The position numbers were made by a program, and so were the translations under genes. This document shows positions 1 through 64,000 of a DNA stretch of 64,000 nucleotides, piece by piece; positions within the stretch are counted from its first letter, which is position 1; each line of letters begins with the position of its first letter. This DNA comes from Vitrella brassicaformis CCMP3155. Lineage: Eukaryota > Protista > Chromerida. The stretch spans positions 1-64,000 of the forward strand of contig CDMY01000323.1 of the NCBI GenBank assembly GCA_001179505.1, written 5' to 3'. The notes under the pieces were generated by a model. The model saw only the letters and a list, made by a program, of their open reading frames with translations, did not search any database and was not told the origin of the DNA.

Positions 1-472
1 CCCAGAAGAACTCACCCCACGCTTGGTCATCTTGCTGGCGCCGTCTGACGCGATGGCTGTCGGCATGTCGAACGTTGCGGCTGCGGAAACGTCGGTTTGG
101 TCAGATGCGACCTGCGAGGGGGGGGATGAAGACGATGACATGCCAAACCACCAGGAGAGAGTTGCAGAGTCGCTACTTCGGGGGTGGGGTTGGCACATGA
201 GATCTCTTCGGGAGTGCCGCCTTGTGGAGATCAGGAGAGGTCGAGAGTCAGATGCAGCGAGGAGAGAGGCAGTGAGGGGGGGTTTTCGTGCAGCTCTTGT
301 CCCACGACCCTTCTCCGTCACCAGATTTGTCGCTCAAAGGGAGAGACCCTCCCGATCTCCTCAGAAACGTGCGAGCTTGGAGTTGAAGCAGCAGCGGTTT
401 CATGGAGCACCCTAATCGAAACCCTCTGCGAGCTTCGAAGTAGATCTTCCGGCCTGCTTTCCATCCGCTGCG

Positions 473-1780
473 ATGTACAGCAACGCCCCACGCGCCGATT
501 TCACAAGAAAAAGGCACAGTCCGAAAATCCCGGATAACGAAGAGGTGAGAGGGAACGAAGAGGGTGGAAGGGAGAGAATGGGGAGATCTTCACGGCTTGT
601 CTACGTCGCTCGTTGCTTATTATCTGTTTCAGAAATGGCCAAGCCGATTGGTGTGATGTCTGATTTGGTGCCTGAGGAGCTCTGGCGTGAGCGCATTCTC
701 TCTTGCCTTCTCATCTGTGACATCATTGCCCTGCGAGCCGCCAGCAAGGCCAAGGCGGCCCTCGTGACGTCCGATGTGCCGCTACAGCGAATCGATGCGT
801 CCATCGACTGCAATGAAGTCAGAGGCCTCATCGATGTCGACCGCACCCCCACACACCTCGGTTATCTGCTGAGGTGCGCCTATGTGCTGGAGCAGGGCAG
901 CAGTGAGTGGCGCCGCATGGGCATGTTCATCCGAGTGGCCGCCATCTGTCAACTGGTACCCAGTGGGCTGCCCCTGGTGCTCTCGGTGGTCCATCTGTCC
1001 AGCCTGTCGGCCTTCCACGAGATGCCTCTTGCGATGGCCATCTACCGACTCATCGACGGCCAGCTGATGCACGAGGGAAAGACCTTTGAGCTCCGACAGG
1101 TCGACAACATCCACAGCACAGCCACATCCCGATCTCTGCTGACGAATTGGACATGTGGAGTGTGGCCGTCGCTGGGCGGCCGTCAGCCAGCAGCAGAGAG
1201 GGGCTATCGGATCGGCACTAGCGGGTCGTTTCGTGTGGTGTCATATGGGGATTTGCCAGACGGCCATCCTTATGCCGAGGGGTACAATGAAGGCGATCCC
1301 GTCGTCAAGTATGGCATGTTTTTTCGCTCTTTCACGGCATATCTGCTGTGGCGGGTGGCCAACCGGGGGGCGAGCAAGAAGAACGTGTTGTCTGCTTCCA
1401 TCCGCCTTTATGACGACCGCTATCAGTCTCTGCTGACAGCTGATGACATCCCGGAGTCGGAGGCGATTGTGGCAGACTGTCGGGACAATGGGGACTACTA
1501 TGACCGTCGAGACAGCGCGAGTGACTGGCGTCGTGTGGTTGTGAGCGGGTTTCGCCCCACCGATACCGTCGCAGCCGATGTGTTGCTGTGCGGCTGGAAT
1601 AGCCTCCTTTTCCACACAACCGAGACACCTGCCAGTGATGCACCCGTTGCCTCTTTCGCCTCTCTGGATGTGCGGTACCCCATCTCAGTGCCGTTGTGGC
1701 GTCAGATGCTGAGGCGATTCGACCTCGAGAGCGACGTCATCCGAAAAGGGAGGGTGATCGACTGCATGAGTGGAGAGTGA
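473..1780 (+). CDS. Intronless lineage-expanded protein with N-terminal F-box-like motif (copy 1); true start may be 578 or 635
   Basis: 435-aa ORF; VPEELWRERILSCLLICDIIALRAASK resembles the F-box consensus; shares LEQGSSEWR, DPV, SFTAY, DDRY, VVSG and TTE blocks with ORFs at 15374 and 56587. Confidence 0.8.
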   Translation: MYSNAPRADFTRKRHSPKIPDNEEVRGNEEGGRERMGRSSRLVYVARCLLSVSEMAKPIGVMSDLVPEELWRERILSCLLICDIIALRAASKAKAALVTSDVPLQRIDASIDCNEVRGLIDVDRTPTHLGYLLRCAYVLEQGSSEWRRMGMFIRVAAICQLVPSGLPLVLSVVHLSSLSAFHEMPLAMAIYRLIDGQLMHEGKTFELRQVDNIHSTATSRSLLTNWTCGVWPSLGGRQPAAERGYRIGTSGSFRVVSYGDLPDGHPYAEGYNEGDPVVKYGMFFRSFTAYLLWRVANRGASKKNVLSASIRLYDDRYQSLLTADDIPESEAIVADCRDNGDYYDRRDSASDWRRVVVSGFRPTDTVAADVLLCGWNSLLFHTTETPASDAPVASFASLDVRYPISVPLWRQMLRRFDLESDVIRKGRVIDCMSGE

Positions 1781-2463
1781 TACGCGAGGGGCAGTGGGTG
1801 ATGTGGGTCTTGCGATGAGTTGGCGACGGTGCTAGCTGCGTGGCTGTGTGTGAGTGGGCACTTCATAAGAGTGCGGCTTGCCATGGTTGGTATGGTTGGA
1901 CGTATCAGTGCATGTGTGTCTGTGTGTAGCGCTTACGTATGTGTCTGTACAATAGCTGCGTGCACGTTCTGTGAATTACTAGGGGGATAGAATATCTGTC
2001 TCTCATCAGATTCGATGAATGTGCATTGATTGAATGCATGGTTGTGGATGATGAATTGGTTGGGGATGGTGTTGCCTCTGGTTGAGGGTGGTTTTCGCAT
2101 TTCATTGGTTGGTGTCGTCGCAGGGAATCGCTCTGTGTACACGTGTGTGTGTGCCTGTGAATAGTTCATGACTGTGCACGGCTTCATGAGTGACTGTCTG
2201 ATAACCGTGTGATTCAATCGATATCGCATGATCAACTAGCTGGCCAAGCATCCACACTCAATCAACATCAATGGCATTACCCACTGTGTCGACTGGCCTA
2301 TCTGCATGACGAGACGAATCCAAGAGCTACACTTAGCTTAACTATCTCCAGCAACCAAGAGCTTACTTGCACCAACCCTACAGAAAGATGAGTCGGTCTC
2401 TCGAAGGAAAATGATTGCCACAAGGTCCAAAGTCCAGGGCACCTTCTGGCAGCCAGCTTAGGC

Positions 2464-5400
2464 CTAGAATGCAGCTGCAAAGACGTGAGTGTCAATGTTG
2501 ATGCCTGCGAAGCCGACAATGCCCCTCGTCAGCCCGTATGTGTCGGTCATGGCAGAAAGCTGAATGGTCAGCTCATGCAACGACTGAGCCTGCATCCATG
2601 ACAGAAGACCACGCACCACCATCATGTCCCATGTCTCTGTCTCTCTCTCCAGCCGACCTCGCTTCCCTTGCCTCACCCTCACAAAGGTGAAATCGAACCA
2701 CTGCGGACACGCCCAGACGACCCAATCAAATGCGTCCACCCTGAGGACCATCATCAGCAGCAGAGACAGCATCACAAAGAACAAGAGCGGCTCGATCACA
2801 AACTCGGTCAGAGCCTCCACTGATCAACCAAGGGAAAGGAAACACACCAGTGTGATGTGATGCGATGCGTGCGCATGTCCCCTGGTCAAGGTACTATCAT
2901 CTATACACTTACTGGAGCAGGCCAGCACAAAGTCTTGGTACACCAGATGTCTGCTACGGGTCTCTGTGCCCTCAGCCAGCTGTTCAGACAGAGCGAAGAG
3001 CAGTAGGAAGCCGCAGCATGCAAACCAGTACAGCAGCGCTATGGCCTGCATACGTGACGCACAGAGATCGAAGGCGTTGTGTATGTCTGTCTGTCTGTCT
3101 GTCTGTTTGATAGGTCGTGTTGGTTACGATGCCGATCCGCTCCTTGATCCGCCAACGACTCAACACGGCGATCTTTGCATCCAATGAAAAGTGGCCTGCA
3201 TCCATTCCACACAACACACACACAGACACACCCCTTACTGCCGAGCTCACAAAGATGACAACACACACTGTGCGGCATGTGGGTGCAGGCAGTCGACTGA
3301 TCACTCACCAGAGTGTCTGCCGGTGACGTCAGCGACGCGCCTGAGTGACTTGACGGAGATCTGCGGTCCTGTGAGGATCGCCATCCGCCTGCTCTCCGAT
3401 GGCATCGGTTTCATCGCCGTCCTGCCTCCGGTCGTATGGCCAAAGGCCGGGTGATGCGTGATACCTGCAGTAACCCATGTGCAATGTGCAATGTGCAAGA
3501 ACGAGACCGGCATATACCATGTCTCGATCTAAAGGGATCGCTTACGGCTTGCATCCGGGAGAAAGGGTATATGGGGGACCGTCTTGCGGAACAGGACTGT
3601 CCCATACAGACACAAAGGGTGAGGGTATATGTGTGTATGTAAGGGTATATGTATGTGTATGTTTTCCCCTTACAAAACAGGGCGATGGGCACCTTACAAA
3701 CACACACACACACACGCACGCACGCACAGACACACCTCTTCACCAGTCTGCCTGCGCATCCATCCATTTGGACGGTTCAATCAAGTGGTATTAATTGGTA
3801 TCATGCCAGAGGCATCCCCGACCCCCCCACTCAGTCACTCACCGGCTTGCTGAGAATGATTGCCCACAGCAGGACAACCAGCTGCCGAAGGGTGAATTTC
3901 CAGCTGATTCCTCCGGATTGGAAGCTCATGATAACACTGTCGGTGTCCCGCTGGCTCTGCTGGGTCTGGTTGAAGAACATCCCACACATCGCTATGATAC
4001 CCAGCGTGATGCTTCCTGATGCACAACGTGAGAACACGTCTTCGGCTGTGTAGGATGTCTTCTTTTGGGGTGCGAACCAAAGAACAAAGTGCGTTGCGTA
4101 GCCGTGTAGCTGAATTTGATTGATGTATGCGACCAGCCACACAGAGAGACACAGACAGGGCTATCGTGAAGACGGGGACGAATCGATCAATGAGTTTCCT
4201 GTCTTACGTGGGGTTGAGGATGAACAGCTTCTCAAGGCATGCACACAACCAGCCACATACCGAGAGCATACGAGCCTCCTTCCATGGATGTCTTTGTGCA
4301 CACGCGTCTACCTTGAGAAGGGGATGATCCCGTCGGCAGACTTCTTTGAAGATCTTCCCCGACGACCATTCGACGTACCTGAAGCACAATCTCTCAATTG
4401 GCCGCTTCCTCACGAACCCAATCTTATACGTACGTACTCAATCCTCCGCAGAGTGCGCGTCACCATCAGATCGACCTCTGCTTGAAGGTCACCCCACAGC
4501 TCCGCTATCGGTTTGCGTCTTGGCGAATCACGATGTGACGATGCCTCAGACGATGGCTCCATAATCGTGACCTGTCTCCTCATTCTCCCCCTGTCGCCCT
4601 CACCGATCGCAATCGACACGGGCCCGGCAACCTTGGGGCTCTCATCATCGCCATCACCGCGGGCTGCGGGTGACTGGCTGCCGATGCTGCCATCCCGATC
4701 TCCCTGCGGCCGCCACGCCGGCATTGGAGACGCTCTTGGCTCGCTGAAGACAATCATCGCGGCTTCAGAGGGCGCGCAGAAGGAGGAAGTGGGTGAGAAG
4801 ACGTCGCCAGCAGACGGCTGGGCCTGTGTCTGCTCCGGCTGCGGAATCTTCGACATCGACAGGTGCAGTGGCCCTTGCTGTACGGTCATGGTGCTCCCTT
4901 GCGTCTCGTAGTAGCTGCTTTGGCCCGCTTCGGTCATGATGCCCGACAGGTGCATGTCGATTGCACTGCTGAGAATGCCATCATCCGGTTCATTCCCAGC
5001 ATCGATGGGGCCGGGCTGTGTGCCCATCGGGCTCGTGCACGACCCCTGCCGCGGCCCATCTTGTGCCGTGGTCGTTGAGATGGCCCGCGTTGGGCGGTTG
5101 GCATTTCGGATCTTGGCCTGCCAGTCTCTGCGGAAGGTGCGCTGAATGAGCACGGCCGCCGCTTGCTGCCTTTGCAGCTCACGAAGGAGACGCTTGCGCA
5201 ACGCCTCCTTGAGGATCCCACTCCTGCACGCAGACAAAGGGGACCGAAGCAGATGATTTCAATGTACTCATTAAGGATGCGTGGCATACATACGTACTTG
5301 ATTAGAGTGACAGTCTGTTTTGGCGTCGTCTTGTTGAGCACCTTGCTAAATAAAGTGCTCGCCAGCGTACTCAACGAGCCGACGGGCCGCTTCTTGTTTC

Positions 5401-8400
5401 GCCGGTCGTTCTCCGCGTTGATGACGCCCTGCGCGGCTTGCATGTCCATCATGTCCATCGCGGCCTCCCTGTTGGATAAGCCGGGCAACACTACTTGCGA
5501 GGGATCCTCCCGGTCCTCGTCATCAGAAGAGCCGGTCCTTGCGAGAGAGACGGGCTTCTTGATTCGCTTTCTAGTCACTGATGCCGGGCTGTCTCTGTCC
5601 CCTTCATCTGGCATCGGCTGCTGCTCCTGCTCTACTTGCTCCTCCCCCGGCTTGTCTTGGTCGTTGCTGTCGGGCTGTGCCCGTGTCTCCGGCTGCGGAG
5701 GTGTGAAGTCTGCCATTCCTTTGGTGGTGGGTGTAAAGGTTTCTCCGAGGTACTGCAGATTGGCGGGCTCCCCCTTGGGCCACTGCTCCGGTGACACCAC
5801 AGCGGCTGCGCTGGCTGTGGGGGATGTGGGCATGACGACAGCCTGACGTCTGCGGTAGGTTGACTTGATGAAGTCGATCAGCCTGCATGAAAGGCGACAC
5901 AGAATAGTGTGTCGGGTGCAGCCAGCTGGAAGAGACAAACAAGCGCATACTCACCTCGGAATAGACTTGCGGAGTCTGTTTCGATACTCCTCTGTCGTTC
6001 GCCGCTCCTCCTTAACGTTAATGTCTTTGGGAATCTGTGGCGAAGAAAACAGCATCGAGAACTGACGAGACAGCCTTTATACAGCAGAGAGACAGCCAAA
6101 CGACGCACACACAGGAGCATCCCTTCATGATGGTGTATCTTCGGTTGATAGTAAGATGCTGCTTATCTTACCACCTCGCAAAACCGCGCATTGGCGCGTT
6201 TGACACAGCAGACCTGCCTGTGCCTCCGCTTTGAGAACTCATGTGGCTGCCTGTCCGCGCGCGAGCCAGCGGTTCCCGCACGTCAGACAGATATGGCGTA
6301 CTCCGCTCTGCAATCAGATCGTGTCGAACCGTCCTGAACGAGAGAATCAAGTGTGCATCTCCATTCGTACATATGATGCGGACAATCGACCTTATGGTGC
6401 GGAGTTCAGACAAGTGTAGTGTTGGCTCTCGTCTGCGGCAGTGGAAGAACAGCCCCCCGACAAAGCGGCAGATGAGGAAGTCGCACAAGAAGGAGTTGTA
6501 GCACGGGCCGTAGCAGCTCCGCATTGATTTGCGCAGCCTCGTGCGGGCCCTATGCTTCGCGTCCAACAGAGGGTCAGTCATCCTGATGTCGACACAGATC
6601 AGATCGGACAGATAGCCAGTGTGACGAGAATGATCCAAGACCGGATCTGACATCGCGTTCGTGTGTGACCAACCATATGTCGAGGAGGATTTGGTCGGTC
6701 ACACTGCAGGGGACATGGCAACACGTACACGGAAATGAGAGGACACGATGCGCTTACGGGTATTTGCAGTCAAAGTATAAGGACATTGCGAGGCACAGCA
6801 GATGGATGGACATCATGACAATCTGCACACACACACATACATCAATCCCTTTGTCCATCCGTCCACTTGGCACGATCCTCCTCTCACCACAAAAGCTGCA
6901 GCGTAGTTTTGAACCCATGCATTGGCATCGGCTATTCTTTTGATTGACGACTCGGTCAGCGCGCCCTCGATGTTGCTCTCCTTGATGACCGTTCTGAAGA
7001 GAGCCGAGAAGGAGGTGAGATGGGTGCACACGCAGCAGAGAGTGGCCGCATTCGACAGACTCTCGTTGACCCAGCAGCCTGTACACATATAAAGGCAATC
7101 GATTGGTGCAAATATACACGTATATACACGGACTGACCTCGTGTGTCCCACTGGTGCGTGGTGGTGTTCCAGAATCCGCATGCGACGTCAACTCTTGTGG
7201 TCAGGTTGGCAGCAGTGTCGTTGACTTGCAGCGATGCCACCTGGCTCTCACCAGGCCGAGGAATGAACAAACGGAACACCTCACCGACAGTGCTGGTGCC
7301 TTCCTGTTTCGCCACATTGACATCTGCGCCACATCGACGTACTGCCACACTCAGCGTCCCACGTTCTGCGCTCCTCAGTGTGTTGTTGGCCAGCACACTG
7401 AGATTGGCTGTTTGTTCCTCAAACGCAGCCGACGAGTAGGCGAAGGGATCCTCTGTCCAGAAGACCATCTGCACACTCTCGTTGTTGCTGCCACTGCCGT
7501 CGGCACACTGCCCGCCTGGCGGGATCATGGCGTCCAGTGATGATGGGAGAGCGACGGCAACAGAAGAATTCGCCGTCTCCGCCTTGTTGATCGTCAATGT
7601 GGCCCCTGTTGCTGCGTGTTCCTTGCGGACGACCTTGACGGATGTGGTCCTGGATGGGCTGGCTATCTCTCTCTCTTTGACAGCCGTCCGGCTGGCGGCA
7701 ATTGCTAGGCTGTCTCCCAGTTGAGCAGTGGAGGCCAAGACCTGCGACGCGAGATCGTGATGCTGATGCTGCGAGTCCATCTCGCCTCTCAGGCGGCGAT
7801 GTGTGCCGCCGGCGGCACACATGAGGCTTCGATTCAGCTGTCTGAAGAGGCCGGCTGCGGAGTCGAGGTAGTGTGAGAGCCCTAGGAGGGCCTTGCCGGT
7901 GCCATCTGTGGCGGTGCTGATGGTGCTGGCTGAGACGTTCGCAAGAATCGACAAGGCAGACACCCCTGCCGCCGCGGCGTCGATGTCGTCGCTCTCTGAA
8001 AACCCCTCACACAGACAACAATGAATGCAGGCTTGGTTTCTTTACTGTGTGCTTATCTATGTGCGTGGCTGCCAGCCTACCTGTCGTATCAGCAGCCTCG
8101 ATTGTACTGGTCAGTGTCACAGCCGACAGCAGCACCTCCCCAGGGCTACTTGACTCCTCACTCAGCCGTGTAGACCGCTCACTTGCTGCCACTTCCACCC
8201 GTCTGAGGAGGGCATTCACCACTCGTTTTCTTTCGGTCCCGTTGAGGGCAGCTACGCTGGCGCTGATGTTGGCGTTGTCGGCGCTGCTCAGCACACTGGC
8301 CACCGCGATGGCCTTGACGAGTCGACGACCAAACTCGTCCAGTGAGTGTACAGGGGGCGGTGTGGGCTGACTGTCTTCGTTGAGAAGTTCCCCGATCATG

Positions 8401-11400
8401 TCTTCGATTTCCGCTGGGTCGATGGCCCCCGGGTCCTGCAGTCAGTCAGTCAGTCAGACAGGCAGGCAGGCATAGCAATGCAGTGAGAGAGGGGCATAGC
8501 AGAAGATGGCTTCCAGGTTCTCCCACTGATCGGCTGACTGACCCTGAGTTTGTCCAGGTTGTCTGTGATGCTGTCAAAGTCCACGGGCGCCACTGAAGGC
8601 GTGGACAGTACATATAAATGTGTGAAATGTGTGGTAGCGGGAGACGCAGACCGTTGGTTCTTACGTGTGCAGGGCGATCCGGGGGAGGGACAGGTCCATC
8701 CAGGCTCGATCTCACAGTCACTGCTGCAGCCATCACCTGCACAGACAAATAGACCTGCCGTCTGTTGTCTGGATGTACAGGGACTTCCGACCATTGATCA
8801 GGTTGCCATCATCGCACTGCTCGGCGCCTCTGAGGCTTCCATCGCCGCACACAGCTGATACATACACACACACAGACACACACACACACATACACTTGTA
8901 CACATGTGGACACACACGACAGTGGTCTGTTTGATCCCGGGGCCATCGACCTACGAGAGCACGGCGACCCTGGAATTGGACACGTCCACCCAGGCTCGAT
9001 CTCACAAACACTACTGCAACCGTCACCTGCACAACGCATAGACGTGCCGTTGCCTGCCTGCTTAGCTGGGTGCCGACCATTGATGAGGTTGCTATCGTCG
9101 CATTGCTCCTGGCCCCTGACCCTTCCATCGCCGCACACAGCTGATACGAAGCCACATAAATGAACGAATATAGCCATGGTTTATCCCCTCCGTGGCGACT
9201 GATTGAGGGTGCCTACGAGAGCACGGCGACCCGGGGGCCGGACACGTCCATCCAACCTCCAACAGACAACGATCACTGCAACCATCACCTACAGGCACAC
9301 AGTCACACAGGCAGGCAACAAAGGGGAGCCGGCTTGCATGAATACTCCGTATCTGTTACCAGAGAATAGGTTGCCGTCATCACACTGATAGATACGGAGA
9401 ATACAACACACACATGCGTGACAGGCAGGGGGCCCATATTCCTTAGACCCGCCGTGTTGTGTCACTTACCTCCTCTGTCGGAACCACTACACGACCGTCT
9501 ATCAGTATCGGCTCGTTTCTCACCAGTAGACCATCGCCGCAGATCGCTGCATCAGACCCCAGTGTGTCCGTGTGTTTTCCTTCTCGTGCGCGGGCTTACA
9601 GTAGCATGGTTCTCCTGGTGTCAGGCACTGCCAGCCCGTCTCCTCGTGACACGTCTCACTGCACCCGTCTCCACTGTCAGTGTTGCCATCGTCACATGTC
9701 TCTGGGGCTACCACCACCCCATCCCCGCACACTTGGGCACCAAGCGTCACCACTACACACACACGACAATGTCGGATGCATCTCTTTCTCTCTCTCTCTG
9801 TGAGCCTATCCATGGACGCGTACCGACCGATGCAGTCAGTGAGACACTGACAGTCGCGGATGGCCGAGTCATATGCTGGGTCAGGTGTCTCCACCCATTT
9901 CGCCGGCTGGTCTATGTAGCTGGCCCATTTCAGGTGACACAGGCCGCTGGCTTGGTGGAAAGAGAATCCACCGCACAAAGGCACCGTGCGGCACTCGGTT
10001 GCGCAGGTATCGAATGTTTGATTGTCAGCGCTAACAAGTCCCTTGAGGTTGCCCCCAGCGAGGAGCGTGGCGTTCAGTCGTCGCATCAGGTTGCACGCTG
10101 CACCAGTCACCGAACCAGCACATGTGTTGGATACAGATGATGTCTCGCGTGCTACCACGCCCACCCACCTGGTTCAAGGACGAATGTGATTGCGTCGGCA
10201 GCGGAGGCATCGGCAGCATTTCCCGAAAAGTCCGTCACGTCAGCCGATGGACTCAGAGCGATGACGGCCTGGCCTGTCGAAAAGCCCACAGGAGCCTCGT
10301 CCATTCTCACCTCGACCTGGAAGGCATCGTCCCACCCCGGCCAAGTGGTCGACGGCGACGTTCCGGCTTGAAGCTGCTTGTGCAGGGTGACACTCTCGGC
10401 ACTGATGTTGGTGCAGAGAATGGCGATGTCGGAAGTAGCGATTTTTGTGACGGGCTCGGAAATGTGGACGTCGACGGAGACGTGGATGTGTGCGGGGTCG
10501 TCGTAGTGGTAGTTGAAGGTCCCGCCAGCGACCATGGCACCAGCCGCATCCAGTTTGCGCACAAAGGAGACACGGGGAGGGGTTGAGTCTGGAATATATT
10601 ACAGAGACGCCATCCATGACACGACACCCGCTATGGATAGCTGATGTACCTGTCCTGATGGCGCAGCTCCGGCTGCTCGAGACTGTCTTTGTGTCCGACG
10701 GCCCGGAGAGGTCGGCATCGCTGTAGAGGCGGCACGGGAAGGGCCGAGGATAGGATGCATCAAAAACAAAGATCTCACAGCTGGGCTCCTCGCGGCACAG
10801 ACGCGAGCACTTCCACCAATCGTTCACTGATGTACTCGATATCAGCCCGATGTCCTTTCCTTGAGACCACGCCATGCCACAACCTGCACACACGAGCAGA
10901 CGAAGAAAATCGGTAATCCGGGTGGGCTTTCCCCCACTGACTGACCAGAGTGCACAATAAGCTCATTTGACGGCGTGTTAGCCTGATCATCCGACGTCCG
11001 TCTGAAGACCATATCCTTCACCTGGACGGTGACCTGACCTTCCTGCACCGCCCATAGCCTCTCCTCAATCACGTGGTCATCCGGCTGACTGACCAACTCA
11101 ATAGCTCCCCCGACACCACCAACAGTCTGCCATGCGGACAGCTCATCGAATGGCGCCTCGAAGGTCAGATCTTTGATAGCATCGGAAAATCGGAGAGTGA
11201 TGTTGAACACAGTCGCCTCTGCGTCGGGAAAAGCCGTCTGTGTGGTTATCATCACTGTCGGGGGGTCCACTGTGGGTGGACGAGACAGGTATCCATCGAT
11301 GACGAGCAGCACGGCTCTACATGTCTGTGCTACATTTGTGGCTCACCGCAAAGAGGCGTCCGTTTCTCACACTGCCCCACAGACAAAGCACACAGATCAG

Positions 11401-12487
11401 GAACTCAACAACGTCGATGTCAACACGTGCATCCATCGATCCTCGGTAGTCTCACCATGGCTCTGTTATTGTCTTGGTCCCCTTCCTTCGTCTGCATGAC
11501 CAGATCCCTGTACTCAGACAACAGCAGACCGACACTCTCCACATCTCCCTCCGTGTAGGGCTTACCATGGCTCCTCATAATCACTGCCCCTGGCGAGAAT
11601 GATCCCACGATCGTTATTGCCGTACGTGTACGGTTCCCGGCCGTCCCATGCGATATTCCACAGACCCCTCGAGCTTCCCTCCCACTGCCATCCGCCGCCA
11701 GGGGACCAGTCGTCCCTAGCGGCAGCTGTGCCGCCAAGGTCGGGTATTCGCTTGGGCTGCTCATCCACATAGCTGCCCGTCTGCATTCATACCGACACGG
11801 CGCATTTGAGACAGGGCTGGTTTGCATGCATGGATGGAGCCATGTATTACTCGCTTGAGTCTGGCCCAATAGGCCTTGTTCTGGTCATTGCGACTCCGCA
11901 GCTGGTCTGCCTGAGCACACATTGCAGGCAGGACACGCCGTTGGGTACTTGAGAATTTTGCGGATTGGATACACCCACCAGCCATTGTGCCTCATAAGCA
12001 TCGTCAATCACCACCTGAACCACCCACAAAGACGGCCATGTATGTGTGTCACAGTGTGCATTATCAGTCTCCGAATTTCCATACGAGGTCGCCTATATAG
12101 GTCGGCTTTGACCAAAAGCAGGCCGATTTCAGTTCGTCATGCTTCTTCTTTATGCCATTGTCCCAGTAATAACGTGAGCAGCTCCGGGGCCGTTGCACCC
12201 AGTCATCTGCAGAGAGACGGAGACCAGAAGATATCAGTCATTTGCATGGTGTCTTTCAATTTTCCACCCACCAGGCCACTTCACATCCTGCACACACATT
12301 GATGACGTCTTCTACCAGGTGTTTCATCTAGTGTGTGTGCATCGTGATGGTCTTTTCAACCCACCTCGAATAATTCGTCATCGTCGGCGCGTGACACTGC
12401 GGTGAATAGATGGAGGAGCAACAAGATGAAAGCAAGAGAACGACGTGGAGATGGCGTGGTCCATGGATGAATGCAATGCTCATTCAT
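2464..12487 (-). CDS. Multi-exon polycystin-1/adhesion-receptor-like protein: signal peptide, 2 Ig-like, 2 PAN/apple, 4 Myxococcus-type Cys-rich (DUF4215-like) repeats, GAIN/GPS, about 5 TM, IQ-like motif
   Basis: Exon 1 MNEHCIHPWTTPSPRRSLAFILLLLHLFTAVSRA; PAN-like CATECRTVPLCGGFSFHQASGLCHLK and CSRLCREEPSCEIFVF; VCGDG..CDDGN..GDGCS repeats at 8660-9740; spliced GPS ACGFWNTTTHQWDTRGCW..CCVCTHLTSFSAL; hydrophobic exons near 6770, 3990, 3850, 3020 and 2780; stop at 2464. Confidence 0.8.
6996..7185 (-). other. GPS (GPCR proteolysis site) motif split by a 59-nt phase-1 intron (7079-7137)
   Basis: C-G-F-W...W...G|C...C-V-C-T-H-L-T-S-F; His codon at 7020-7022. Confidence 0.9.
8660..9740 (-). repeat. 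Four tandem Cys-rich (DUF4215-like) coding repeats, three split by introns
   Basis: VCGDGVVVAPETCDDGNTDSGDGCS; AICGDG..CDDGNLFSG|DGCSDRC; AVCGDGRVRGQEQCDDSNLING|DGCSSVCEIEPGWTC; AVCGDGSLRGAEQCDDGNLING|DGCSSDCEIEPGWTC. Confidence 0.9.
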
Positions 12488-13318
12488 CTAGACAGCTGAG
12501 AAGGAAGGGGCACTGCGATTGTTGCTGGGAAAAGAAGGAGGGGGGAGGGAAGGGGGAAGATAGCTCGCAATGGCGATCGGATCCGCGGCGCAGAATCCAT
12601 CATCTCACACGAATCCCGACGAGCCTGCGATCGCAGGCTCCCTCATAAATACCCAACAGCCCTCGTAAAGGTAAGAAGCCCAAACCTCCAATGAATTCAT
12701 ACAGGCACGAAACTAACCGTCCTCTTCTCTCTGTACATGTATGTCTCTTTCGCTCTCCATATTTGTCCCATTTGAATTAGACTCTCATTGAGATATTGAG
12801 ATAGACGTAAGTCTCGTTCAAAAGAGCGTGGCTGCGGCCATACAAGCAACCGATGCATGTGCCCCGTCATTGGTCAATGCCACATGTATGCCTAGCAAGG
12901 CGGAAACATTGCCCCTTCATGAGATGACACAGAAGGCAGCCACTTGAGTGAGTGATGGACACACACATGGAGCGTCTAGAGGCTAGCGGGTACCATATAT
13001 GCACATATCGGTGACCAGCAATCGAAGCGAGACAAATAAAGACACCCATCACCCGACCTCGCCCGTCATGCCGAGCAGTGCGGGGAGCACAGATCACCCA
13101 CCTTATGGCTCCCAGGCAATGGCGTCAATGGGCACACACAGAGACTCCTCTACACGGTCTGCATGAGAGACACGAACAACAGCCGATTCGCCATGGTGTT
13201 CGCCTGGCCTGGATGACTGACTGACTGACTGACTGCTTGGCTCACTGACCGACCGTTCAAGAGATATCTGGCCTTGACGTAAGAGAGCAGCAAGAGCCGA
13301 TGCATTTCGATTCGTGGA

Positions 13319-15063
13319 TCAAAATCCATAAATATCTACTCGACGAGACGAGCATTGACAGTGGGTGAGTGCTGTGAATGTCCGCCCATTCTTCTCACCT
13401 CCGACGCATCGCACATCAGGAGGAGCAGGAAGGTCTGGCCGCCGACGAAACAGGGGGTCACAAACAGATAGTTCAGAAAAGGAAAACCTGCAGCCGCACA
13501 CACACACACACACACACACAGACAGACAGACAGACAGACAGAAAGACAGACAGAGAAAGAGAGCGATAGAGAGATGAACAAACCACAGCCACGGATGAAA
13601 CCAGCCGTTTGGGTGTGGCTGTGGCCACTCACCCCCTTTGCCCTGCTGTGTGATGGAAACCAGCACCGGCTTCACATCTGGGGAGAACAGCACCTTCCCG
13701 CCGCTCAGGTCTTCAGTAGACCGTCGCCTCATCAAGTCGTGCGGCTTCTCACTCATCAGCCGGTTGGTGGTCGACAGGGCGTCTCTGTATCTCTCCACTG
13801 TCTCTTCAATGAGACTCATCGAGCGGGATTCTGGAACAGACAGACAGACAGACAGGGATGATTGAGCATGTGTTTGCGTGTCTCCCTCCTGCCTCCATTG
13901 ATCACTGCAATGTTGTGTGTGTACGTGCCTACCCGTAGCTGCACAGCGGAGACAGTCCAATGAGTTGCCAACCAGCTCCTAGGCACTGTATGTGAAGCAG
14001 TCAAACCACAATCTCACTGCCACTCCATTGCTGTGCATGCTTACGAGTAGCCCGTCAGCATACACACCTGCATACCATACCGTCCAGGCAGCCAAAAGGG
14101 CGCACACGAGTTTCGAACGGATTTATCCTGTCCATCGACCCATCGATGGACCCACCCGTGATGTGGCAATGCGTATGGGGCACCACGGCAGAGATGGGTC
14201 TGCAAGCAACGCGCCGTAGCGAAGCTTCTTGACTATCTCGGCAAGCTCTTCCGCCGTCTTCCGTTGTGGCCAGAAGGGAAGGAATTCAGCTGTCCAAAGC
14301 GAATGGAAGTCACAGACCCATGTGCTCAATGCTCGTTGACACTCGTTTGCGGCTCTGGCGGCTCACTTGTGGCGATCGACGACGAGGCCTTCTTTTTGTT
14401 CGTCCGCCCGATCTCATCGGGGCCGGGAGGAAGCTCCAGGCTCATGGTCTTTTTGGTGGCTGCAGCTGCCGTCGCAGCTGCAACCACTTCATTATCCGCC
14501 TCCTGCACTTCTCGGCTCATAACATGAGAATCGTCCTGCCTGTCCTCGCGCGAGTGCGTGGGCGTCCCATGGCACCCATGCGGACGGGGAGAGCTTTGCA
14601 AAGCGACTGCGGCTCGCCCTTCTCCAGGCACCGAGGAAGCGCCTCCACAAGAACTGGCCTCTCTGTCCTCATCTCTTCCCGGCGCCGCCATGTGACCAGC
14701 CGCCTCAACATGATGCACTCGCCTAGCGCTGTTTGGCAAAGAGGAGCTTTCTTTGGGATCAGATGGTCCAGTGGTCACTGCGATGGACGGCTGCCGTTCG
14801 TCATCGACGTCCTCAGCGTCGGCCTCCTCATGCAGCTCGATGTCAGGTTCGAGAGGGCTGCGTCTGCCGAAAGGATAAAAGCATGCAGACCGACAGCCAC
14901 AGCCAGACATCAACGGGGTCTTTGGCGACTTTTCTCGTTGAGACTCGGAGACGGGGAACCCCCCGAAGCCCCCATGTGCATGTGACGGGAAGGACTGCGT
15001 GGCAGCTTCGCGTACTGAGGTACGGAGGCGTGAAAAAAAGGGCACGGGAACCCGCACGGACAT
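13319..15063 (-). CDS. Multi-exon hypothetical protein with low-complexity N-terminus
   Basis: 245-aa ORF 14326-15063 plus coding-like exons (AEELAEIVKKLRYGALLADP; MSLIEETVERYRDALSTTNRL; RFSFSELSVCDPLF) separated by microsatellite introns. Confidence 0.55.
13497..13555. repeat. Compound (CA)n-(GACA)n intronic microsatellite, representative of dozens in the window
   Basis: Read directly from the sequence. Confidence 0.95.
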
Positions 15064-15373
15064 GCTTCTTTGCTTGTGCGGTGCTTCTTTGCTTGTGCGG
15101 AGGTGCCTTCAAGCAAAGAAGTATAGGACTGGCACGGCCGCCGCTGCAAACACCATCTCATCAGGTTGGTACACTCATCTCGTCGGCATCTCATGGCATG
15201 CATCTTTGTAGCTAATTGTGGTGCCTGCAGGGTCATCGCTGGTGGATATCGTCATCTCTCTCTCTATCAGGTACGATCGCAGAGCAGCATGCCATCCGTG
15301 TCAGACGTCGACTAAGCTGTGACACCCCACTCATCATGACCCCCCGGCCAGCGCTCCTTCCTTCCCCTCACTC

Positions 15374-16335
15374 ATGGCACTCGCTATCAAGAGGTCCTCT
15401 CACATGGCCGTGTCGCGTCGTGGCCAGAAAAGCCACTCACTCCGCTCTCAGATCAACAGCGCCCATCACGCTGATCTGGACATGATGCTGCGGCTCGTCA
15501 CTCAGCACATCGAGGAGGCCATCAGCCGACTGGGCCTTCAAGATGTCTTGGCCTTCACTACTAGTGACCTGGTGGGCGCCTTCAAGATGGTCTACTTCCT
15601 GGAGCAGGGCAGCAGCGAGTGGCGGATCGTCAGCCAGTTCATCCGTTTGGCCGCCATTTATCAGCTCACCCCCGCCCCAGGGCTGCCTCTGCGGCTTTCG
15701 GCTGATTCTCTGCCCACAGCAATCGCCCTCCGCCAGCGTCCGCTCATGATGGTCATGTATCGCATTATCGGTCCGCAGCTGACTTATACCGGAGAAAGCA
15801 TGGCGCTGCGGGGAGCTGACGACGGGGACTTTCGGATCGGCATCGTCGGCCCTTTTCAGGTGGTGTCGTGGCGCGAGTTGCCGGCCGGGCATCGCTACCG
15901 CAACGGCTACAAGACAAGCGACCCCGTCATCCGCTGTGGAGAGTGGCTCTATCGCTCTTTTACGGCATTTCTTGTCGACTGGCTTTTTGCGTGCTAGTCT
16001 CGTCACGCGACAGTGGGGCGAGAAGCGGTCCGTTACTTGTACAATGGTGATGGGCGCTATCGGTCGCTGGCCACTGGTACATCCCCAAGCAGGAGGGCAT
16101 CACGGTGGACTGTCGGCAAGACGGTGGGGACCTGAATCGAGATGGATGTGCCCGTCGCCACGTCATTGTGAGCGGCTTCCAGCCTACAGACGCCATCGCT
16201 GCCCGGCTGACGGTGAGGGCTGGGCGCATCGATCTGATCACGACCGAGTCGTCTGCTGTTGATGCATCATTCTCCATGGATGTGCGTTTCCCCATGTCGG
16301 CGCCCCTGTGGCGCCGCGCGTTCTGCGGCGCTTGA
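15374..16335 (+). pseudogene. Disrupted copy 2 of the intronless F-box-like family
   Basis: Homology to 473-1780 continues past an in-frame TAG (15995-15997) and a 1-nt frameshift near 16079 (GGT-AC-ATC CCC AAG CAG, expected G-D-I-P-K-Q); C-terminal part is in the frame of ORF 16105-16335; N-terminal F-box region is degraded. Confidence 0.8.
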
Positions 16336-16384
16336 ATCTCGAGGGGCAGTGAGTGGTGGTGGGTGAAGAAGTGTGTGGGTGGGT

Positions 16385-16507
16385 GTGCATCGATGCGACG
16401 CGGCCTGATCGGAGCTGTCGACGGGCGTGATGATGTCCCCATACGACTGGCGAGACGTATACGTGTGTGCGCATCCATGGGTTGCTACGCCACGCCAGGT
16501 CGGGACA
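16385..16507 (+). repeat. Dispersed non-coding repeat, copy A
   Basis: gtgcatcgatgcgac..agctgtcgac..tgtccccatacgactggcgagacgtatacgtgtgtgc..atgggttgctacgccacgccaggtcgggaca closely matches 20044-20186. Confidence 0.85.
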
Positions 16508-16609
16508 AGTTTGTGCATTGCGTACAAACGCCTTGTGTCTCGCTGCAACGATACACTATCCGATAGAGCAACGAGACTCAATTAATGACGGACCCAGACC
16601 AAAGTCAGC

Positions 16610-19600
16610 ATGAGGCACAAAGCCACACAGTTATTGAGTGCATGCGAAGCGTCCTTGAGTGCCTCAACATCATGTCGCCAGTTGGCTTCCATCACAGAAG
16701 CAGCGAGGCCCTGTGACATGAAAGGCAAGCCAACTCGCTCCAGCCTCGCGGCCGATTTAGTAATTGCAACTCTGCACATGCGATATATAGTGCTTTGTTT
16801 TGTCTGTTGGGTTGAGAGACAGAGTACATCGCATCGTAGGTGTGTTGGTTCTGTACGTACAGTTCGGTGTACGTACGTGTGAGTGTATGGGACCGGCCGC
16901 CGATTGCGAGTCCTTTACCAATCACAAACACACGATCTCCCCATCAACACCCGATGAATGGAGCTCTGCTCATCCTGCATGCCTTTGTGAACAGCCTTGC
17001 CGGGGGTCTTCTCCTTCGCGAGCATCTGCACCGCCAGATTCAACATCTACACCGCCGCTCCAATTTGGCGCAGCAGCTGCAGAGGGAAAAGACGCGGACA
17101 GAGACAGCAGTGCAGACAGCCATGAGCCAGTCAAGATTCTCGTGCAGCGTTGGCGTGCCCATGCGTCTTACCCCCCTTCATCCAGCCGCGATCGCGGCTG
17201 TTTGCCGCTGAGGGCTGTCGTCATCCGTACTGTACACATCAGAATGTAACGGGCTCTAAAGCCGGTGCATCATCCTGCGCGTGGACGCGTGGCATGGAGC
17301 AGAGAGTTCAACTTGAACTTGAAGTTGCTCCGCCGTGGATCTCGAGACTGGGCCCCCAGGGAGCCCCCAGAATGATCAAAGTGCTCGAAATGCTGACCAC
17401 GGAGCTCACCGCCGTTCAACCGCAACGCGACGTTGAACTCGCCATGAAAGTCAGTGATGAACCAGCAGATCTTCTCAGCGGCGAGGCGCATGTCATTGAC
17501 CCAGAGAGCACAGGCGCCACTGGGACCAACGACGTGACCTGCGGCCTGCCTACAGAAACCTACTCAGAAGAGGGGGTTGTCTATCATGAGGACGGAGAAG
17601 AAGGCGGGAGAGCGCTGCGCAAAGAGGAGGTGGAGCTCGAAGAAAAGGTGAATGAATTCCGAGCATGCGCGGGACATGCAGCCTCCTTTCAGGAGTTCCA
17701 AACTGACTTGCGATATGAGGGAGGCTCGTTTGTTGGTGCGGTCTTCACTCCTGAGCCGTTTGGGACGACTGTAAGAAGAGTTACAAAGGTAATCATTCGC
17801 GCAATGTCGCAGTCCTTCCAGGTCTGTCACTTTCCAGGTACTCTTACTCCACCTCATTGCAGCCGTCGGCTTTGCAGTCTGTTGGGCCCTGCTGTGGCTG
17901 GCGTACTGGTCGGCGTGCGAGAAGATGACCGCGAGAGCAGCAGGGATAGTCCTTGATGTAACTCGCCGCATCACCGTTGCCCTATGCTATATCGCTATAA
18001 TACTACTTGTGGCTGAGGGCAGCGCAATTGGGGCTGTCCGCCGCTTGAGGACGACCTGGTATTTCTTCGTTCTTGGGTTTGTCCCATACGTGACTTCTGC
18101 ACTTTTCCACCACGTCGAGGCCCTGCGGAAACACCACAAATATGCGCCGCTCATGCATTACCCCATGGTGGTGCTCGTACCCCTCATGTGAGAAAAGAAT
18201 TGTAATAGTAAGCACATATTCTTTGTCGTTGTGCCTGTCCTGTCAGGGTCTTTCGCCGAGTGGCTCAAAACTCGAAGATAATCGTCAGGAAGCGGGCGCA
18301 TATTCTTAAGACATGGGGATTTTGTACTGGTCATCTGTCTTTCGTTTGCCGTACGGCTCTACTTTTTGCCACTTGCCCGGACTGCAACGACAGATAGCGA
18401 GAAGACAGGCGTCTTCTTTACTTGGCTGCTCGTGGTGTCGCCCATTGTTGCGATCCGTAAGAAATGCGGCTCGACCGATGGACACATTCGCATGTTTCCA
18501 TGCGTATTCGGCCTGTGTTTCAGTCACAGGCATCGTTCGTTCTCTGCTGGACGGCCCTGCCCTGCAAACGTCTCCAGCAATCACGTTTGTAGCGTTCGGC
18601 TTCGCACTCTTCCCAAGATTCGTCCAGGCCAAGATGGAACATATCTCCTCTCAGGTAGGTGGGCACATCGACGCTGTCCTCGCGTCAGATCCATTCCTCG
18701 TCCTTCCTGGACATGTCTCTCCTTATCAGATTCTGTGGAGCTTGATCTTTGCATCATTCGACTTCGCTACCGACCTAGCCATGCCGTATTCTATTCTCAT
18801 AAGTGGTGCCGCGAGGAGAAGTCTGATGCGATTCCTATGCAGGCCGGTACGAGATCGGCACTTCGACACTGTCACTGCTGAAGATACTCAGGAAACGCGC
18901 GATAAGCAGACGCCGGTCATGCTACTCAGCCGCCTTTCTACGACCATGACGATGAGTTTCAAGTCGGCCGGTCGCTATTCCGTGAGGTCTTTGAGCACTT
19001 TTCTGGACGTCCCCACTCAGGTTGTTCAGTTTGGTTATCACCCGATATTCCTTCGGCGTCTTAGCGATGTAAGGAAGGAAAGCGACAGACAAGAAAATCC
19101 ATTCATTCTACACTTGTTCTGCCTCCACTGCTGCAGCAAATGCATGCCTACAGCTTGACCGAGTTGACAGGGCTCATCTTCACCAACCTGTCCAACATCA
19201 CTGTCGGCCAGATCCTCTTTCCATCCGTCCGTCACCTGCTAGAGAGGCTAGTAGGTCTGGGAATCATGGTGCTGATCGAAGTCTTCTTCGAGGGTGCGCT
19301 ATACATCTTCCTCGTCCGCTCTGCCAACTTGCCCCTGATTAAGAGCACAACCGAGCCGGGCGTAATCAGGATGCACTTGCTGGCACTGGGCATCGGCGGG
19401 ACTGCTATCATCATTCGCAATGCGCCAGTCCTTGTGCTGATGCTCTTGACCGCTGCTGATGAGAACAAATATCGGTCAGTAAGCACACACGAGTTTTGTC
19501 CTTTTCATTCAACGATGTTTGAGCTCTCATGACCTGTGTGGACAATTGGTTTGATTCTCTGAGGGGAGGTCTGAAGACAGAAACACACGATTCTTTTTTT

Positions 19601-19860
19601 TCAGGCATCATCTTTTCGATGCGACATCCTTTTTTCTCAAGGCACACCGACAATTGTCGTGTCGTACATGCTCTTTGGGGGGATGGATGGAAGGATGGAC
19701 CAAGACAGGCATGTACAGACCAATTATTGACCCTCAGGATGCAAGGAAGGTCCAACCCGAAGTTTGGACCTTCGTCTACTTCCACGCCACAGACACCAAG
19801 AGGAAGCTCATACCAGTCAGCCTGTTTGTGTCAGGTATCGTTCGGTGTCAAACATACCTG
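16610..19860 (+). CDS. Multi-exon polytopic membrane protein of unknown function; boundaries uncertain
   Basis: ORFs 17150-17956, 17925-18191, 18313-19158 and 19140-19532 give an acidic N-terminal region followed by many hydrophobic segments (e.g. ITVALCYIAIILLVA, LVGLGIMVLIEVFFEGALYIFLV). Confidence 0.6.
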
Positions 19861-20043
19861 ACACACATTGATGTTAAAAGAAGGAAAATCATTTGTCCGC
19901 ATACGTTTCAAAGTAATGTCAAAAGAGTGCCGTGCACAGAAATGCGCTTTTAAAATTGCCGCCCCCAACGTACAGGAGGCGGTCGGAGGGTATAGACAGA
20001 CAGACGGCGGTCAAGCTGCGCCCCTCTGGTACGCAGTCAGTAA

Positions 20044-20186
20044 GTGCATCGATGCGACCAGCTGTCGACTGGCCCACCCCCTGGCGACTGGCGTGATTGA
20101 TGGGTACTTGCTGGGGGTGTCCTCATACGACTGGCGAGACGCATACGTGTGTGCAATGGGTTGCTACGCCACGCCAAGTCGGGACA
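20044..20186 (+). repeat. Dispersed non-coding repeat, copy B
   Basis: See copy A at 16385-16507. Confidence 0.85.
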
Positions 20187-21076
20187 TTTCATCCGAACCG
20201 TGTTTTGGCGAAGGCTATCGAGATTTCACAGAGACGAGAATGCTAATCCATACCTGTGCATGTCTGTCTGACCCTGAGCTCTCGAGAGGCCACTGTCTCA
20301 GAGGCCTTCGGTGTGCACTGATTCATTGACTGCAGAGGTCGTGTTGTTTTGACCGGCAGCCGCACAGCCCGTCTGTCTTGTCTGACGTGTGTGTTTCCTG
20401 CGCTGGCATGGGTGTGTAACTCTCTTCTGACACATCTGATTCGCAGAGCGAAGCGTGCACACGATTGTCGCCTACGAGATGCAGCCTGACTGCCTGAAAT
20501 GGATAGAGACGGACAGACAAGCAGACCCTAATGTTGATGCTGATGCTGTTTTGCTGTGATGATGATTCACACTAAGTTCAAGTGTTGCACTCTCTCCCTC
20601 TGCCACTCGCACGCACCGCATCACCAAGTTGTCACTGGCAGTGTGCGCACTTCGCTGTCCTCGACCCACTCACAATGCACCCACACACCCGCCACACGCC
20701 CCTTCTGTCTACCTGCCTGCCTGCCACACTACAAAGCTCTGCATGTACACCGTGAGATGACCGAACCAGTCATACGACGCCGCCAAAAAAAGTGGCGTTT
20801 GTATGTCCATCGCCATGCGCTTACATGTGCACCACATCGAGGACCCGACACAGCACTATGCTGCAGCCAGGGAGACAGAGACGCGTCGATTACACGACGA
20901 ATACACGTCGTGTACGGTCCGCCACTTTGATGCGTGCAGACTTGACAAACAGATCGGGTGTATTCATTGCCCCATATCACTCACCCCCAGCACACAAGGC
21001 ACCCCAATAGGATGGATACGGTACAGCTACTACGGTACACACGTCGACTACGACGCTTCTGCCACATACATCATCA

Positions 21077-24000
21077 TCAGTCGTCACTGTTGGCCCCACC
21101 CGGTGGATAGACGCCGCTGGACGGACCACAGCCGGCCTCGGCTGACGTTGACGCGGCCACGCTGTCGTTCTCATCACTGCTCAGCCGATGCCAATCGACA
21201 CGAATGAGCTGGCAGGGGGGCGTCAGGGCGATGGCATCAAGATCGCTCTGCAGCCGCGATTGGGTCGAATCGACGGGCGACGATGCGCCGCTCATCGGCA
21301 CGTCCTCTGCTGCATCGCCACGTGGCGTCTCCACCACAGTAGGTGCGAGGCTCGCAAGGACCTCCGGAATGGCATCCTGCAGGCAGCACAACAAACAGCA
21401 CAGGTGAGTATAAGCACAGACACAGACAAGCACTCTCTGACCGGTGGGCTGCCCGCCTCGATGAGTGTCCGTTTGGCCTTGCGGAACGCTTCATACAGCC
21501 CCCGCCAGCCGTCAGTGTGATGCTGGTGGTCCGTCGGTGCCTCAGTGTCGGCCTTCTCGAGATCAATGCCGTCGACCATCCGCCTGAGGGCCTGTTGCTG
21601 ATGCATCTGCTCTCTCGTGACGAGTTCGTCCACCACATGGCCCAGATTGGCCTGCAGGTCGTGCAATGTGATGCCCGCAGACACGTCCGAGAGCTCTGGC
21701 TGGCCATCTGGTCCATCGCTGGACGGCTTGCCGGCCTCCAGTCGAGTCGACACTGCACAGATCACGTCACATCATTGACCACATGAGTTGGCAAGTTTGG
21801 TACGTATCATGATCCGCGCGGCAAGCTGACCTTCGCTGGATCGTTGCACGCGGAATACATTGGAGAGGTCGCTCGTCCGCATGTGCCGCAATTTCTGCCC
21901 GGCCAAAGAAACAACACCACGGACATGGGCAGGTCCTCGCTTGTTTCCTTCTTTACGGTGGCGCTGCCGTCGTCGGGTTTAGGCAGGTGGACGACCACGT
22001 GGCTTTCTCGTCGGCTGCGCGTCTCCACCCGCTTCTGCCGCAGACTCTGCACCAGGAACGCTTGGCTCCACAGAAACTCATGGCTGATCCCCCGACAGAC
22101 AGCAGAAGGCACCGACAACCCCGTCACTATTCGCTGTACTGGTGGCATATGTATGTGCCTACAAGTCGCTGGGCACATTTGTGAGTTTGAGTTTCTCTAT
22201 GGCTTCCTGCACGGCGGCCGACGTCAGCTGCATGGCCGCCACCACACGATGCACCGGCCGGCCGATATAGGGATGGCACCCCCCTGATGAATCAGAGGGG
22301 CCGTCGGCGGAGAGGGCTGCGTTGGACCAGTCATAGAAGACCTTGGGCAAAACGCGCCTTCTGTCCTCCTCTCGGTGGATGAGCCACGACACTAACGGCC
22401 CCGTCACACAACCGGATATCAAACGGGCTGAACAAACGATACACGCAGCCAGGTACCATAAACGTGAAAACTCTGTGCTCTTCTGGTGCCCACCGATGGC
22501 CTTTTTGCGATCCGTCAGTGCCGTGTATCTGTAGCCAATTTGCAGCAGACCATGCCGACAGATCTGCGCCCCCAATGTCACATAGTACGCCAGATTGGCC
22601 CCAATGACGACCACCACAAGGCTGATCGTCAGCTCCAGTGAGCTCCCCTCGGGCAGCATGACAACAAACTGCATGACGAATAGTGACAGCAGCCACACCA
22701 GCAGCCCAGGCAGCTCAGACCTATTGAGGATGTCCATGCTACCACGGTCAAACGGCCACACGATGAGTTGCAGCGCCAGACAGACAGTGGCGACCACAGT
22801 CCAGCCCAGCAGCTGCTGGCGGGGCTGCGCCGTCGCCTGTTGTGCGATAAGGAGCACCAAGACGCGCCGCATGGCCAGCACAAAGTCCCAATAGAAGAAG
22901 CCCTTGCGATACCCGACATAGAGGAAGCCCACTCGCCGTCGAGTGTGGTGGTCCTGCAGGCTCTCTCTATGCCGCCACAGAAACGTCACGCCCCACACCA
23001 CAGGGGCCAGTGTCCACACCAACAGACCGGCCACAGCAATCCACAGGAACGGGGCGTGCTCGGCCGATCGGCAGATGACATGTGAGTCGAGGTCCATTCG
23101 GGGCCGCATGTCATCCATCGGGTCAGTTTGCAGCAGACTGACACTCTCGCCGATCGCGATACGGATAACATCGTCCACATAGGGGTAAGGCCGGCATCGC
23201 AGGAGGGCCAGCATGTTCTTGGTGACCGTGGGATGAATAAGTGTGAGGATGACAACCACCATCCCTCCCCGCTTGTCGAGCCACTGCCGCCATCGGCCAC
23301 TCTTGCGGAGCTCCACCGACGAATGCTGACAGGAGGCCGGCGTCACTGGCTCGGTTCGTGAGCCCTCCTGGAACGTGACCGATCGCTGGTGAGGGCCGTG
23401 TGTGGCAGCGTTGTCTGCCTTGCCATTTGTCAAAGACGAGGGCGCTGAGAGGGCTCGGAGGTAGGTGTCGGTGGCCAATAAGGTCGACTCGTCGGACTCA
23501 ATGCGCCGCCTCGACTTGAAGGCACCACGCACTCGGCCAAAACCACTCGCTGCAGCAGCCATGATACGACAAGCCAGAAATGAACACAATGCATTGTCTT
23601 GAAAAACATGTGTATGCGTGTTTGGTTACCGATGAGGGGCACAGCAGTGAGCCAGATGAGTGGCAGAATAAGCCACATGGCGTGTCGGTACAGCACGCAC
23701 TTGTCGCCCACATATGGCCTCAGCAGACACTGATACACCTGATAGCTTTGCGCGACGCCACCGTCCCAGGCGAAGAAGCTGCCGAGCAGCGAGGATATTT
23801 GGTCGCCCCAGACGGACGACTCGTCAAACACGAGAAATGCCAAACCACACACCTGCGGACACACACAGTGACAGCAAGGAGACGATGCGGGGCGAGTGCA
23901 CGTGTGTTTCTGCATCTCTTAACGTACAGCGGTGATGTGCGAGAGTCCAATTTTGGTCAGTTGGGAGGGAACCTCAGCGCGCAGAGACGACGACGCTCTG

Positions 24001-27000
24001 AACACACGCACAGAGGCAACACGAATATCGATCGACTCAAAGGCTTGCCGTGAGAGACGGACCTTTCCGCGAGTGCGGTGAGTATGAAGATTGCCATTAG
24101 AGTGGCGAGAACGAGCAGCACATTGACCAGCACGATCTGCCATGGCGGAGCACATGGGGCGCACGGCTGCTGGGGCGTCTGACGCGAGAAGCCAGACGCA
24201 GACAAGGCAAAACGTAAAAATGGCGGCTCTCAGAGGGATGCAGTTGGCTCCTACCAAGCATATGTTGAGTCCATCAGTTTTGTTAGTGCCTATACAGGCC
24301 GACGGCAATGGACACGGCATCACTATCGGCAACAGAGTCAACCTAGCGCCATACCTGAGAGACACCAAACCTCACTCTATTGCCTGTTCCCCAGTCGCCT
24401 TTCTCGCCTTTCCTTCCTACGTCGTCACTTCTCGTGTGGCGTTGTCGGGTGAACCAGCGGACTGCAGCTGGACAGTGAGCTGAAAGAAGCCCGGCAGCAC
24501 GCTCGCATTGTAGTTGACGGGAGCAGAGCAGTCCAATCCCGGCAAACAGTCCTGGCAGATCCAAGTGCTGCGACTTCCATCGGCGCCGCCCTTGCGCACG
24601 CCGACAGACCCCGCTGTACATGGCTCACACGGCTCCTCGCCGCGCTGATGGCCGAGACGGCAATAGCACGCAGGTGAGCCCTCGTCAGAACCTGCGCCAA
24701 CAGTCTAAGTCGCAAGGGCTACTGTCATGCGTTTCTTTCATCTCTGACCTGCATCATCGGGACATTCTTGGCACGTTTGTGTGCCAACTTGTCTGTTGCT
24801 GTATGTGCCAGCTGGGCACTTGGTGCAGTTGATGCCGACGCCAGCGTATCCAGGCAGGCAGCGACAAAGGGCGTCCGACTCAAACGTGTAGTCGACCTGT
24901 GCGAGCAGTAAGCACAGTGAGTACAATCAGTATGTGTACTCGTTGTGTATCTGACCATACGCAATCTGACCTCAAGTCTGTTGAATGTGGAGCAAAAGTC
25001 CGTGCACTCGAACCGCTCCTCACCATTGTCCAACGTCCGCACGACATATCCTGCACAAAGCGCATGCAGTCACGCAAGAACGTGGACTAAACAACAGTGG
25101 GTATCTGTTTTGCATGTGCTATGACGGGCGTCCTTCCCTACCCTGCGGGTCGGGCACCAACTGACGTTTTGCAGATATATCTCGTCACCAACTGACGTTT
25201 TGATGCGCACCGCTTGATTGACGCAAATCCTGACACTTCTAAACCACATACATACCCCACAGACACCGATGAAGAAACACATATATCGGCCATATATATA
25301 TAGGCTCTCTGCTCTTTTCTCTCACCACGATGGGTGTAAGACTGACACACACCGGTGTCTGCTCACTTCTTAGGTCTGGGTTCTGTGTGAACCTCGCGTA
25401 GTCGGATGAAAACAGCCTGGAGCCGCGTGCTTCCACTCTTCTCAGTGAGTTGTTGCGCATGTCGACATAGTGGACTCGTGATCGAAAGGTCTCGATGGCG
25501 GTGATGTTGTTGTCCCTCAAAGAGATTGATCCTAAGTGCCGAAATCCTAGCTCGAAAAAAAATTCGCTGTCCGTCACCTACTCATACGCACGAAAGAAAG
25601 CTGGGTGTGCGTTTGCCTGTCTAGGTATAAGATCGGTTACCAATGGGGATTGGTTAAGCACTCTATGGGAGAATGCCAAAAAGGCCTCGCAACGCATCGC
25701 GCTTTGCAGACTGCAATTCGATGCATCCAGCACCACCAGACTGTCACACACAGAAAGACACAGAGCAGGAAGCAAATGCCAGAAAGACAGTGACACGCAG
25801 TCACTTGGTCTGCCATTTAAGGGGCATGAGGAACTCAGTCACGTCGACATTGATTGGGTTGTTTGATACGTCCAACTCGTACAGACTGTCCCATTCAGGC
25901 GGCTTCGACGACAACAGCAAATCCAACGAACTCCCATTTGCCCACTCTATCGCCTCACACATATGTTCACACAAAGAACACATACAACTTATCCCCCTGC
26001 CTATTTGCCTGCCTGCGTGTGTGCCTGTGTGTGTGCTTACCGTTGTACCCCGGTGTCAAGCAGACCCTTTCCGGTGTGGAACCCCTTTCCAGTGTGGAAC
26101 CCCACTTGGGCCACTGGCTAATGCGATTGTTGGCGAGGCGTAGCTTCTCCAAGTTGGGCATTGAGCGAAAGCCCTCCGGCAGGGTGGTCGAAAGGTTCTC
26201 GCTCAGATCCAGATGAACCAATCTGATAAGATTTAAAGACATACACACAGTGTCACGTTGAGACCAAGGAGGGTATCCTCTGTTTCCATCTCGCATATGG
26301 CCATCACTGACGTTTGTGGTATGCTGCCGGTGACTCCCGTGATGAAATTGTGACGAAGCCAGGTGCGCTCGAGGTTGGGGAAGACAGAAAGGTCAACGGA
26401 CCTATTCAGACGGTTGAATGAGACGTCCAGCCTCCAAAGGCTCTCGTATCCCGAGCCGCGAATGCTGTGCTCCACCAATCCGGTCAGTCTGACACTTCAC
26501 ATGCCCAAACATTATGTGCGCCAGCGTTTAGCTCCCATGCAGTGCACCGGTTGTAGAATGCGAAAATCGCATTGAGGTTCTTTAAAGCCGAAAAGCCGAC
26601 AGGCAGGTGACCCTCGAACTAAAACGTGGCGACAGTACACATGCTGACAAGTACTTATCACATGCCGCTCTCCTCATTACTGGTCATACGGAATTGTCGT
26701 CAACCCACAGTATCCTGAGCGACGTGAGGTTGCTGAGCGGCTCAAGAGTACCGGTAAAGTTGTTGAGGTTCAAATTCAGAAACTCGAGTGACTTCCACCC
26801 ACTCCACGTATTCGGCAGAGTACCGGACATCTGCACATACAAACACACAAAGCCACAATAATTCGTGTGGCGTTCCATGCCATACGTCGTTCTCCTGCCG
26901 TTTGGTTGTACCGAGTTGTTGTACACCGACAGCGTCGTGAGCGACGGGAGGTTACTGAGGGGCTCCAGTGTGCCGGAAAACTTGTTGTTGCTCAAGTCGA

Positions 27001-28564
27001 GATACTCGACCGACTTCCAGCCACTCAGCGCGTCCGGGAGAGTGCCCGAGAGCTGTTTATGAAACGCACACAGGAAGGAACACATATGCGTGCGGTGTCA
27101 TGTGTTATTTATCTGGGTGTATACCTGGTTGCCAGACAGGTCCAGTCTGCGAAGCTTTGCCAGCTTCCCAAGTTCTGGTGGGAGATGGCCACTCAAGCCC
27201 GACTCATGCATCTCGAGAACCGTCAGGTTCCCCGCATTGCCTAGCGAAGCCGGCAGTGGACCAGAAAACTGACAGTAGAAAGAAAGCAAATAGCCCTCAA
27301 AGTCACATGTACGTTTGTGTTGTTTGTGTCCTGCGCACGTTGTTCCGTGACATATCTAGCTCCACTAGTTTGTCCATCTTGGCACCCAGCCCGTCCGGCA
27401 GCGAGCCCGAGAATCGATTGTCCCTCAGATTCAGGATGCGCAGCTGGCTCAGTTGCACCAGTGACTGAGGAAGCTCCCCACTGAACGAATTGTTCCGCAG
27501 GCCCAGCATCTGCAAGCGAGAGAGGGCGCCGAGATCGTCAGGGAGAGGGCCAACGGTTGACTCGAGACCCAGTCGAATCAGGTTGCGGCAAGACGTCACA
27601 CTAGCCGGAAAGGGACCCTCCATCTGCTTGTTTCCCCAGATGTCCAGGATCCGCAGGCGCCGAAGTCTGCCGATGTCTTGAGGGATGGGTCCTGAAAGAT
27701 CGGTTTCCACAAGCCAGAGAGCCTCAAGGCGCGAGCAGTTGGTGAGGGAGGGCGGGATGAAGCCGTTTGTTGAACTCATGAGCCCGAGGTACAGGCCCTT
27801 GAGGTAAGGCAGCTCGCCAATTGTAGCTGGAATGGGCACCTTCATGCCGTCCTGACATGATAAACAGCATTACAACAAGAATGTGCGTAAATCAATTTGC
27901 ACATCAGATGCAACTCACCACTCTAGCCAGCCCGATAGCGCGAAGAGATCTCACTTTGGCGATCTCATCACCCAAGCTTCCCTGCATTGGCAGATTCCAG
28001 GCCAGGAGGCAGACCACATGACGCAGCCGATAAAACGCCTCCAAGAAGACGAAAGGCGCCCCCCCCCCGCTGTGCCAATACAGCCGGTACATCCGATACG
28101 TCCCCATCCTCGGCATCCCCTGTCAGTAAGATGATATAGCCCTCCCGCGGGCCGCCGTCCGCCAGCGCCTCACTCAGCCGCACACACGTGATGAAGGACA
28201 CGACACACAGGTTGTCCTCAAAGACGGACTTGGTGTCGTTCACCAATCCGGCCTCGTCAGACCACTCGAACAGAGCCGCCGCATCCTCCTGACACGAATC
28301 GCACCGCTCCAGCTCCTCCATCTCGGTATACGGAAGGATGTTGTCGCCTCGCCGCACTTGGCCATCTGAGAGTTCTACGTCAGCCGGACGGAAGAAAATA
28401 GAGAGTTGCAGGAGCTTCAGCCGCCTCGGGTCACGCCAGCCCGGAGGGAGGGCAGGGGACGGAGGAGCTGTCTCGTTGGCGGGCTGGAGGATCCTCTTGA
28501 GGGGCGAGCAAGCCACGAGCGACGACGAGATGGCAAGAAGGACAGCGCATAGAGGAATCACCAT
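21077..28564 (-). CDS. Multi-exon receptor: signal peptide, plant-type LRR ectodomain, ephrin-receptor-like Cys repeats, about 9-TM CRMP-type membrane module, cytoplasmic tail
   Basis: MVIPLCAVLLAISSSLVACS; many LxxLxxLxLxxNxLSGxLP repeats at 25400-28050; CRCLPGYAGVGINCTKCPAGTYS and CQDCLPGLDC..PGF; TM module with DLDSHVIC..H, GFLYVGYRKGFFYWDFVLAMRRVLV and WPF..LNRSE; spliced tail VPSD-F-HEFLWSQAF; 3' end approximate. Confidence 0.85.
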
Positions 28565-28858
28565 CGGATATTCATCGACTCATCCCTTCGCATCGATGAG
28601 GTGCGATGAGGCAGCGCCCTTGTGAACCTCTCGAGTGCTGATCTGTTGCGGGAGCTGACGTGGCGCCACGCCGCTGCGGCTGCACCGCCACAAAAACGAC
28701 AACAGGCTGCATCAACGACACACAGTGTCACGACACACAGGACGAGAGGACGATGAAGATCCATCTGCTTTCTATCCTTTTGGTGGTGCTTCACTTCACT
28801 CACGACTTGGCTGAAGCGCAGCGTGTGGATTCCCAAAAGATGAATGTATGCACATACA

Positions 28859-28932
28859 AGGTCCTGGTCGGGCTCGAACCGACGACCTTTCGGTTATTAG
28901 CCGAATGCTCTAGCCAACTGAGCCACAGGACC
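28859..28932 (-). tRNA. tRNA-Ile (AAT)
   Basis: GGTCCTG-TG-GCTC..GAGC-A-TTCGG-CTAATAA-CCGAA-AGGTC-GTCGG-TTCGAGC-CCGAC-CAGGACC-T; all stems pair; 74 nt. Confidence 0.95.
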
Positions 28933-29001
28933 ACTGCACCGTTTGTGGCATCGCCTTCGCATCATTCAAGCGTTCAGGCGTTGATCTGCCATGCTCGGTG
29001 A

Positions 29002-30560
29002 TTGATTGATTGTGGAGGCATCTTCTTTCGGGACGACATCTTCCACCCCCGCATCAGCCGCCGTAGCCGCCGCATGGCAACAAGGGCAGCAACATTCGAT
29101 GAGTCAGCCGATGTCCTTGCGCCCGCACCAAGAATGAGCATGGTGGACGTGGACCCTCATCTGCGGCTCCTGAGATCCCGCACGACGACGGTGACGAGAG
29201 CCTGAGCTCCCGCCGGCAGTCCCCGTCCGCCTTCCCGATTGTTGCGATCGGGGACTGCGATTGTTCGTGTCACGGCCTCTGATGCTGATGCAGATGACAA
29301 GCCATCATCTCCACAAACTGCTACGCCTCGGGTTGATAGGCGGCCTACCGAGGCGTAGGTGCCTGACGGAGGAGCGGAAGATTTGATCGCCCCTGCATCG
29401 GCCGAGACCCCAGCAGCCCTCCATCGCAGCCATCAGGGAGGCCGCCAGAACGATGCCACAGACGACACTAGGCATCTCGAACCATACCCATACCCGCGCC
29501 AATCCCCATGACCCACCGTCTGGCATTGGCGGCCTGCTGAATCAGCTGCACAGCGTACGGATCCTCCATCACTCTGGCCTTCACCGCCGATCTGCTGTCT
29601 CGGAGGGTGTTGGAATGGGTGGGATGGAGAGGGATGCAGCGTCGGCATCAGCTGCCGACGATAGGTGTTGCAGCAGCTGCTAAGACGGCCACCAGAGACA
29701 CGATGACGGCGACAGAGCGGCCAATGCTGGTGCTGCTGGTACTGGTGGTGGGGCCGTGTTGGCCCAGCCGGTGGGCAGCGCACTACTGGTTACGGTGAGG
29801 GGGCTTACCTTGGTCATGTGTCGCATCCCGTGCTGCCCATCCCGACGTGATGAGAGGGAGAGGGAGATCGATGCAATCGCGACGGTGCCAAGGCAGAGAC
29901 ACCAAGACACGTCTACCGACCCTCAGCCATCTTGAATTTCATGTGTGTGTTCAGGACGACGGAGGAGTTGGTATAGCAGTCGCTGCACCACGTGCAGAAG
30001 GTGCAGTCGCTGTCTGAGGACCGACACACACTGCACGACGAGATCACCTACCTGAGAAGGCAGGTGCACTGCCCGACCTCCAAGCGACAAAGCGGCTGGC
30101 GTATGGCCTCGACAGCCAGTCCCTCTCAACTCACGGCAAGATCGAGCTGACCCAAACGGATTCCTCACTGTGGCCTGCCTTTGCTTCATTTGGCCGCCAA
30201 CGAATGCACGGGAGAGGAGGCCGCCGTGATCCTCGAACATCTGATCGATGCCGATGCGGCCACCGAGGCGGCGGAGGTGATTCCGGAGCCACGCGAGAAG
30301 TACGAGACGGCAATTGACTATCTGCTTCATCGCTTACTCCGGCAATTTCAGCGAAGGAGAACTTGCAAATCGTCACGCGCCTCGTCAGCGCAGCGGCGGA
30401 AGCACCCGCCGAAGATGGACCCGACGCCTCTGCAGACATGCTTGATGGCCACGACGCCTTTCCCCATGAATACGCGTGTCGCTTCAAGCAGGAGGATGGC
30501 CAGGGCGGGGGGGTGCGCTGTGCAGTGCTGTTCGTGAGGGTCGCATGGGGCTTGATGTGA
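29002..30560 (+). pseudogene. Probable decayed gene with coiled-coil-like segments
   Basis: Protein-like stretches (QSLHHVQKVQSLSEDRHTLHDEITYLRRQ; EEAAVILEHLIDADAATEAAEVIPEPREKYETAIDYLL) interrupted by in-frame stops; no recognisable family. Confidence 0.35.
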
Positions 30561-31529
30561 TGCGTTTTGGGTGCATTTCTTGCTCTGTTTCGCCTCGTGC
30601 GTAGTCGTGCCAGTTGCTGCCCTCTCTTTGCCCGCCGGACAGTCGTGCCAGTTGATTTCTTCATACACACCACAGGTGACTTGTCGACTTGTTGCTTGTG
30701 TGCACAAAGCAGACTTGTACATAATCCTCGTTTTGTCTCCGCACTTTTTATCTTGATTCGAAGTGGACACCTCGCATCGTGTGGGCGGACATGGAATGTG
30801 TTGGATGTATCTTGACCGTCTGCCGCACACACAACCGGCCTGTCAGCGGGTGTTCCCGCATCCCCGACTACCGCCGCCGCGTGTGTGCGCAGCCGACCTG
30901 TGTGTCCGTGACATGTGAGCACAAGGTGTTTGTCTTGCTCGTGCCCACGTGTATTCCGATGGGTGTGTTGCGTGCCTGTCATGGATGTGTGCGAGTGCCT
31001 GCCTGCCTGCCTGCCTGCCTGTCTGGATGGATGGATGGATGGATGTGTGGATGGATACATGGATTTGCGAAGTGCGTTTTGCAGGTTGCTGCCATGCTCA
31101 TCTGGACACTAACATCGCATCTCCAGATGCGCAACCGCTGCAGATGCGCAAATGCGTCTCGTGCAGTACGACAGTGAACGGTGTGTAAGGTGGGTGTGAT
31201 GAAGAGGGGAGGCTCCTATATTGTTGGCCGATAGACGTTCAGGAGACACAACAACAGAAGCCCATTCACGTGCTGCGGACACGAGCCATGCTCACCAACA
31301 CACAGGACCATCTCCTCCCCTTCCCCATCCCCGCGGCAAAAAAGGCGAGAAATGTCACGTCAAACGAAGAGCGACATTCATGCAATGTCTGTCTGCTGTC
31401 TGACCATCTCTGCCTGTCTGTCGGCAGTGGTTGGTTGGGCGCGGACACTCACACACGTGGAACACTCACACATGTCGAGCACACATGTCTATAAAAATAC
31501 GAGCCTTGTAAGGAAGGGTCAGAGTCAAG

Positions 31530-33317
31530 TCAGTTGTTGTGGAAGACCGTGTCATAGAGGACGCCCTCGCCAGTCGTCACCGCCTTGCCCGACACCTGAC
31601 ATGTCCACACACACGCGCACACACTCTTCAGTCCGTGCGTACATTCAAAAGGACGGACGCACCGACCTTCATGGCGACTTTCATCGCCGAGCCCGAGAGG
31701 CCCGATGGCCGCTTGGTGGGAATGTCCGAGGCCACCACCGGCTCCAGGGATGCCTCCACCTGACGACAAAGAGCCAACCAAGGGAGCGAGGGGTGGTGTG
31801 GTGTGTGGCTGTCTGTTTGTCGATCGGACCTCTAGCAGGCTGAATCTGGTCTTGCCCGCCACCTTGGACTCCCTGCGGTCCTCAGTGCCTGATGGACGGA
31901 TGGATGGATGGGAGATGGAGGGTGAAGGAGAGCAGAAGCAAGTATTCGCACGTACCTCTTTCGATTGAGTACTTGACGGTCTCCTGTCCGCCTGGCTCCC
32001 GGCCCGCGGCCTTCTTGTCGTTCTCCACCATCTGCAGTAGATACGCCGACAACGCCGGGATACTCGAACCAACTGCATCCACCAATCATACCACCAAACA
32101 CACATCCACACCTCTCCCCCGCCCAAGTCCGCCAACCCACCCACTCACCAGGAGGGTCTTCGTGAATGCCCACGTCCAGGCCCAGCAGCCGCCCGTGGAA
32201 GGTGCTGCCCTCGAACTCGGTGTCGGTCGTTATCAGCAGAATCTGACACAAGGGAGAGACCAACCACGCTGCACTCACCTCCTCCCTCCCTCCCTCCCTC
32301 CCTCCCTCCCTCCGTCACTGACCTCGTCAGCATTGCAGTCGCGGTCCTCCCACAGCTTTCTGTTCAGCTCGGCCTTGCGCACGGCGGCGTAGCTCTTGAC
32401 GGGCACAATCAGGTAGGGCAGCCCGATCTCCTTGGGGTACACCGCTCGGGCGTACAGCTTGACATCCATCCGCTCACCCTTGACGCTCAGCCCGACCGTC
32501 GGCGGCTTCGTGTCGGTCTCGACGTCATCAAGGGCCAACCCCAGCGTGGCAGCCATTGTGGTGGGGAAGGGCACCCCCGTGTCGACTCGGCACTCGGTGG
32601 CGTAGCCCCACCTACACCACCCTGGTGCCCCGTTGAGCAGCTCGCTGCTCACGGATATCGGCCCCACTGGCTGGGTGATGGTGAAGTCGACGCGTCCTGT
32701 CTTGTTGGGAGGCAGCTTGGACGCCATGTGGGCGAGGTCGGCGCCGGGCCCGACCAGCGTGTGGATGGCAGCGATGGTGGGGTGGCCTGGGGGAGGGGAG
32801 GGGCACACAGGTGAGATCAGATCAGATGAGATGAGATGCGATCAGGTGGGATGGAGCGGCCATTCGTCTGTTCATCCAGGTTCACCTCCGAACGTGAGCT
32901 CCTTCAAGGGCGTCCAGATCCTCACTCTCGTATTGGCGCCGTCGGTCCCTGGCAAGCAGAACACGGTCTCGGTGCCGAACTCCCGAGCAATCGCCTGCAA
33001 CCAAGGACGGACCCACGTGTGATGTGTGTGAGCCACCACCACTATCTCTATCTCTATCTCTCTCCCTCTTCCCCTGCGCACCTGCATTTTGTCGTCAGAG
33101 ATGCCCTCTGCGTCCGGGAGCACGACAATCTGTGCGCCCGAGAGGGGCTTGGACGTGAACACATCCTGCAGAGAGAGAGGGCCATGGGAACCCAGAGCAC
33201 ATCATATGATGCACATTGTGGTGCTACAACGGTGGACAAGGATCACCCAGAGGGGCTGCTGCCGTCCATCCATCCATTCATCCGTACCACGAAGAAGTAC
33301 TTGCGGTTGGAGGCCAT
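31530..33317 (-). CDS. PhzF/PhzC-family (diaminopimelate-epimerase-like, PBLD-like) isomerase, multi-exon
   Basis: Spliced YFFV-DVFTSKPLSGAQIVVLPDAEGISDDKMQ-AIAREFGTETVF..RVRIWTPLKELTFG-GHPTIAA..GLPYLIVPV..EDPP-VGSSIPALSAYL..VSGKAVTTGEG follows the PhzF motif order. Confidence 0.9.
32279..32313. repeat. (CCCT)n/(AGGG)n intronic tract
   Basis: Read directly; similar tracts near 52713-52750, 53861-53884 and 55680-55715. Confidence 0.9.
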
Positions 33318-33735
33318 GATGCTGTCGGTTTCGGGCATTGATGGCCACCTGGCGATGCGAAAGTCGACGACGGCGATGGATGGAGGGATCAGTGGCCGAA
33401 GATCTGTGCTTGGAACATTGGCAGGGCCTTTCTGTCTGCAGATCTGTGTCAAAGAAGCCTCAAAGTGGCAGGGGAGCGATCGTCGAGACGGCGCAGTCCT
33501 TCTCGTGCTGTGCACACTGTTGCTGCGAATGGTTGAATACGACATTCTGAGACGGCCGCAAGGAAGCGGGCACTTTCGGCGCCTCGATTTGGAGGTTTAA
33601 TCACAAAGCACAGTCACAAGATTCACAGTCCACTGCACTGCGGTGTCACAGGTGTATGAGTCACCCCAAGTCACATCAGATCACTGCCCTGGATATCTCT
33701 CCCTCGGCTCATCCCTCTTCACCGACCAACTCCTC

Positions 33736-36700
33736 TCACACTCCGTCGGGTGCAGTTCCGGCTGCCTGCGGCTGCCCCTGTTCCTCCCCTCCACCCTCGC
33801 CGTCGCCTCCTTCATGCTCATCGCCTTCATGGTCCATTTCGCCCGTGCCATGTGCATCATCTGACGCTGGTGCTTCATGCTCCTCTGTGGTCTCGTTGGG
33901 TGTGTCTGCTGTGGGTGGCAGCTGCACGATGTCCATGACGTGCATGCCGGTTTCCAGCAGGTGCCTCGAGAAGACGTGGTCGTGGCTGCGGATGATGGCC
34001 AGCAGCCGGGCCCAGGAGATGGCCGGGTCGCGCAGCGAATCCACCGGGGGGCGGGGCAGCAAAGGCGCCACGAAGAGGGGGCGGATGGCGCCTCTTGTCG
34101 CTTCCTCGCTGGCCAGCCGTCTGATCCGCTGGGAGAAGGTGCGCCTTAGGCGGTTCTAAAGCCATGGACACACAGCACAGCACACACACGGGATGAGATG
34201 ATGCGAGAACACATGACATGGAGGGTATTAAAGCCCCTCGCCCTGCCCCACCTGCCACATGCGGAGGGCCTCCTCGGCTGTATTTGTGTCGTATCGCAGG
34301 CCCGAGGGCTGACCACCCGCACCTCCTGGGCCCCTCCTGCCGAACACGAGTGACAGCAGGCCACCCCTCCCTCCGCTGCCCTGACTTTGGCCGCTGGGTG
34401 GTGGGGAGGATGGCTCCATCCCACTGCCACCGTTGTTGTCATCATGACCATCGGCTGGGGCTGGAGCTGGTGGTGGTGGTGGTGGTGGCGGGGGGAATGG
34501 CTGTTCATCGGTTGGGGGGCCCGGGGGAGGGTTGTTGATGAGGGCGCCATAGGCATCGATGACACGCTGGAAGTCAGACTGTTTTGTATGCACAGAGAGA
34601 GAGGGACAGACGGATTTGGTTCATTGGTTGGTTGCATGGGCGTCTGTCTGTCTGTCTGTCTGTGATGTGTGGCTGACCATGTGGGTTCGCGTGAGGCCCA
34701 TCAGGTTGGTCAATTCGTGCCACAGCACAAACAACTCATCCACACTGTTGTTCTGATACAAACAAACAAACAACCAAACAACACACGGCAGAGGCGCCAT
34801 TCAGCTTGGTGATGCCTGGCATGTATCGACTGATCCTGACCGACCATGGTAGCGAGGTGCAGCGGTGACCATCGGGGCGAACCGTAATTTGTTTGCGCCA
34901 ACCGACCTTGACCACACACATTCACAGAGAACATGTCTTTGCAGCCACCCATGTATACGTATGTGTCCCGCCCTCCCCCCTTCCCTCTCTCACCCTTGCC
35001 AAGGTAGTGTCTGAACGTCGCCCCTGCCAGCTCCTGCCGCCTTGACGGGTCTGCGCTCATTTGCAGGTGGATGGAGAAATCATCCGTCGGCACGGGGGCG
35101 TTGAGCTCGGCGAAGAAGGTGTAGGTCGATGCCGGCACGTTCGGGTCGCCCGTCACCTTGCGCGCGCACACCACGGGGCCGTCGCCGTCCAGCCAGAGGA
35201 ACTCATAGCCGTGCGGGCCGTACGACGCCGTCCAGAGGCCGGTGAGGTGCCTCGCCACCATTCTGCCCTCGCGATGGTCTGCACGCACAGATAGCGCGGA
35301 CATGTTGACTGACACTTTGGTGCGTCATGTGGATTGTGTGGTAAGGCTCACTCACCGTATGGGGGAAGTTTGTCCCTGTACGTCGCGAGATGGTCCATCG
35401 GCAGTCGCTGCAGCACGACAGCACGCTTGTCCGACCCAGACGCCGCGCAGGCCAAATGGCTGCAGTCAGACCTACATACACACCCATCCATCCATCCCTC
35501 AATTGCGCCAGCGTGTTGAAGGCGCCTGGCTTACTTGAGCTGCACGAGCAGATATCGGTATGGGACAGGTGGTGGCGGCTTTGGCGCATACGGCATGGCG
35601 GCCACGGCGACCTCTGGCTGGTCTCTCTTTCCAGGGGGTGTTGTGAGGTGGCTGGTGGGGAGGTTGCTCTCCTCCCATGCGAGGTGCTCCCTGGTGCGGT
35701 GAGTGATGGTCGTCTCGATGCGGTCCATTTCGTCGTCAGTGAAGCCGTCCTCGCCGTCATACTCATCCGACAAACGCTGCACGCACACAGAAACACAGGG
35801 AGAGAGAGAGAGAGGAACCAGGAGGGAGCGGAGGGAGGGATCCTTACGTACAAGGCAAAACATGTGCCACTCTCTCCGTCCACCCACCCCCTCACCTCGG
35901 CAGTGAATGCTTCCTGCAAGGGGAGGTACCTCCGGTCGCCCAGCACGTAGACGCCGTCGATCTCGTCACGCAGCAGCCGGGGGAAGGGGATGGCGTGCGG
36001 GGGCGCCATGGCGTCCTGCAGCAGCTGGGATGACTCCAGCCGGTAGAACGACAGCCGCTTGGTGCTCTCACTGTCTCGACCCTCTTGATCTTGCGGTTGG
36101 TGGTGGTCTTGATCTTGTTGCTGGTGGGTGGTGGGCAAAGCGAAGGCGATGGCCCTCTCTGCTGTGCAAAGTGGGGGCCACGACGTCACTGCTGCTGCCG
36201 CTGCCGCTGGTGCTCCGGGAGGTGAGGAGGCGTCACGGGTGGCGGCTTTGCCGCTAGCCCGTTCCTCCTCTGCCCTTCGCAGGCTGCCCACCGCCGCCGT
36301 CTGTCTGGCGGCTGTGACTGACCGATGCGGCGCTGCCGACGTCACCTCACCCTCGCTGTAGTCGCTGTAGTGGATGGAGAAGAAATACCTGCATGTAGAC
36401 ACAATGGCGAAGGTGCAACCACGTCACCGAACGATCTTCACTTTTCTTCTCTCTGTCTTACTCGAGTCTTGTGAGCGTTCTTGGGGGGCTGCCTTGTTTC
36501 GTGTTGCGGGGGTGCGATGGAGCACCAGAAGAGGCAGCAGCGGAGGTGGTGGCGCTGCTGCTGCTGCTGCTGCTGCTTTGTCGGCCTTGTTGCTCCTGCT
36601 GCAGCTCTCCGATGAGTCTTGACTGGAACCCGCTCAGAGGCCGCACTGTGCTGAGCGGATGAATGCAGATCAAACGAAACAAACACAAAAACATGAATGA

Positions 36701-37425
36701 AGTGGCAACGAAAAGAAGTGACCTCGATGCCCACCAGAAGTGGATGGATGCGCCCCTTAGGAAGCTCAGGCAGAGAGCCCCGGACATCTCGAAATAGCTG
36801 TGCCGGTCCATGAGCTGCTTCCGCCACACACCTGTCAAAATCACATGTCAAAATCACATCTGTGCGCCCACTCCCACTCCGAGGCCCCGACTGAGTGTGC
36901 TCTCTCTGCTGGCTCACCGAAGAGGTCTTTGTGTCTGTGCAGGAAGTCGATCAGGAAGTGCCACGGCTTGGCGAGGCACGCCCCGAGGACCACATCGACA
37001 GCCAACACGCACTCGCGGCTGTTCACGAAGTGGGTGATGTGGAAGGCGGCAGCGTTGATGCTCTGCTCCACTGCATGGAGGAAGAAGGCGCTGCTCACGC
37101 GCAGCCGCACGACAGATCTGATGTCGCAGCACGTCAGGGCGATGTCCCACACCTGACACATACAGAAAGACAGACAGAAAGACAGACGGACAGACAGACA
37201 CACACGTGACAGGCCTGTCTGTCGACAGATGATGCCTGTGAGTCTTCTGTCTACTAAACTCCTCTATCTGCATCTGTCTGTGGTATTCTGTGTTTGTCTT
37301 GCGCCATGCTGTGCTCAATTGTGCTGCATGTGCCTGTTGGCGTCAGCAAGTACCTCAGGCGGGACGGATTCCAGTGAGAGACGAGGCGGGGCCTCAGATG
37401 ACGAAGATGACGATGACGACGCCAT
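33736..37425 (-). CDS. F-box + DUF3506 (cyclin-D1-binding/EXECUTER-type) domain protein, FBXO31-like architecture
   Basis: Spliced F-box LSLESVPPE|VWDIALTCCDIRSVVRLRVSSAFF; DUF3506-like LTGLWTASYGPHGYEFLWL..ARKVTGDPNVPA..YLGKG|GRLAQTNYGSPRW; Pro/Gly- and acid-rich C-terminal exons. Confidence 0.8.
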
Positions 37426-37849
37426 CACATACGCACTCGCAGCCTCGCTGCGAAGCGCTTTCTCGGTCGGGAGCGCTTTCCCGGTCGGAAGCGCGAGCTC
37501 CTCTCAAGCTCGCCATCATTGGGTCTCACATCGTTCGCTGTCTCCCACTAACCAACCAACCACTCCTTACCAAGCGCGACGCGAACGCTAGAGGTACACT
37601 ACACGAAAGAAAACAGGCAGTGTGCCAGCACTCCAATTGCAGCACTCACCACGGTGCTCCTCTTCGTACGTTCTCTGTTTTGGTTGCTGTGTGTCGTTGT
37701 TCATCAGGTTCTTACTACTCGCTAGACCTTTGAATTCGTTGGAATTCGTCGCCCCGCATGGCGTGTTTATCGCTGACTCGGCTGATTATCGCTGACAGAT
37801 AGCTGGTCAACTCAACTATCGCTCCTATCGCCTCAGTACCCGTACGATA

Positions 37850-39124
37850 ATGGCCATGGCCATGGCCTGTATACCACTCAACGGCATCCGCCTCGCCTCC
37901 CAGCTGGTGTGCGAGGAAGTGGCGGACAGGCTGACCGGCAACCCACTCCACACCTCTGACCCCTCCCTGCTGCCCACCACCGACGACACCCCCCCTCCCT
38001 ACTTCATCTACGGCAGCAGAATCGACCCTTGGGGCGAGGAGGTGCCCCTGGCCGGCATACCGCGGTCACGGCGGGGGACGCATCAGCATCACGGGAACCA
38101 TCGTGCGCCGCTCGGCCACCTGTATGCGCGCGACATCAGGGGGAGGGAAGGGGAGTACCTGATTGACATGGTGCTTCGGAAGTCGCGCGGTCGGCACACT
38201 GAGAGGGAGAGGGGGAGGAGGCGGCGGGACAAAGCCATCAAGGAGCTCCTCAGAGACGCGGCAGAGCTCTTCGTGCACTGGTGAGACCAAGAGACAGACA
38301 GACAGACAGACAGGAAAGCGTGAATCTCACTGATGCCTTTCCCTGTATGTTTTTTGTGCGTCAGGCCGTCATTGTGGGAGTCGATTGTGCACAAGCCGAC
38401 ATTGGCCCTGCTGGACGTCTACATGGCGACCCTCGCACACCCGGTCGCGCACGCACGCCGCCTGCGGCCCCCGAACATAACGCGTGAGCGAGTCGAGGTG
38501 TTTGTCGAGACGATCGTCGGTCTGTGGGAGGGCTTGCATGCCGCCCTCCCCACTGCTTTGCTCAAGATCGAGGAAGAGATGAGCGACATCCATGGGACGA
38601 GGGGAGGTTTCAAGACGCTCGGGCAAAAGGTGAGATGGGGGAGTGTCTGATGCGTCTCACATACCGACCGTTTGTGTTGCGCTGCGTTGCCTTGACAGGT
38701 GTTTGTGCTCTTCTTGCGTCATTTGTTCATCCCGTGTCGGGAGCACATCCACGCGGCGCTGCTGTCCCTCCCCCCCTCCACCCTCCTCTCTCGCGGCACA
38801 TGCATGTGGCTCCATTTCGAGACCACGCATCCGCCAGCGGGCCTCCCCCTCGCCCAACTCCCCAGGAGCCCCTCCGCCCTACAACTGGCCGCAAGGGCCC
38901 TCACCGTGTGTTCCGCGGAAGGCAGCACGGAGGCGGCGAGTTGCGGGCTGGCCCGGCTGGCGTTTGGGTGCCCCGGGCTGTTTGCTGAGAGCCTGCTGCT
39001 GCCTTTTCTCGATCCGGCAGCCATAGCGTGCCTACATACGTGTGCGAGAGAGTTCAGGATGGTCGCACTGGCTGTGAGCAGGGAGGGGACGGGAGGGGGA
39101 GGGGGGGTGTCACTGATTAACTAG
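37850..39124 (+). CDS. Three-exon hypothetical protein with possible C-terminal F-box-like segment
   Basis: ORFs 37850-38284, 38333-38650 and 38699-39124 are joinable at GT-AG junctions; LFAESLLLPFLDPAAIACLHTCAREFR near the C-terminus. Confidence 0.65.
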
Positions 39125-40849
39125 GGAGCTGGCAATGGGGGGGTGGGCGTTGTCCTGTATTGTGTATTGCTTGTGTGTGTCCATGGGGCCAAGGAGTGGG
39201 ATTTTTCTCGCTTTTCTATTCTCACATGCCATCTCTCGGCTTGGCTGTCTGTCTGTCTGTCTGTCTCTGTGGTGGATGGGTGCCGGGCGTCGCTGTCAGG
39301 GGACCGACCCACTCGTGTAGTGTGTAGTGTGTGTCAGCCATTTGTGGATCGATTGAGTGATTGACTGAGTGGGGCCACTCGCATGATAGCGACGGGCTGC
39401 TCGTTTATACGTACGCACAGATGCATGGATGGAGGGCAGAGAGGCAGACAGAGGAGACAGCACGGCCAAGGCGACGGATGGACAGATGAGCATACACACC
39501 TTATGCAAGACTGCATACCTTCAGTACGGTCGTGTGTTTCAAGCGAAAAAGGGCGCTGCGTGTCGGATGTGCGTGTGGTGTGCATATGGTGTGATCGGAT
39601 TTTTACTACTGCTCTGTTGTGCTGTGTGAGTGGGCGTCCTCCTCACCTCCCGCTTTCTGTGAGGAGGCTGTACCAAAGACAGCTGGGACACACACTGACT
39701 ACTCACTGACTGACTGGCTCAGCGACTGTTATTTGTTTTCTGTAGATATGATATGATATGCGATGCATGCATACATACAGACAGACATACATACATACAT
39801 ACATAGTGTGCGCGAACGGATGCCCCCCGCCCCTGGACAGACAGACGGAGGCACCTGGAACAGGTCTGCATCGGTCTGTCTCTCTGTCTTTCTGGCTCGC
39901 TGTGTCTCTCTGTCTCCCTTCCCCATATCTCTGTGTCTGCCGTTGTGCTGCCAATGGCATTCATCCCACGGGCCCACCACTCCGGCTGCTTGATTGGCGG
40001 TTGTGCGGTGTTGTGTGTACAGTATTCTTGCTTGAAGCCTGATAGTGACCGTGACGCTAGCGCTTGTTGAGTGGGGGGGCGGGTGGGCCAGTGGTGGGTG
40101 GGTGGGGTCGTTTCTGTCTGGCTGTCGAATCGCATCGAATCCAACCCAACCGTGTCGCACGCACCGCACCCGTTCTCTCTCTTTCTGCCTGCGTCCCTCA
40201 CGCAACACCGGACGGACACATCCCTTAGCGCTCCTTGTCTGTGTGTACAGCATCTCTCTGACTGGATGAACGGATGCATGCAGTGGTCGCTCGTTTGCGT
40301 GACAGACAGACAGACAGACAGTCAGATAGCGCGTCGGAAGCCAGCGCTATCTTATCGTTCTACCTGTCGTCCGTCTGTCGAAGAGAATCGGATCCGATCG
40401 TGTCGGGGTCACTCCATGGGTGCGTGCGTGCATTAGGGACAGTTTGGTCCTTTGTTGTCGGCGGCCAGCCGCGAGAAAAAAGAGGCCTGCCTGGCTCGCC
40501 TGGCCTTGGGATGAATTGGCGGGGTGCATATGTGCATTATTGATTGAGGTGCAGAAGGGATGGACAGTCGCCATGTGGTGTGTGTGCGTGCGTGCAAGTG
40601 GGTGGATGGGTGGGTGTACAGTATTGGTTGATCGACTGATGGCTTGACAAGTGAGTGGTAAGACAGTAGTGAATTGTACCAAGAAGAATAGTGCCTGACG
40701 AATCGCCCGAGTTTACGGAAATGGAACGGCAACGGTCGGCACGGGAACGGTCAGTTGTTCCCGTGGGGCGTTCACGTCCGTGCCGAGAATCAAATCACCT
40801 GATCAGACCCAGCTCTTCGTCTCTCGCTATCTTCCTCTGACTGCTCGCT

Positions 40850-41199
40850 GTGTCGTGTGTGTTCGCATCGCTCGTCCTCTTCATTGGCGCGACAAATCCT
40901 GAGCATGACGACGCCCCCGGACATCTGCGCGGCGCTGACGATAACGAGGCAATCCAGGTACAACGCGGATTCTCTGATGGCCATCATAACAGGAGGGGTG
41001 CGGGTGTGGTTTGTGTGCTCTCACAGGGCAATGACACTGTCGCCATTTCGGAGGCCAGGGATGTAGGGGCGGTCTGCGGACAAGACAGTGGGTGCAACTC
41101 CCGCAACTGTGCGAACGGACGATGCTGGCCGGAAGGCGCTGGCTGGCAGCCGGCCGGTGGTTCACCAATCCGGGAGTCTGTGTGTGTGGGGGGGGGGGG
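40850..41199 (+). CDS. Possible small secreted Cys-rich protein, truncated by the assembly gap
   Basis: Hydrophobic N-terminus MSCVFASLVLFIGA; CGQDSGCNSRNCANGRC motif. Confidence 0.4.
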
Positions 41200-41499
41200 N
41201 NNNNNNNNNNNNNNNNNNNNNNNNNNNNNNNNNNNNNNNNNNNNNNNNNNNNNNNNNNNNNNNNNNNNNNNNNNNNNNNNNNNNNNNNNNNNNNNNNNNN
41301 NNNNNNNNNNNNNNNNNNNNNNNNNNNNNNNNNNNNNNNNNNNNNNNNNNNNNNNNNNNNNNNNNNNNNNNNNNNNNNNNNNNNNNNNNNNNNNNNNNNN
41401 NNNNNNNNNNNNNNNNNNNNNNNNNNNNNNNNNNNNNNNNNNNNNNNNNNNNNNNNNNNNNNNNNNNNNNNNNNNNNNNNNNNNNNNNNNNNNNNNNNN
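41200..41499. other. Assembly gap (300 N) flanked by poly-G runs
   Basis: Read directly from the sequence. Confidence 1.
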
Positions 41500-41849
41500 G
41501 GGGGGGGGGGGAGAGTGTGGAAGAGAGACACACGTCGGAAGAGAGCCATTGGGTGGGGCTGGGTGCATGTCTCTGTATCATACTCGTGTGCTAGCGTAGC
41601 CGTCGGTCAGTGTGCCCGAAAAGGGGGTGACAAACCGACAGGCTGGCTGCTCAGTCAGTGCATGCGGGATCAGTGTGTCGACACACCAGCAGGGGGGCAG
41701 GGGATGTATGGACTTCGTGTATAAAAATTGACCATGGCAGTTGTGTGTTGTGAGGGCGAGACACGGGGATGAGATCGATCAACGGGTGCTCGCACCACCA
41801 ATGGTCAATGCATCGGTCTTACCACTTGTCAGATTTAGTGAGGTCCAAT

Positions 41850-42512
41850 CTACGTAACCTCTGCCACCTCGTTCAAGTGACATGTCAGGGCGCTTCGTGT
41901 CTGGTAGGTTTCATCACAATTCCGTGCAGATGAGTCCTCGCTCCGTGGGAGTCTTTCTATCACAGGCAAGACGAAATATGCATATATACTATCAGACACG
42001 TCCATAGCCGACAGTGCAGGCGCCGCATGAAAGACAGTGCAGGCCACAAAATGGCACTCCACTCACCACACAACACACCAACCACCCAAACCCACGACCC
42101 TCATGTGGGGGAAGGACCGACGCAGCAAGATCAATACTTGTGTCAGTCACGCTGCTGCAGCAGCCACGGCGCCCGTGAGATACGCTTCCCGCGCACGATG
42201 AGATGGCGTCTTCCATCACTCCACAAGTATTGGCAGCCTCCCGGCTGTTGCCGAAGTCGCCAAGCTTGAGCCACAGACGCCAACCTGCGCGAAGAACAGA
42301 CATCACTCATTCCACCTATGTGTATGTCTGTCCATGGCAAGGTAAGGCTTGTGATTGCTGCATGTCAGGACGTGCCTTGGTGCTTGATGAGGTCGCAATG
42401 CCATACGCCCTTCTGCTCCAGATAGGCCATGGCGGCAGCACGCTGGGCGGCAGACCAGCGGGGTAGTCTGAAGCAGGAAGCCGTCAGGTGGGTCATTGCA
42501 CAGCTCCATCAT
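41850..42512 (-). pseudogene. Degenerate protein kinase remnant
   Basis: In order on the minus strand: MMELC hinge, AAAMAYLEQKGVWHCDL (42389-42400, HRD-like, reached by a frameshift), WLKLGDFG (DFG at 42250-42258), and a weak APE/DVWS-like HAAPA..MDVS. Confidence 0.6.
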
Positions 42513-42663
42513 GAAGGCACCTTGGCCGCCGCCAGCACCGTGGTCTTACGTGCCTCAACGATGGCGGCACGTGTAAGACCACCGAGCAGTGCATCACGCG
42601 GATCTCAAAAAACCAAACCTGGAAACAACACATGACAAACGCCAACCATCACGCGAGCAAATA

Positions 42664-42743
42664 TGGCCACAGTGAGGTTCGAACTCACGCCCTCGCGGAC
42701 CACGGCCTTAACGTGGCGCCTTAGACCACTCGGCCATGTGACC
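42664..42743 (-). tRNA. tRNA-Leu (AAG)
   Basis: GGTCACA..GCCGAGTGGTCTAAGGC-G-CCACG-TTAAGGC-CGTGG-long variable arm-GTGAG-TTCGAAC-CTCAC-TGTGGCC-A; 80 nt. Confidence 0.95.
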
Positions 42744-42990
42744 TGCTACCAATGTGGAATGTGTTCTGCTATGCTTCCTGTATCTCCAGTGCACGTGACG
42801 CTCCTGTCGCTTTTCGGTGGCCTCCATCTCTCCTGCCCGTCGATCTCCCTCCAGCAAGCTTGCCCAAGGCCCCCCGTCTGCATGCATGCCCTTGCATGCC
42901 AAACGAGATGACAAACGATTCGGTGGCCCCTTGTCGATTCTGTTCTCTCTTCACGGCAGCGCTCCATTAGCAGCAGCTATCCATCCATAC

Positions 42991-43101
42991 ATGCTCGAGT
43001 CGGCGAAGTGAGACAATCGATACGACGTCAAAGCATTTGAAAGCATGTATGCTCGAGTCGGCGAAGTGAGACAATCGATACGACGTCAAAGCATTTGAAA
43101 G
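42991..43101. repeat. Exact 53-bp direct repeat (42991-43043 and 43049-43101) between the two tRNA-Leu genes
   Basis: atgctcgagtcggcgaagtgagacaatcgatacgacgtcaaagcatttgaaag twice, with a 5-nt spacer. Confidence 0.95.
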
Positions 43102-43125
43102 TTCGAATATAAGCAATGAGAATCA

Positions 43126-43205
43126 TGGTGACAGTGAGGTTCGAACTCACGCCCTCGCGGACTACGACCTGAACGTAGCGCCTTAGACCACTCGGCCATG
43201 TCACC
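43126..43205 (-). tRNA. tRNA-Leu (CAG)
   Basis: GGTGACA..CTACG-TTCAGGT-CGTAG..TGTCACC-A; 80 nt; D, variable and T arms identical to the AAG copy. Confidence 0.95.
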
Positions 43206-43379
43206 TGTTGAGGATCTGGGAGGAAGGCCATGACGCTGTCCCTGTGTGTGATTTGCTTCTCCAGCCCCGAATCACCCCTCTGCTTGGGTGATTTTCGTTC
43301 GTATCGTAGTCACAGACACGGCAGGCAAAGGGCAGGCGCATCAATGCTCTCATGTGTCGGTATGTGTGCGCAGGCAAAG

Positions 43380-44047
43380 GCAGAGGAGGATCCTCACTCG
43401 TGAGGCTGCAGCTCTTCAGCACGACAGTTGTCTGCGCGTGACATGCTGCCACGACATTCATTCACCCCACAAGAACATTCATTCATTCATTCATTCATTG
43501 TATTTGTTTGTCTTTGGTGTAGAGGATAGGGAACCTGAAAGGTGGGAAGGATCATCCCCATTCTGGTCTGAGCTGAGGGCCCTGGGCAAACCGCCCACTC
43601 GCTCCGTTTCTCGCCGAGAGGTGTTCTGGCGCGTGTGACCGCTCTCTCGTCGGCTGCCGATGGTCTGTGTGTGATCAAGGGCACCTGTCGGCCCATCGGC
43701 TGGGCAACGGCGAAGCAATCGCCCGGCCACGCATCGACCCTGATGACACCACACTACCCGCCGATGTGTGGCGTGCTATCTATCAGATGCTGCCCATCGA
43801 CTACATCATCAGCGACCATCACCGACTCCCCACGTGGTGGTCGCCGGCGATTCGTTGTGCTGATGGGCAAGGAGCGATGAGTAAGGGCGACACCGTTTTT
43901 GGCCACTTGTGGCTCACCGATGGCACTATCTTCGTATTCGCGACCGAGGCGCTCATTGAGGGCAGGACAGACATCCTGGTGGCCAGTATGGCTGGCCAGA
44001 TATGGGCAGGCGAGGACAGTCGTCGGATAGACGGCCTACATGACTAG
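43380..44047 (+). pseudogene. Frameshifted gene fragment of unknown family
   Basis: Coding-like text moves across frames: PFWSELRALGKPP..VFWR, then TALSSAADGLCVIKG, then HLSAHRLG..RIDPDDTTLPADVWRAIYQMLP; two apparent frameshifts near 43635 and 43680. Confidence 0.45.
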
Positions 44048-44574
44048 CTGCTGAACTGAGGGGCTGGCCCACTTTGTGTATTCCATCCATTCAATACATT
44101 GACTCAATCGTCAAGACATCAGCGTCTTCGAAATGACTTGGGTTGTACATTACTTGTCTGGCATCTTGCAGGTGGCCGTTCAAGAGAATGAGGGCAGTCG
44201 ATGATAGCGTATGATTTCTGCCAGCGTGATTTGGTTTAGCTGGCGATGCCGTCCGTGTATGTCTGCTTATGACTGGAGCTGCCCATGACTGGTTACTTGT
44301 AACGAGCAATTCAGATATTACACGTGGGTTCATCAAGTCATCCATCCCCGTTCGTACAGCCATCCGTCCTTACACACACTGCGAAAACACCTAATGCCTT
44401 ATCGCCAAATCTGCCCATCGATCTGCTCGATCGATGCCTCAGCCACAAAGCCACAAGACAAGCAAAGGGGCCGCCCAGACAAACCTGCATATCCAGTCAC
44501 GTAGACATGCCTCACAAAGTTGCTGAGTCATCCGTAATCGATGCCGTGTGCGATCCGTCCGTCCGTCCGTCGAC

Positions 44575-46713
44575 TTACACTGCGGTTGAGTGCATGCCAG
44601 CACGAGTAGCAGCGTGTCCACCTGGTGCGTTCTTGTCCTCTTGCTCCTGCGCTTCCGCCTTCTTGTTATATTCCTGCTCTTTCCGCTCGATCTCGGCCTC
44701 TTCCTGCTCCTCGCGCTTTATGCGCTCTTCACGCTGGGACGGCGTCTCCGCCTGATAGTGTGTGTGGACACGGACACCGGACATAGATGCAGTCATGGTT
44801 GATTGACATATGGATGTCTCCCTGACAGACTGACTGGGTGTGGTATCTTCTGCAGGATGGATGCATATGGCTGGCGCTGCTCTGTCCTGCTCTTCTGCAA
44901 GGACTCGGTCTCCAGGTCCAGGTCGGCTTTGACCTGCACATGTGTGTGTGTGTGTGTGCCGTGTCCATCTGGCTGGCTCCATGGATGCAATATCCATCTT
45001 TGTGTACCTTTTCTTCCTCTGCCAGCACTGTCCGCCGCATATTCTCTTCAACCAGCATGTCATTCTGCATCTCACCGCGACGCCTGTGTACACAGACAAA
45101 GTACACCGACACAGCAACACACATCACCTAAGCGACCAACCAACCAGATACCAGATGTGTCTCCTCTCTCTCTCACCTGTTGATCTCTCTGTCGATGTCT
45201 CCCAGACCCTTGAAGAGCTGCAGGGTCTGGTCGAGCTCTTGCAGGTAGTCCATGGCAGGCTGATGTGCCCCACACAGAAAGATGGACACAAGAGGCAGGC
45301 AGGCGTTTGGGCGGCTGGCTGGCTGACCATGCTGCTGTCATACAGGCCGATGAACGCCGACCGAAATGACTCAGGACTCCTCGGGTCGAAGAGCGTCCCA
45401 ACAGGTCGTGGCAAAGCCAGCTCGCCGCTGCTCGTCAAATGAGGTAACACCTCTCCGGGCACGGGCGCCTTGTAGAGCTTCCGCTTTTCATTCTTCCTCG
45501 GGGCATCGATAGCCGCTTGCCGCCAGAACTTCGACATGATGCGGACCTGGCCTGCCTTGTCATCAGAGGCCGATTCGGGGGGCAGCTGGGGAAGATACGG
45601 CATTGCCAGCTGGTCCCCCTTCGGCAGCGAGCCATTGGCCGCCACTGGCATTGACGAAGGTGGCGGTGATGCCGACTGCGTCTGAGGACTGGCATTCGTC
45701 TGCGCTTGTGGGGCGGGCTGATCGCTGGCTGGGGCCGCGGGTTGCCCACCGGATGGAGTGGCCGCCGTCTCTTGTGGCTGCTGTGGTGTTTCGGGCTGAG
45801 AAGGGGCTGTGCTGTTGGTCGGGGATGGCGGGGGGGCGCCTCCTTTGTCTTCTCCTGTAGGTGGAGACGGGGTATCTGCTGAGGGCGACGGAGCAGCAGA
45901 TGCATCCTGTGTCTCGTTGGAAGGTTTGTCTGGGTCCGCACGTGTGCTTATATGGCGGCTGTTGCCTTGCTGCGTGAACCAGCTATGGCCGAACACTCGG
46001 CTGTTGCTGTTGCCGTACCACCCCGTTGTCCCTTTGCTGACGTTCCCCGCCGATTGTCGGCCGCGAGCCGACATGCCGTTTCCTTGCTGCTGCTGCAGCA
46101 CAGAAGGCTGTGGGTGTGCGCTGAGGGGAGATGAATAGGGCACTGTATAATATGGGAGAGGCGGATAAATGGCAGGGGCCATCCAGGGCCCTCGGGCAGA
46201 GAAGGGTGCGGGCTGGTAGTAAGGATAGGGCGTCCACTGTCGGTGCGGCAGGGCTGCCGATGGTGATGTCTCTCTTGTGCTGGGCAGCGTTACTCCTCGG
46301 TTGGGCGCGCTTCTCCTCCCCTGGATGAAAGCCCGGTGGTGTTGCTGGTCGATCTGCAGGAAGCCTGGTTTTCCTCTCCTTATAGAGGCACCTAGGTTGA
46401 CACGAGATTCATCGGGGTTAAGCGCTGAGAAGAAATCCATTATCTCCCCGGGCAGGCTGCCTCTGCCGCCGTGGAAATGGCTGACAGACATCCGTCTCCT
46501 GTGCGAGCCACGTCTCCTGAGTGCGCCCGTGGATGAGATTCTGTTGAGGTTTCGCCTACTCGATGGCCCTCGGTGGGGCTCATGCGGTGGGAGGCGCCCC
46601 GTGTCGACCGCCAGCGCGAATAGCACAGGCAGGAAGATGAAAGACAGGGCAGCAGGGATAAGTTTAAGTGTAGACGGTGGCGGTCGGGCGGAGGCCAGGA
46701 CCTGGTGCTTCAT
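44575..46713 (-). CDS. Predicted secreted or signal-anchored Pro/Gln-rich protein with acidic coiled-coil C-terminus, multi-exon
   Basis: 529-aa ORF with hydrophobic IPAALSFIFLPVLFALA; downstream exons DYLQELDQTLQLFKGLGDIDREIN and REERIKREEQEEAEIERKEQEY. Confidence 0.7.
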
Positions 46714-46979
46714 TCCATCAGAATGCCCCTAGGGGTCTGGCGGCCGCTCGGAGGTGCAAGGGGGACAATCTGAGACGTCGTCTCCGTGGTTCGTGTCATG
46801 GGCAGCACGCTGGCAGGAGCAGCGTTAGAGAGGATGCCACCACCGTGCAAAGCGTGATTGCAAAGCCCAGTGCAAAGCGCGTGCGGTGACGAGGGTCACC
46901 GACACGGCGGACTGTAGAGTCTCCCACGGGGCGGGTGACCCAGGCTCAGCCGAGGGCGGAGACCGACAAGCAATGGCGA

Positions 46980-47141
46980 GAAAACTGACCCAGGGGGGTT
47001 GGAAACTGCGTTCTGAAACTGCAGGGCCGGGCCCCGGAAAACTGGTGCTCTGCAGAAAACTGTAGCACGCGGAAAACTGGTGGTCTGCACTGAAAACTGG
47101 CCATCCGACGCGACCCAGTCATGAGGCCGACGTCAGTTTTC
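46980..47141. promoter_or_regulatory. Cluster of seven GAAA(A)CTG motifs plus one inverted copy, upstream of the 46713 start
   Basis: Copies at 46980, 47002, 47015, 47037, 47055, 47072 and 47092; inverted CAGTTTTC at 47134; function is inferred only. Confidence 0.5.
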
Positions 47142-47347
47142 CAATGAATTATGTGTGTATCTTTAGGGACGTCGTTCGTTCTCAATTGTGCATCCTCCAG
47201 CTTAATCCAGCTCTTCGTCAGCGATGATGATGATGGCGCATTCAGCACTGAGACTGTAGACTTCGCCCAGAGCGTCATCGAACATCCATCCATCCCCTTC
47301 CTACCTCGATAAATATCTACACCCCCCGGGGAGACAGCCATCTATCC

Positions 47348-47379
<32 letters not shown>

Positions 47380-47693
47380 GCCCAAGGAAGGACGTCACTC
47401 CTGCTCATTGCTGGTGATGCGGTCACCGGCCTGAGGCGCGCAGTGCTCAGGCAGATCGCGCCTCAGGCCGGCCGACATTTAGGAGGGCGTCGCCACCGCG
47501 AGCAGCACCAGCAGTGGCGTCGCCTTGGTGACACAATAAGGACGAGGGCGCTAGCTGCCGACGGGACGGGGCTGCTGGTTGACGGGACACGTGCCATTCA
47601 GCCGGGGACGCCAGAACTCTGCGGGCACGTTTGCCCACACCATCTCCTTCAATTCGGCCAATCACCATACCACGTGTTTCGGCTGCAGGTGCG

Positions 47694-48333
47694 TTACTGC
47701 CGGAATAGTATGCCGTCAGTTTGTAGCTTTTCCAGTCTTGCTCTGACAGCAGATAATCGCTCGAGAGAAGCCTTCACCTCACTGACCGAGAGAGCATCAC
47801 ACGCACTCGAATGATCGGTCGTATGACTCGGGCCTGTGCTGCTGTGTGTGTATGTACGTACCTGGTGAGTCTGTCGAGTTTGGCTGTGAGGAAGGCCACA
47901 GCCTCGGACAACGAGAACTCCAGGAAGACGTCCAGACCGACATCGACCCATACACGCGACACACTTGGCCTGCACGGACGCACATCAATGGCAGGTAGGC
48001 AGAGCATCCTTGTTGTGTTCCCAGTCAGCTGCAGTTTGTGCGTGCGTACACGTGTGCGTGAGCAGATACGTCCGCGCCCAGCGGTGCAAGCAGAGTCAGC
48101 TCCTGGATATTCCCCGACACTAGATACTGTATCCTCTCGAGAAGACCGCTGCTGCAGACATTCATCGTCCCTCTCACGAAACGCTGACATTGCACGGCGT
48201 TCGTCACCATCGCCTACCAATCTGTCTGCTTCTTAATGTGGCGCCTGAGCGATTCTTCTTCTTCGCGCACGTGTTTCCTCAACGATGCAGCGACGCCACG
48301 CTCCAATTCCACCAGACGAGGCTCGACAGCCAT
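47694..48333 (-). CDS. UXT: UXT-like alpha-type prefoldin subunit
   Basis: Spliced ..SGNIQELTLLAPLGADVSAHAHV|PSVSRVWVDVGLDVFLEFSLSEAVAFLTAK matches the alpha-prefoldin beta-hairpin (L.LG..V...A.VP....IFVD.GLG...EF...EA), flanked by coiled coils; last exon uncertain. Confidence 0.8.
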
Positions 48334-48897
48334 GGACCGCGAGTGCCTGCCTGCCCTTCGGGCATGAGGATGATCTGCGGAACGCGCAGGAGACTAGGGC
48401 CCCTTATAACCGTTTGAAGAGCGCCTCTCTGCGGGACGGCGGGTGAGACCATTCAACCCTTTCGGTCGCCGACGGTCGGTAGAAGGACAACTCCCCTACG
48501 TGACTCACAAGGGCTTTCGGTTCGGTGCGGATCTCAGGTAGACAAGCGCCAGGGAAAGACCGTAATGTGATGATGTTCTCCGGTATTGATGCTCAGATCT
48601 GCAGACGAAGACAAGAATACAGCCATTGGGCGTCCCCAGATGCCTTGATGCCTCACAGAAGGCTATCTATAGGCAATCGACAGGCTTTTTCCCCTTACTT
48701 CACCCGCATCAGTCACTCTCGTCCTCTCTTTTCGGTACGCACCTCCTGCTGCAGGTTGAACCTTCCTTGTGGATTCGGTTCGGCAGGCAACCCTGGAGGT
48801 GGGTGGCGAAAATTGCTCTCAGAGGGCTATTTCGGTTCGGTAATCCGGGAGGTTGTTTGACTCTACCTCATCCGCCGTGAGGGGGTCTCTGCGCAGA

Positions 48898-49387
48898 ATG
48901 ACGGACAGCTTAAACTATCCGGCGCCAGGGTCACTGGTCCGCATCAAGCTTGAGAATGTCCGCTACTTCCGCTTCCATGACGATACCGTCACATTCACTA
49001 TGTACCCGTCAACACTAATTGATGAGGGCAAGTTCAAGACCGTCGGTGACGTCAGGCGCTTTCTGAACATCGGGCGCCGGGGGCTTCTGCTCGCTGGTTA
49101 CGACGATGTGGACGACAGCACCCTCATTGGCGACAAGTACGCACAGACAGACACCGACTGACACGCTGGACACAGTGACTGTGCGTGCGACTTGACTGGT
49201 GTGCATGCACAGAGGCAAAACTGAGGCTGATCCGTTCCTCCTCCGGGAAGCTGAGGGAGGCGTTCATCTAGTCGAGGAGCCCGAGTCCGGCGAACAGAAT
49301 GGACATAATGCCCCACAAGCCTTGCCCCACATGCGGTATCGCGACAAGCAGCCTTACTGTCGCATCCCAGATGGCGACGCTAAATAG
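48898..49387 (+). CDS. Small two-exon protein with possible ubiquitin-like fold
   Basis: VRIKLENV..TVTFTMYP..TVGDVRRFL..GLLLAGYDDVDDSTLIGD follows Ubl secondary-structure order; joins ORF 49199-49387 across a (GACA)-containing intron. Confidence 0.45.
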
Positions 49388-49717
49388 AAAACGGCCAAGC
49401 GATCGTACGAAGGGCAGCTGCTTTGTCGCGCATACACACGTATGTGATTTCCAGTTGACTGTTTCTTTTCACGATAGTTACGGACCTGAGGAGTGGGGCG
49501 CATCATCGCCGTCTTAGGACATTTCGTAAAACCGCTCCCCCCTGACGCGAGGCTCGAAGAGAGACCCCCTGACGCGAGTCTCGAAGAGAGAGATCCAGAA
49601 GAGGAGAGGTGGAGAGAGAGAGGCTCAGTGAGTCCGTCGGTGCACGGCGCAGCAATAACAGCATTTGGTCACGGTCCCAGGGCAGAAGAAGGACCAGGCG
49701 GCTTGAACTTGAAGAAA

Positions 49718-50499
49718 ATGGCCGTCTGCGTCACCCTTCTCTCCGGCGGCCTGTGCATCTTTCTCCCCCGGATCTTTGCCGCCTCTACCCTGACTGGCAG
49801 CCCCTCATACGTCAACGCCTCATCGGTAAGGAAGCAAGCAAGCAAACCTGCCATACGACACCGCCCAAAGGCCACGACAAATCCCTCCCTGTGGCGACCG
49901 TGTATGTGCAGGTCCGCCGCGCTTTGCGGTCTCACCCCGTTGCCGAGCAGCAGTATGACGCCAAGGACGGATCCCTCGGCCTCCATTCGGGTCGCAACCT
50001 CCCCTCTGAGGAAAGCTCTCTCGGCGCTGTCCGTCTGGATTACCGTCGGTACCAGTCTCTGAGGAGGCGCACTGAACGACGCGACGAGCCGTCTGCCTCA
50101 TATGAGACCGGCCATGACAAGACCGAAACAACGATTTTGGTGTGGAGCGTGTGGAGCGCGATTCTGGTGGTTTTCTGTCTCTGCGCCTGGTGGTTTTGGA
50201 AGAAGTCTCGTTCAATGGTCGCTAACGCCCACCGAGAGCAAAACCGAATGCAGCAGCCACCAGTAAGACCAGCAGCAGCAGCAGCAGCAGAGCCGTCGGC
50301 AGCACCCGCATCCCCCGTCGCATCTCAGCCGGAGAGGGAACCACCGGCTGCGTTTTCGCGACAGGGATCACTTGTCCGCAGCCTATCTACGGCAACTGGA
50401 GAGCCCGAGCACGAGCCTCCCCGTGATGTGGCGAGTACTGTCGGCAGTCGTCCGCACACGCCAACAGGGAATGTGAGAATGAATTCCATTCGTGTGTGA
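49718..50499 (+). CDS. Two-exon single-pass type I membrane protein
   Basis: Signal peptide MAVCVTLLSGGLCIFLPRIFA; phase-0 intron GTAAG..GTGCAG; TM ILVWSVWSAILVVFCLCAWWFW followed by KK. Confidence 0.7.
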
Positions 50500-51263
50500 G
50501 TGGGCAGTGTGTGGCGGTGGGCGGGGTTTTGATGTGCACACGTGTACAGTGCATGCATGTAATTTGTGGGTGCAATCGGCTTTGTGTTGTAATCTGCTCT
50601 CTCTCTCTGCTTTCTGTCGTGTGGGTGCCTAAATGTACATCACACGTACTGTACGTCCACGCGCAGATGGCTGCCGCCTTTTTGTGCATAGCCTCGTGCA
50701 TGGTGCGGCAGTGGTGTGCTGTGCTGTGCTGTGCTGTGGCGTGGCGGGACGGGTGTCTTACTAAGGATGGATTGTACCTCTGTGTGTACCTACGGACGTA
50801 TACAACCCGGACCAGACGGGAGATGTCTATTGACACACCGCGACCGACGCTTTATCCATCAATGCATCAATTAGTGAATCAACAGATAATGCAGTCGTCA
50901 TGCCCCAGACGAGCGGTAGCGGTATCAGCTGCTATAGCCCTAGGACGAGAACATGGCGCAAAAACGGATCCACGTTCGTCTTCATCCATTTCTGGTGCCG
51001 GTCGAGTGGCGTGGACAACCGTGGGAACAATCAGATGCCCGTCTCTTTCTTGTCGAATGATGGATGGATGGATGGATCCATCAATTGTCAAGACTGAATC
51101 AGAATCAGGTCACGCATCGTGTGCATTCACTCGTCAGCATCAATCAATCAATCAATCAATCATCGAATCGATCAGCATCCCGCACAAAGCCGACCAACCC
51201 ACCCACGCTCATGCCTGGTGAGTGGCGAACTGATCCGCTGCATGGGCAGCCAGTCACACACAG

Positions 51264-54200
51264 TCAGTCGGCATCGCCCCTGCCGGACTGTCCGGCCCTC
51301 AACCTGGCGAGTGCGCCCTGCCCGCCTGGCCCGCCCTTCCCCCCACCAGCCCCAGCGCCCCCCATCATTTTCTCCCTCTGTTTCTCTCTCTCCTGCTCCG
51401 CCAGGCGTTCCTTCTCTTCCTTGTCGAGTCGCTTCTTTGCCTCTTTCTCGAGCTCTCTCTCAATGGCCTTTTGTTCGGCGGCCTGCTCGCCCAGCGAACC
51501 GAAGACCTCCGCCGGCACAGAGGCCTCCAGGTCCATCTCGATGTCAATCTCCTCGCCTGTTGGTTGGTGCACGGATGTGTGTGTGTGTGTTGGTTTGGTC
51601 GTGCTGCGTAGCAGACCTGTTGGCTTCGGTTTGGTGGGTGCGGTGGGTGCTGGTGGCTGTTCGGCGGCCTCTTCGCCGACCATTGCAGCGTCCCTGAGTG
51701 AACGAACGAGGGAAGGGGGAGAATTTCAGACAGACAGACAGACAGGCAGGCAGACAGTGTGCGGGTGGGTGGATTGTGTTACGGGTGCGTAGTTACGGGT
51801 GCGTACCTGTAGTATCCCAAGCCATGGGGTCCCATCTTGAAAATGTAACCCAATCGACCGCCCTAATCAATCAAATGACATTGATGGAGGGATGAACACA
51901 CAACCCAGAAAGAGACACGGAATGTTGTGTGGCAATCCTTCTGTTGTCCTTCTGCTGTTTACCGGTCAACTGACCTGGAATGCGTCTGTTTGTATGAATG
52001 GCGGCCCCCCAGCGACGGCTCTCTTCGCCTCGTCCACACGCCTCTTTTCTTGAAGCTGATCGATTCACACCACCACGGAGGGAGGGAGGGATACAATACA
52101 CAAGACGACACCCACATGCACATCAATGAATGGCGTGAGGTCATTTGTTTGGCTTCGGTTGTCTGGCTGGCAAGGTCACACTCAGCGCACCTTTCTGTAC
52201 TCTTCCTGCGCTGCGGCGATGTCGGCCTCCTCCTGAACAAACGAAAGAACGACGAACGAAGAACGACAGACAGACAGACAGACAGACAGACGTGAGTTCG
52301 TGTCGGGGTGCAGTCCATCCATCCGTCCATGCGTGTGGCACCCACCTGTGTCTTCCTCTTCTTTTGAACCTCGAAGTCGGCCTCCTCTGCGCGACGCCTC
52401 TTGACCTCCTCCTGCCGCACGCACATACACACGACACACGACACACAACACACAACACATTGAAAATACATCCATCCATCCATCCACGTGATACACGTCG
52501 ATAAAGCCATCCGCACCTGCTGCTTGAGTTCTGCCTCTGCTGCTGCCATTGGGTCGAGGGGCAGCTGTGGGGCCGCCTCAGCGACGATGTCGGCCACATT
52601 GAAGTGAACCTGTGCGTAGATGGCCTGCACACTCCGCTTGACGCGCAGCATGTCCCTGAAGGTGTCCTCATTGCCGTGAGCCACCTCAAACTCACGCCAC
52701 TCCTGCACACATGGGGAGGGAGGGAGGGAGGGAGGGAGGGAGGAAGGGAGGAGTGTATCTCTGTGATGCATTTGGGTTTGGTGTTTTGTGTGTGGCTCAC
52801 CTTCCAGAACTCGGCTTCCTTTCTGGGGTCGCAGAACTGCGAAGTGTGTTTGTATATCTCTCGGGCGCGGTCGATCTCGCCGAGACTCTTCTCCAATGTG
52901 GCGAACTTCAAACACATCATGATCACCTGAGAGACGGATGGATGGATGGGTGGATGGCACAGAGGTAGCACACATGTCGGTCGGTCTGTCTCCCTGTGTG
53001 CTGTGCTAGGTATGGACATTGGCTTCCTTCACGTACCTCTTTGTCTTCCAGTTCTTCGACCGCCTTTTCGTATATCTTGCGGGTCTTGGTGACGCCAAAC
53101 AGCTCAGCCGTCTGCTCACAGTGCACACACAAGTGAATGCGACGACGGATGGATGGGTTGATTGATGGATGGATGGATCAGTGGATGGTGGGTGACCTTG
53201 GCGATGTAGAGGAGGTAGAGTGTGTATTTGTCTGCCTTGGCGGCACTGAGGCAGGCCCGCTCATAGAGGGCCAGTGCGTGCCGTGCCAGGCCGTACTCCT
53301 CCTCTAGTCGCGCGTACAGCAGATACAGACCCTTCGAGTACTTGGGGGGCGCATCGGACACAGCCTGCATCAATCCAATAAATGGATGGATACATGGATG
53401 CATGGACACATCAACACACACACACAGGGAGAAGGAGAGTGAGAGGGGAAGGAAAGACCACATGTGTGTGCCCATCAGGCGTACCTGTTCGAAAAGATCC
53501 CGCGCCCTCTCGAGTTTTTTGCCGCCATATCGTGCGACGAATTTCGTGAGGTAGAAGAGCCATATGTCGTGGACGTGCGGCCACTTGAAGAGATTCACGC
53601 CCTTCTCGTACACGCGGAACGACTCCTCGTAGAACCGCATCTCCTGACGGACAGATAGCACACACAGACACGCGAATGGATGGATGGATGGCTTACATTC
53701 ATTCCTTTGCTTGACTGATTGATTGCTGACCTCTAGGTAGTGTGCGTAATTGATGATGAGTTGTGGAGTGGCCACCTTGAGCTCAATCATCTTGTCGTAA
53801 CACGCCCGTGTCGTCTCGAGCGTACCGAAGTTCTCCTCCTGCACACAAACACACAGTGGGAGGGAGGGAGGGACGGAGGGAGGGTGTGTGTCATCCATCC
53901 ATTTGTGGGTGCACTGAGCTCCCCTGCCCACTGGTTTACCAGGTCGGCGCACAATGCCCACACCTTGACGGATCTGTACAGCCGGGCCTGCACAGAGTCC
54001 TTCGGCGCATTGCGGGGCCGATTGATGGCCTGGCGCGCCACCTGATGCACACACAGGCCACGCACAGCATGCATCTATCTGTCCATCCATCCATCCATCC
54101 ATTCTCTCCCGTATGTGTGCACCTCGAGTGCCTTGTCGAAGTGTTTGTGCTTGATTTCCATCTCAGCCCAGTGGCACCAGATGGTGGCCAGGTCGTCGAC

Positions 54201-56165
54201 CCCCCTGAAGTTGACGTGCGTGGCCTTCTCCAAGATCACACGAGCGTTGTCGAGGTCATCGTGCGTCTCGTAGTAGCCGGCGAAGCGAATCCACAGGAGG
54301 TGCAGCTTGCCCACGGCCCGCTGTGGGTCGATCGTCATGACGGCCTCAGTGAACGCGCGGATCACCTGCACACATACACGTACACAGACAGACAGAGAGA
54401 CAGACATACACAGGGAGGGAGAAGGCATTTCTTTGTCTATTCGAGCGGTGGCATATGTGTGTATATTGTTGTGTGTGGTTTGTGTACGCGCTCCGGCTCT
54501 TCGTGGTAGATTTTGACGCGATTGAGCCACTCGTGCACACTGTGGGGGTTCTGGCGCAGCTTGACCGATGACACCAACTCGGGACGCCTGCATGAACAAA
54601 CACCAGATGAGTTTGCGTGCTCATGTATGTATGTGACTTGTGTATTGTGGGCGGCTGTTTCTTCGGCTCACTTGGCCAGGAGATGGTCGAGGCGCGCCAT
54701 GAGAAAGTCGACCTCTTCCCCCGCACCCCTGCTCACACACAGAGGGACACACAGGAGGACACACAACACAACACGCATGTAGACAGACCCATCGATGGAA
54801 ACTTCGAGTGGGGGGTGTTGGGTGTTGGGTTTTCACTTACCCGTCCTGCTGTTCACTGTCTTGTGGGTCACTGTCGACTTTGTTAGTGATGAGGGCCTCC
54901 TCAAAGTTGGTGTAGGCGTCAAACACCAAGGCGAAGTCATGCATTGTCGTCACCTCACACAAGGCCTCCTGAACGAACGCACCAGAATACATCCGTACAT
55001 GAGTCGAGCACATACACAGACAACATGGTGTATGTGTACTCATCTGACATGACACGCACGAACCTCGTAGACGTCCCGGGCCTTCTCGAGGTGACCCAGA
55101 CGGATGAAATGGTCGGCCAGCGAGCACCACAACCGGCCAACCTGCACACAACACAACACAACGCAATGTTGTAGAAATGACAAGTCTGGTTGTGTGTCTC
55201 TTGTGGTGACCTCGTCAGTGAATCGCTTGAGTCCGCTGCGAATGACGGGTTCTATTGCCAGCGATTTGATCTCCTTCGGGTGCTTGGTTATCAAGTCACA
55301 CAGGTCCATCCTACACACCCACAACACAACACACCAATGAATGTAACTGCAGTATGTGACCGCATTCGTGTGCGCACCAGAGCTGGTGGTTGGTTTTGCC
55401 CTCCATCGACGTGAAGCCCTCGTCGTTGACGACCTTGGCGAGCAGCCGTGCGGCCTCGTCAAAGTGGCCGACCGATATGAGGTAGGCGATGTAGGTCTCA
55501 ATGTGGTCGGGCTCCAGCATCAGGTAACGGCGGAACACACACACGGCCGACTCTATCACGCCCACGTCCTTGATGAAGTCGATGTACCGCTCCCAGATCC
55601 GGTCATGCTGCACACGTCAACAAACAGATCACGCAGACACCCACACGTGCAGACATGAGTCAATCCACTCATACGCCCTCTCTCCCTCCCTCCCTCCCTC
55701 CCTCCCTCCCTCTCCCTCTCTCTCTCTTTCTCGTACCTGTGTGATTGGGAGTGCCCTGAGTGCTCGGTCGTAAGTGCGCCTCGTGCGCGTGACGAGTTTC
55801 TGTTTGCGGAGGAAGTCGGTGTACTCGATCCAGATCTTGGGCATCTTGTTGAGGAAGACCAGGGCCCTCTCGAAGCACACGTTGACGCGTTCGTACCCCG
55901 GGTCGGTGATGCAGTTGGCCTTGACCTGCTCCATGCGCTCGCCCAGATAGACCCTCCACAGCTTGTATGAGCCAGGGAGCGACTGCAAGGCCCGCTCATA
56001 GTAGAAGTTGCGCAGCTTTGGGGGTGCGCGTGTCTTGGAGTTGAGGTACGCCCACCACACCTTGACCGAATACGGGTTGCGCGTCAGCTCCTCCTCGTAC
56101 GCTACGTCGGTCTCCTTGATGATATCGTCGGCCAAACTTCCCCAAACCGATGAGAAAGCCGCCAT
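51264..56165 (-). CDS. SYF1: Pre-mRNA splicing factor SYF1/XAB2 (HAT repeats), about 17-18 exons
   Basis: [52 protein letters not shown]; [26 protein letters not shown]; [25 protein letters not shown]; [21 protein letters not shown]; [19 protein letters not shown]. Confidence 0.97.
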
Positions 56166-56586
56166 CCTCAATTGACGACAGCTGATAAGATAGACCAATC
56201 AGCGGGTAATGGAAGCTCAGCGGACTTGACTGACTCTTCTCAGCAGTGCAGCAACCAGATCAAGCCGATGGACAGATCTAAGGCTGCACACCTTCTGCAA
56301 GTACATGCCCCGTCCATTCACGGCCTTTCAACCTCTCCTTCTCCCCCTCTTTCCGGAGCTCGCCAAATTGTAGCTCGCACAAACAACCGTGAAACCGCTC
56401 TCAATCTCTTCCCCAAGAGAGTTGCTTCCGCGGAGGTGAAGGGTCGAGGCCAAGTTGAAGCAGGTGCATTGTGACCGACCGTCTTCAGTTCGCCAAGGAC
56501 TTCCGGAAGCTTCTCACAACGAGGTGCACAGACAGATGCGTATGGTGTGGCAATACGGTGGTGAAATCTGTGTGGTATGATGTGTC

Positions 56587-57783
56587 GTGCAGCAGCGAGT
56601 GAAAATGGGCAGCTGTTCTTCATCCACAGGCAAGGCAGGTCCGCCATGGCAGCCGGCATCGATCAACTATTCCAAGCCGCTCCCCATCGACCGCCCGCCA
56701 GTCCGCCCATCGACCTTCCACCCCTTAGACGCACGACTCTACCGCCGAATCGCCATCGAATACTGCGACCTCAAGAGTGTTCTGGCTTTGAGGGCGACAA
56801 ACAAGACAGAAGGAGCAACAATTATCAGCCTCACGGCGCTATTGGACCGCTTGAATGGCCTGCTGGTGGCAGAGGACATCTCTGGCCTGATCGACGTCGA
56901 GCAGCATGAGTCTGCTATGCCTGGCGGGATGTGGCTGTTCGACTACGTAGCAAGAGCAACTTATCTGATGGAGCATCGTGGGCAGTGGCGGAAGTGGAAG
57001 ACCAGCATCTATTTGGCAAAGTCCAGCGGCCTCGTAGCTCGCCTCCCCATCACTCTCGACCCCGCGGCGATGCAATCTAACTTCCCCTCCAGAACAGACT
57101 ATCATGAAATGCCGCCGGCCATCGCGCAGTACGCGTCGTTTGGCAGCCGGATCGGCCAGGGCGACGGAAGCATGGCTCTAATAAGGGAGGAGGGTCTGGG
57201 CGAGTGGTACAGGATCGGCAACGGCGAGCACCGCTTCCGCACTGTGATGCGTTCAGATTTGCCGGGACGCCACCTGTACAGGCTCACCTATGACGAGAGT
57301 GACCCGGTTATACGACGAGACGACGACCTCTTCCCATCCTTCTCCGGCTACGTCATCGAGCGCATCCTCGAGCAGGGGATGGCTCCAATGGTGGCTTCAG
57401 CAACCATCATGCGGAGCGACAGCCGCTACGGCTCTGTCCGTCGTTTGCTCGCAGCCTCTATTCAAGGACACTGTGCGGTCGGGCACCGAATTGATGGCGG
57501 TAACGCGTTCACAGCCTCCGTGGCTGCCGATGGTTTCGGGCAGCATCGGTTCATCGTGGTGTCGGGTGACCGGTGGAACGACGGCTTCCTGGCCTATGTG
57601 GATGTTCACGTTTTCTCGCCGCGCACGGGGTGCCTCGTGCGGCTCTTCACCAACGAGGGGCGTGTAGAGGGGCAGGAGGGGCGGGACGGTGTGCCTGCGA
57701 CCGTGAGCAAGGCCCGCAGCGTGCTGCAGGCGGTTGGCGTCGACTTTGACGCACTTGGCTGCGGTTTTCGACAGGTGTACTAA
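56587..57783 (+). CDS. Intronless F-box-like family, divergent copy 3 (first ATG at 56605), head-to-head with SYF1
   Basis: LDARLYRRIAIEYCDLKSVLALRATNK; GLIDV; YRIG..FR.V..DLP..H.Y..YDESDPVI..FPSFSGY; IVVSG; FTNE align with 473-1780. Confidence 0.8.
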   Translation: MQQRVKMGSCSSSTGKAGPPWQPASINYSKPLPIDRPPVRPSTFHPLDARLYRRIAIEYCDLKSVLALRATNKTEGATIISLTALLDRLNGLLVAEDISGLIDVEQHESAMPGGMWLFDYVARATYLMEHRGQWRKWKTSIYLAKSSGLVARLPITLDPAAMQSNFPSRTDYHEMPPAIAQYASFGSRIGQGDGSMALIREEGLGEWYRIGNGEHRFRTVMRSDLPGRHLYRLTYDESDPVIRRDDDLFPSFSGYVIERILEQGMAPMVASATIMRSDSRYGSVRRLLAASIQGHCAVGHRIDGGNAFTASVAADGFGQHRFIVVSGDRWNDGFLAYVDVHVFSPRTGCLVRLFTNEGRVEGQEGRDGVPATVSKARSVLQAVGVDFDALGCGFRQVY

Positions 57784-58206
57784 TGATGAGGCGGGTGCAT
57801 GGAGGTACTGAACTGTGGTGATCGGACTGTGCAATTACTTGTGTGTAGAAAGCATTCATCAGTCACTTGAGGAAAAAAAAAAAGAGCGAGAGTGGGGAGC
57901 GAGACGCACCGGGTCTGTAAATGTGTCTGGTGCCTGCTGCCTGCCTGCGCGTCTACGTTTGTGTGTATCTGTCGTGTCTATGGATGAACGGAGAGATGTC
58001 ATGATGTTGTCGGCCCTGTCTGCCGGTCTGGATGGATGTATGTGCGTGCATGATTTTATTCATGTGTTGTGGCTGATGCATGGGTGGAAATACATTGACT
58101 CACAGCGCGACGGCAGGCAATGGTCTCATGGTGTATGGATGTGTGCGCAAGATCTGATGTGGGTTAGGGCGTCCGTTGAACTTCAAGATGCTTCAAAACT
58201 CTGCCG

Positions 58207-60472
58207 ATGCGTGTTTCCCTTCTTTCCTGCTTGATGCTGGCAGCTCCCGGTGGCTGCTGGTCAGCAATGGACTGCGGTGATACTTTGACTGATCTCTTCC
58301 CGCCCTTCCATGCTGCGAGTGTTTCCAACAGCTCCCTCGACCCGGCAGTGTTTGCATCGGCAATGCAGATGACAGAAACTGGCCAACGAGAGGCAATTGA
58401 ATGGCTCGCGGCGGCCGCCCGTGGCAAAGTTGGCCCTCTGAATGTGAGTTCCGTTGCGGCGTTTCTTACACATCTTCTGGCTGCCACCACTTTCATGACG
58501 CCACAGAGGGATGAAATGCTGCTGGCAGTGGAGGCGATAGAGCTCATCAAGGCGCACTTGCCTCTTCGGGATCTCCTCACGGCGGACTTCCCAATATTCA
58601 CGTACGATGAATATATGGACACGTATGAATTGTGTGGAAGAATACGCATGCTCTTTTTTGATAATTGAATACAGCATGTTGGCTGAGCTGCGCCCTCATG
58701 TATTGGGCCATGTTGCCGAGGCGCCATGCGAGTCTGCTGGGAGCTGGTCGTATCCGTTCGATGTGTTCCGCGAGGGTTTAGACTCGCTCATCGAAATGGC
58801 CCGACGTGATGGAGTTGCAAGGGCAGTTGCAAATCACGGCCATTTGGTCATTATGGCTGTGCAGATATCTTACGATTTCTCCTCGGGGCGTGCTGGGCTG
58901 GGTGAGGAACACGACAAACAAAGACACACAGGCGACGTATTTGTGTCATCCTTCAGGTGATATATACTCGTGTCCTTTGGGTTTTATGGCCGCCTGGACA
59001 TTCTGGCTGTTCATTTCTGCCTTCGAGAGCCCGCTGGTTGACTTGCATCAGTTGTTAACAAGGCAAGGAGCCGTCGCCCACGTCGACGCACTGTGGAGGT
59101 ATCTAAGGGTCAGTCAGCTCTTCAGCAAGCGTTGGCGGCTCTTGGAACTTCTCGACCTCGTGGCATCACAGTCGCTCGCCAAGGAAGACAGAGAACGAAG
59201 GAGATATAGGGAAGAAAGTAAGTCAGAGGGGAAGGAATCTTTAGTGCCTCTCATGTTTTGCGCCTCGTGCGATTAGCTGTGTCTGTTAAGTGTGACAACC
59301 AGTCGAGGAACAACTCTCCGATCCAGCAATCGAGTGATGTCATTCCGGACAGAAACCTGCTTATTTCGGTGCTGGCGTACAACCGCCCCCATTCCCTCGT
59401 TCGGCTGCTACAATCCCTCTCTATGTCACACTATTTCGGTCAGCGCGTGGATCTGCTCATCTCGGTTGACTTGAATCGTGACGGACTCGTCCACAGCGAG
59501 ACGCTCGAGGCAGCCAAGACCTATCCCTGGCCTCACGGCTCCCTGACAGTGCGGGTGAGGGACAGACACTATGGACTGGCGGAGCAGTGGATCCAAGCGA
59601 TCCCTGAAGACAGACTGCAGCAAGAAGATGGCACTATCCTTCTTATCCTGGAGGACGACATCGAAGTGTCTCCTTTCTTTTTTAAATGGCTCCGAAAGGC
59701 CCACACAGCGTATGAGCGGAGGGAGGACATCGGCGGATTCACTCTGCAACGCGCGCATATACTGGTACCAATCAGAAACGAAGCACATCTCTCACAGGCA
59801 AATCACACAGTAATGTCTGTTTCCTTCCCTCAAGGCCGATCAGAGACGAAAAAGAGATGCTGATCAGCAAGAGAAGCCCTCCTTGTTCCTCTATCCTTTT
59901 TTTGGCTCCATCGGTTTCAGCCCCAAAAGGGGCGTGTGGCTGAAGTTCGTTCGATGGTATAGGTCCGTGCAGCGGACCAGGTATCTTCCTTTGCTGCCGC
60001 ACATCGTCTCCACACAGTATTTCCTGCAGTATCAAGTCTTGAAGAAAGCCAATACGACAATGTGGACTCCTTGGCTCATGGCGTACGCGTACGAGAGAGG
60101 CCTGTTCTGTGTGTTTGCAAACGCTGCAAATGGGCATACACTCGCGGCACACTGGCATGAGCCAGGGCAGCATTACGTGGGCGAACCGCATGTCGATGCA
60201 TTTCCCCTGACAGAGTGGCGTGACGAGTGGTTTGACTTTCCAAATGAGCCTCTGCGACTTTCGTGGGATGGACTTCCTTTCTCTGTCGATCATTTGACGA
60301 TGGATGGACCAGGTGCATGTGTGTGAGTAATGGATGTGAGACGCTTAAGATGACAAAAACATCACAATGGGAAAAAGTGTATAGAAATGCTTCACTGTCA
60401 GTAGTGTCGGTTATCTCGCCACACACCCATGGGCTTGGCCTGGCTGACATGCATGTGGGCCGCCTCAGCTGA
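58207..60472 (+). CDS. Secretory-pathway GT-A fold (GT2-like) glycosyltransferase with an N-terminal extension of unknown function, multi-exon
   Basis: Signal-like MRVSLLSCLMLAAPGGC; VLAYNRPHSLVRLLQSL..VDLLISVD..WPHG..R..HYGL..W..ILLILEDDIEVSPFF; continues in another frame (LFLYPFFGSIGF..WT..HEPGQH) via an intron ending at 59834. Confidence 0.75.
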
Positions 60473-60985
60473 TGAAAAAGTGACGCACTTATGCACGGAA
60501 CTGCTGGGAAGTGAGACTCTGACACCCCCGGCCCTCACAGTCGTCGACAAACCGGCCGAGCTTGGCGCCATTGCGTGAGCCCTCTTGCCCAAACGACACA
60601 CATAGACCACACATAGACCCTTTCACACGATGTATCCACCAACATTTCCATCACACCTGGTCGGGCTCCAGCGACCGCAGAGTGTCCTTGCGCAACTCCT
60701 CAGGAGCCTGCTCGGCGATCTAGGGGAATCCCTCCGCCAACGCTACGGACTTCAAACCCTGTGGACTAAACAAACAGCCATGACATATCTGATGAAAATA
60801 AGTGGGGGCATGAATGAATTGTGTCCTGCATTTGTTGCCCTCTCGTTGTTGAAAGGGACCGATGGCAGGTCAACACGTAGCACTACATCAATGCACTGGA
60901 GTCGATACATCTTTTCCACAGGCATTCTGACTGATGTCTCAGGATGAAAAGTCGAGAGCAAAACCCAAACAAACACCTCTGTGGC

Positions 60986-61576
60986 TCAGGCAGGCGGTCG
61001 AATGAGATTGAGCAGCATTTCTTCCAGCTGCTCCACCTTCTGCTCCAAGGCGCCAATCTTGGCCTGGTATTTGGCATCCAGCTCCGACTGCAGCTGGCCG
61101 ATCTTGTCGCTGTCGGACAGACTGGCAGTCATGTTGTTGACGGCCTCAATCACGCCACCTTCCAGTTGTACGACTCGCCCTTCCAGTTGTGCCACTCCGA
61201 TGTCGGAGTTGGGATTTGTTTGGATGGTCGAGAAGTGCAGAAACATGGCTCCATGATGGATGTATTGCCAGCCTTCTGTCCAAGATGGACACGAGGATTG
61301 ATCTCCTGCTGTCAGCTCGATAGCCTTCACCGGATAGCCTTCACGTGGGGTTGCTACGTGCCACCTATCCCCCCACGCCGCTTCCGCCTGGGCTTTTGAC
61401 CCGCTGGGCATGGACCCGCCGATGCGTCCCTCCCAGGTATCCAACGATACACAATCATAGTTTTGTCCGCACCGCTTAAGCTGCACAACTTGTAGAAGGC
61501 ATAACGTGAGTATCTCCGCGGCAATCGGGAAAGGGCTCCAAGCGGCAAGCACCACGAGAAGCACTATCATCTTCAT
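60986..61576 (-). CDS. Predicted secreted protein with C-terminal coiled coil
   Basis: MKMIVLLVVLAAWSPFPIAA signal; heptads KIGQLQSELDAKYQAKIGALEQKVEQLEEMLL; may have additional 3' exons. Confidence 0.65.
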   Translation of the reverse strand: MKMIVLLVVLAAWSPFPIAAEILTLCLLQVVQLKRCGQNYDCVSLDTWEGRIGGSMPSGSKAQAEAAWGDRWHVATPREGYPVKAIELTAGDQSSCPSWTEGWQYIHHGAMFLHFSTIQTNPNSDIGVAQLEGRVVQLEGGVIEAVNNMTASLSDSDKIGQLQSELDAKYQAKIGALEQKVEQLEEMLLNLIRPPA

Positions 61577-61866
61577 TTTCGCTCTGAAAGCAGTGGATAA
61601 TCTGGCAAAGGCCCGAGATCATTGAGATGAGTTTCTCTCCTACCTGAAGTGCGTCGGGGAACCGGCTTGCAACCGTGTGTATTGGATGGCCACGACGTGC
61701 CGCATGCGGGCGGGGGACGAGAAATGTGGCCTGTAGCTTGTCGCGCCAGGCAGCCCCCAAGTGCTGCCTGGCGCGACAAGCTTGCTGGCGAGTGGGCTCA
61801 GGTATCATAGGCAAAAATGGCTTTACCTACGACATTCTTTTCATTCGACTTGTCTGCAGGTAATTA

Positions 61867-64000
61867 TGTCGAGTGGAAAGAGGAAATACACGAGAGGAAA
61901 ACCACCTCTGTGGTTTTTCCTCGCTGCTGTGGCGACGTGGGGAATTGAAGGAACAGAAGGCAGTGGGATCCCTCTGGACGCACGCCTCATGGTCAGGTAC
62001 GCAAGCCCCGTAGAACGCATCTGAAAACTATTGTCTGAAAATGAACCGACTCCTGTGACAAGGTCCGACGAGCCTGCCTTTGGGGGTTCTGTGGACTCTG
62101 CGACGGTCGAAATGTTCCTGTATGGTCGAAATTTGGAGGACGCTCGTATTTGGAAACTGTATAGCGCGGGGAAGGCGAAAGACACGTTTCTGAAGGAGCT
62201 AGAAGCTGGCCTTCTGAATACTCTGGTTCCAAGAGCTAAGGCTCCAGCAGGTAGACTGCTGCTGTACATAACCTAGTATGGTTCTCGTCGACATTTATGC
62301 AGGCCGAAGGCTGGTCATGTTGGATGACGCCCTTGATTGGTTTGGCCGCAATAAGAAAATATTCAATGTCGTGGCAGGTATTAATCGAATCCACACATTC
62401 ATCCCACGCGCACACGTGTATGCGCGGCATATTGCAATAGACATGAATTTTTTCTCCTTTTCTCTTTGTGTCTCGCCAAGGGGAGTATGTCGAGAAACAA
62501 TTCGCAAGCGTCATGAACGACTTGAAGAAGCCCTTCGATGCAGCCACCGAACTGCTGAAATGGCAATCACTGGACAAATTCTTCGACGACGCAGAAAAGA
62601 TGACGGACTCGCTCAACAATCCAACCTTGCAAAAGGCAAAAGAGATATTAGTCAATTTCGAAGGTCTCCACAAAGACCTGGGCGACGTGATCGAGAACCA
62701 GCTCTATCAAGGGAAAATGGCTCAGAAGCTATTAAATGGACTTCAGGAGATTGCTAATACCTTCCAGGACGGATTGACGGATGCAGAAGGCATCTTGAAT
62801 CACGTCAAAGCTAAGCTGGTTGAGTATGCCGATACTGAGATCAATGTAAGCACCATGGGGGAGCCTTCTGTGCATCAATCTTTTTTTCTTGCTGCTTTTA
62901 CCGTCAGGACGTCATCTTGAAGCTAGGAGTGCAGCAGGACCTCATGATGGTACGAGAGTTCCAAAGTGGACTGAGAGAGCTCCTGAACGATCAAGACACC
63001 CTTCTAGGGAGCTTTCAGGAGCTCGCTGGCCTGTCTGCCCTGGATGACGGCCTCGTTGGTTTCCTGCATGGTGCATTCAACGGACAGCTCACGCCAGTAC
63101 AGCAGCTGGAGGCAATCAAGGATGACAAGAGGATCATGCTCATTGAAGGACAGCAATCGTGGCGAGATGATGTTCACGATTTTTCGAAAGGTACAGCGTC
63201 GAAGGGTAAGCTGAGAGGAAGCGCAAGAAGGCTTTCCTTTTTTCAGGAGTTGACCTTGCAATAAACATCGCTTCGAGCCTAGGTGTGGACTCTGGATTGC
63301 TGGATGATGTGAGCAAAGTCTCCTCTTTTGCAACGTGAGAGACGCTTCAACGTCAGCCTGTTCAATTGCTGATGCGGGATTTTGCGTGTCGCGTCATCAG
63401 GCAAGCTGCGATGGCCTTTCTTCCATCTAATGTAGTGGGGATGATACAGCTCGGCTTCTCTGCTATCGGGTCAATTTTTGGCATAAAGAAGAAGAAGAGA
63501 GGCCCTAGTGCAGCTGCTTTGAGACACCACCAAGTCATGCAGGCACTCCAGCAAATTCGGGAAGGACAGAAGATCATTTTGGATGCAACAATGGAGGGCC
63601 AGCAGGAAATCAAAGAGCTCATTGTCGAGGGCGTCTCAAAGCTCATGGAGGGGCAGAAGCAACTGATGACAAACCAAGAAACACTGTATGCACGAGCATT
63701 AAAGAAATCCTCTCCTTTAATCGTCAATCCTTTTGTCGATACAGATACCAAACCACAATGAATTTGGCGAAGGACCTCAACGAAAAACACCTTGAGGTGA
63801 TCGAGCGCTTCGACGACCTTGACATCAAGCTTTGGCAGGTGGCGGCAGTCGTGAAGGAGCTAAGATTTGATGAGATCGGTCACTGTCGCAATCTGGAGGT
63901 CGCCCTGCTGAAGGAGGAGGCCTTGCACGATGGATACTTCACAAATTATGCAGACCTCGTATACTTCGTCAACGTAACACACACACACACACACACACAC
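61867..64000 (+). CDS. Large all-alpha, probably secreted protein with an internal Gly/Ala-rich hydrophobic hairpin followed by a coiled coil; runs off the window end
   Basis: ORFs 62031, 62468, 62917 and 63366 join through short GT-AG introns (63206- or 63191-63246; 63335-63400; 63686-63744) into GVDLAINIASSLGVDSGLLDDVSKVSSFATQAAMAFLPSNVVGMIQLGFSAIGSIFGIKKKKRGPSAAALRHHQVMQALQQIREGQ. Confidence 0.7.

What the first reader, a model, noticed from the sequence alone, without database searches (positions are those of the whole stretch)
2464..12487. Polycystin-1/adhesion-GPCR-like receptor built with apicomplexan-style PAN adhesive domains
Seen: signal peptide, Ig-like, PAN, Ig-like, PAN, 4 Cys repeats, GAIN/GPS, one TM, a very long loop, then about 4 more TMs. 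Known: PKD1 has GAIN/GPS plus 5 N-terminal TMs before its 6-TM channel-like part, and PAN/apple domains are typical of apicomplexan microneme adhesins. Inference: a half-polycystin (5 TM, no channel module) adhesion or mechano-sensor in a free-living relative of apicomplexans. I do not recognise this domain combination.
Basis: partly seen in the sequence, partly recalled or inferred. Interest (0 to 1): 0.75.

Follow-up and report, generated by a model that had tools for sequence, protein, structure and literature searches.

The report
Vitrella self-cleaving five-helix adhesion receptor
This is one real 42-exon gene of the alga Vitrella brassicaformis for a large surface receptor that joins lectin, PAN and cysteine-repeat binding modules to a self-cleavage (GAIN/GPS) domain and five membrane helices; it belongs to a roughly 12-copy family seen only in this species, and its suggested kinship with human polycystin-1 beyond the GAIN domain could not be shown.

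Summary
Window 12487-2464 (minus strand) is one gene. Its public model is CEM02297.1 / A0A0G4EW80 of Vitrella brassicaformis, "Apple domain-containing protein", 2254 aa.

Layout:
- signal peptide (its exon is missing from the public model)
- Ig-like, PAN, Ig-like, PAN
- four myxo-type Cys repeats
- GAIN/GPS with an intact HL|T site
- TM1, a ~660-aa cytosolic loop with an IQ-like helix, then four more TM helices

The "half-polycystin" reading is only an analogy of layout. There is no PLAT, REJ or channel module. The TM part has no sequence similarity to polycystin chains, and the structural test failed on a low-confidence model.

No relatives were found outside Vitrella. The scan had already flagged paralogues on other DNA of this genome (s1-226934, s1-248796). 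This is a new variant of the GAIN-receptor kind, of moderate interest.

The parts
12365..12487 (-). First coding exon: start codon and signal peptide (41 codons). It is absent from public model CEM02297.1, which starts at an internal ATG at 12299.
   Evidence: MNEHCIHPWTTPSPRRSLAFILLLLHLFTAVSRADDDELFE. A 77-nt GT..AG intron leads to exon 12287-12272. The mature N-terminus aligns with the signal-peptide-bearing paralogues P0002 and P0005.
11348..12287 (-). Seven small exons encoding a C-type-lectin-like domain (about residues 5-179 of P0003).
   Evidence: CTLD pattern seen by eye (C..AC, GDLVVIDDAYEAQWL, YWA.LKR, GGGWQWEG..W..AW..REP, CEK). For the same region of paralogue P0007, 29 of 30 named ESM-Atlas neighbours are Lectin_C, best score 0.96. 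Pfam Lectin_C is negative.
10946..11269 (-). Ig-like (bacterial Big_5-like) module 1, a single exon.
   Evidence: Conserved in paralogues. Supported by motif only; Pfam is negative.
10650..10883 (-). PAN/Apple domain 1.
   Evidence: PAN_1 21.7 bits (cut-off 21.4) and PAN_4 22 bits.
10169..10588 (-). Ig-like module 2, a single exon (..HISEPV .. DVTDFSGN).
   Evidence: Weak profile hit to the S-layer SAP Ig-like domain, E 0.14. Pfam is negative.
9828..10097 (-). PAN/Apple domain 2.
   Evidence: PAN_1 25.1 bits; residues 528-572.
8665..9752 (-). Four cysteine-rich acidic repeats (DUF4215 / myxo_disulf_rpt). Repeats 2-4 are split by introns (two or three exons each); the first lies in one exon.
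   Evidence: DUF4215 x4 at 116.5 bits. TIGR02232 x4 at 176.5 bits. Pappalysin repeat hits, E 8e-9.
6999..8592 (-). Linker plus GAIN domain. The helical subdomain A lies in exons 8435-8081 and the start of 7995-7138. The beta subdomain B follows. The GPS motif at 7183-6999 is interrupted by intron 7137-7079.
7008..7022 (-). Predicted autoproteolysis site H-L|T-S-F (residues 1235-1239). The scissile bond lies between bases 7017 and 7016.
   Evidence: H-L-[TS] is kept in all 11 paralogous loci examined.
6772..6902 (-). TM1 (AAAFVIVMMSIHLLCLAMSLYF), spanning intron 6887-6823.
6390..6702 (-). Conserved cytosolic juxtamembrane segment (VTDQILLDIW|MTDPLLD ... Cys-rich ... REPTLHLSELR).
   Evidence: 70% mean identity among core paralogues and 39% to the divergent P0006.
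5106..5162 (-). IQ-like motif (AAAVLIQRTFRRDWQAKIR) within a conserved helix about 50 residues long in the cytosolic loop.
   Evidence: Conservation 62% / 49%. Pfam IQ is sub-threshold at the same site in paralogues: 16.6 and 11.6 bits against a cut-off of 20.3. A long helix is predicted there (low confidence).
4073..4520 (-). Most conserved cytosolic segment, just before TM2 (RRK..ELW.DL..EVDLMVTRTLRRIEYVEW...RRDHPLLKLFILNP.YTA.QRT). Includes the GT-AG intron 4437-4379 that holds the in-frame stop at 4410-4412.
   Evidence: 73% / 53% identity.
3674..4090 (-). TM2, a short N-glycosylatable outer loop, and TM3. TM3 is completed by a 19-nt micro-exon at 3692-3674.
   Evidence: An exon profile finds only 12 loci in the genome.
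2743..3130 (-). TM4 (IAIALLYWFACCGFLLLFAL), an acidic outer loop, and TM5 (FVIEPLLFFVMLSLLLMMVL).
2464..2742 (-). Conserved cytosolic C-terminal tail (about 63 aa) and the stop codon at 2466-2464.

Best explanation
The locus is a single 42-exon gene of Vitrella brassicaformis. It encodes a type-I-like, N-out/C-in surface receptor of about 2290 aa.

Shown:
- A modular ligand-binding ectodomain: C-type-lectin-like, Ig-like, PAN, Ig-like, PAN, four disulfide-rich acidic repeats.
- This sits on a GAIN domain whose GPS motif is complete: four Cys, two Trp and H-L|T.
- 38 residues after the predicted cleavage site comes TM1.
- Then follows a conserved juxtamembrane segment and a largely disordered cytosolic loop of about 660 aa. 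The loop carries one strongly conserved IQ-like helix.
- Then a compact four-helix membrane bundle and a conserved tail.
- The part from GAIN-B to the tail is the conserved chassis of a dispersed Vitrella family of about 12 genes. The ectodomain is interchangeable: paralogue P0006 carries bacterial Ig-like repeats instead.

Inferred:
- The GAIN domain cleaves itself in the secretory pathway. The adhesive N-terminal fragment then stays bound non-covalently to the 5-TM C-terminal fragment.
- Ligand binding or mechanical pull on the ectodomain displaces or removes the N-terminal fragment. This exposes the conserved stalk (TSFSALFRTVI..) as a tethered peptide, as in adhesion GPCRs and polycystin-1.
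- The stalk changes the state of the 5-TM bundle. The signal leaves through the conserved cytosolic elements, probably with Ca2+/calmodulin on the IQ-like helix.
- A partnership with one of the separately encoded polycystin-2-like channels is possible.

The protein is not a demonstrable polycystin-1 or adhesion-GPCR family member. It is a third kind of membrane module behind a GAIN domain.
For: One gene:
- Paralogous loci L009-L016 are collinear with the window gene from about 12250 to 2473.
- Public model P0003 spans all of it.
- All mapped introns are GT-AG and 51-150 nt long.
- Paralogue protein P0004 (1185 aa, known only from a UniRef entry, A0A7S1P7...; I took it for transcript-derived from its accession series) runs from GAIN to the C-terminus in one ORF.

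Domains:
- for Pfam and NCBIfam.
- GPS profile hits to adhesion-GPCR GAINs.
- H-L-[TS] is conserved in 11 of 11 loci.

Topology:
- Hydropathy.
- 16 N-glycosylation sequons in the ectodomain, against 1 in the 660-aa loop and 1 in the TM2-3 outer loop.
- Five K/R residues just before TM4, and an acidic TM4-5 loop.

Chassis conservation.

Family size and restriction:
- 12 loci in the genome.
- An exhaustive HMMER search of 1.84e9 representatives found six proteins, all of which read as products of Vitrella family loci. P0001, P0003 and P0004 are named Vitrella, and P0002, P0005 and P0006.
- Word searches found only Vitrella.
- Two metagenome scans were empty.

Possible partner: polycystin-2-like channel genes exist elsewhere in the genome.

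The tethered-agonist logic shared by adhesion GPCRs and polycystin-1 is taken from PMC13197933 and PMC3321182.
Against: - Cleavage, surface localisation, ligand, calmodulin binding and any downstream signal are all untested.
- The GAIN fold was modelled on a paralogue (L009) read through a 22-residue intron-encoded insertion, not on the window's own protein. The model's confidence is only moderate.
- The 5-TM count rests on Kyte-Doolittle hydropathy only. A weakly hydrophobic Cys-rich stretch (1341-1359) and the C-terminal tail could alter the topology.
- The IQ motif is below Pfam's threshold.
- The AF2 model of the membrane part was unusable (pLDDT 35-52), so its fold is unknown.
- Restriction to Vitrella could partly reflect fast divergence and the limited sensitivity of word-indexed searches.
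Confidence: 0.6

Rival explanations
1. It is a true but very divergent polycystin-1 homologue. Its five helices would correspond to the N-terminal TM1-5 module of PKD1. It would work as the receptor subunit of a complex with a separately encoded polycystin-2-like channel.
For: - The layout is the same: a GAIN/GPS directly before TM1, a large first cytosolic loop, then 2+2 helices, N-out/C-in.
- PKD1 also carries a C-type lectin domain (established knowledge). Here a lectin-like domain is indicated.
- Vitrella encodes polycystin-2-like channels: PF08016 at 8 or more loci, and the C47 ORF matches human PKD2 at 2e-17.
- The nearest named ESM-Atlas cluster to the TM module carried PLAT, at a score of only 0.79, which is at chance level.
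Against: - No PLAT, REJ or PKD_channel hit at E<=10.
- The family profile finds no polycystin chain in the PDB sequence set at E<=10, while it finds many adhesion-GPCR GAINs.
- The TM2-3 exon profile matches none of the other GPS/REJ receptor genes of the same genome.
- The GPS is closer to adhesion GPCRs than to anything else.
Confidence: 0.2
2. The GAIN domain is structural only and does not cleave. The protein would then be a passive adhesin or anchor, and its membrane part would serve only for retention.
For: - Several animal GAIN domains with near-canonical sites are not cleaved (PMC3321182 describes uncleaved BAI3).
- No experimental data exist for this family.
- The ectodomain is made entirely of adhesion and lectin modules.
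Against: - H-L-[TS] and all Cys/Trp of the GPS are kept in 11 of 11 paralogues, including the 30%-identical P0006.
- The most conserved parts of the family are cytosolic and membrane segments, not the adhesive modules. A mere anchor would not predict this.
Confidence: 0.2
3. It is a cryptic adhesion GPCR. Two further weakly hydrophobic segments (1341-1359 and the C-terminal GIVGFAGINI stretch) would be membrane helices, giving 7 TM.
For: - The hydropathy peak at 1341-1359 is 1.52.
- The GPS is most similar to adhesion-GPCR GPS motifs.
Against: - No 7tm_2 or other 7TM Pfam hit at E<=10.
- Segment 1341-1359 contains D and R in its centre.
- This topology would place the 600-aa loop outside the cell. 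That loop is poor in glycosylation sequons, rich in charge and carries the IQ-like helix.
- The spacing of the helices is unlike any class-B receptor.
Confidence: 0.05
4. The locus is an annotation fusion of two adjacent genes: a secreted adhesin with GAIN and TM1, and a separate 4-TM protein.
For: - The long, poorly conserved region between TM1 and TM2.
- An in-frame stop at 4410 if the intron is not removed.
Against: - The same order of all conserved blocks is found in 8 or more dispersed paralogous loci.
- The stop lies in a canonical 59-nt intron.
- P0004 (known only from a UniRef entry; I took it for transcript-derived from its accession series) covers GPS to the C-terminus in one ORF.
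- No start codon or signal-like sequence is conserved before the 4-TM part.
Confidence: 0.03

Closest known systems
Polycystin-1 family (PKD1, PKD1L1-3, PKDREJ, sea-urchin REJ proteins)
   Same: - A large adhesive ectodomain that includes a C-type-lectin-type module.
- GAIN/GPS with H-L|T immediately before the first TM.
- An odd number of helices with the N-terminus outside.
- A big first cytosolic loop.
- Probable tethered-stalk logic.
- PKD2-like channels encoded in the same genome.
   Different: - No REJ domain.
- No PLAT in the first loop; an IQ-like helix in about 660 aa of mostly disordered sequence stands there instead.
- No C-terminal 6-TM channel-like half.
- No detectable sequence similarity in the membrane part.
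Adhesion GPCRs (class B2: latrophilins, BAI, CD97, GPR126 and others)
   Same: - GAIN fold, with the best sequence and structure matches of the GPS/GAIN.
- A stalk sequence T-S-F-S-A-L-F that resembles the TxFAVLM tethered agonist.
- A modular adhesive N-terminal fragment.
   Different: - Five helices, not seven.
- No 7tm_2 signature.
- No HormR domain.
- A 660-aa loop after TM1.
- According to PMC12716839, the GAIN-7TM fusion is confined to holozoans.
GAIN-domain proteins of other protists (Tetrahymena, more than 8 genes; Dictyostelium) reported by Arac et al. 2012 (PMC3321182)
   Same: They show that GAIN/GPS domains occur in alveolates and predate animals. GAIN is followed by membrane helices.
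   Different: No sequence relationship was detected. The exhaustive profile search returned only Vitrella proteins. The membrane modules were not compared.
Vitrella paralogues CEM-series proteins P0001, P0002, P0005, P0007, P0008, P0006 ('GPS domain-containing', 'Apple domain-containing', 'GAIN-B domain-containing')
   Same: They share the chassis from GAIN-B to the C-terminal tail, at 55-63% identity in the TM module. P0002, P0005 and the N-terminally truncated model P0007 also share the CTLD-Ig-PAN-Ig-PAN-Cys-repeat ectodomain, with one Cys repeat in P0002.
   Different: - P0006 replaces the ectodomain with bacterial Ig-like (Big_5/Big_12) repeats.
- P0008 starts with a Cys repeat and has a different set of PAN modules.
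- The window's copy has four Cys repeats and no mucin-like Thr/Pro linker, unlike P0002.
Apicomplexan micronemal PAN/Apple adhesins (for example T. gondii MIC4, Sarcocystis micronemal antigen L2)
   Same: PAN/Apple fold modules used in an extracellular adhesive array, in a related lineage.
   Different: - Similarity is only at the level of the general PAN family (E 0.16-1.6).
- Micronemal proteins are soluble or single-pass and have no GAIN.

Membership tests
GAIN/GPS autoproteolytic domain | GPS motif recognised by the curated model (PF01825) | tested here: met
   30.3 bits against a cut-off of 22.5, model positions 2-45 of 45, residues 1201-1242 of P0003. Paralogues score 27.7-36.9 bits.
GAIN/GPS autoproteolytic domain | Conserved four Cys, two Trp and the H-L|T/S cleavage triad | tested here: met
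   CGFWNTTTHQWDTRGCWVNESLSNAATLCCVCTHL|TSFSALF. H-L-[TS] is present in 11 of 11 loci.
GAIN/GPS autoproteolytic domain | GAIN fold: helical subdomain A plus beta-sandwich subdomain B enclosing the GPS strands | tested here: met
   [not shown]
GAIN/GPS autoproteolytic domain | Position directly N-terminal to the first membrane helix | tested here: met
   38 residues lie between T1237 and TM1.
GAIN/GPS autoproteolytic domain | Actual self-cleavage | not testable with these tools
   Needs protein expression and a blot.
Polycystin-1 family | PLAT/LH2 domain in the first cytosolic loop | tested here: not met
   No PF01477 hit at E<=0.1 for P0003 or its full-length paralogues, nor at E<=10 for four paralogues covering the loop. 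The loop is predicted helical or disordered.
Polycystin-1 family | REJ module upstream of the GAIN domain | tested here: not met
   No PF02010 hit. The Cys repeats run into the GAIN through a linker of about 20 aa.
Polycystin-1 family | C-terminal 6-TM channel-like half (PKD_channel), 11 TM in all | tested here: not met
   No PF08016 hit in the protein. There are five hydropathy peaks and the protein ends 63 aa after TM5. PF08016 genes lie on other contigs.
Polycystin-1 family | Similarity of TM1-5 to the PKD1 N-terminal membrane module | tested here: inconclusive
   Sequence: no polycystin chain matched at E<=10 with the family profile. A control shows that polycystin-2 and PKD1L3 chains are in the library; the polycystin-1 chain itself was not checked. 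Structure: the AF2 model of the membrane part was too poor (pLDDT 35-52) for a meaningful fold search.
Adhesion GPCR (class B2) | Seven-helix 7tm_2 domain after the GAIN | tested here: not met
   No 7TM family at E<=10. Five helices with a 660-aa loop after the first.
PAN/Apple domain | Curated PAN model above threshold | tested here: met
   PAN_1 34.4 bits, two stretches. Exon-wise 21.7 and 25.1 bits against a cut-off of 21.4.
PAN/Apple domain | Specific affinity to apicomplexan micronemal PAN modules | tested here: inconclusive
   Only insignificant profile hits to micronemal antigen L2 (E 0.16) and MIC4 (E 1.6).
Myxococcus-type cysteine-rich acidic repeat (DUF4215 / TIGR02232) | Curated repeat models above threshold | tested here: met
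   PF13948 116.5 bits, 4 stretches. TIGR02232 176.5 bits, 4 stretches.
C-type lectin-like domain | Recognition by a curated model or by fold | tested here: inconclusive
   Pfam Lectin_C gives no hit. By language-model features, 29 of 30 named neighbours of the paralogue's N-terminus are Lectin_C, best 0.96. The CTLD Cys/Trp pattern is visible by eye. The domain could not be folded because it is split over seven exons.
IQ calmodulin-binding motif | PF00612 above threshold | tested here: inconclusive
   Sub-threshold at the homologous site in paralogues P0008 (16.6 bits) and P0004 (11.6 bits), against a cut-off of 20.3. Not reported for P0003. The site is highly conserved.

The most novel reading that the evidence does not exclude
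The family would be a third, independent class of GAIN-coupled membrane transducer, alongside adhesion GPCRs and polycystin-1. A tethered stalk released by GAIN cleavage would gate a five-helix module of a so far unknown fold, which would signal through a calmodulin-binding IQ helix. Alternatively, the five helices would be the free-standing ancestral form of the polycystin-1 N-terminal membrane module, working with separately encoded polycystin-2-like channels. Either reading would show that tethered-agonist mechanosensing by GAIN domains arose outside animals, on a different membrane chassis.
Probability: 0.2. Interest if true: 0.7.

Novelty: new variant of a known kind. Interest (0 to 1): 0.42.

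Why it matters
GAIN domains are the self-cleaving switch of adhesion GPCRs and polycystin-1. How and when that switch was first coupled to membrane signalling modules is open. Recent work places the GAIN-7TM fusion in stem holozoans (PMC12716839).

A chromerid family couples an intact-looking GAIN/GPS to a conserved five-helix module with no detectable relatives. The family has expanded to about 12 copies with interchangeable lectin, PAN or Ig ectodomains. It therefore offers a natural experiment on what a GAIN domain can drive.

It also adds to the picture of the rich extracellular recognition repertoire of the free-living (coral-associated) relatives of apicomplexans.

In practical terms, the public gene model should gain a signal-peptide exon.

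The limits are plain. The gene and its paralogues are already in public databases with automatic GPS/Apple names. Nothing is known experimentally. The polycystin link remains an analogy.

Tried and rejected
- Exon-by-exon Pfam scans missed the GPS because an intron splits it. This was resolved with paralogue read-through ORFs and the public protein.
- The GAIN-exon profile against PDB sequences gave nothing useful. The full-family profile did.
- AF2 of the 1185-aa paralogue P0004 with a 6-row alignment was too poor (pLDDT 40.7). Its Foldseek search still put GAIN domains first but says nothing about the membrane part.
- NCBIfam gave only the Cys repeat and no full-length polycystin model hit.
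- BLASTP of the two Ig-like exons against the Big_5/Big_12-bearing paralogue P0006 was not significant.
- ESM-Atlas on the TM module gave only unnamed clusters at scores reached by 4-10% of shuffled proteins, and a PLAT cluster at 0.79. This was treated as chance.
- Three word-indexed searches with the TM module of P0004, P0006 and P0003 found nothing outside Vitrella. Neither did two metagenome pattern scans.
- The TM2-3 exon profile against the whole genome found no link to the other GPS/REJ receptor families of Vitrella.
- Literature searches found no description of this family.
- Rejected readings: two genes, a 7TM receptor, polycystin-1 membership.
Every analysis of the spliced product used the public protein that the search tools returned. 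The longer model that adds the signal-peptide exon was not assembled or searched. Only three splice junctions were checked locally, on short stretches.

Full report
**What is there**

The window is contig C323 (bases 1-64000) of a 72.7-Mb, 1064-contig eukaryotic assembly. Database names identify it as Vitrella brassicaformis CCMP3155.

The flagged interval is one intron-rich gene on the minus strand. Stop-free frames already showed PAN, Cys-repeat and GAIN-like exons. Exon-wise Pfam scans gave PAN_1 above its cut-off twice and DUF4215 up to 30 bits. They gave no GPS.

Reading the sequence explained the missing GPS. The motif is split by a 59-nt intron. One exon ends in ...VACGFWNTTTHQWDTRG. 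The next begins CWVNESLSNAATLCCVCTHLTSFSALF. The second half alone scores 16.5 bits. Stop-free paralogue frames score 22.9 and 23.3 bits, above the 22.5 cut-off.

**One gene, and a family**

The large GAIN exon has at least ten paralogous loci in the genome. I fetched ten of them.

A tblastx comparison shows the paralogues are collinear with the window gene from about 12250 down to 2473. This covers the ectodomain, the GAIN, TM1, the conserved islands of the loop and the C-terminal helices.

An exhaustive HMMER search with a nine-paralogue profile of the GAIN exon ran against 1.84 billion representative proteins. It returned only six proteins, all from Vitrella (names).

One of the six, P0003, is the public product of this gene: CEM02297.1 / A0A0G4EW80, 'Apple domain-containing protein', 2254 aa. 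From then on I used that public protein for everything that needs the spliced product.

Mapping P0003 back to the DNA gives 41 exons, one of them a 19-nt micro-exon. Every intron is GT-AG and 51-150 nt long.

A paralogue protein known only from a UniRef entry (P0004, A0A7S1P7...), which I took for transcript-derived from its accession series, runs from the GAIN to the C-terminus in one reading frame.

The genome paper states that the models are Augustus predictions with RNA-seq intron hints (PMC4501334).

**A correction to the public model**

The model starts at an ATG (12299) that sits on an acceptor site. Upstream, 12487-12365 encodes MNEHC...RRSLAFILLLLHLFTAVSRA|DDDELFE. This splices through a 77-nt GT-AG intron onto DVKWP-DDWVQRPRSCS.

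The resulting N-terminus aligns with the signal-peptide-bearing paralogues P0002 and P0005.

**Domains**

On P0003:
- DUF4215 x4 at 116 bits, PAN_1 x2 at 34 bits, GPS at 30.3 bits over the full model.
- TIGR02232 'cysteine-rich acidic repeat' x4 at 176 bits.
- PDB sequence hits to the pappalysin repeats.

N-terminal domain (about 170 residues):
- It has the Cys/Trp pattern of a C-type lectin-like domain.
- Pfam does not see it.
- For the same region of paralogue P0007, 29 of 30 named ESM-Atlas neighbours are Lectin_C, best 0.96.

The two 'Ig-like' exons rest on motif only.

GAIN:
- A six-protein family profile against all PDB chain sequences hits the GPS/GAIN of ADGRF1 (1e-5), ADGRL3, ADGRG3, ADGRG6, ADGRD1, CD97 and latrophilin-1.
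- I built an AlphaFold2 model of the paralogue GAIN from L009:4566-5633. This reference is read through the intron, so it carries 22 intron-encoded residues. It reached pLDDT 60 and pTM 0.65.
- Its best Foldseek matches are GAIN domains: BAI3, CD97, CELSR1, BAI2, ADGRL3, GPR126, GPR110 and latrophilin-1.
- The H-L-[T/S] triad is kept in all eleven loci examined.

**Membrane part**

Hydropathy gives TM1 at 1275-1296 and four further helices at 1962-80, 2006-29, 2121-40 and 2172-91. The same pattern appears in all paralogues.

Several observations fit an N-out, loop-in, C-in topology:
- There are 16 N-glycosylation sequons before TM1, one in the 660-aa loop and one in the short TM2-3 loop.
- Basic residues cluster before TM4, and the TM4-5 loop is acidic.

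Conservation across the family, including the 30%-identical paralogue P0006 with an unrelated Big_5/Big_12 ectodomain, peaks in these segments:
- the segment before TM2 (73% / 53%)
- the juxtamembrane motif after TM1 (70% / 39%)
- TM4-5 plus the tail (66% / 36%)
- an IQ-like helix, AAAVLIQRxWR (62% / 49%)

The rest of the loop is at 23-26%. Pfam IQ is sub-threshold at that site in two paralogues.

The conserved unit is therefore the chassis from GAIN-B through stalk, TM1, cytosolic islands and the four-helix bundle to the tail. The ectodomain is interchangeable.

**Is it a polycystin?**

Sequence tests:
- No PLAT, REJ, PKD_channel or 7TM family is found even at E<=10.
- The family profile matches no polycystin chain in the PDB sequence set at E<=10.
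- A control shows that set contains polycystin-2 (including a chain of the 6A70 complex), PKD2L1 and PKD1L3. A Vitrella PKD2-like ORF finds them at 2e-17. I did not check that the polycystin-1 chain itself is among the sequences.
- A profile of the TM2-3 exon finds only the 12 family loci in the whole genome. It finds none of the other GPS/REJ receptor genes of Vitrella.

Structure test:
- This failed.

So the resemblance to polycystin-1 has three parts: the GAIN/GPS, which is equally shared with adhesion GPCRs and is closer to them in sequence; a lectin-bearing adhesive ectodomain; and the layout TM1, big cytosolic loop, four helices. Membership is not shown, and three defining features were tested and not met.

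Polycystin-2-like channel genes do exist elsewhere in the genome. A receptor-channel partnership remains a legitimate hypothesis.

**Distribution**

No relatives were found outside Vitrella:
- the exhaustive GAIN-exon profile search
- three word-indexed searches with the membrane module
- two metagenome scans

The last two kinds of search have limited sensitivity. The first is strong, but GAIN sequences diverge fast.

I found no paper describing the family. GAIN domains in alveolates (Tetrahymena) have been known since Arac et al. 2012. The GAIN-7TM fusion is considered holozoan-specific. Polycystin-1 is now viewed as an atypical adhesion GPCR that responds to a tethered agonist.

**Mechanism proposed** (inferred, not shown)

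- The GAIN cleaves itself at L1236|T1237.
- The lectin/PAN/Cys-repeat fragment stays attached non-covalently.
- Ligand binding or force exposes the conserved stalk.
- The stalk acts on the five-helix bundle.
- Output goes through the conserved cytosolic islands, plausibly Ca2+/calmodulin at the IQ-like helix and possibly a PKD2-like channel.

**Earlier notes of this scan**

Earlier notes describe paralogues of the same family and other polycystin-like Vitrella receptors on other contigs. My independent tests agree with them on three points: the family is Vitrella-only, it has five helices, and polycystin kinship is unproven.

**Verdict**

This is a new variant of the GAIN-receptor kind, already catalogued automatically but unstudied, and of moderate interest.

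Noticed in passing
window 12273-12487: Public gene model CEM02297.1 begins at an ATG lying on an acceptor site (12299). It omits the real first exon with the signal peptide (12487-12365).
   Followed up: yes
window 6582-6705: The 91-nt intron after the 30-nt exon 'VTDQILLDIW' carries a degenerate copy of that exon directly before its acceptor (20 of 33 nt; it reads YLSDLICVDIR in frame with the next exon). It may be a vestigial duplicated or alternative micro-exon.
   Followed up: partly
window 22162-23625 (-): A 488-aa open frame with several hydrophobic helices and a sub-threshold Pfam TRP (PF06011) hit: 21.3 bits against a cut-off of 28.5. This possible TRP/Flc-like membrane protein gene lies about 10 kb from the receptor.
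   Followed up: no
window ~25200-27900 (-): Exons encoding plant-type leucine-rich repeats (LSGTLP..L.YLDLSNNKFSGTL), probably another surface receptor gene.
   Followed up: no
window 51959-54099 (-): Exons of a SYF1/CRNKL1-type HAT-repeat pre-mRNA splicing factor (PF23231, 186 bits).
   Followed up: no
window 41200-41499: A 300-base run of N (assembly gap), outside the gene studied.
   Followed up: no
G000:C47:172183-172566 (L019:884-1630, -) and at least 7 other contigs: Vitrella encodes polycystin-2-like channel genes. PF08016 is above its cut-off at 8 or more loci. The C47 ORF matches the human polycystin-2 pore region at E 2e-17. None lies next to the receptor genes examined.
   Followed up: partly
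paralogue P0006 (G000:C439, L018): The most divergent family member keeps the GAIN-5TM chassis but has an ectodomain of bacterial Ig-like (Big_5/Big_12) repeats in place of lectin, PAN and Cys repeats. The ectodomains appear to have been swapped on a fixed chassis.
   Followed up: partly
[not shown]
   Followed up: no
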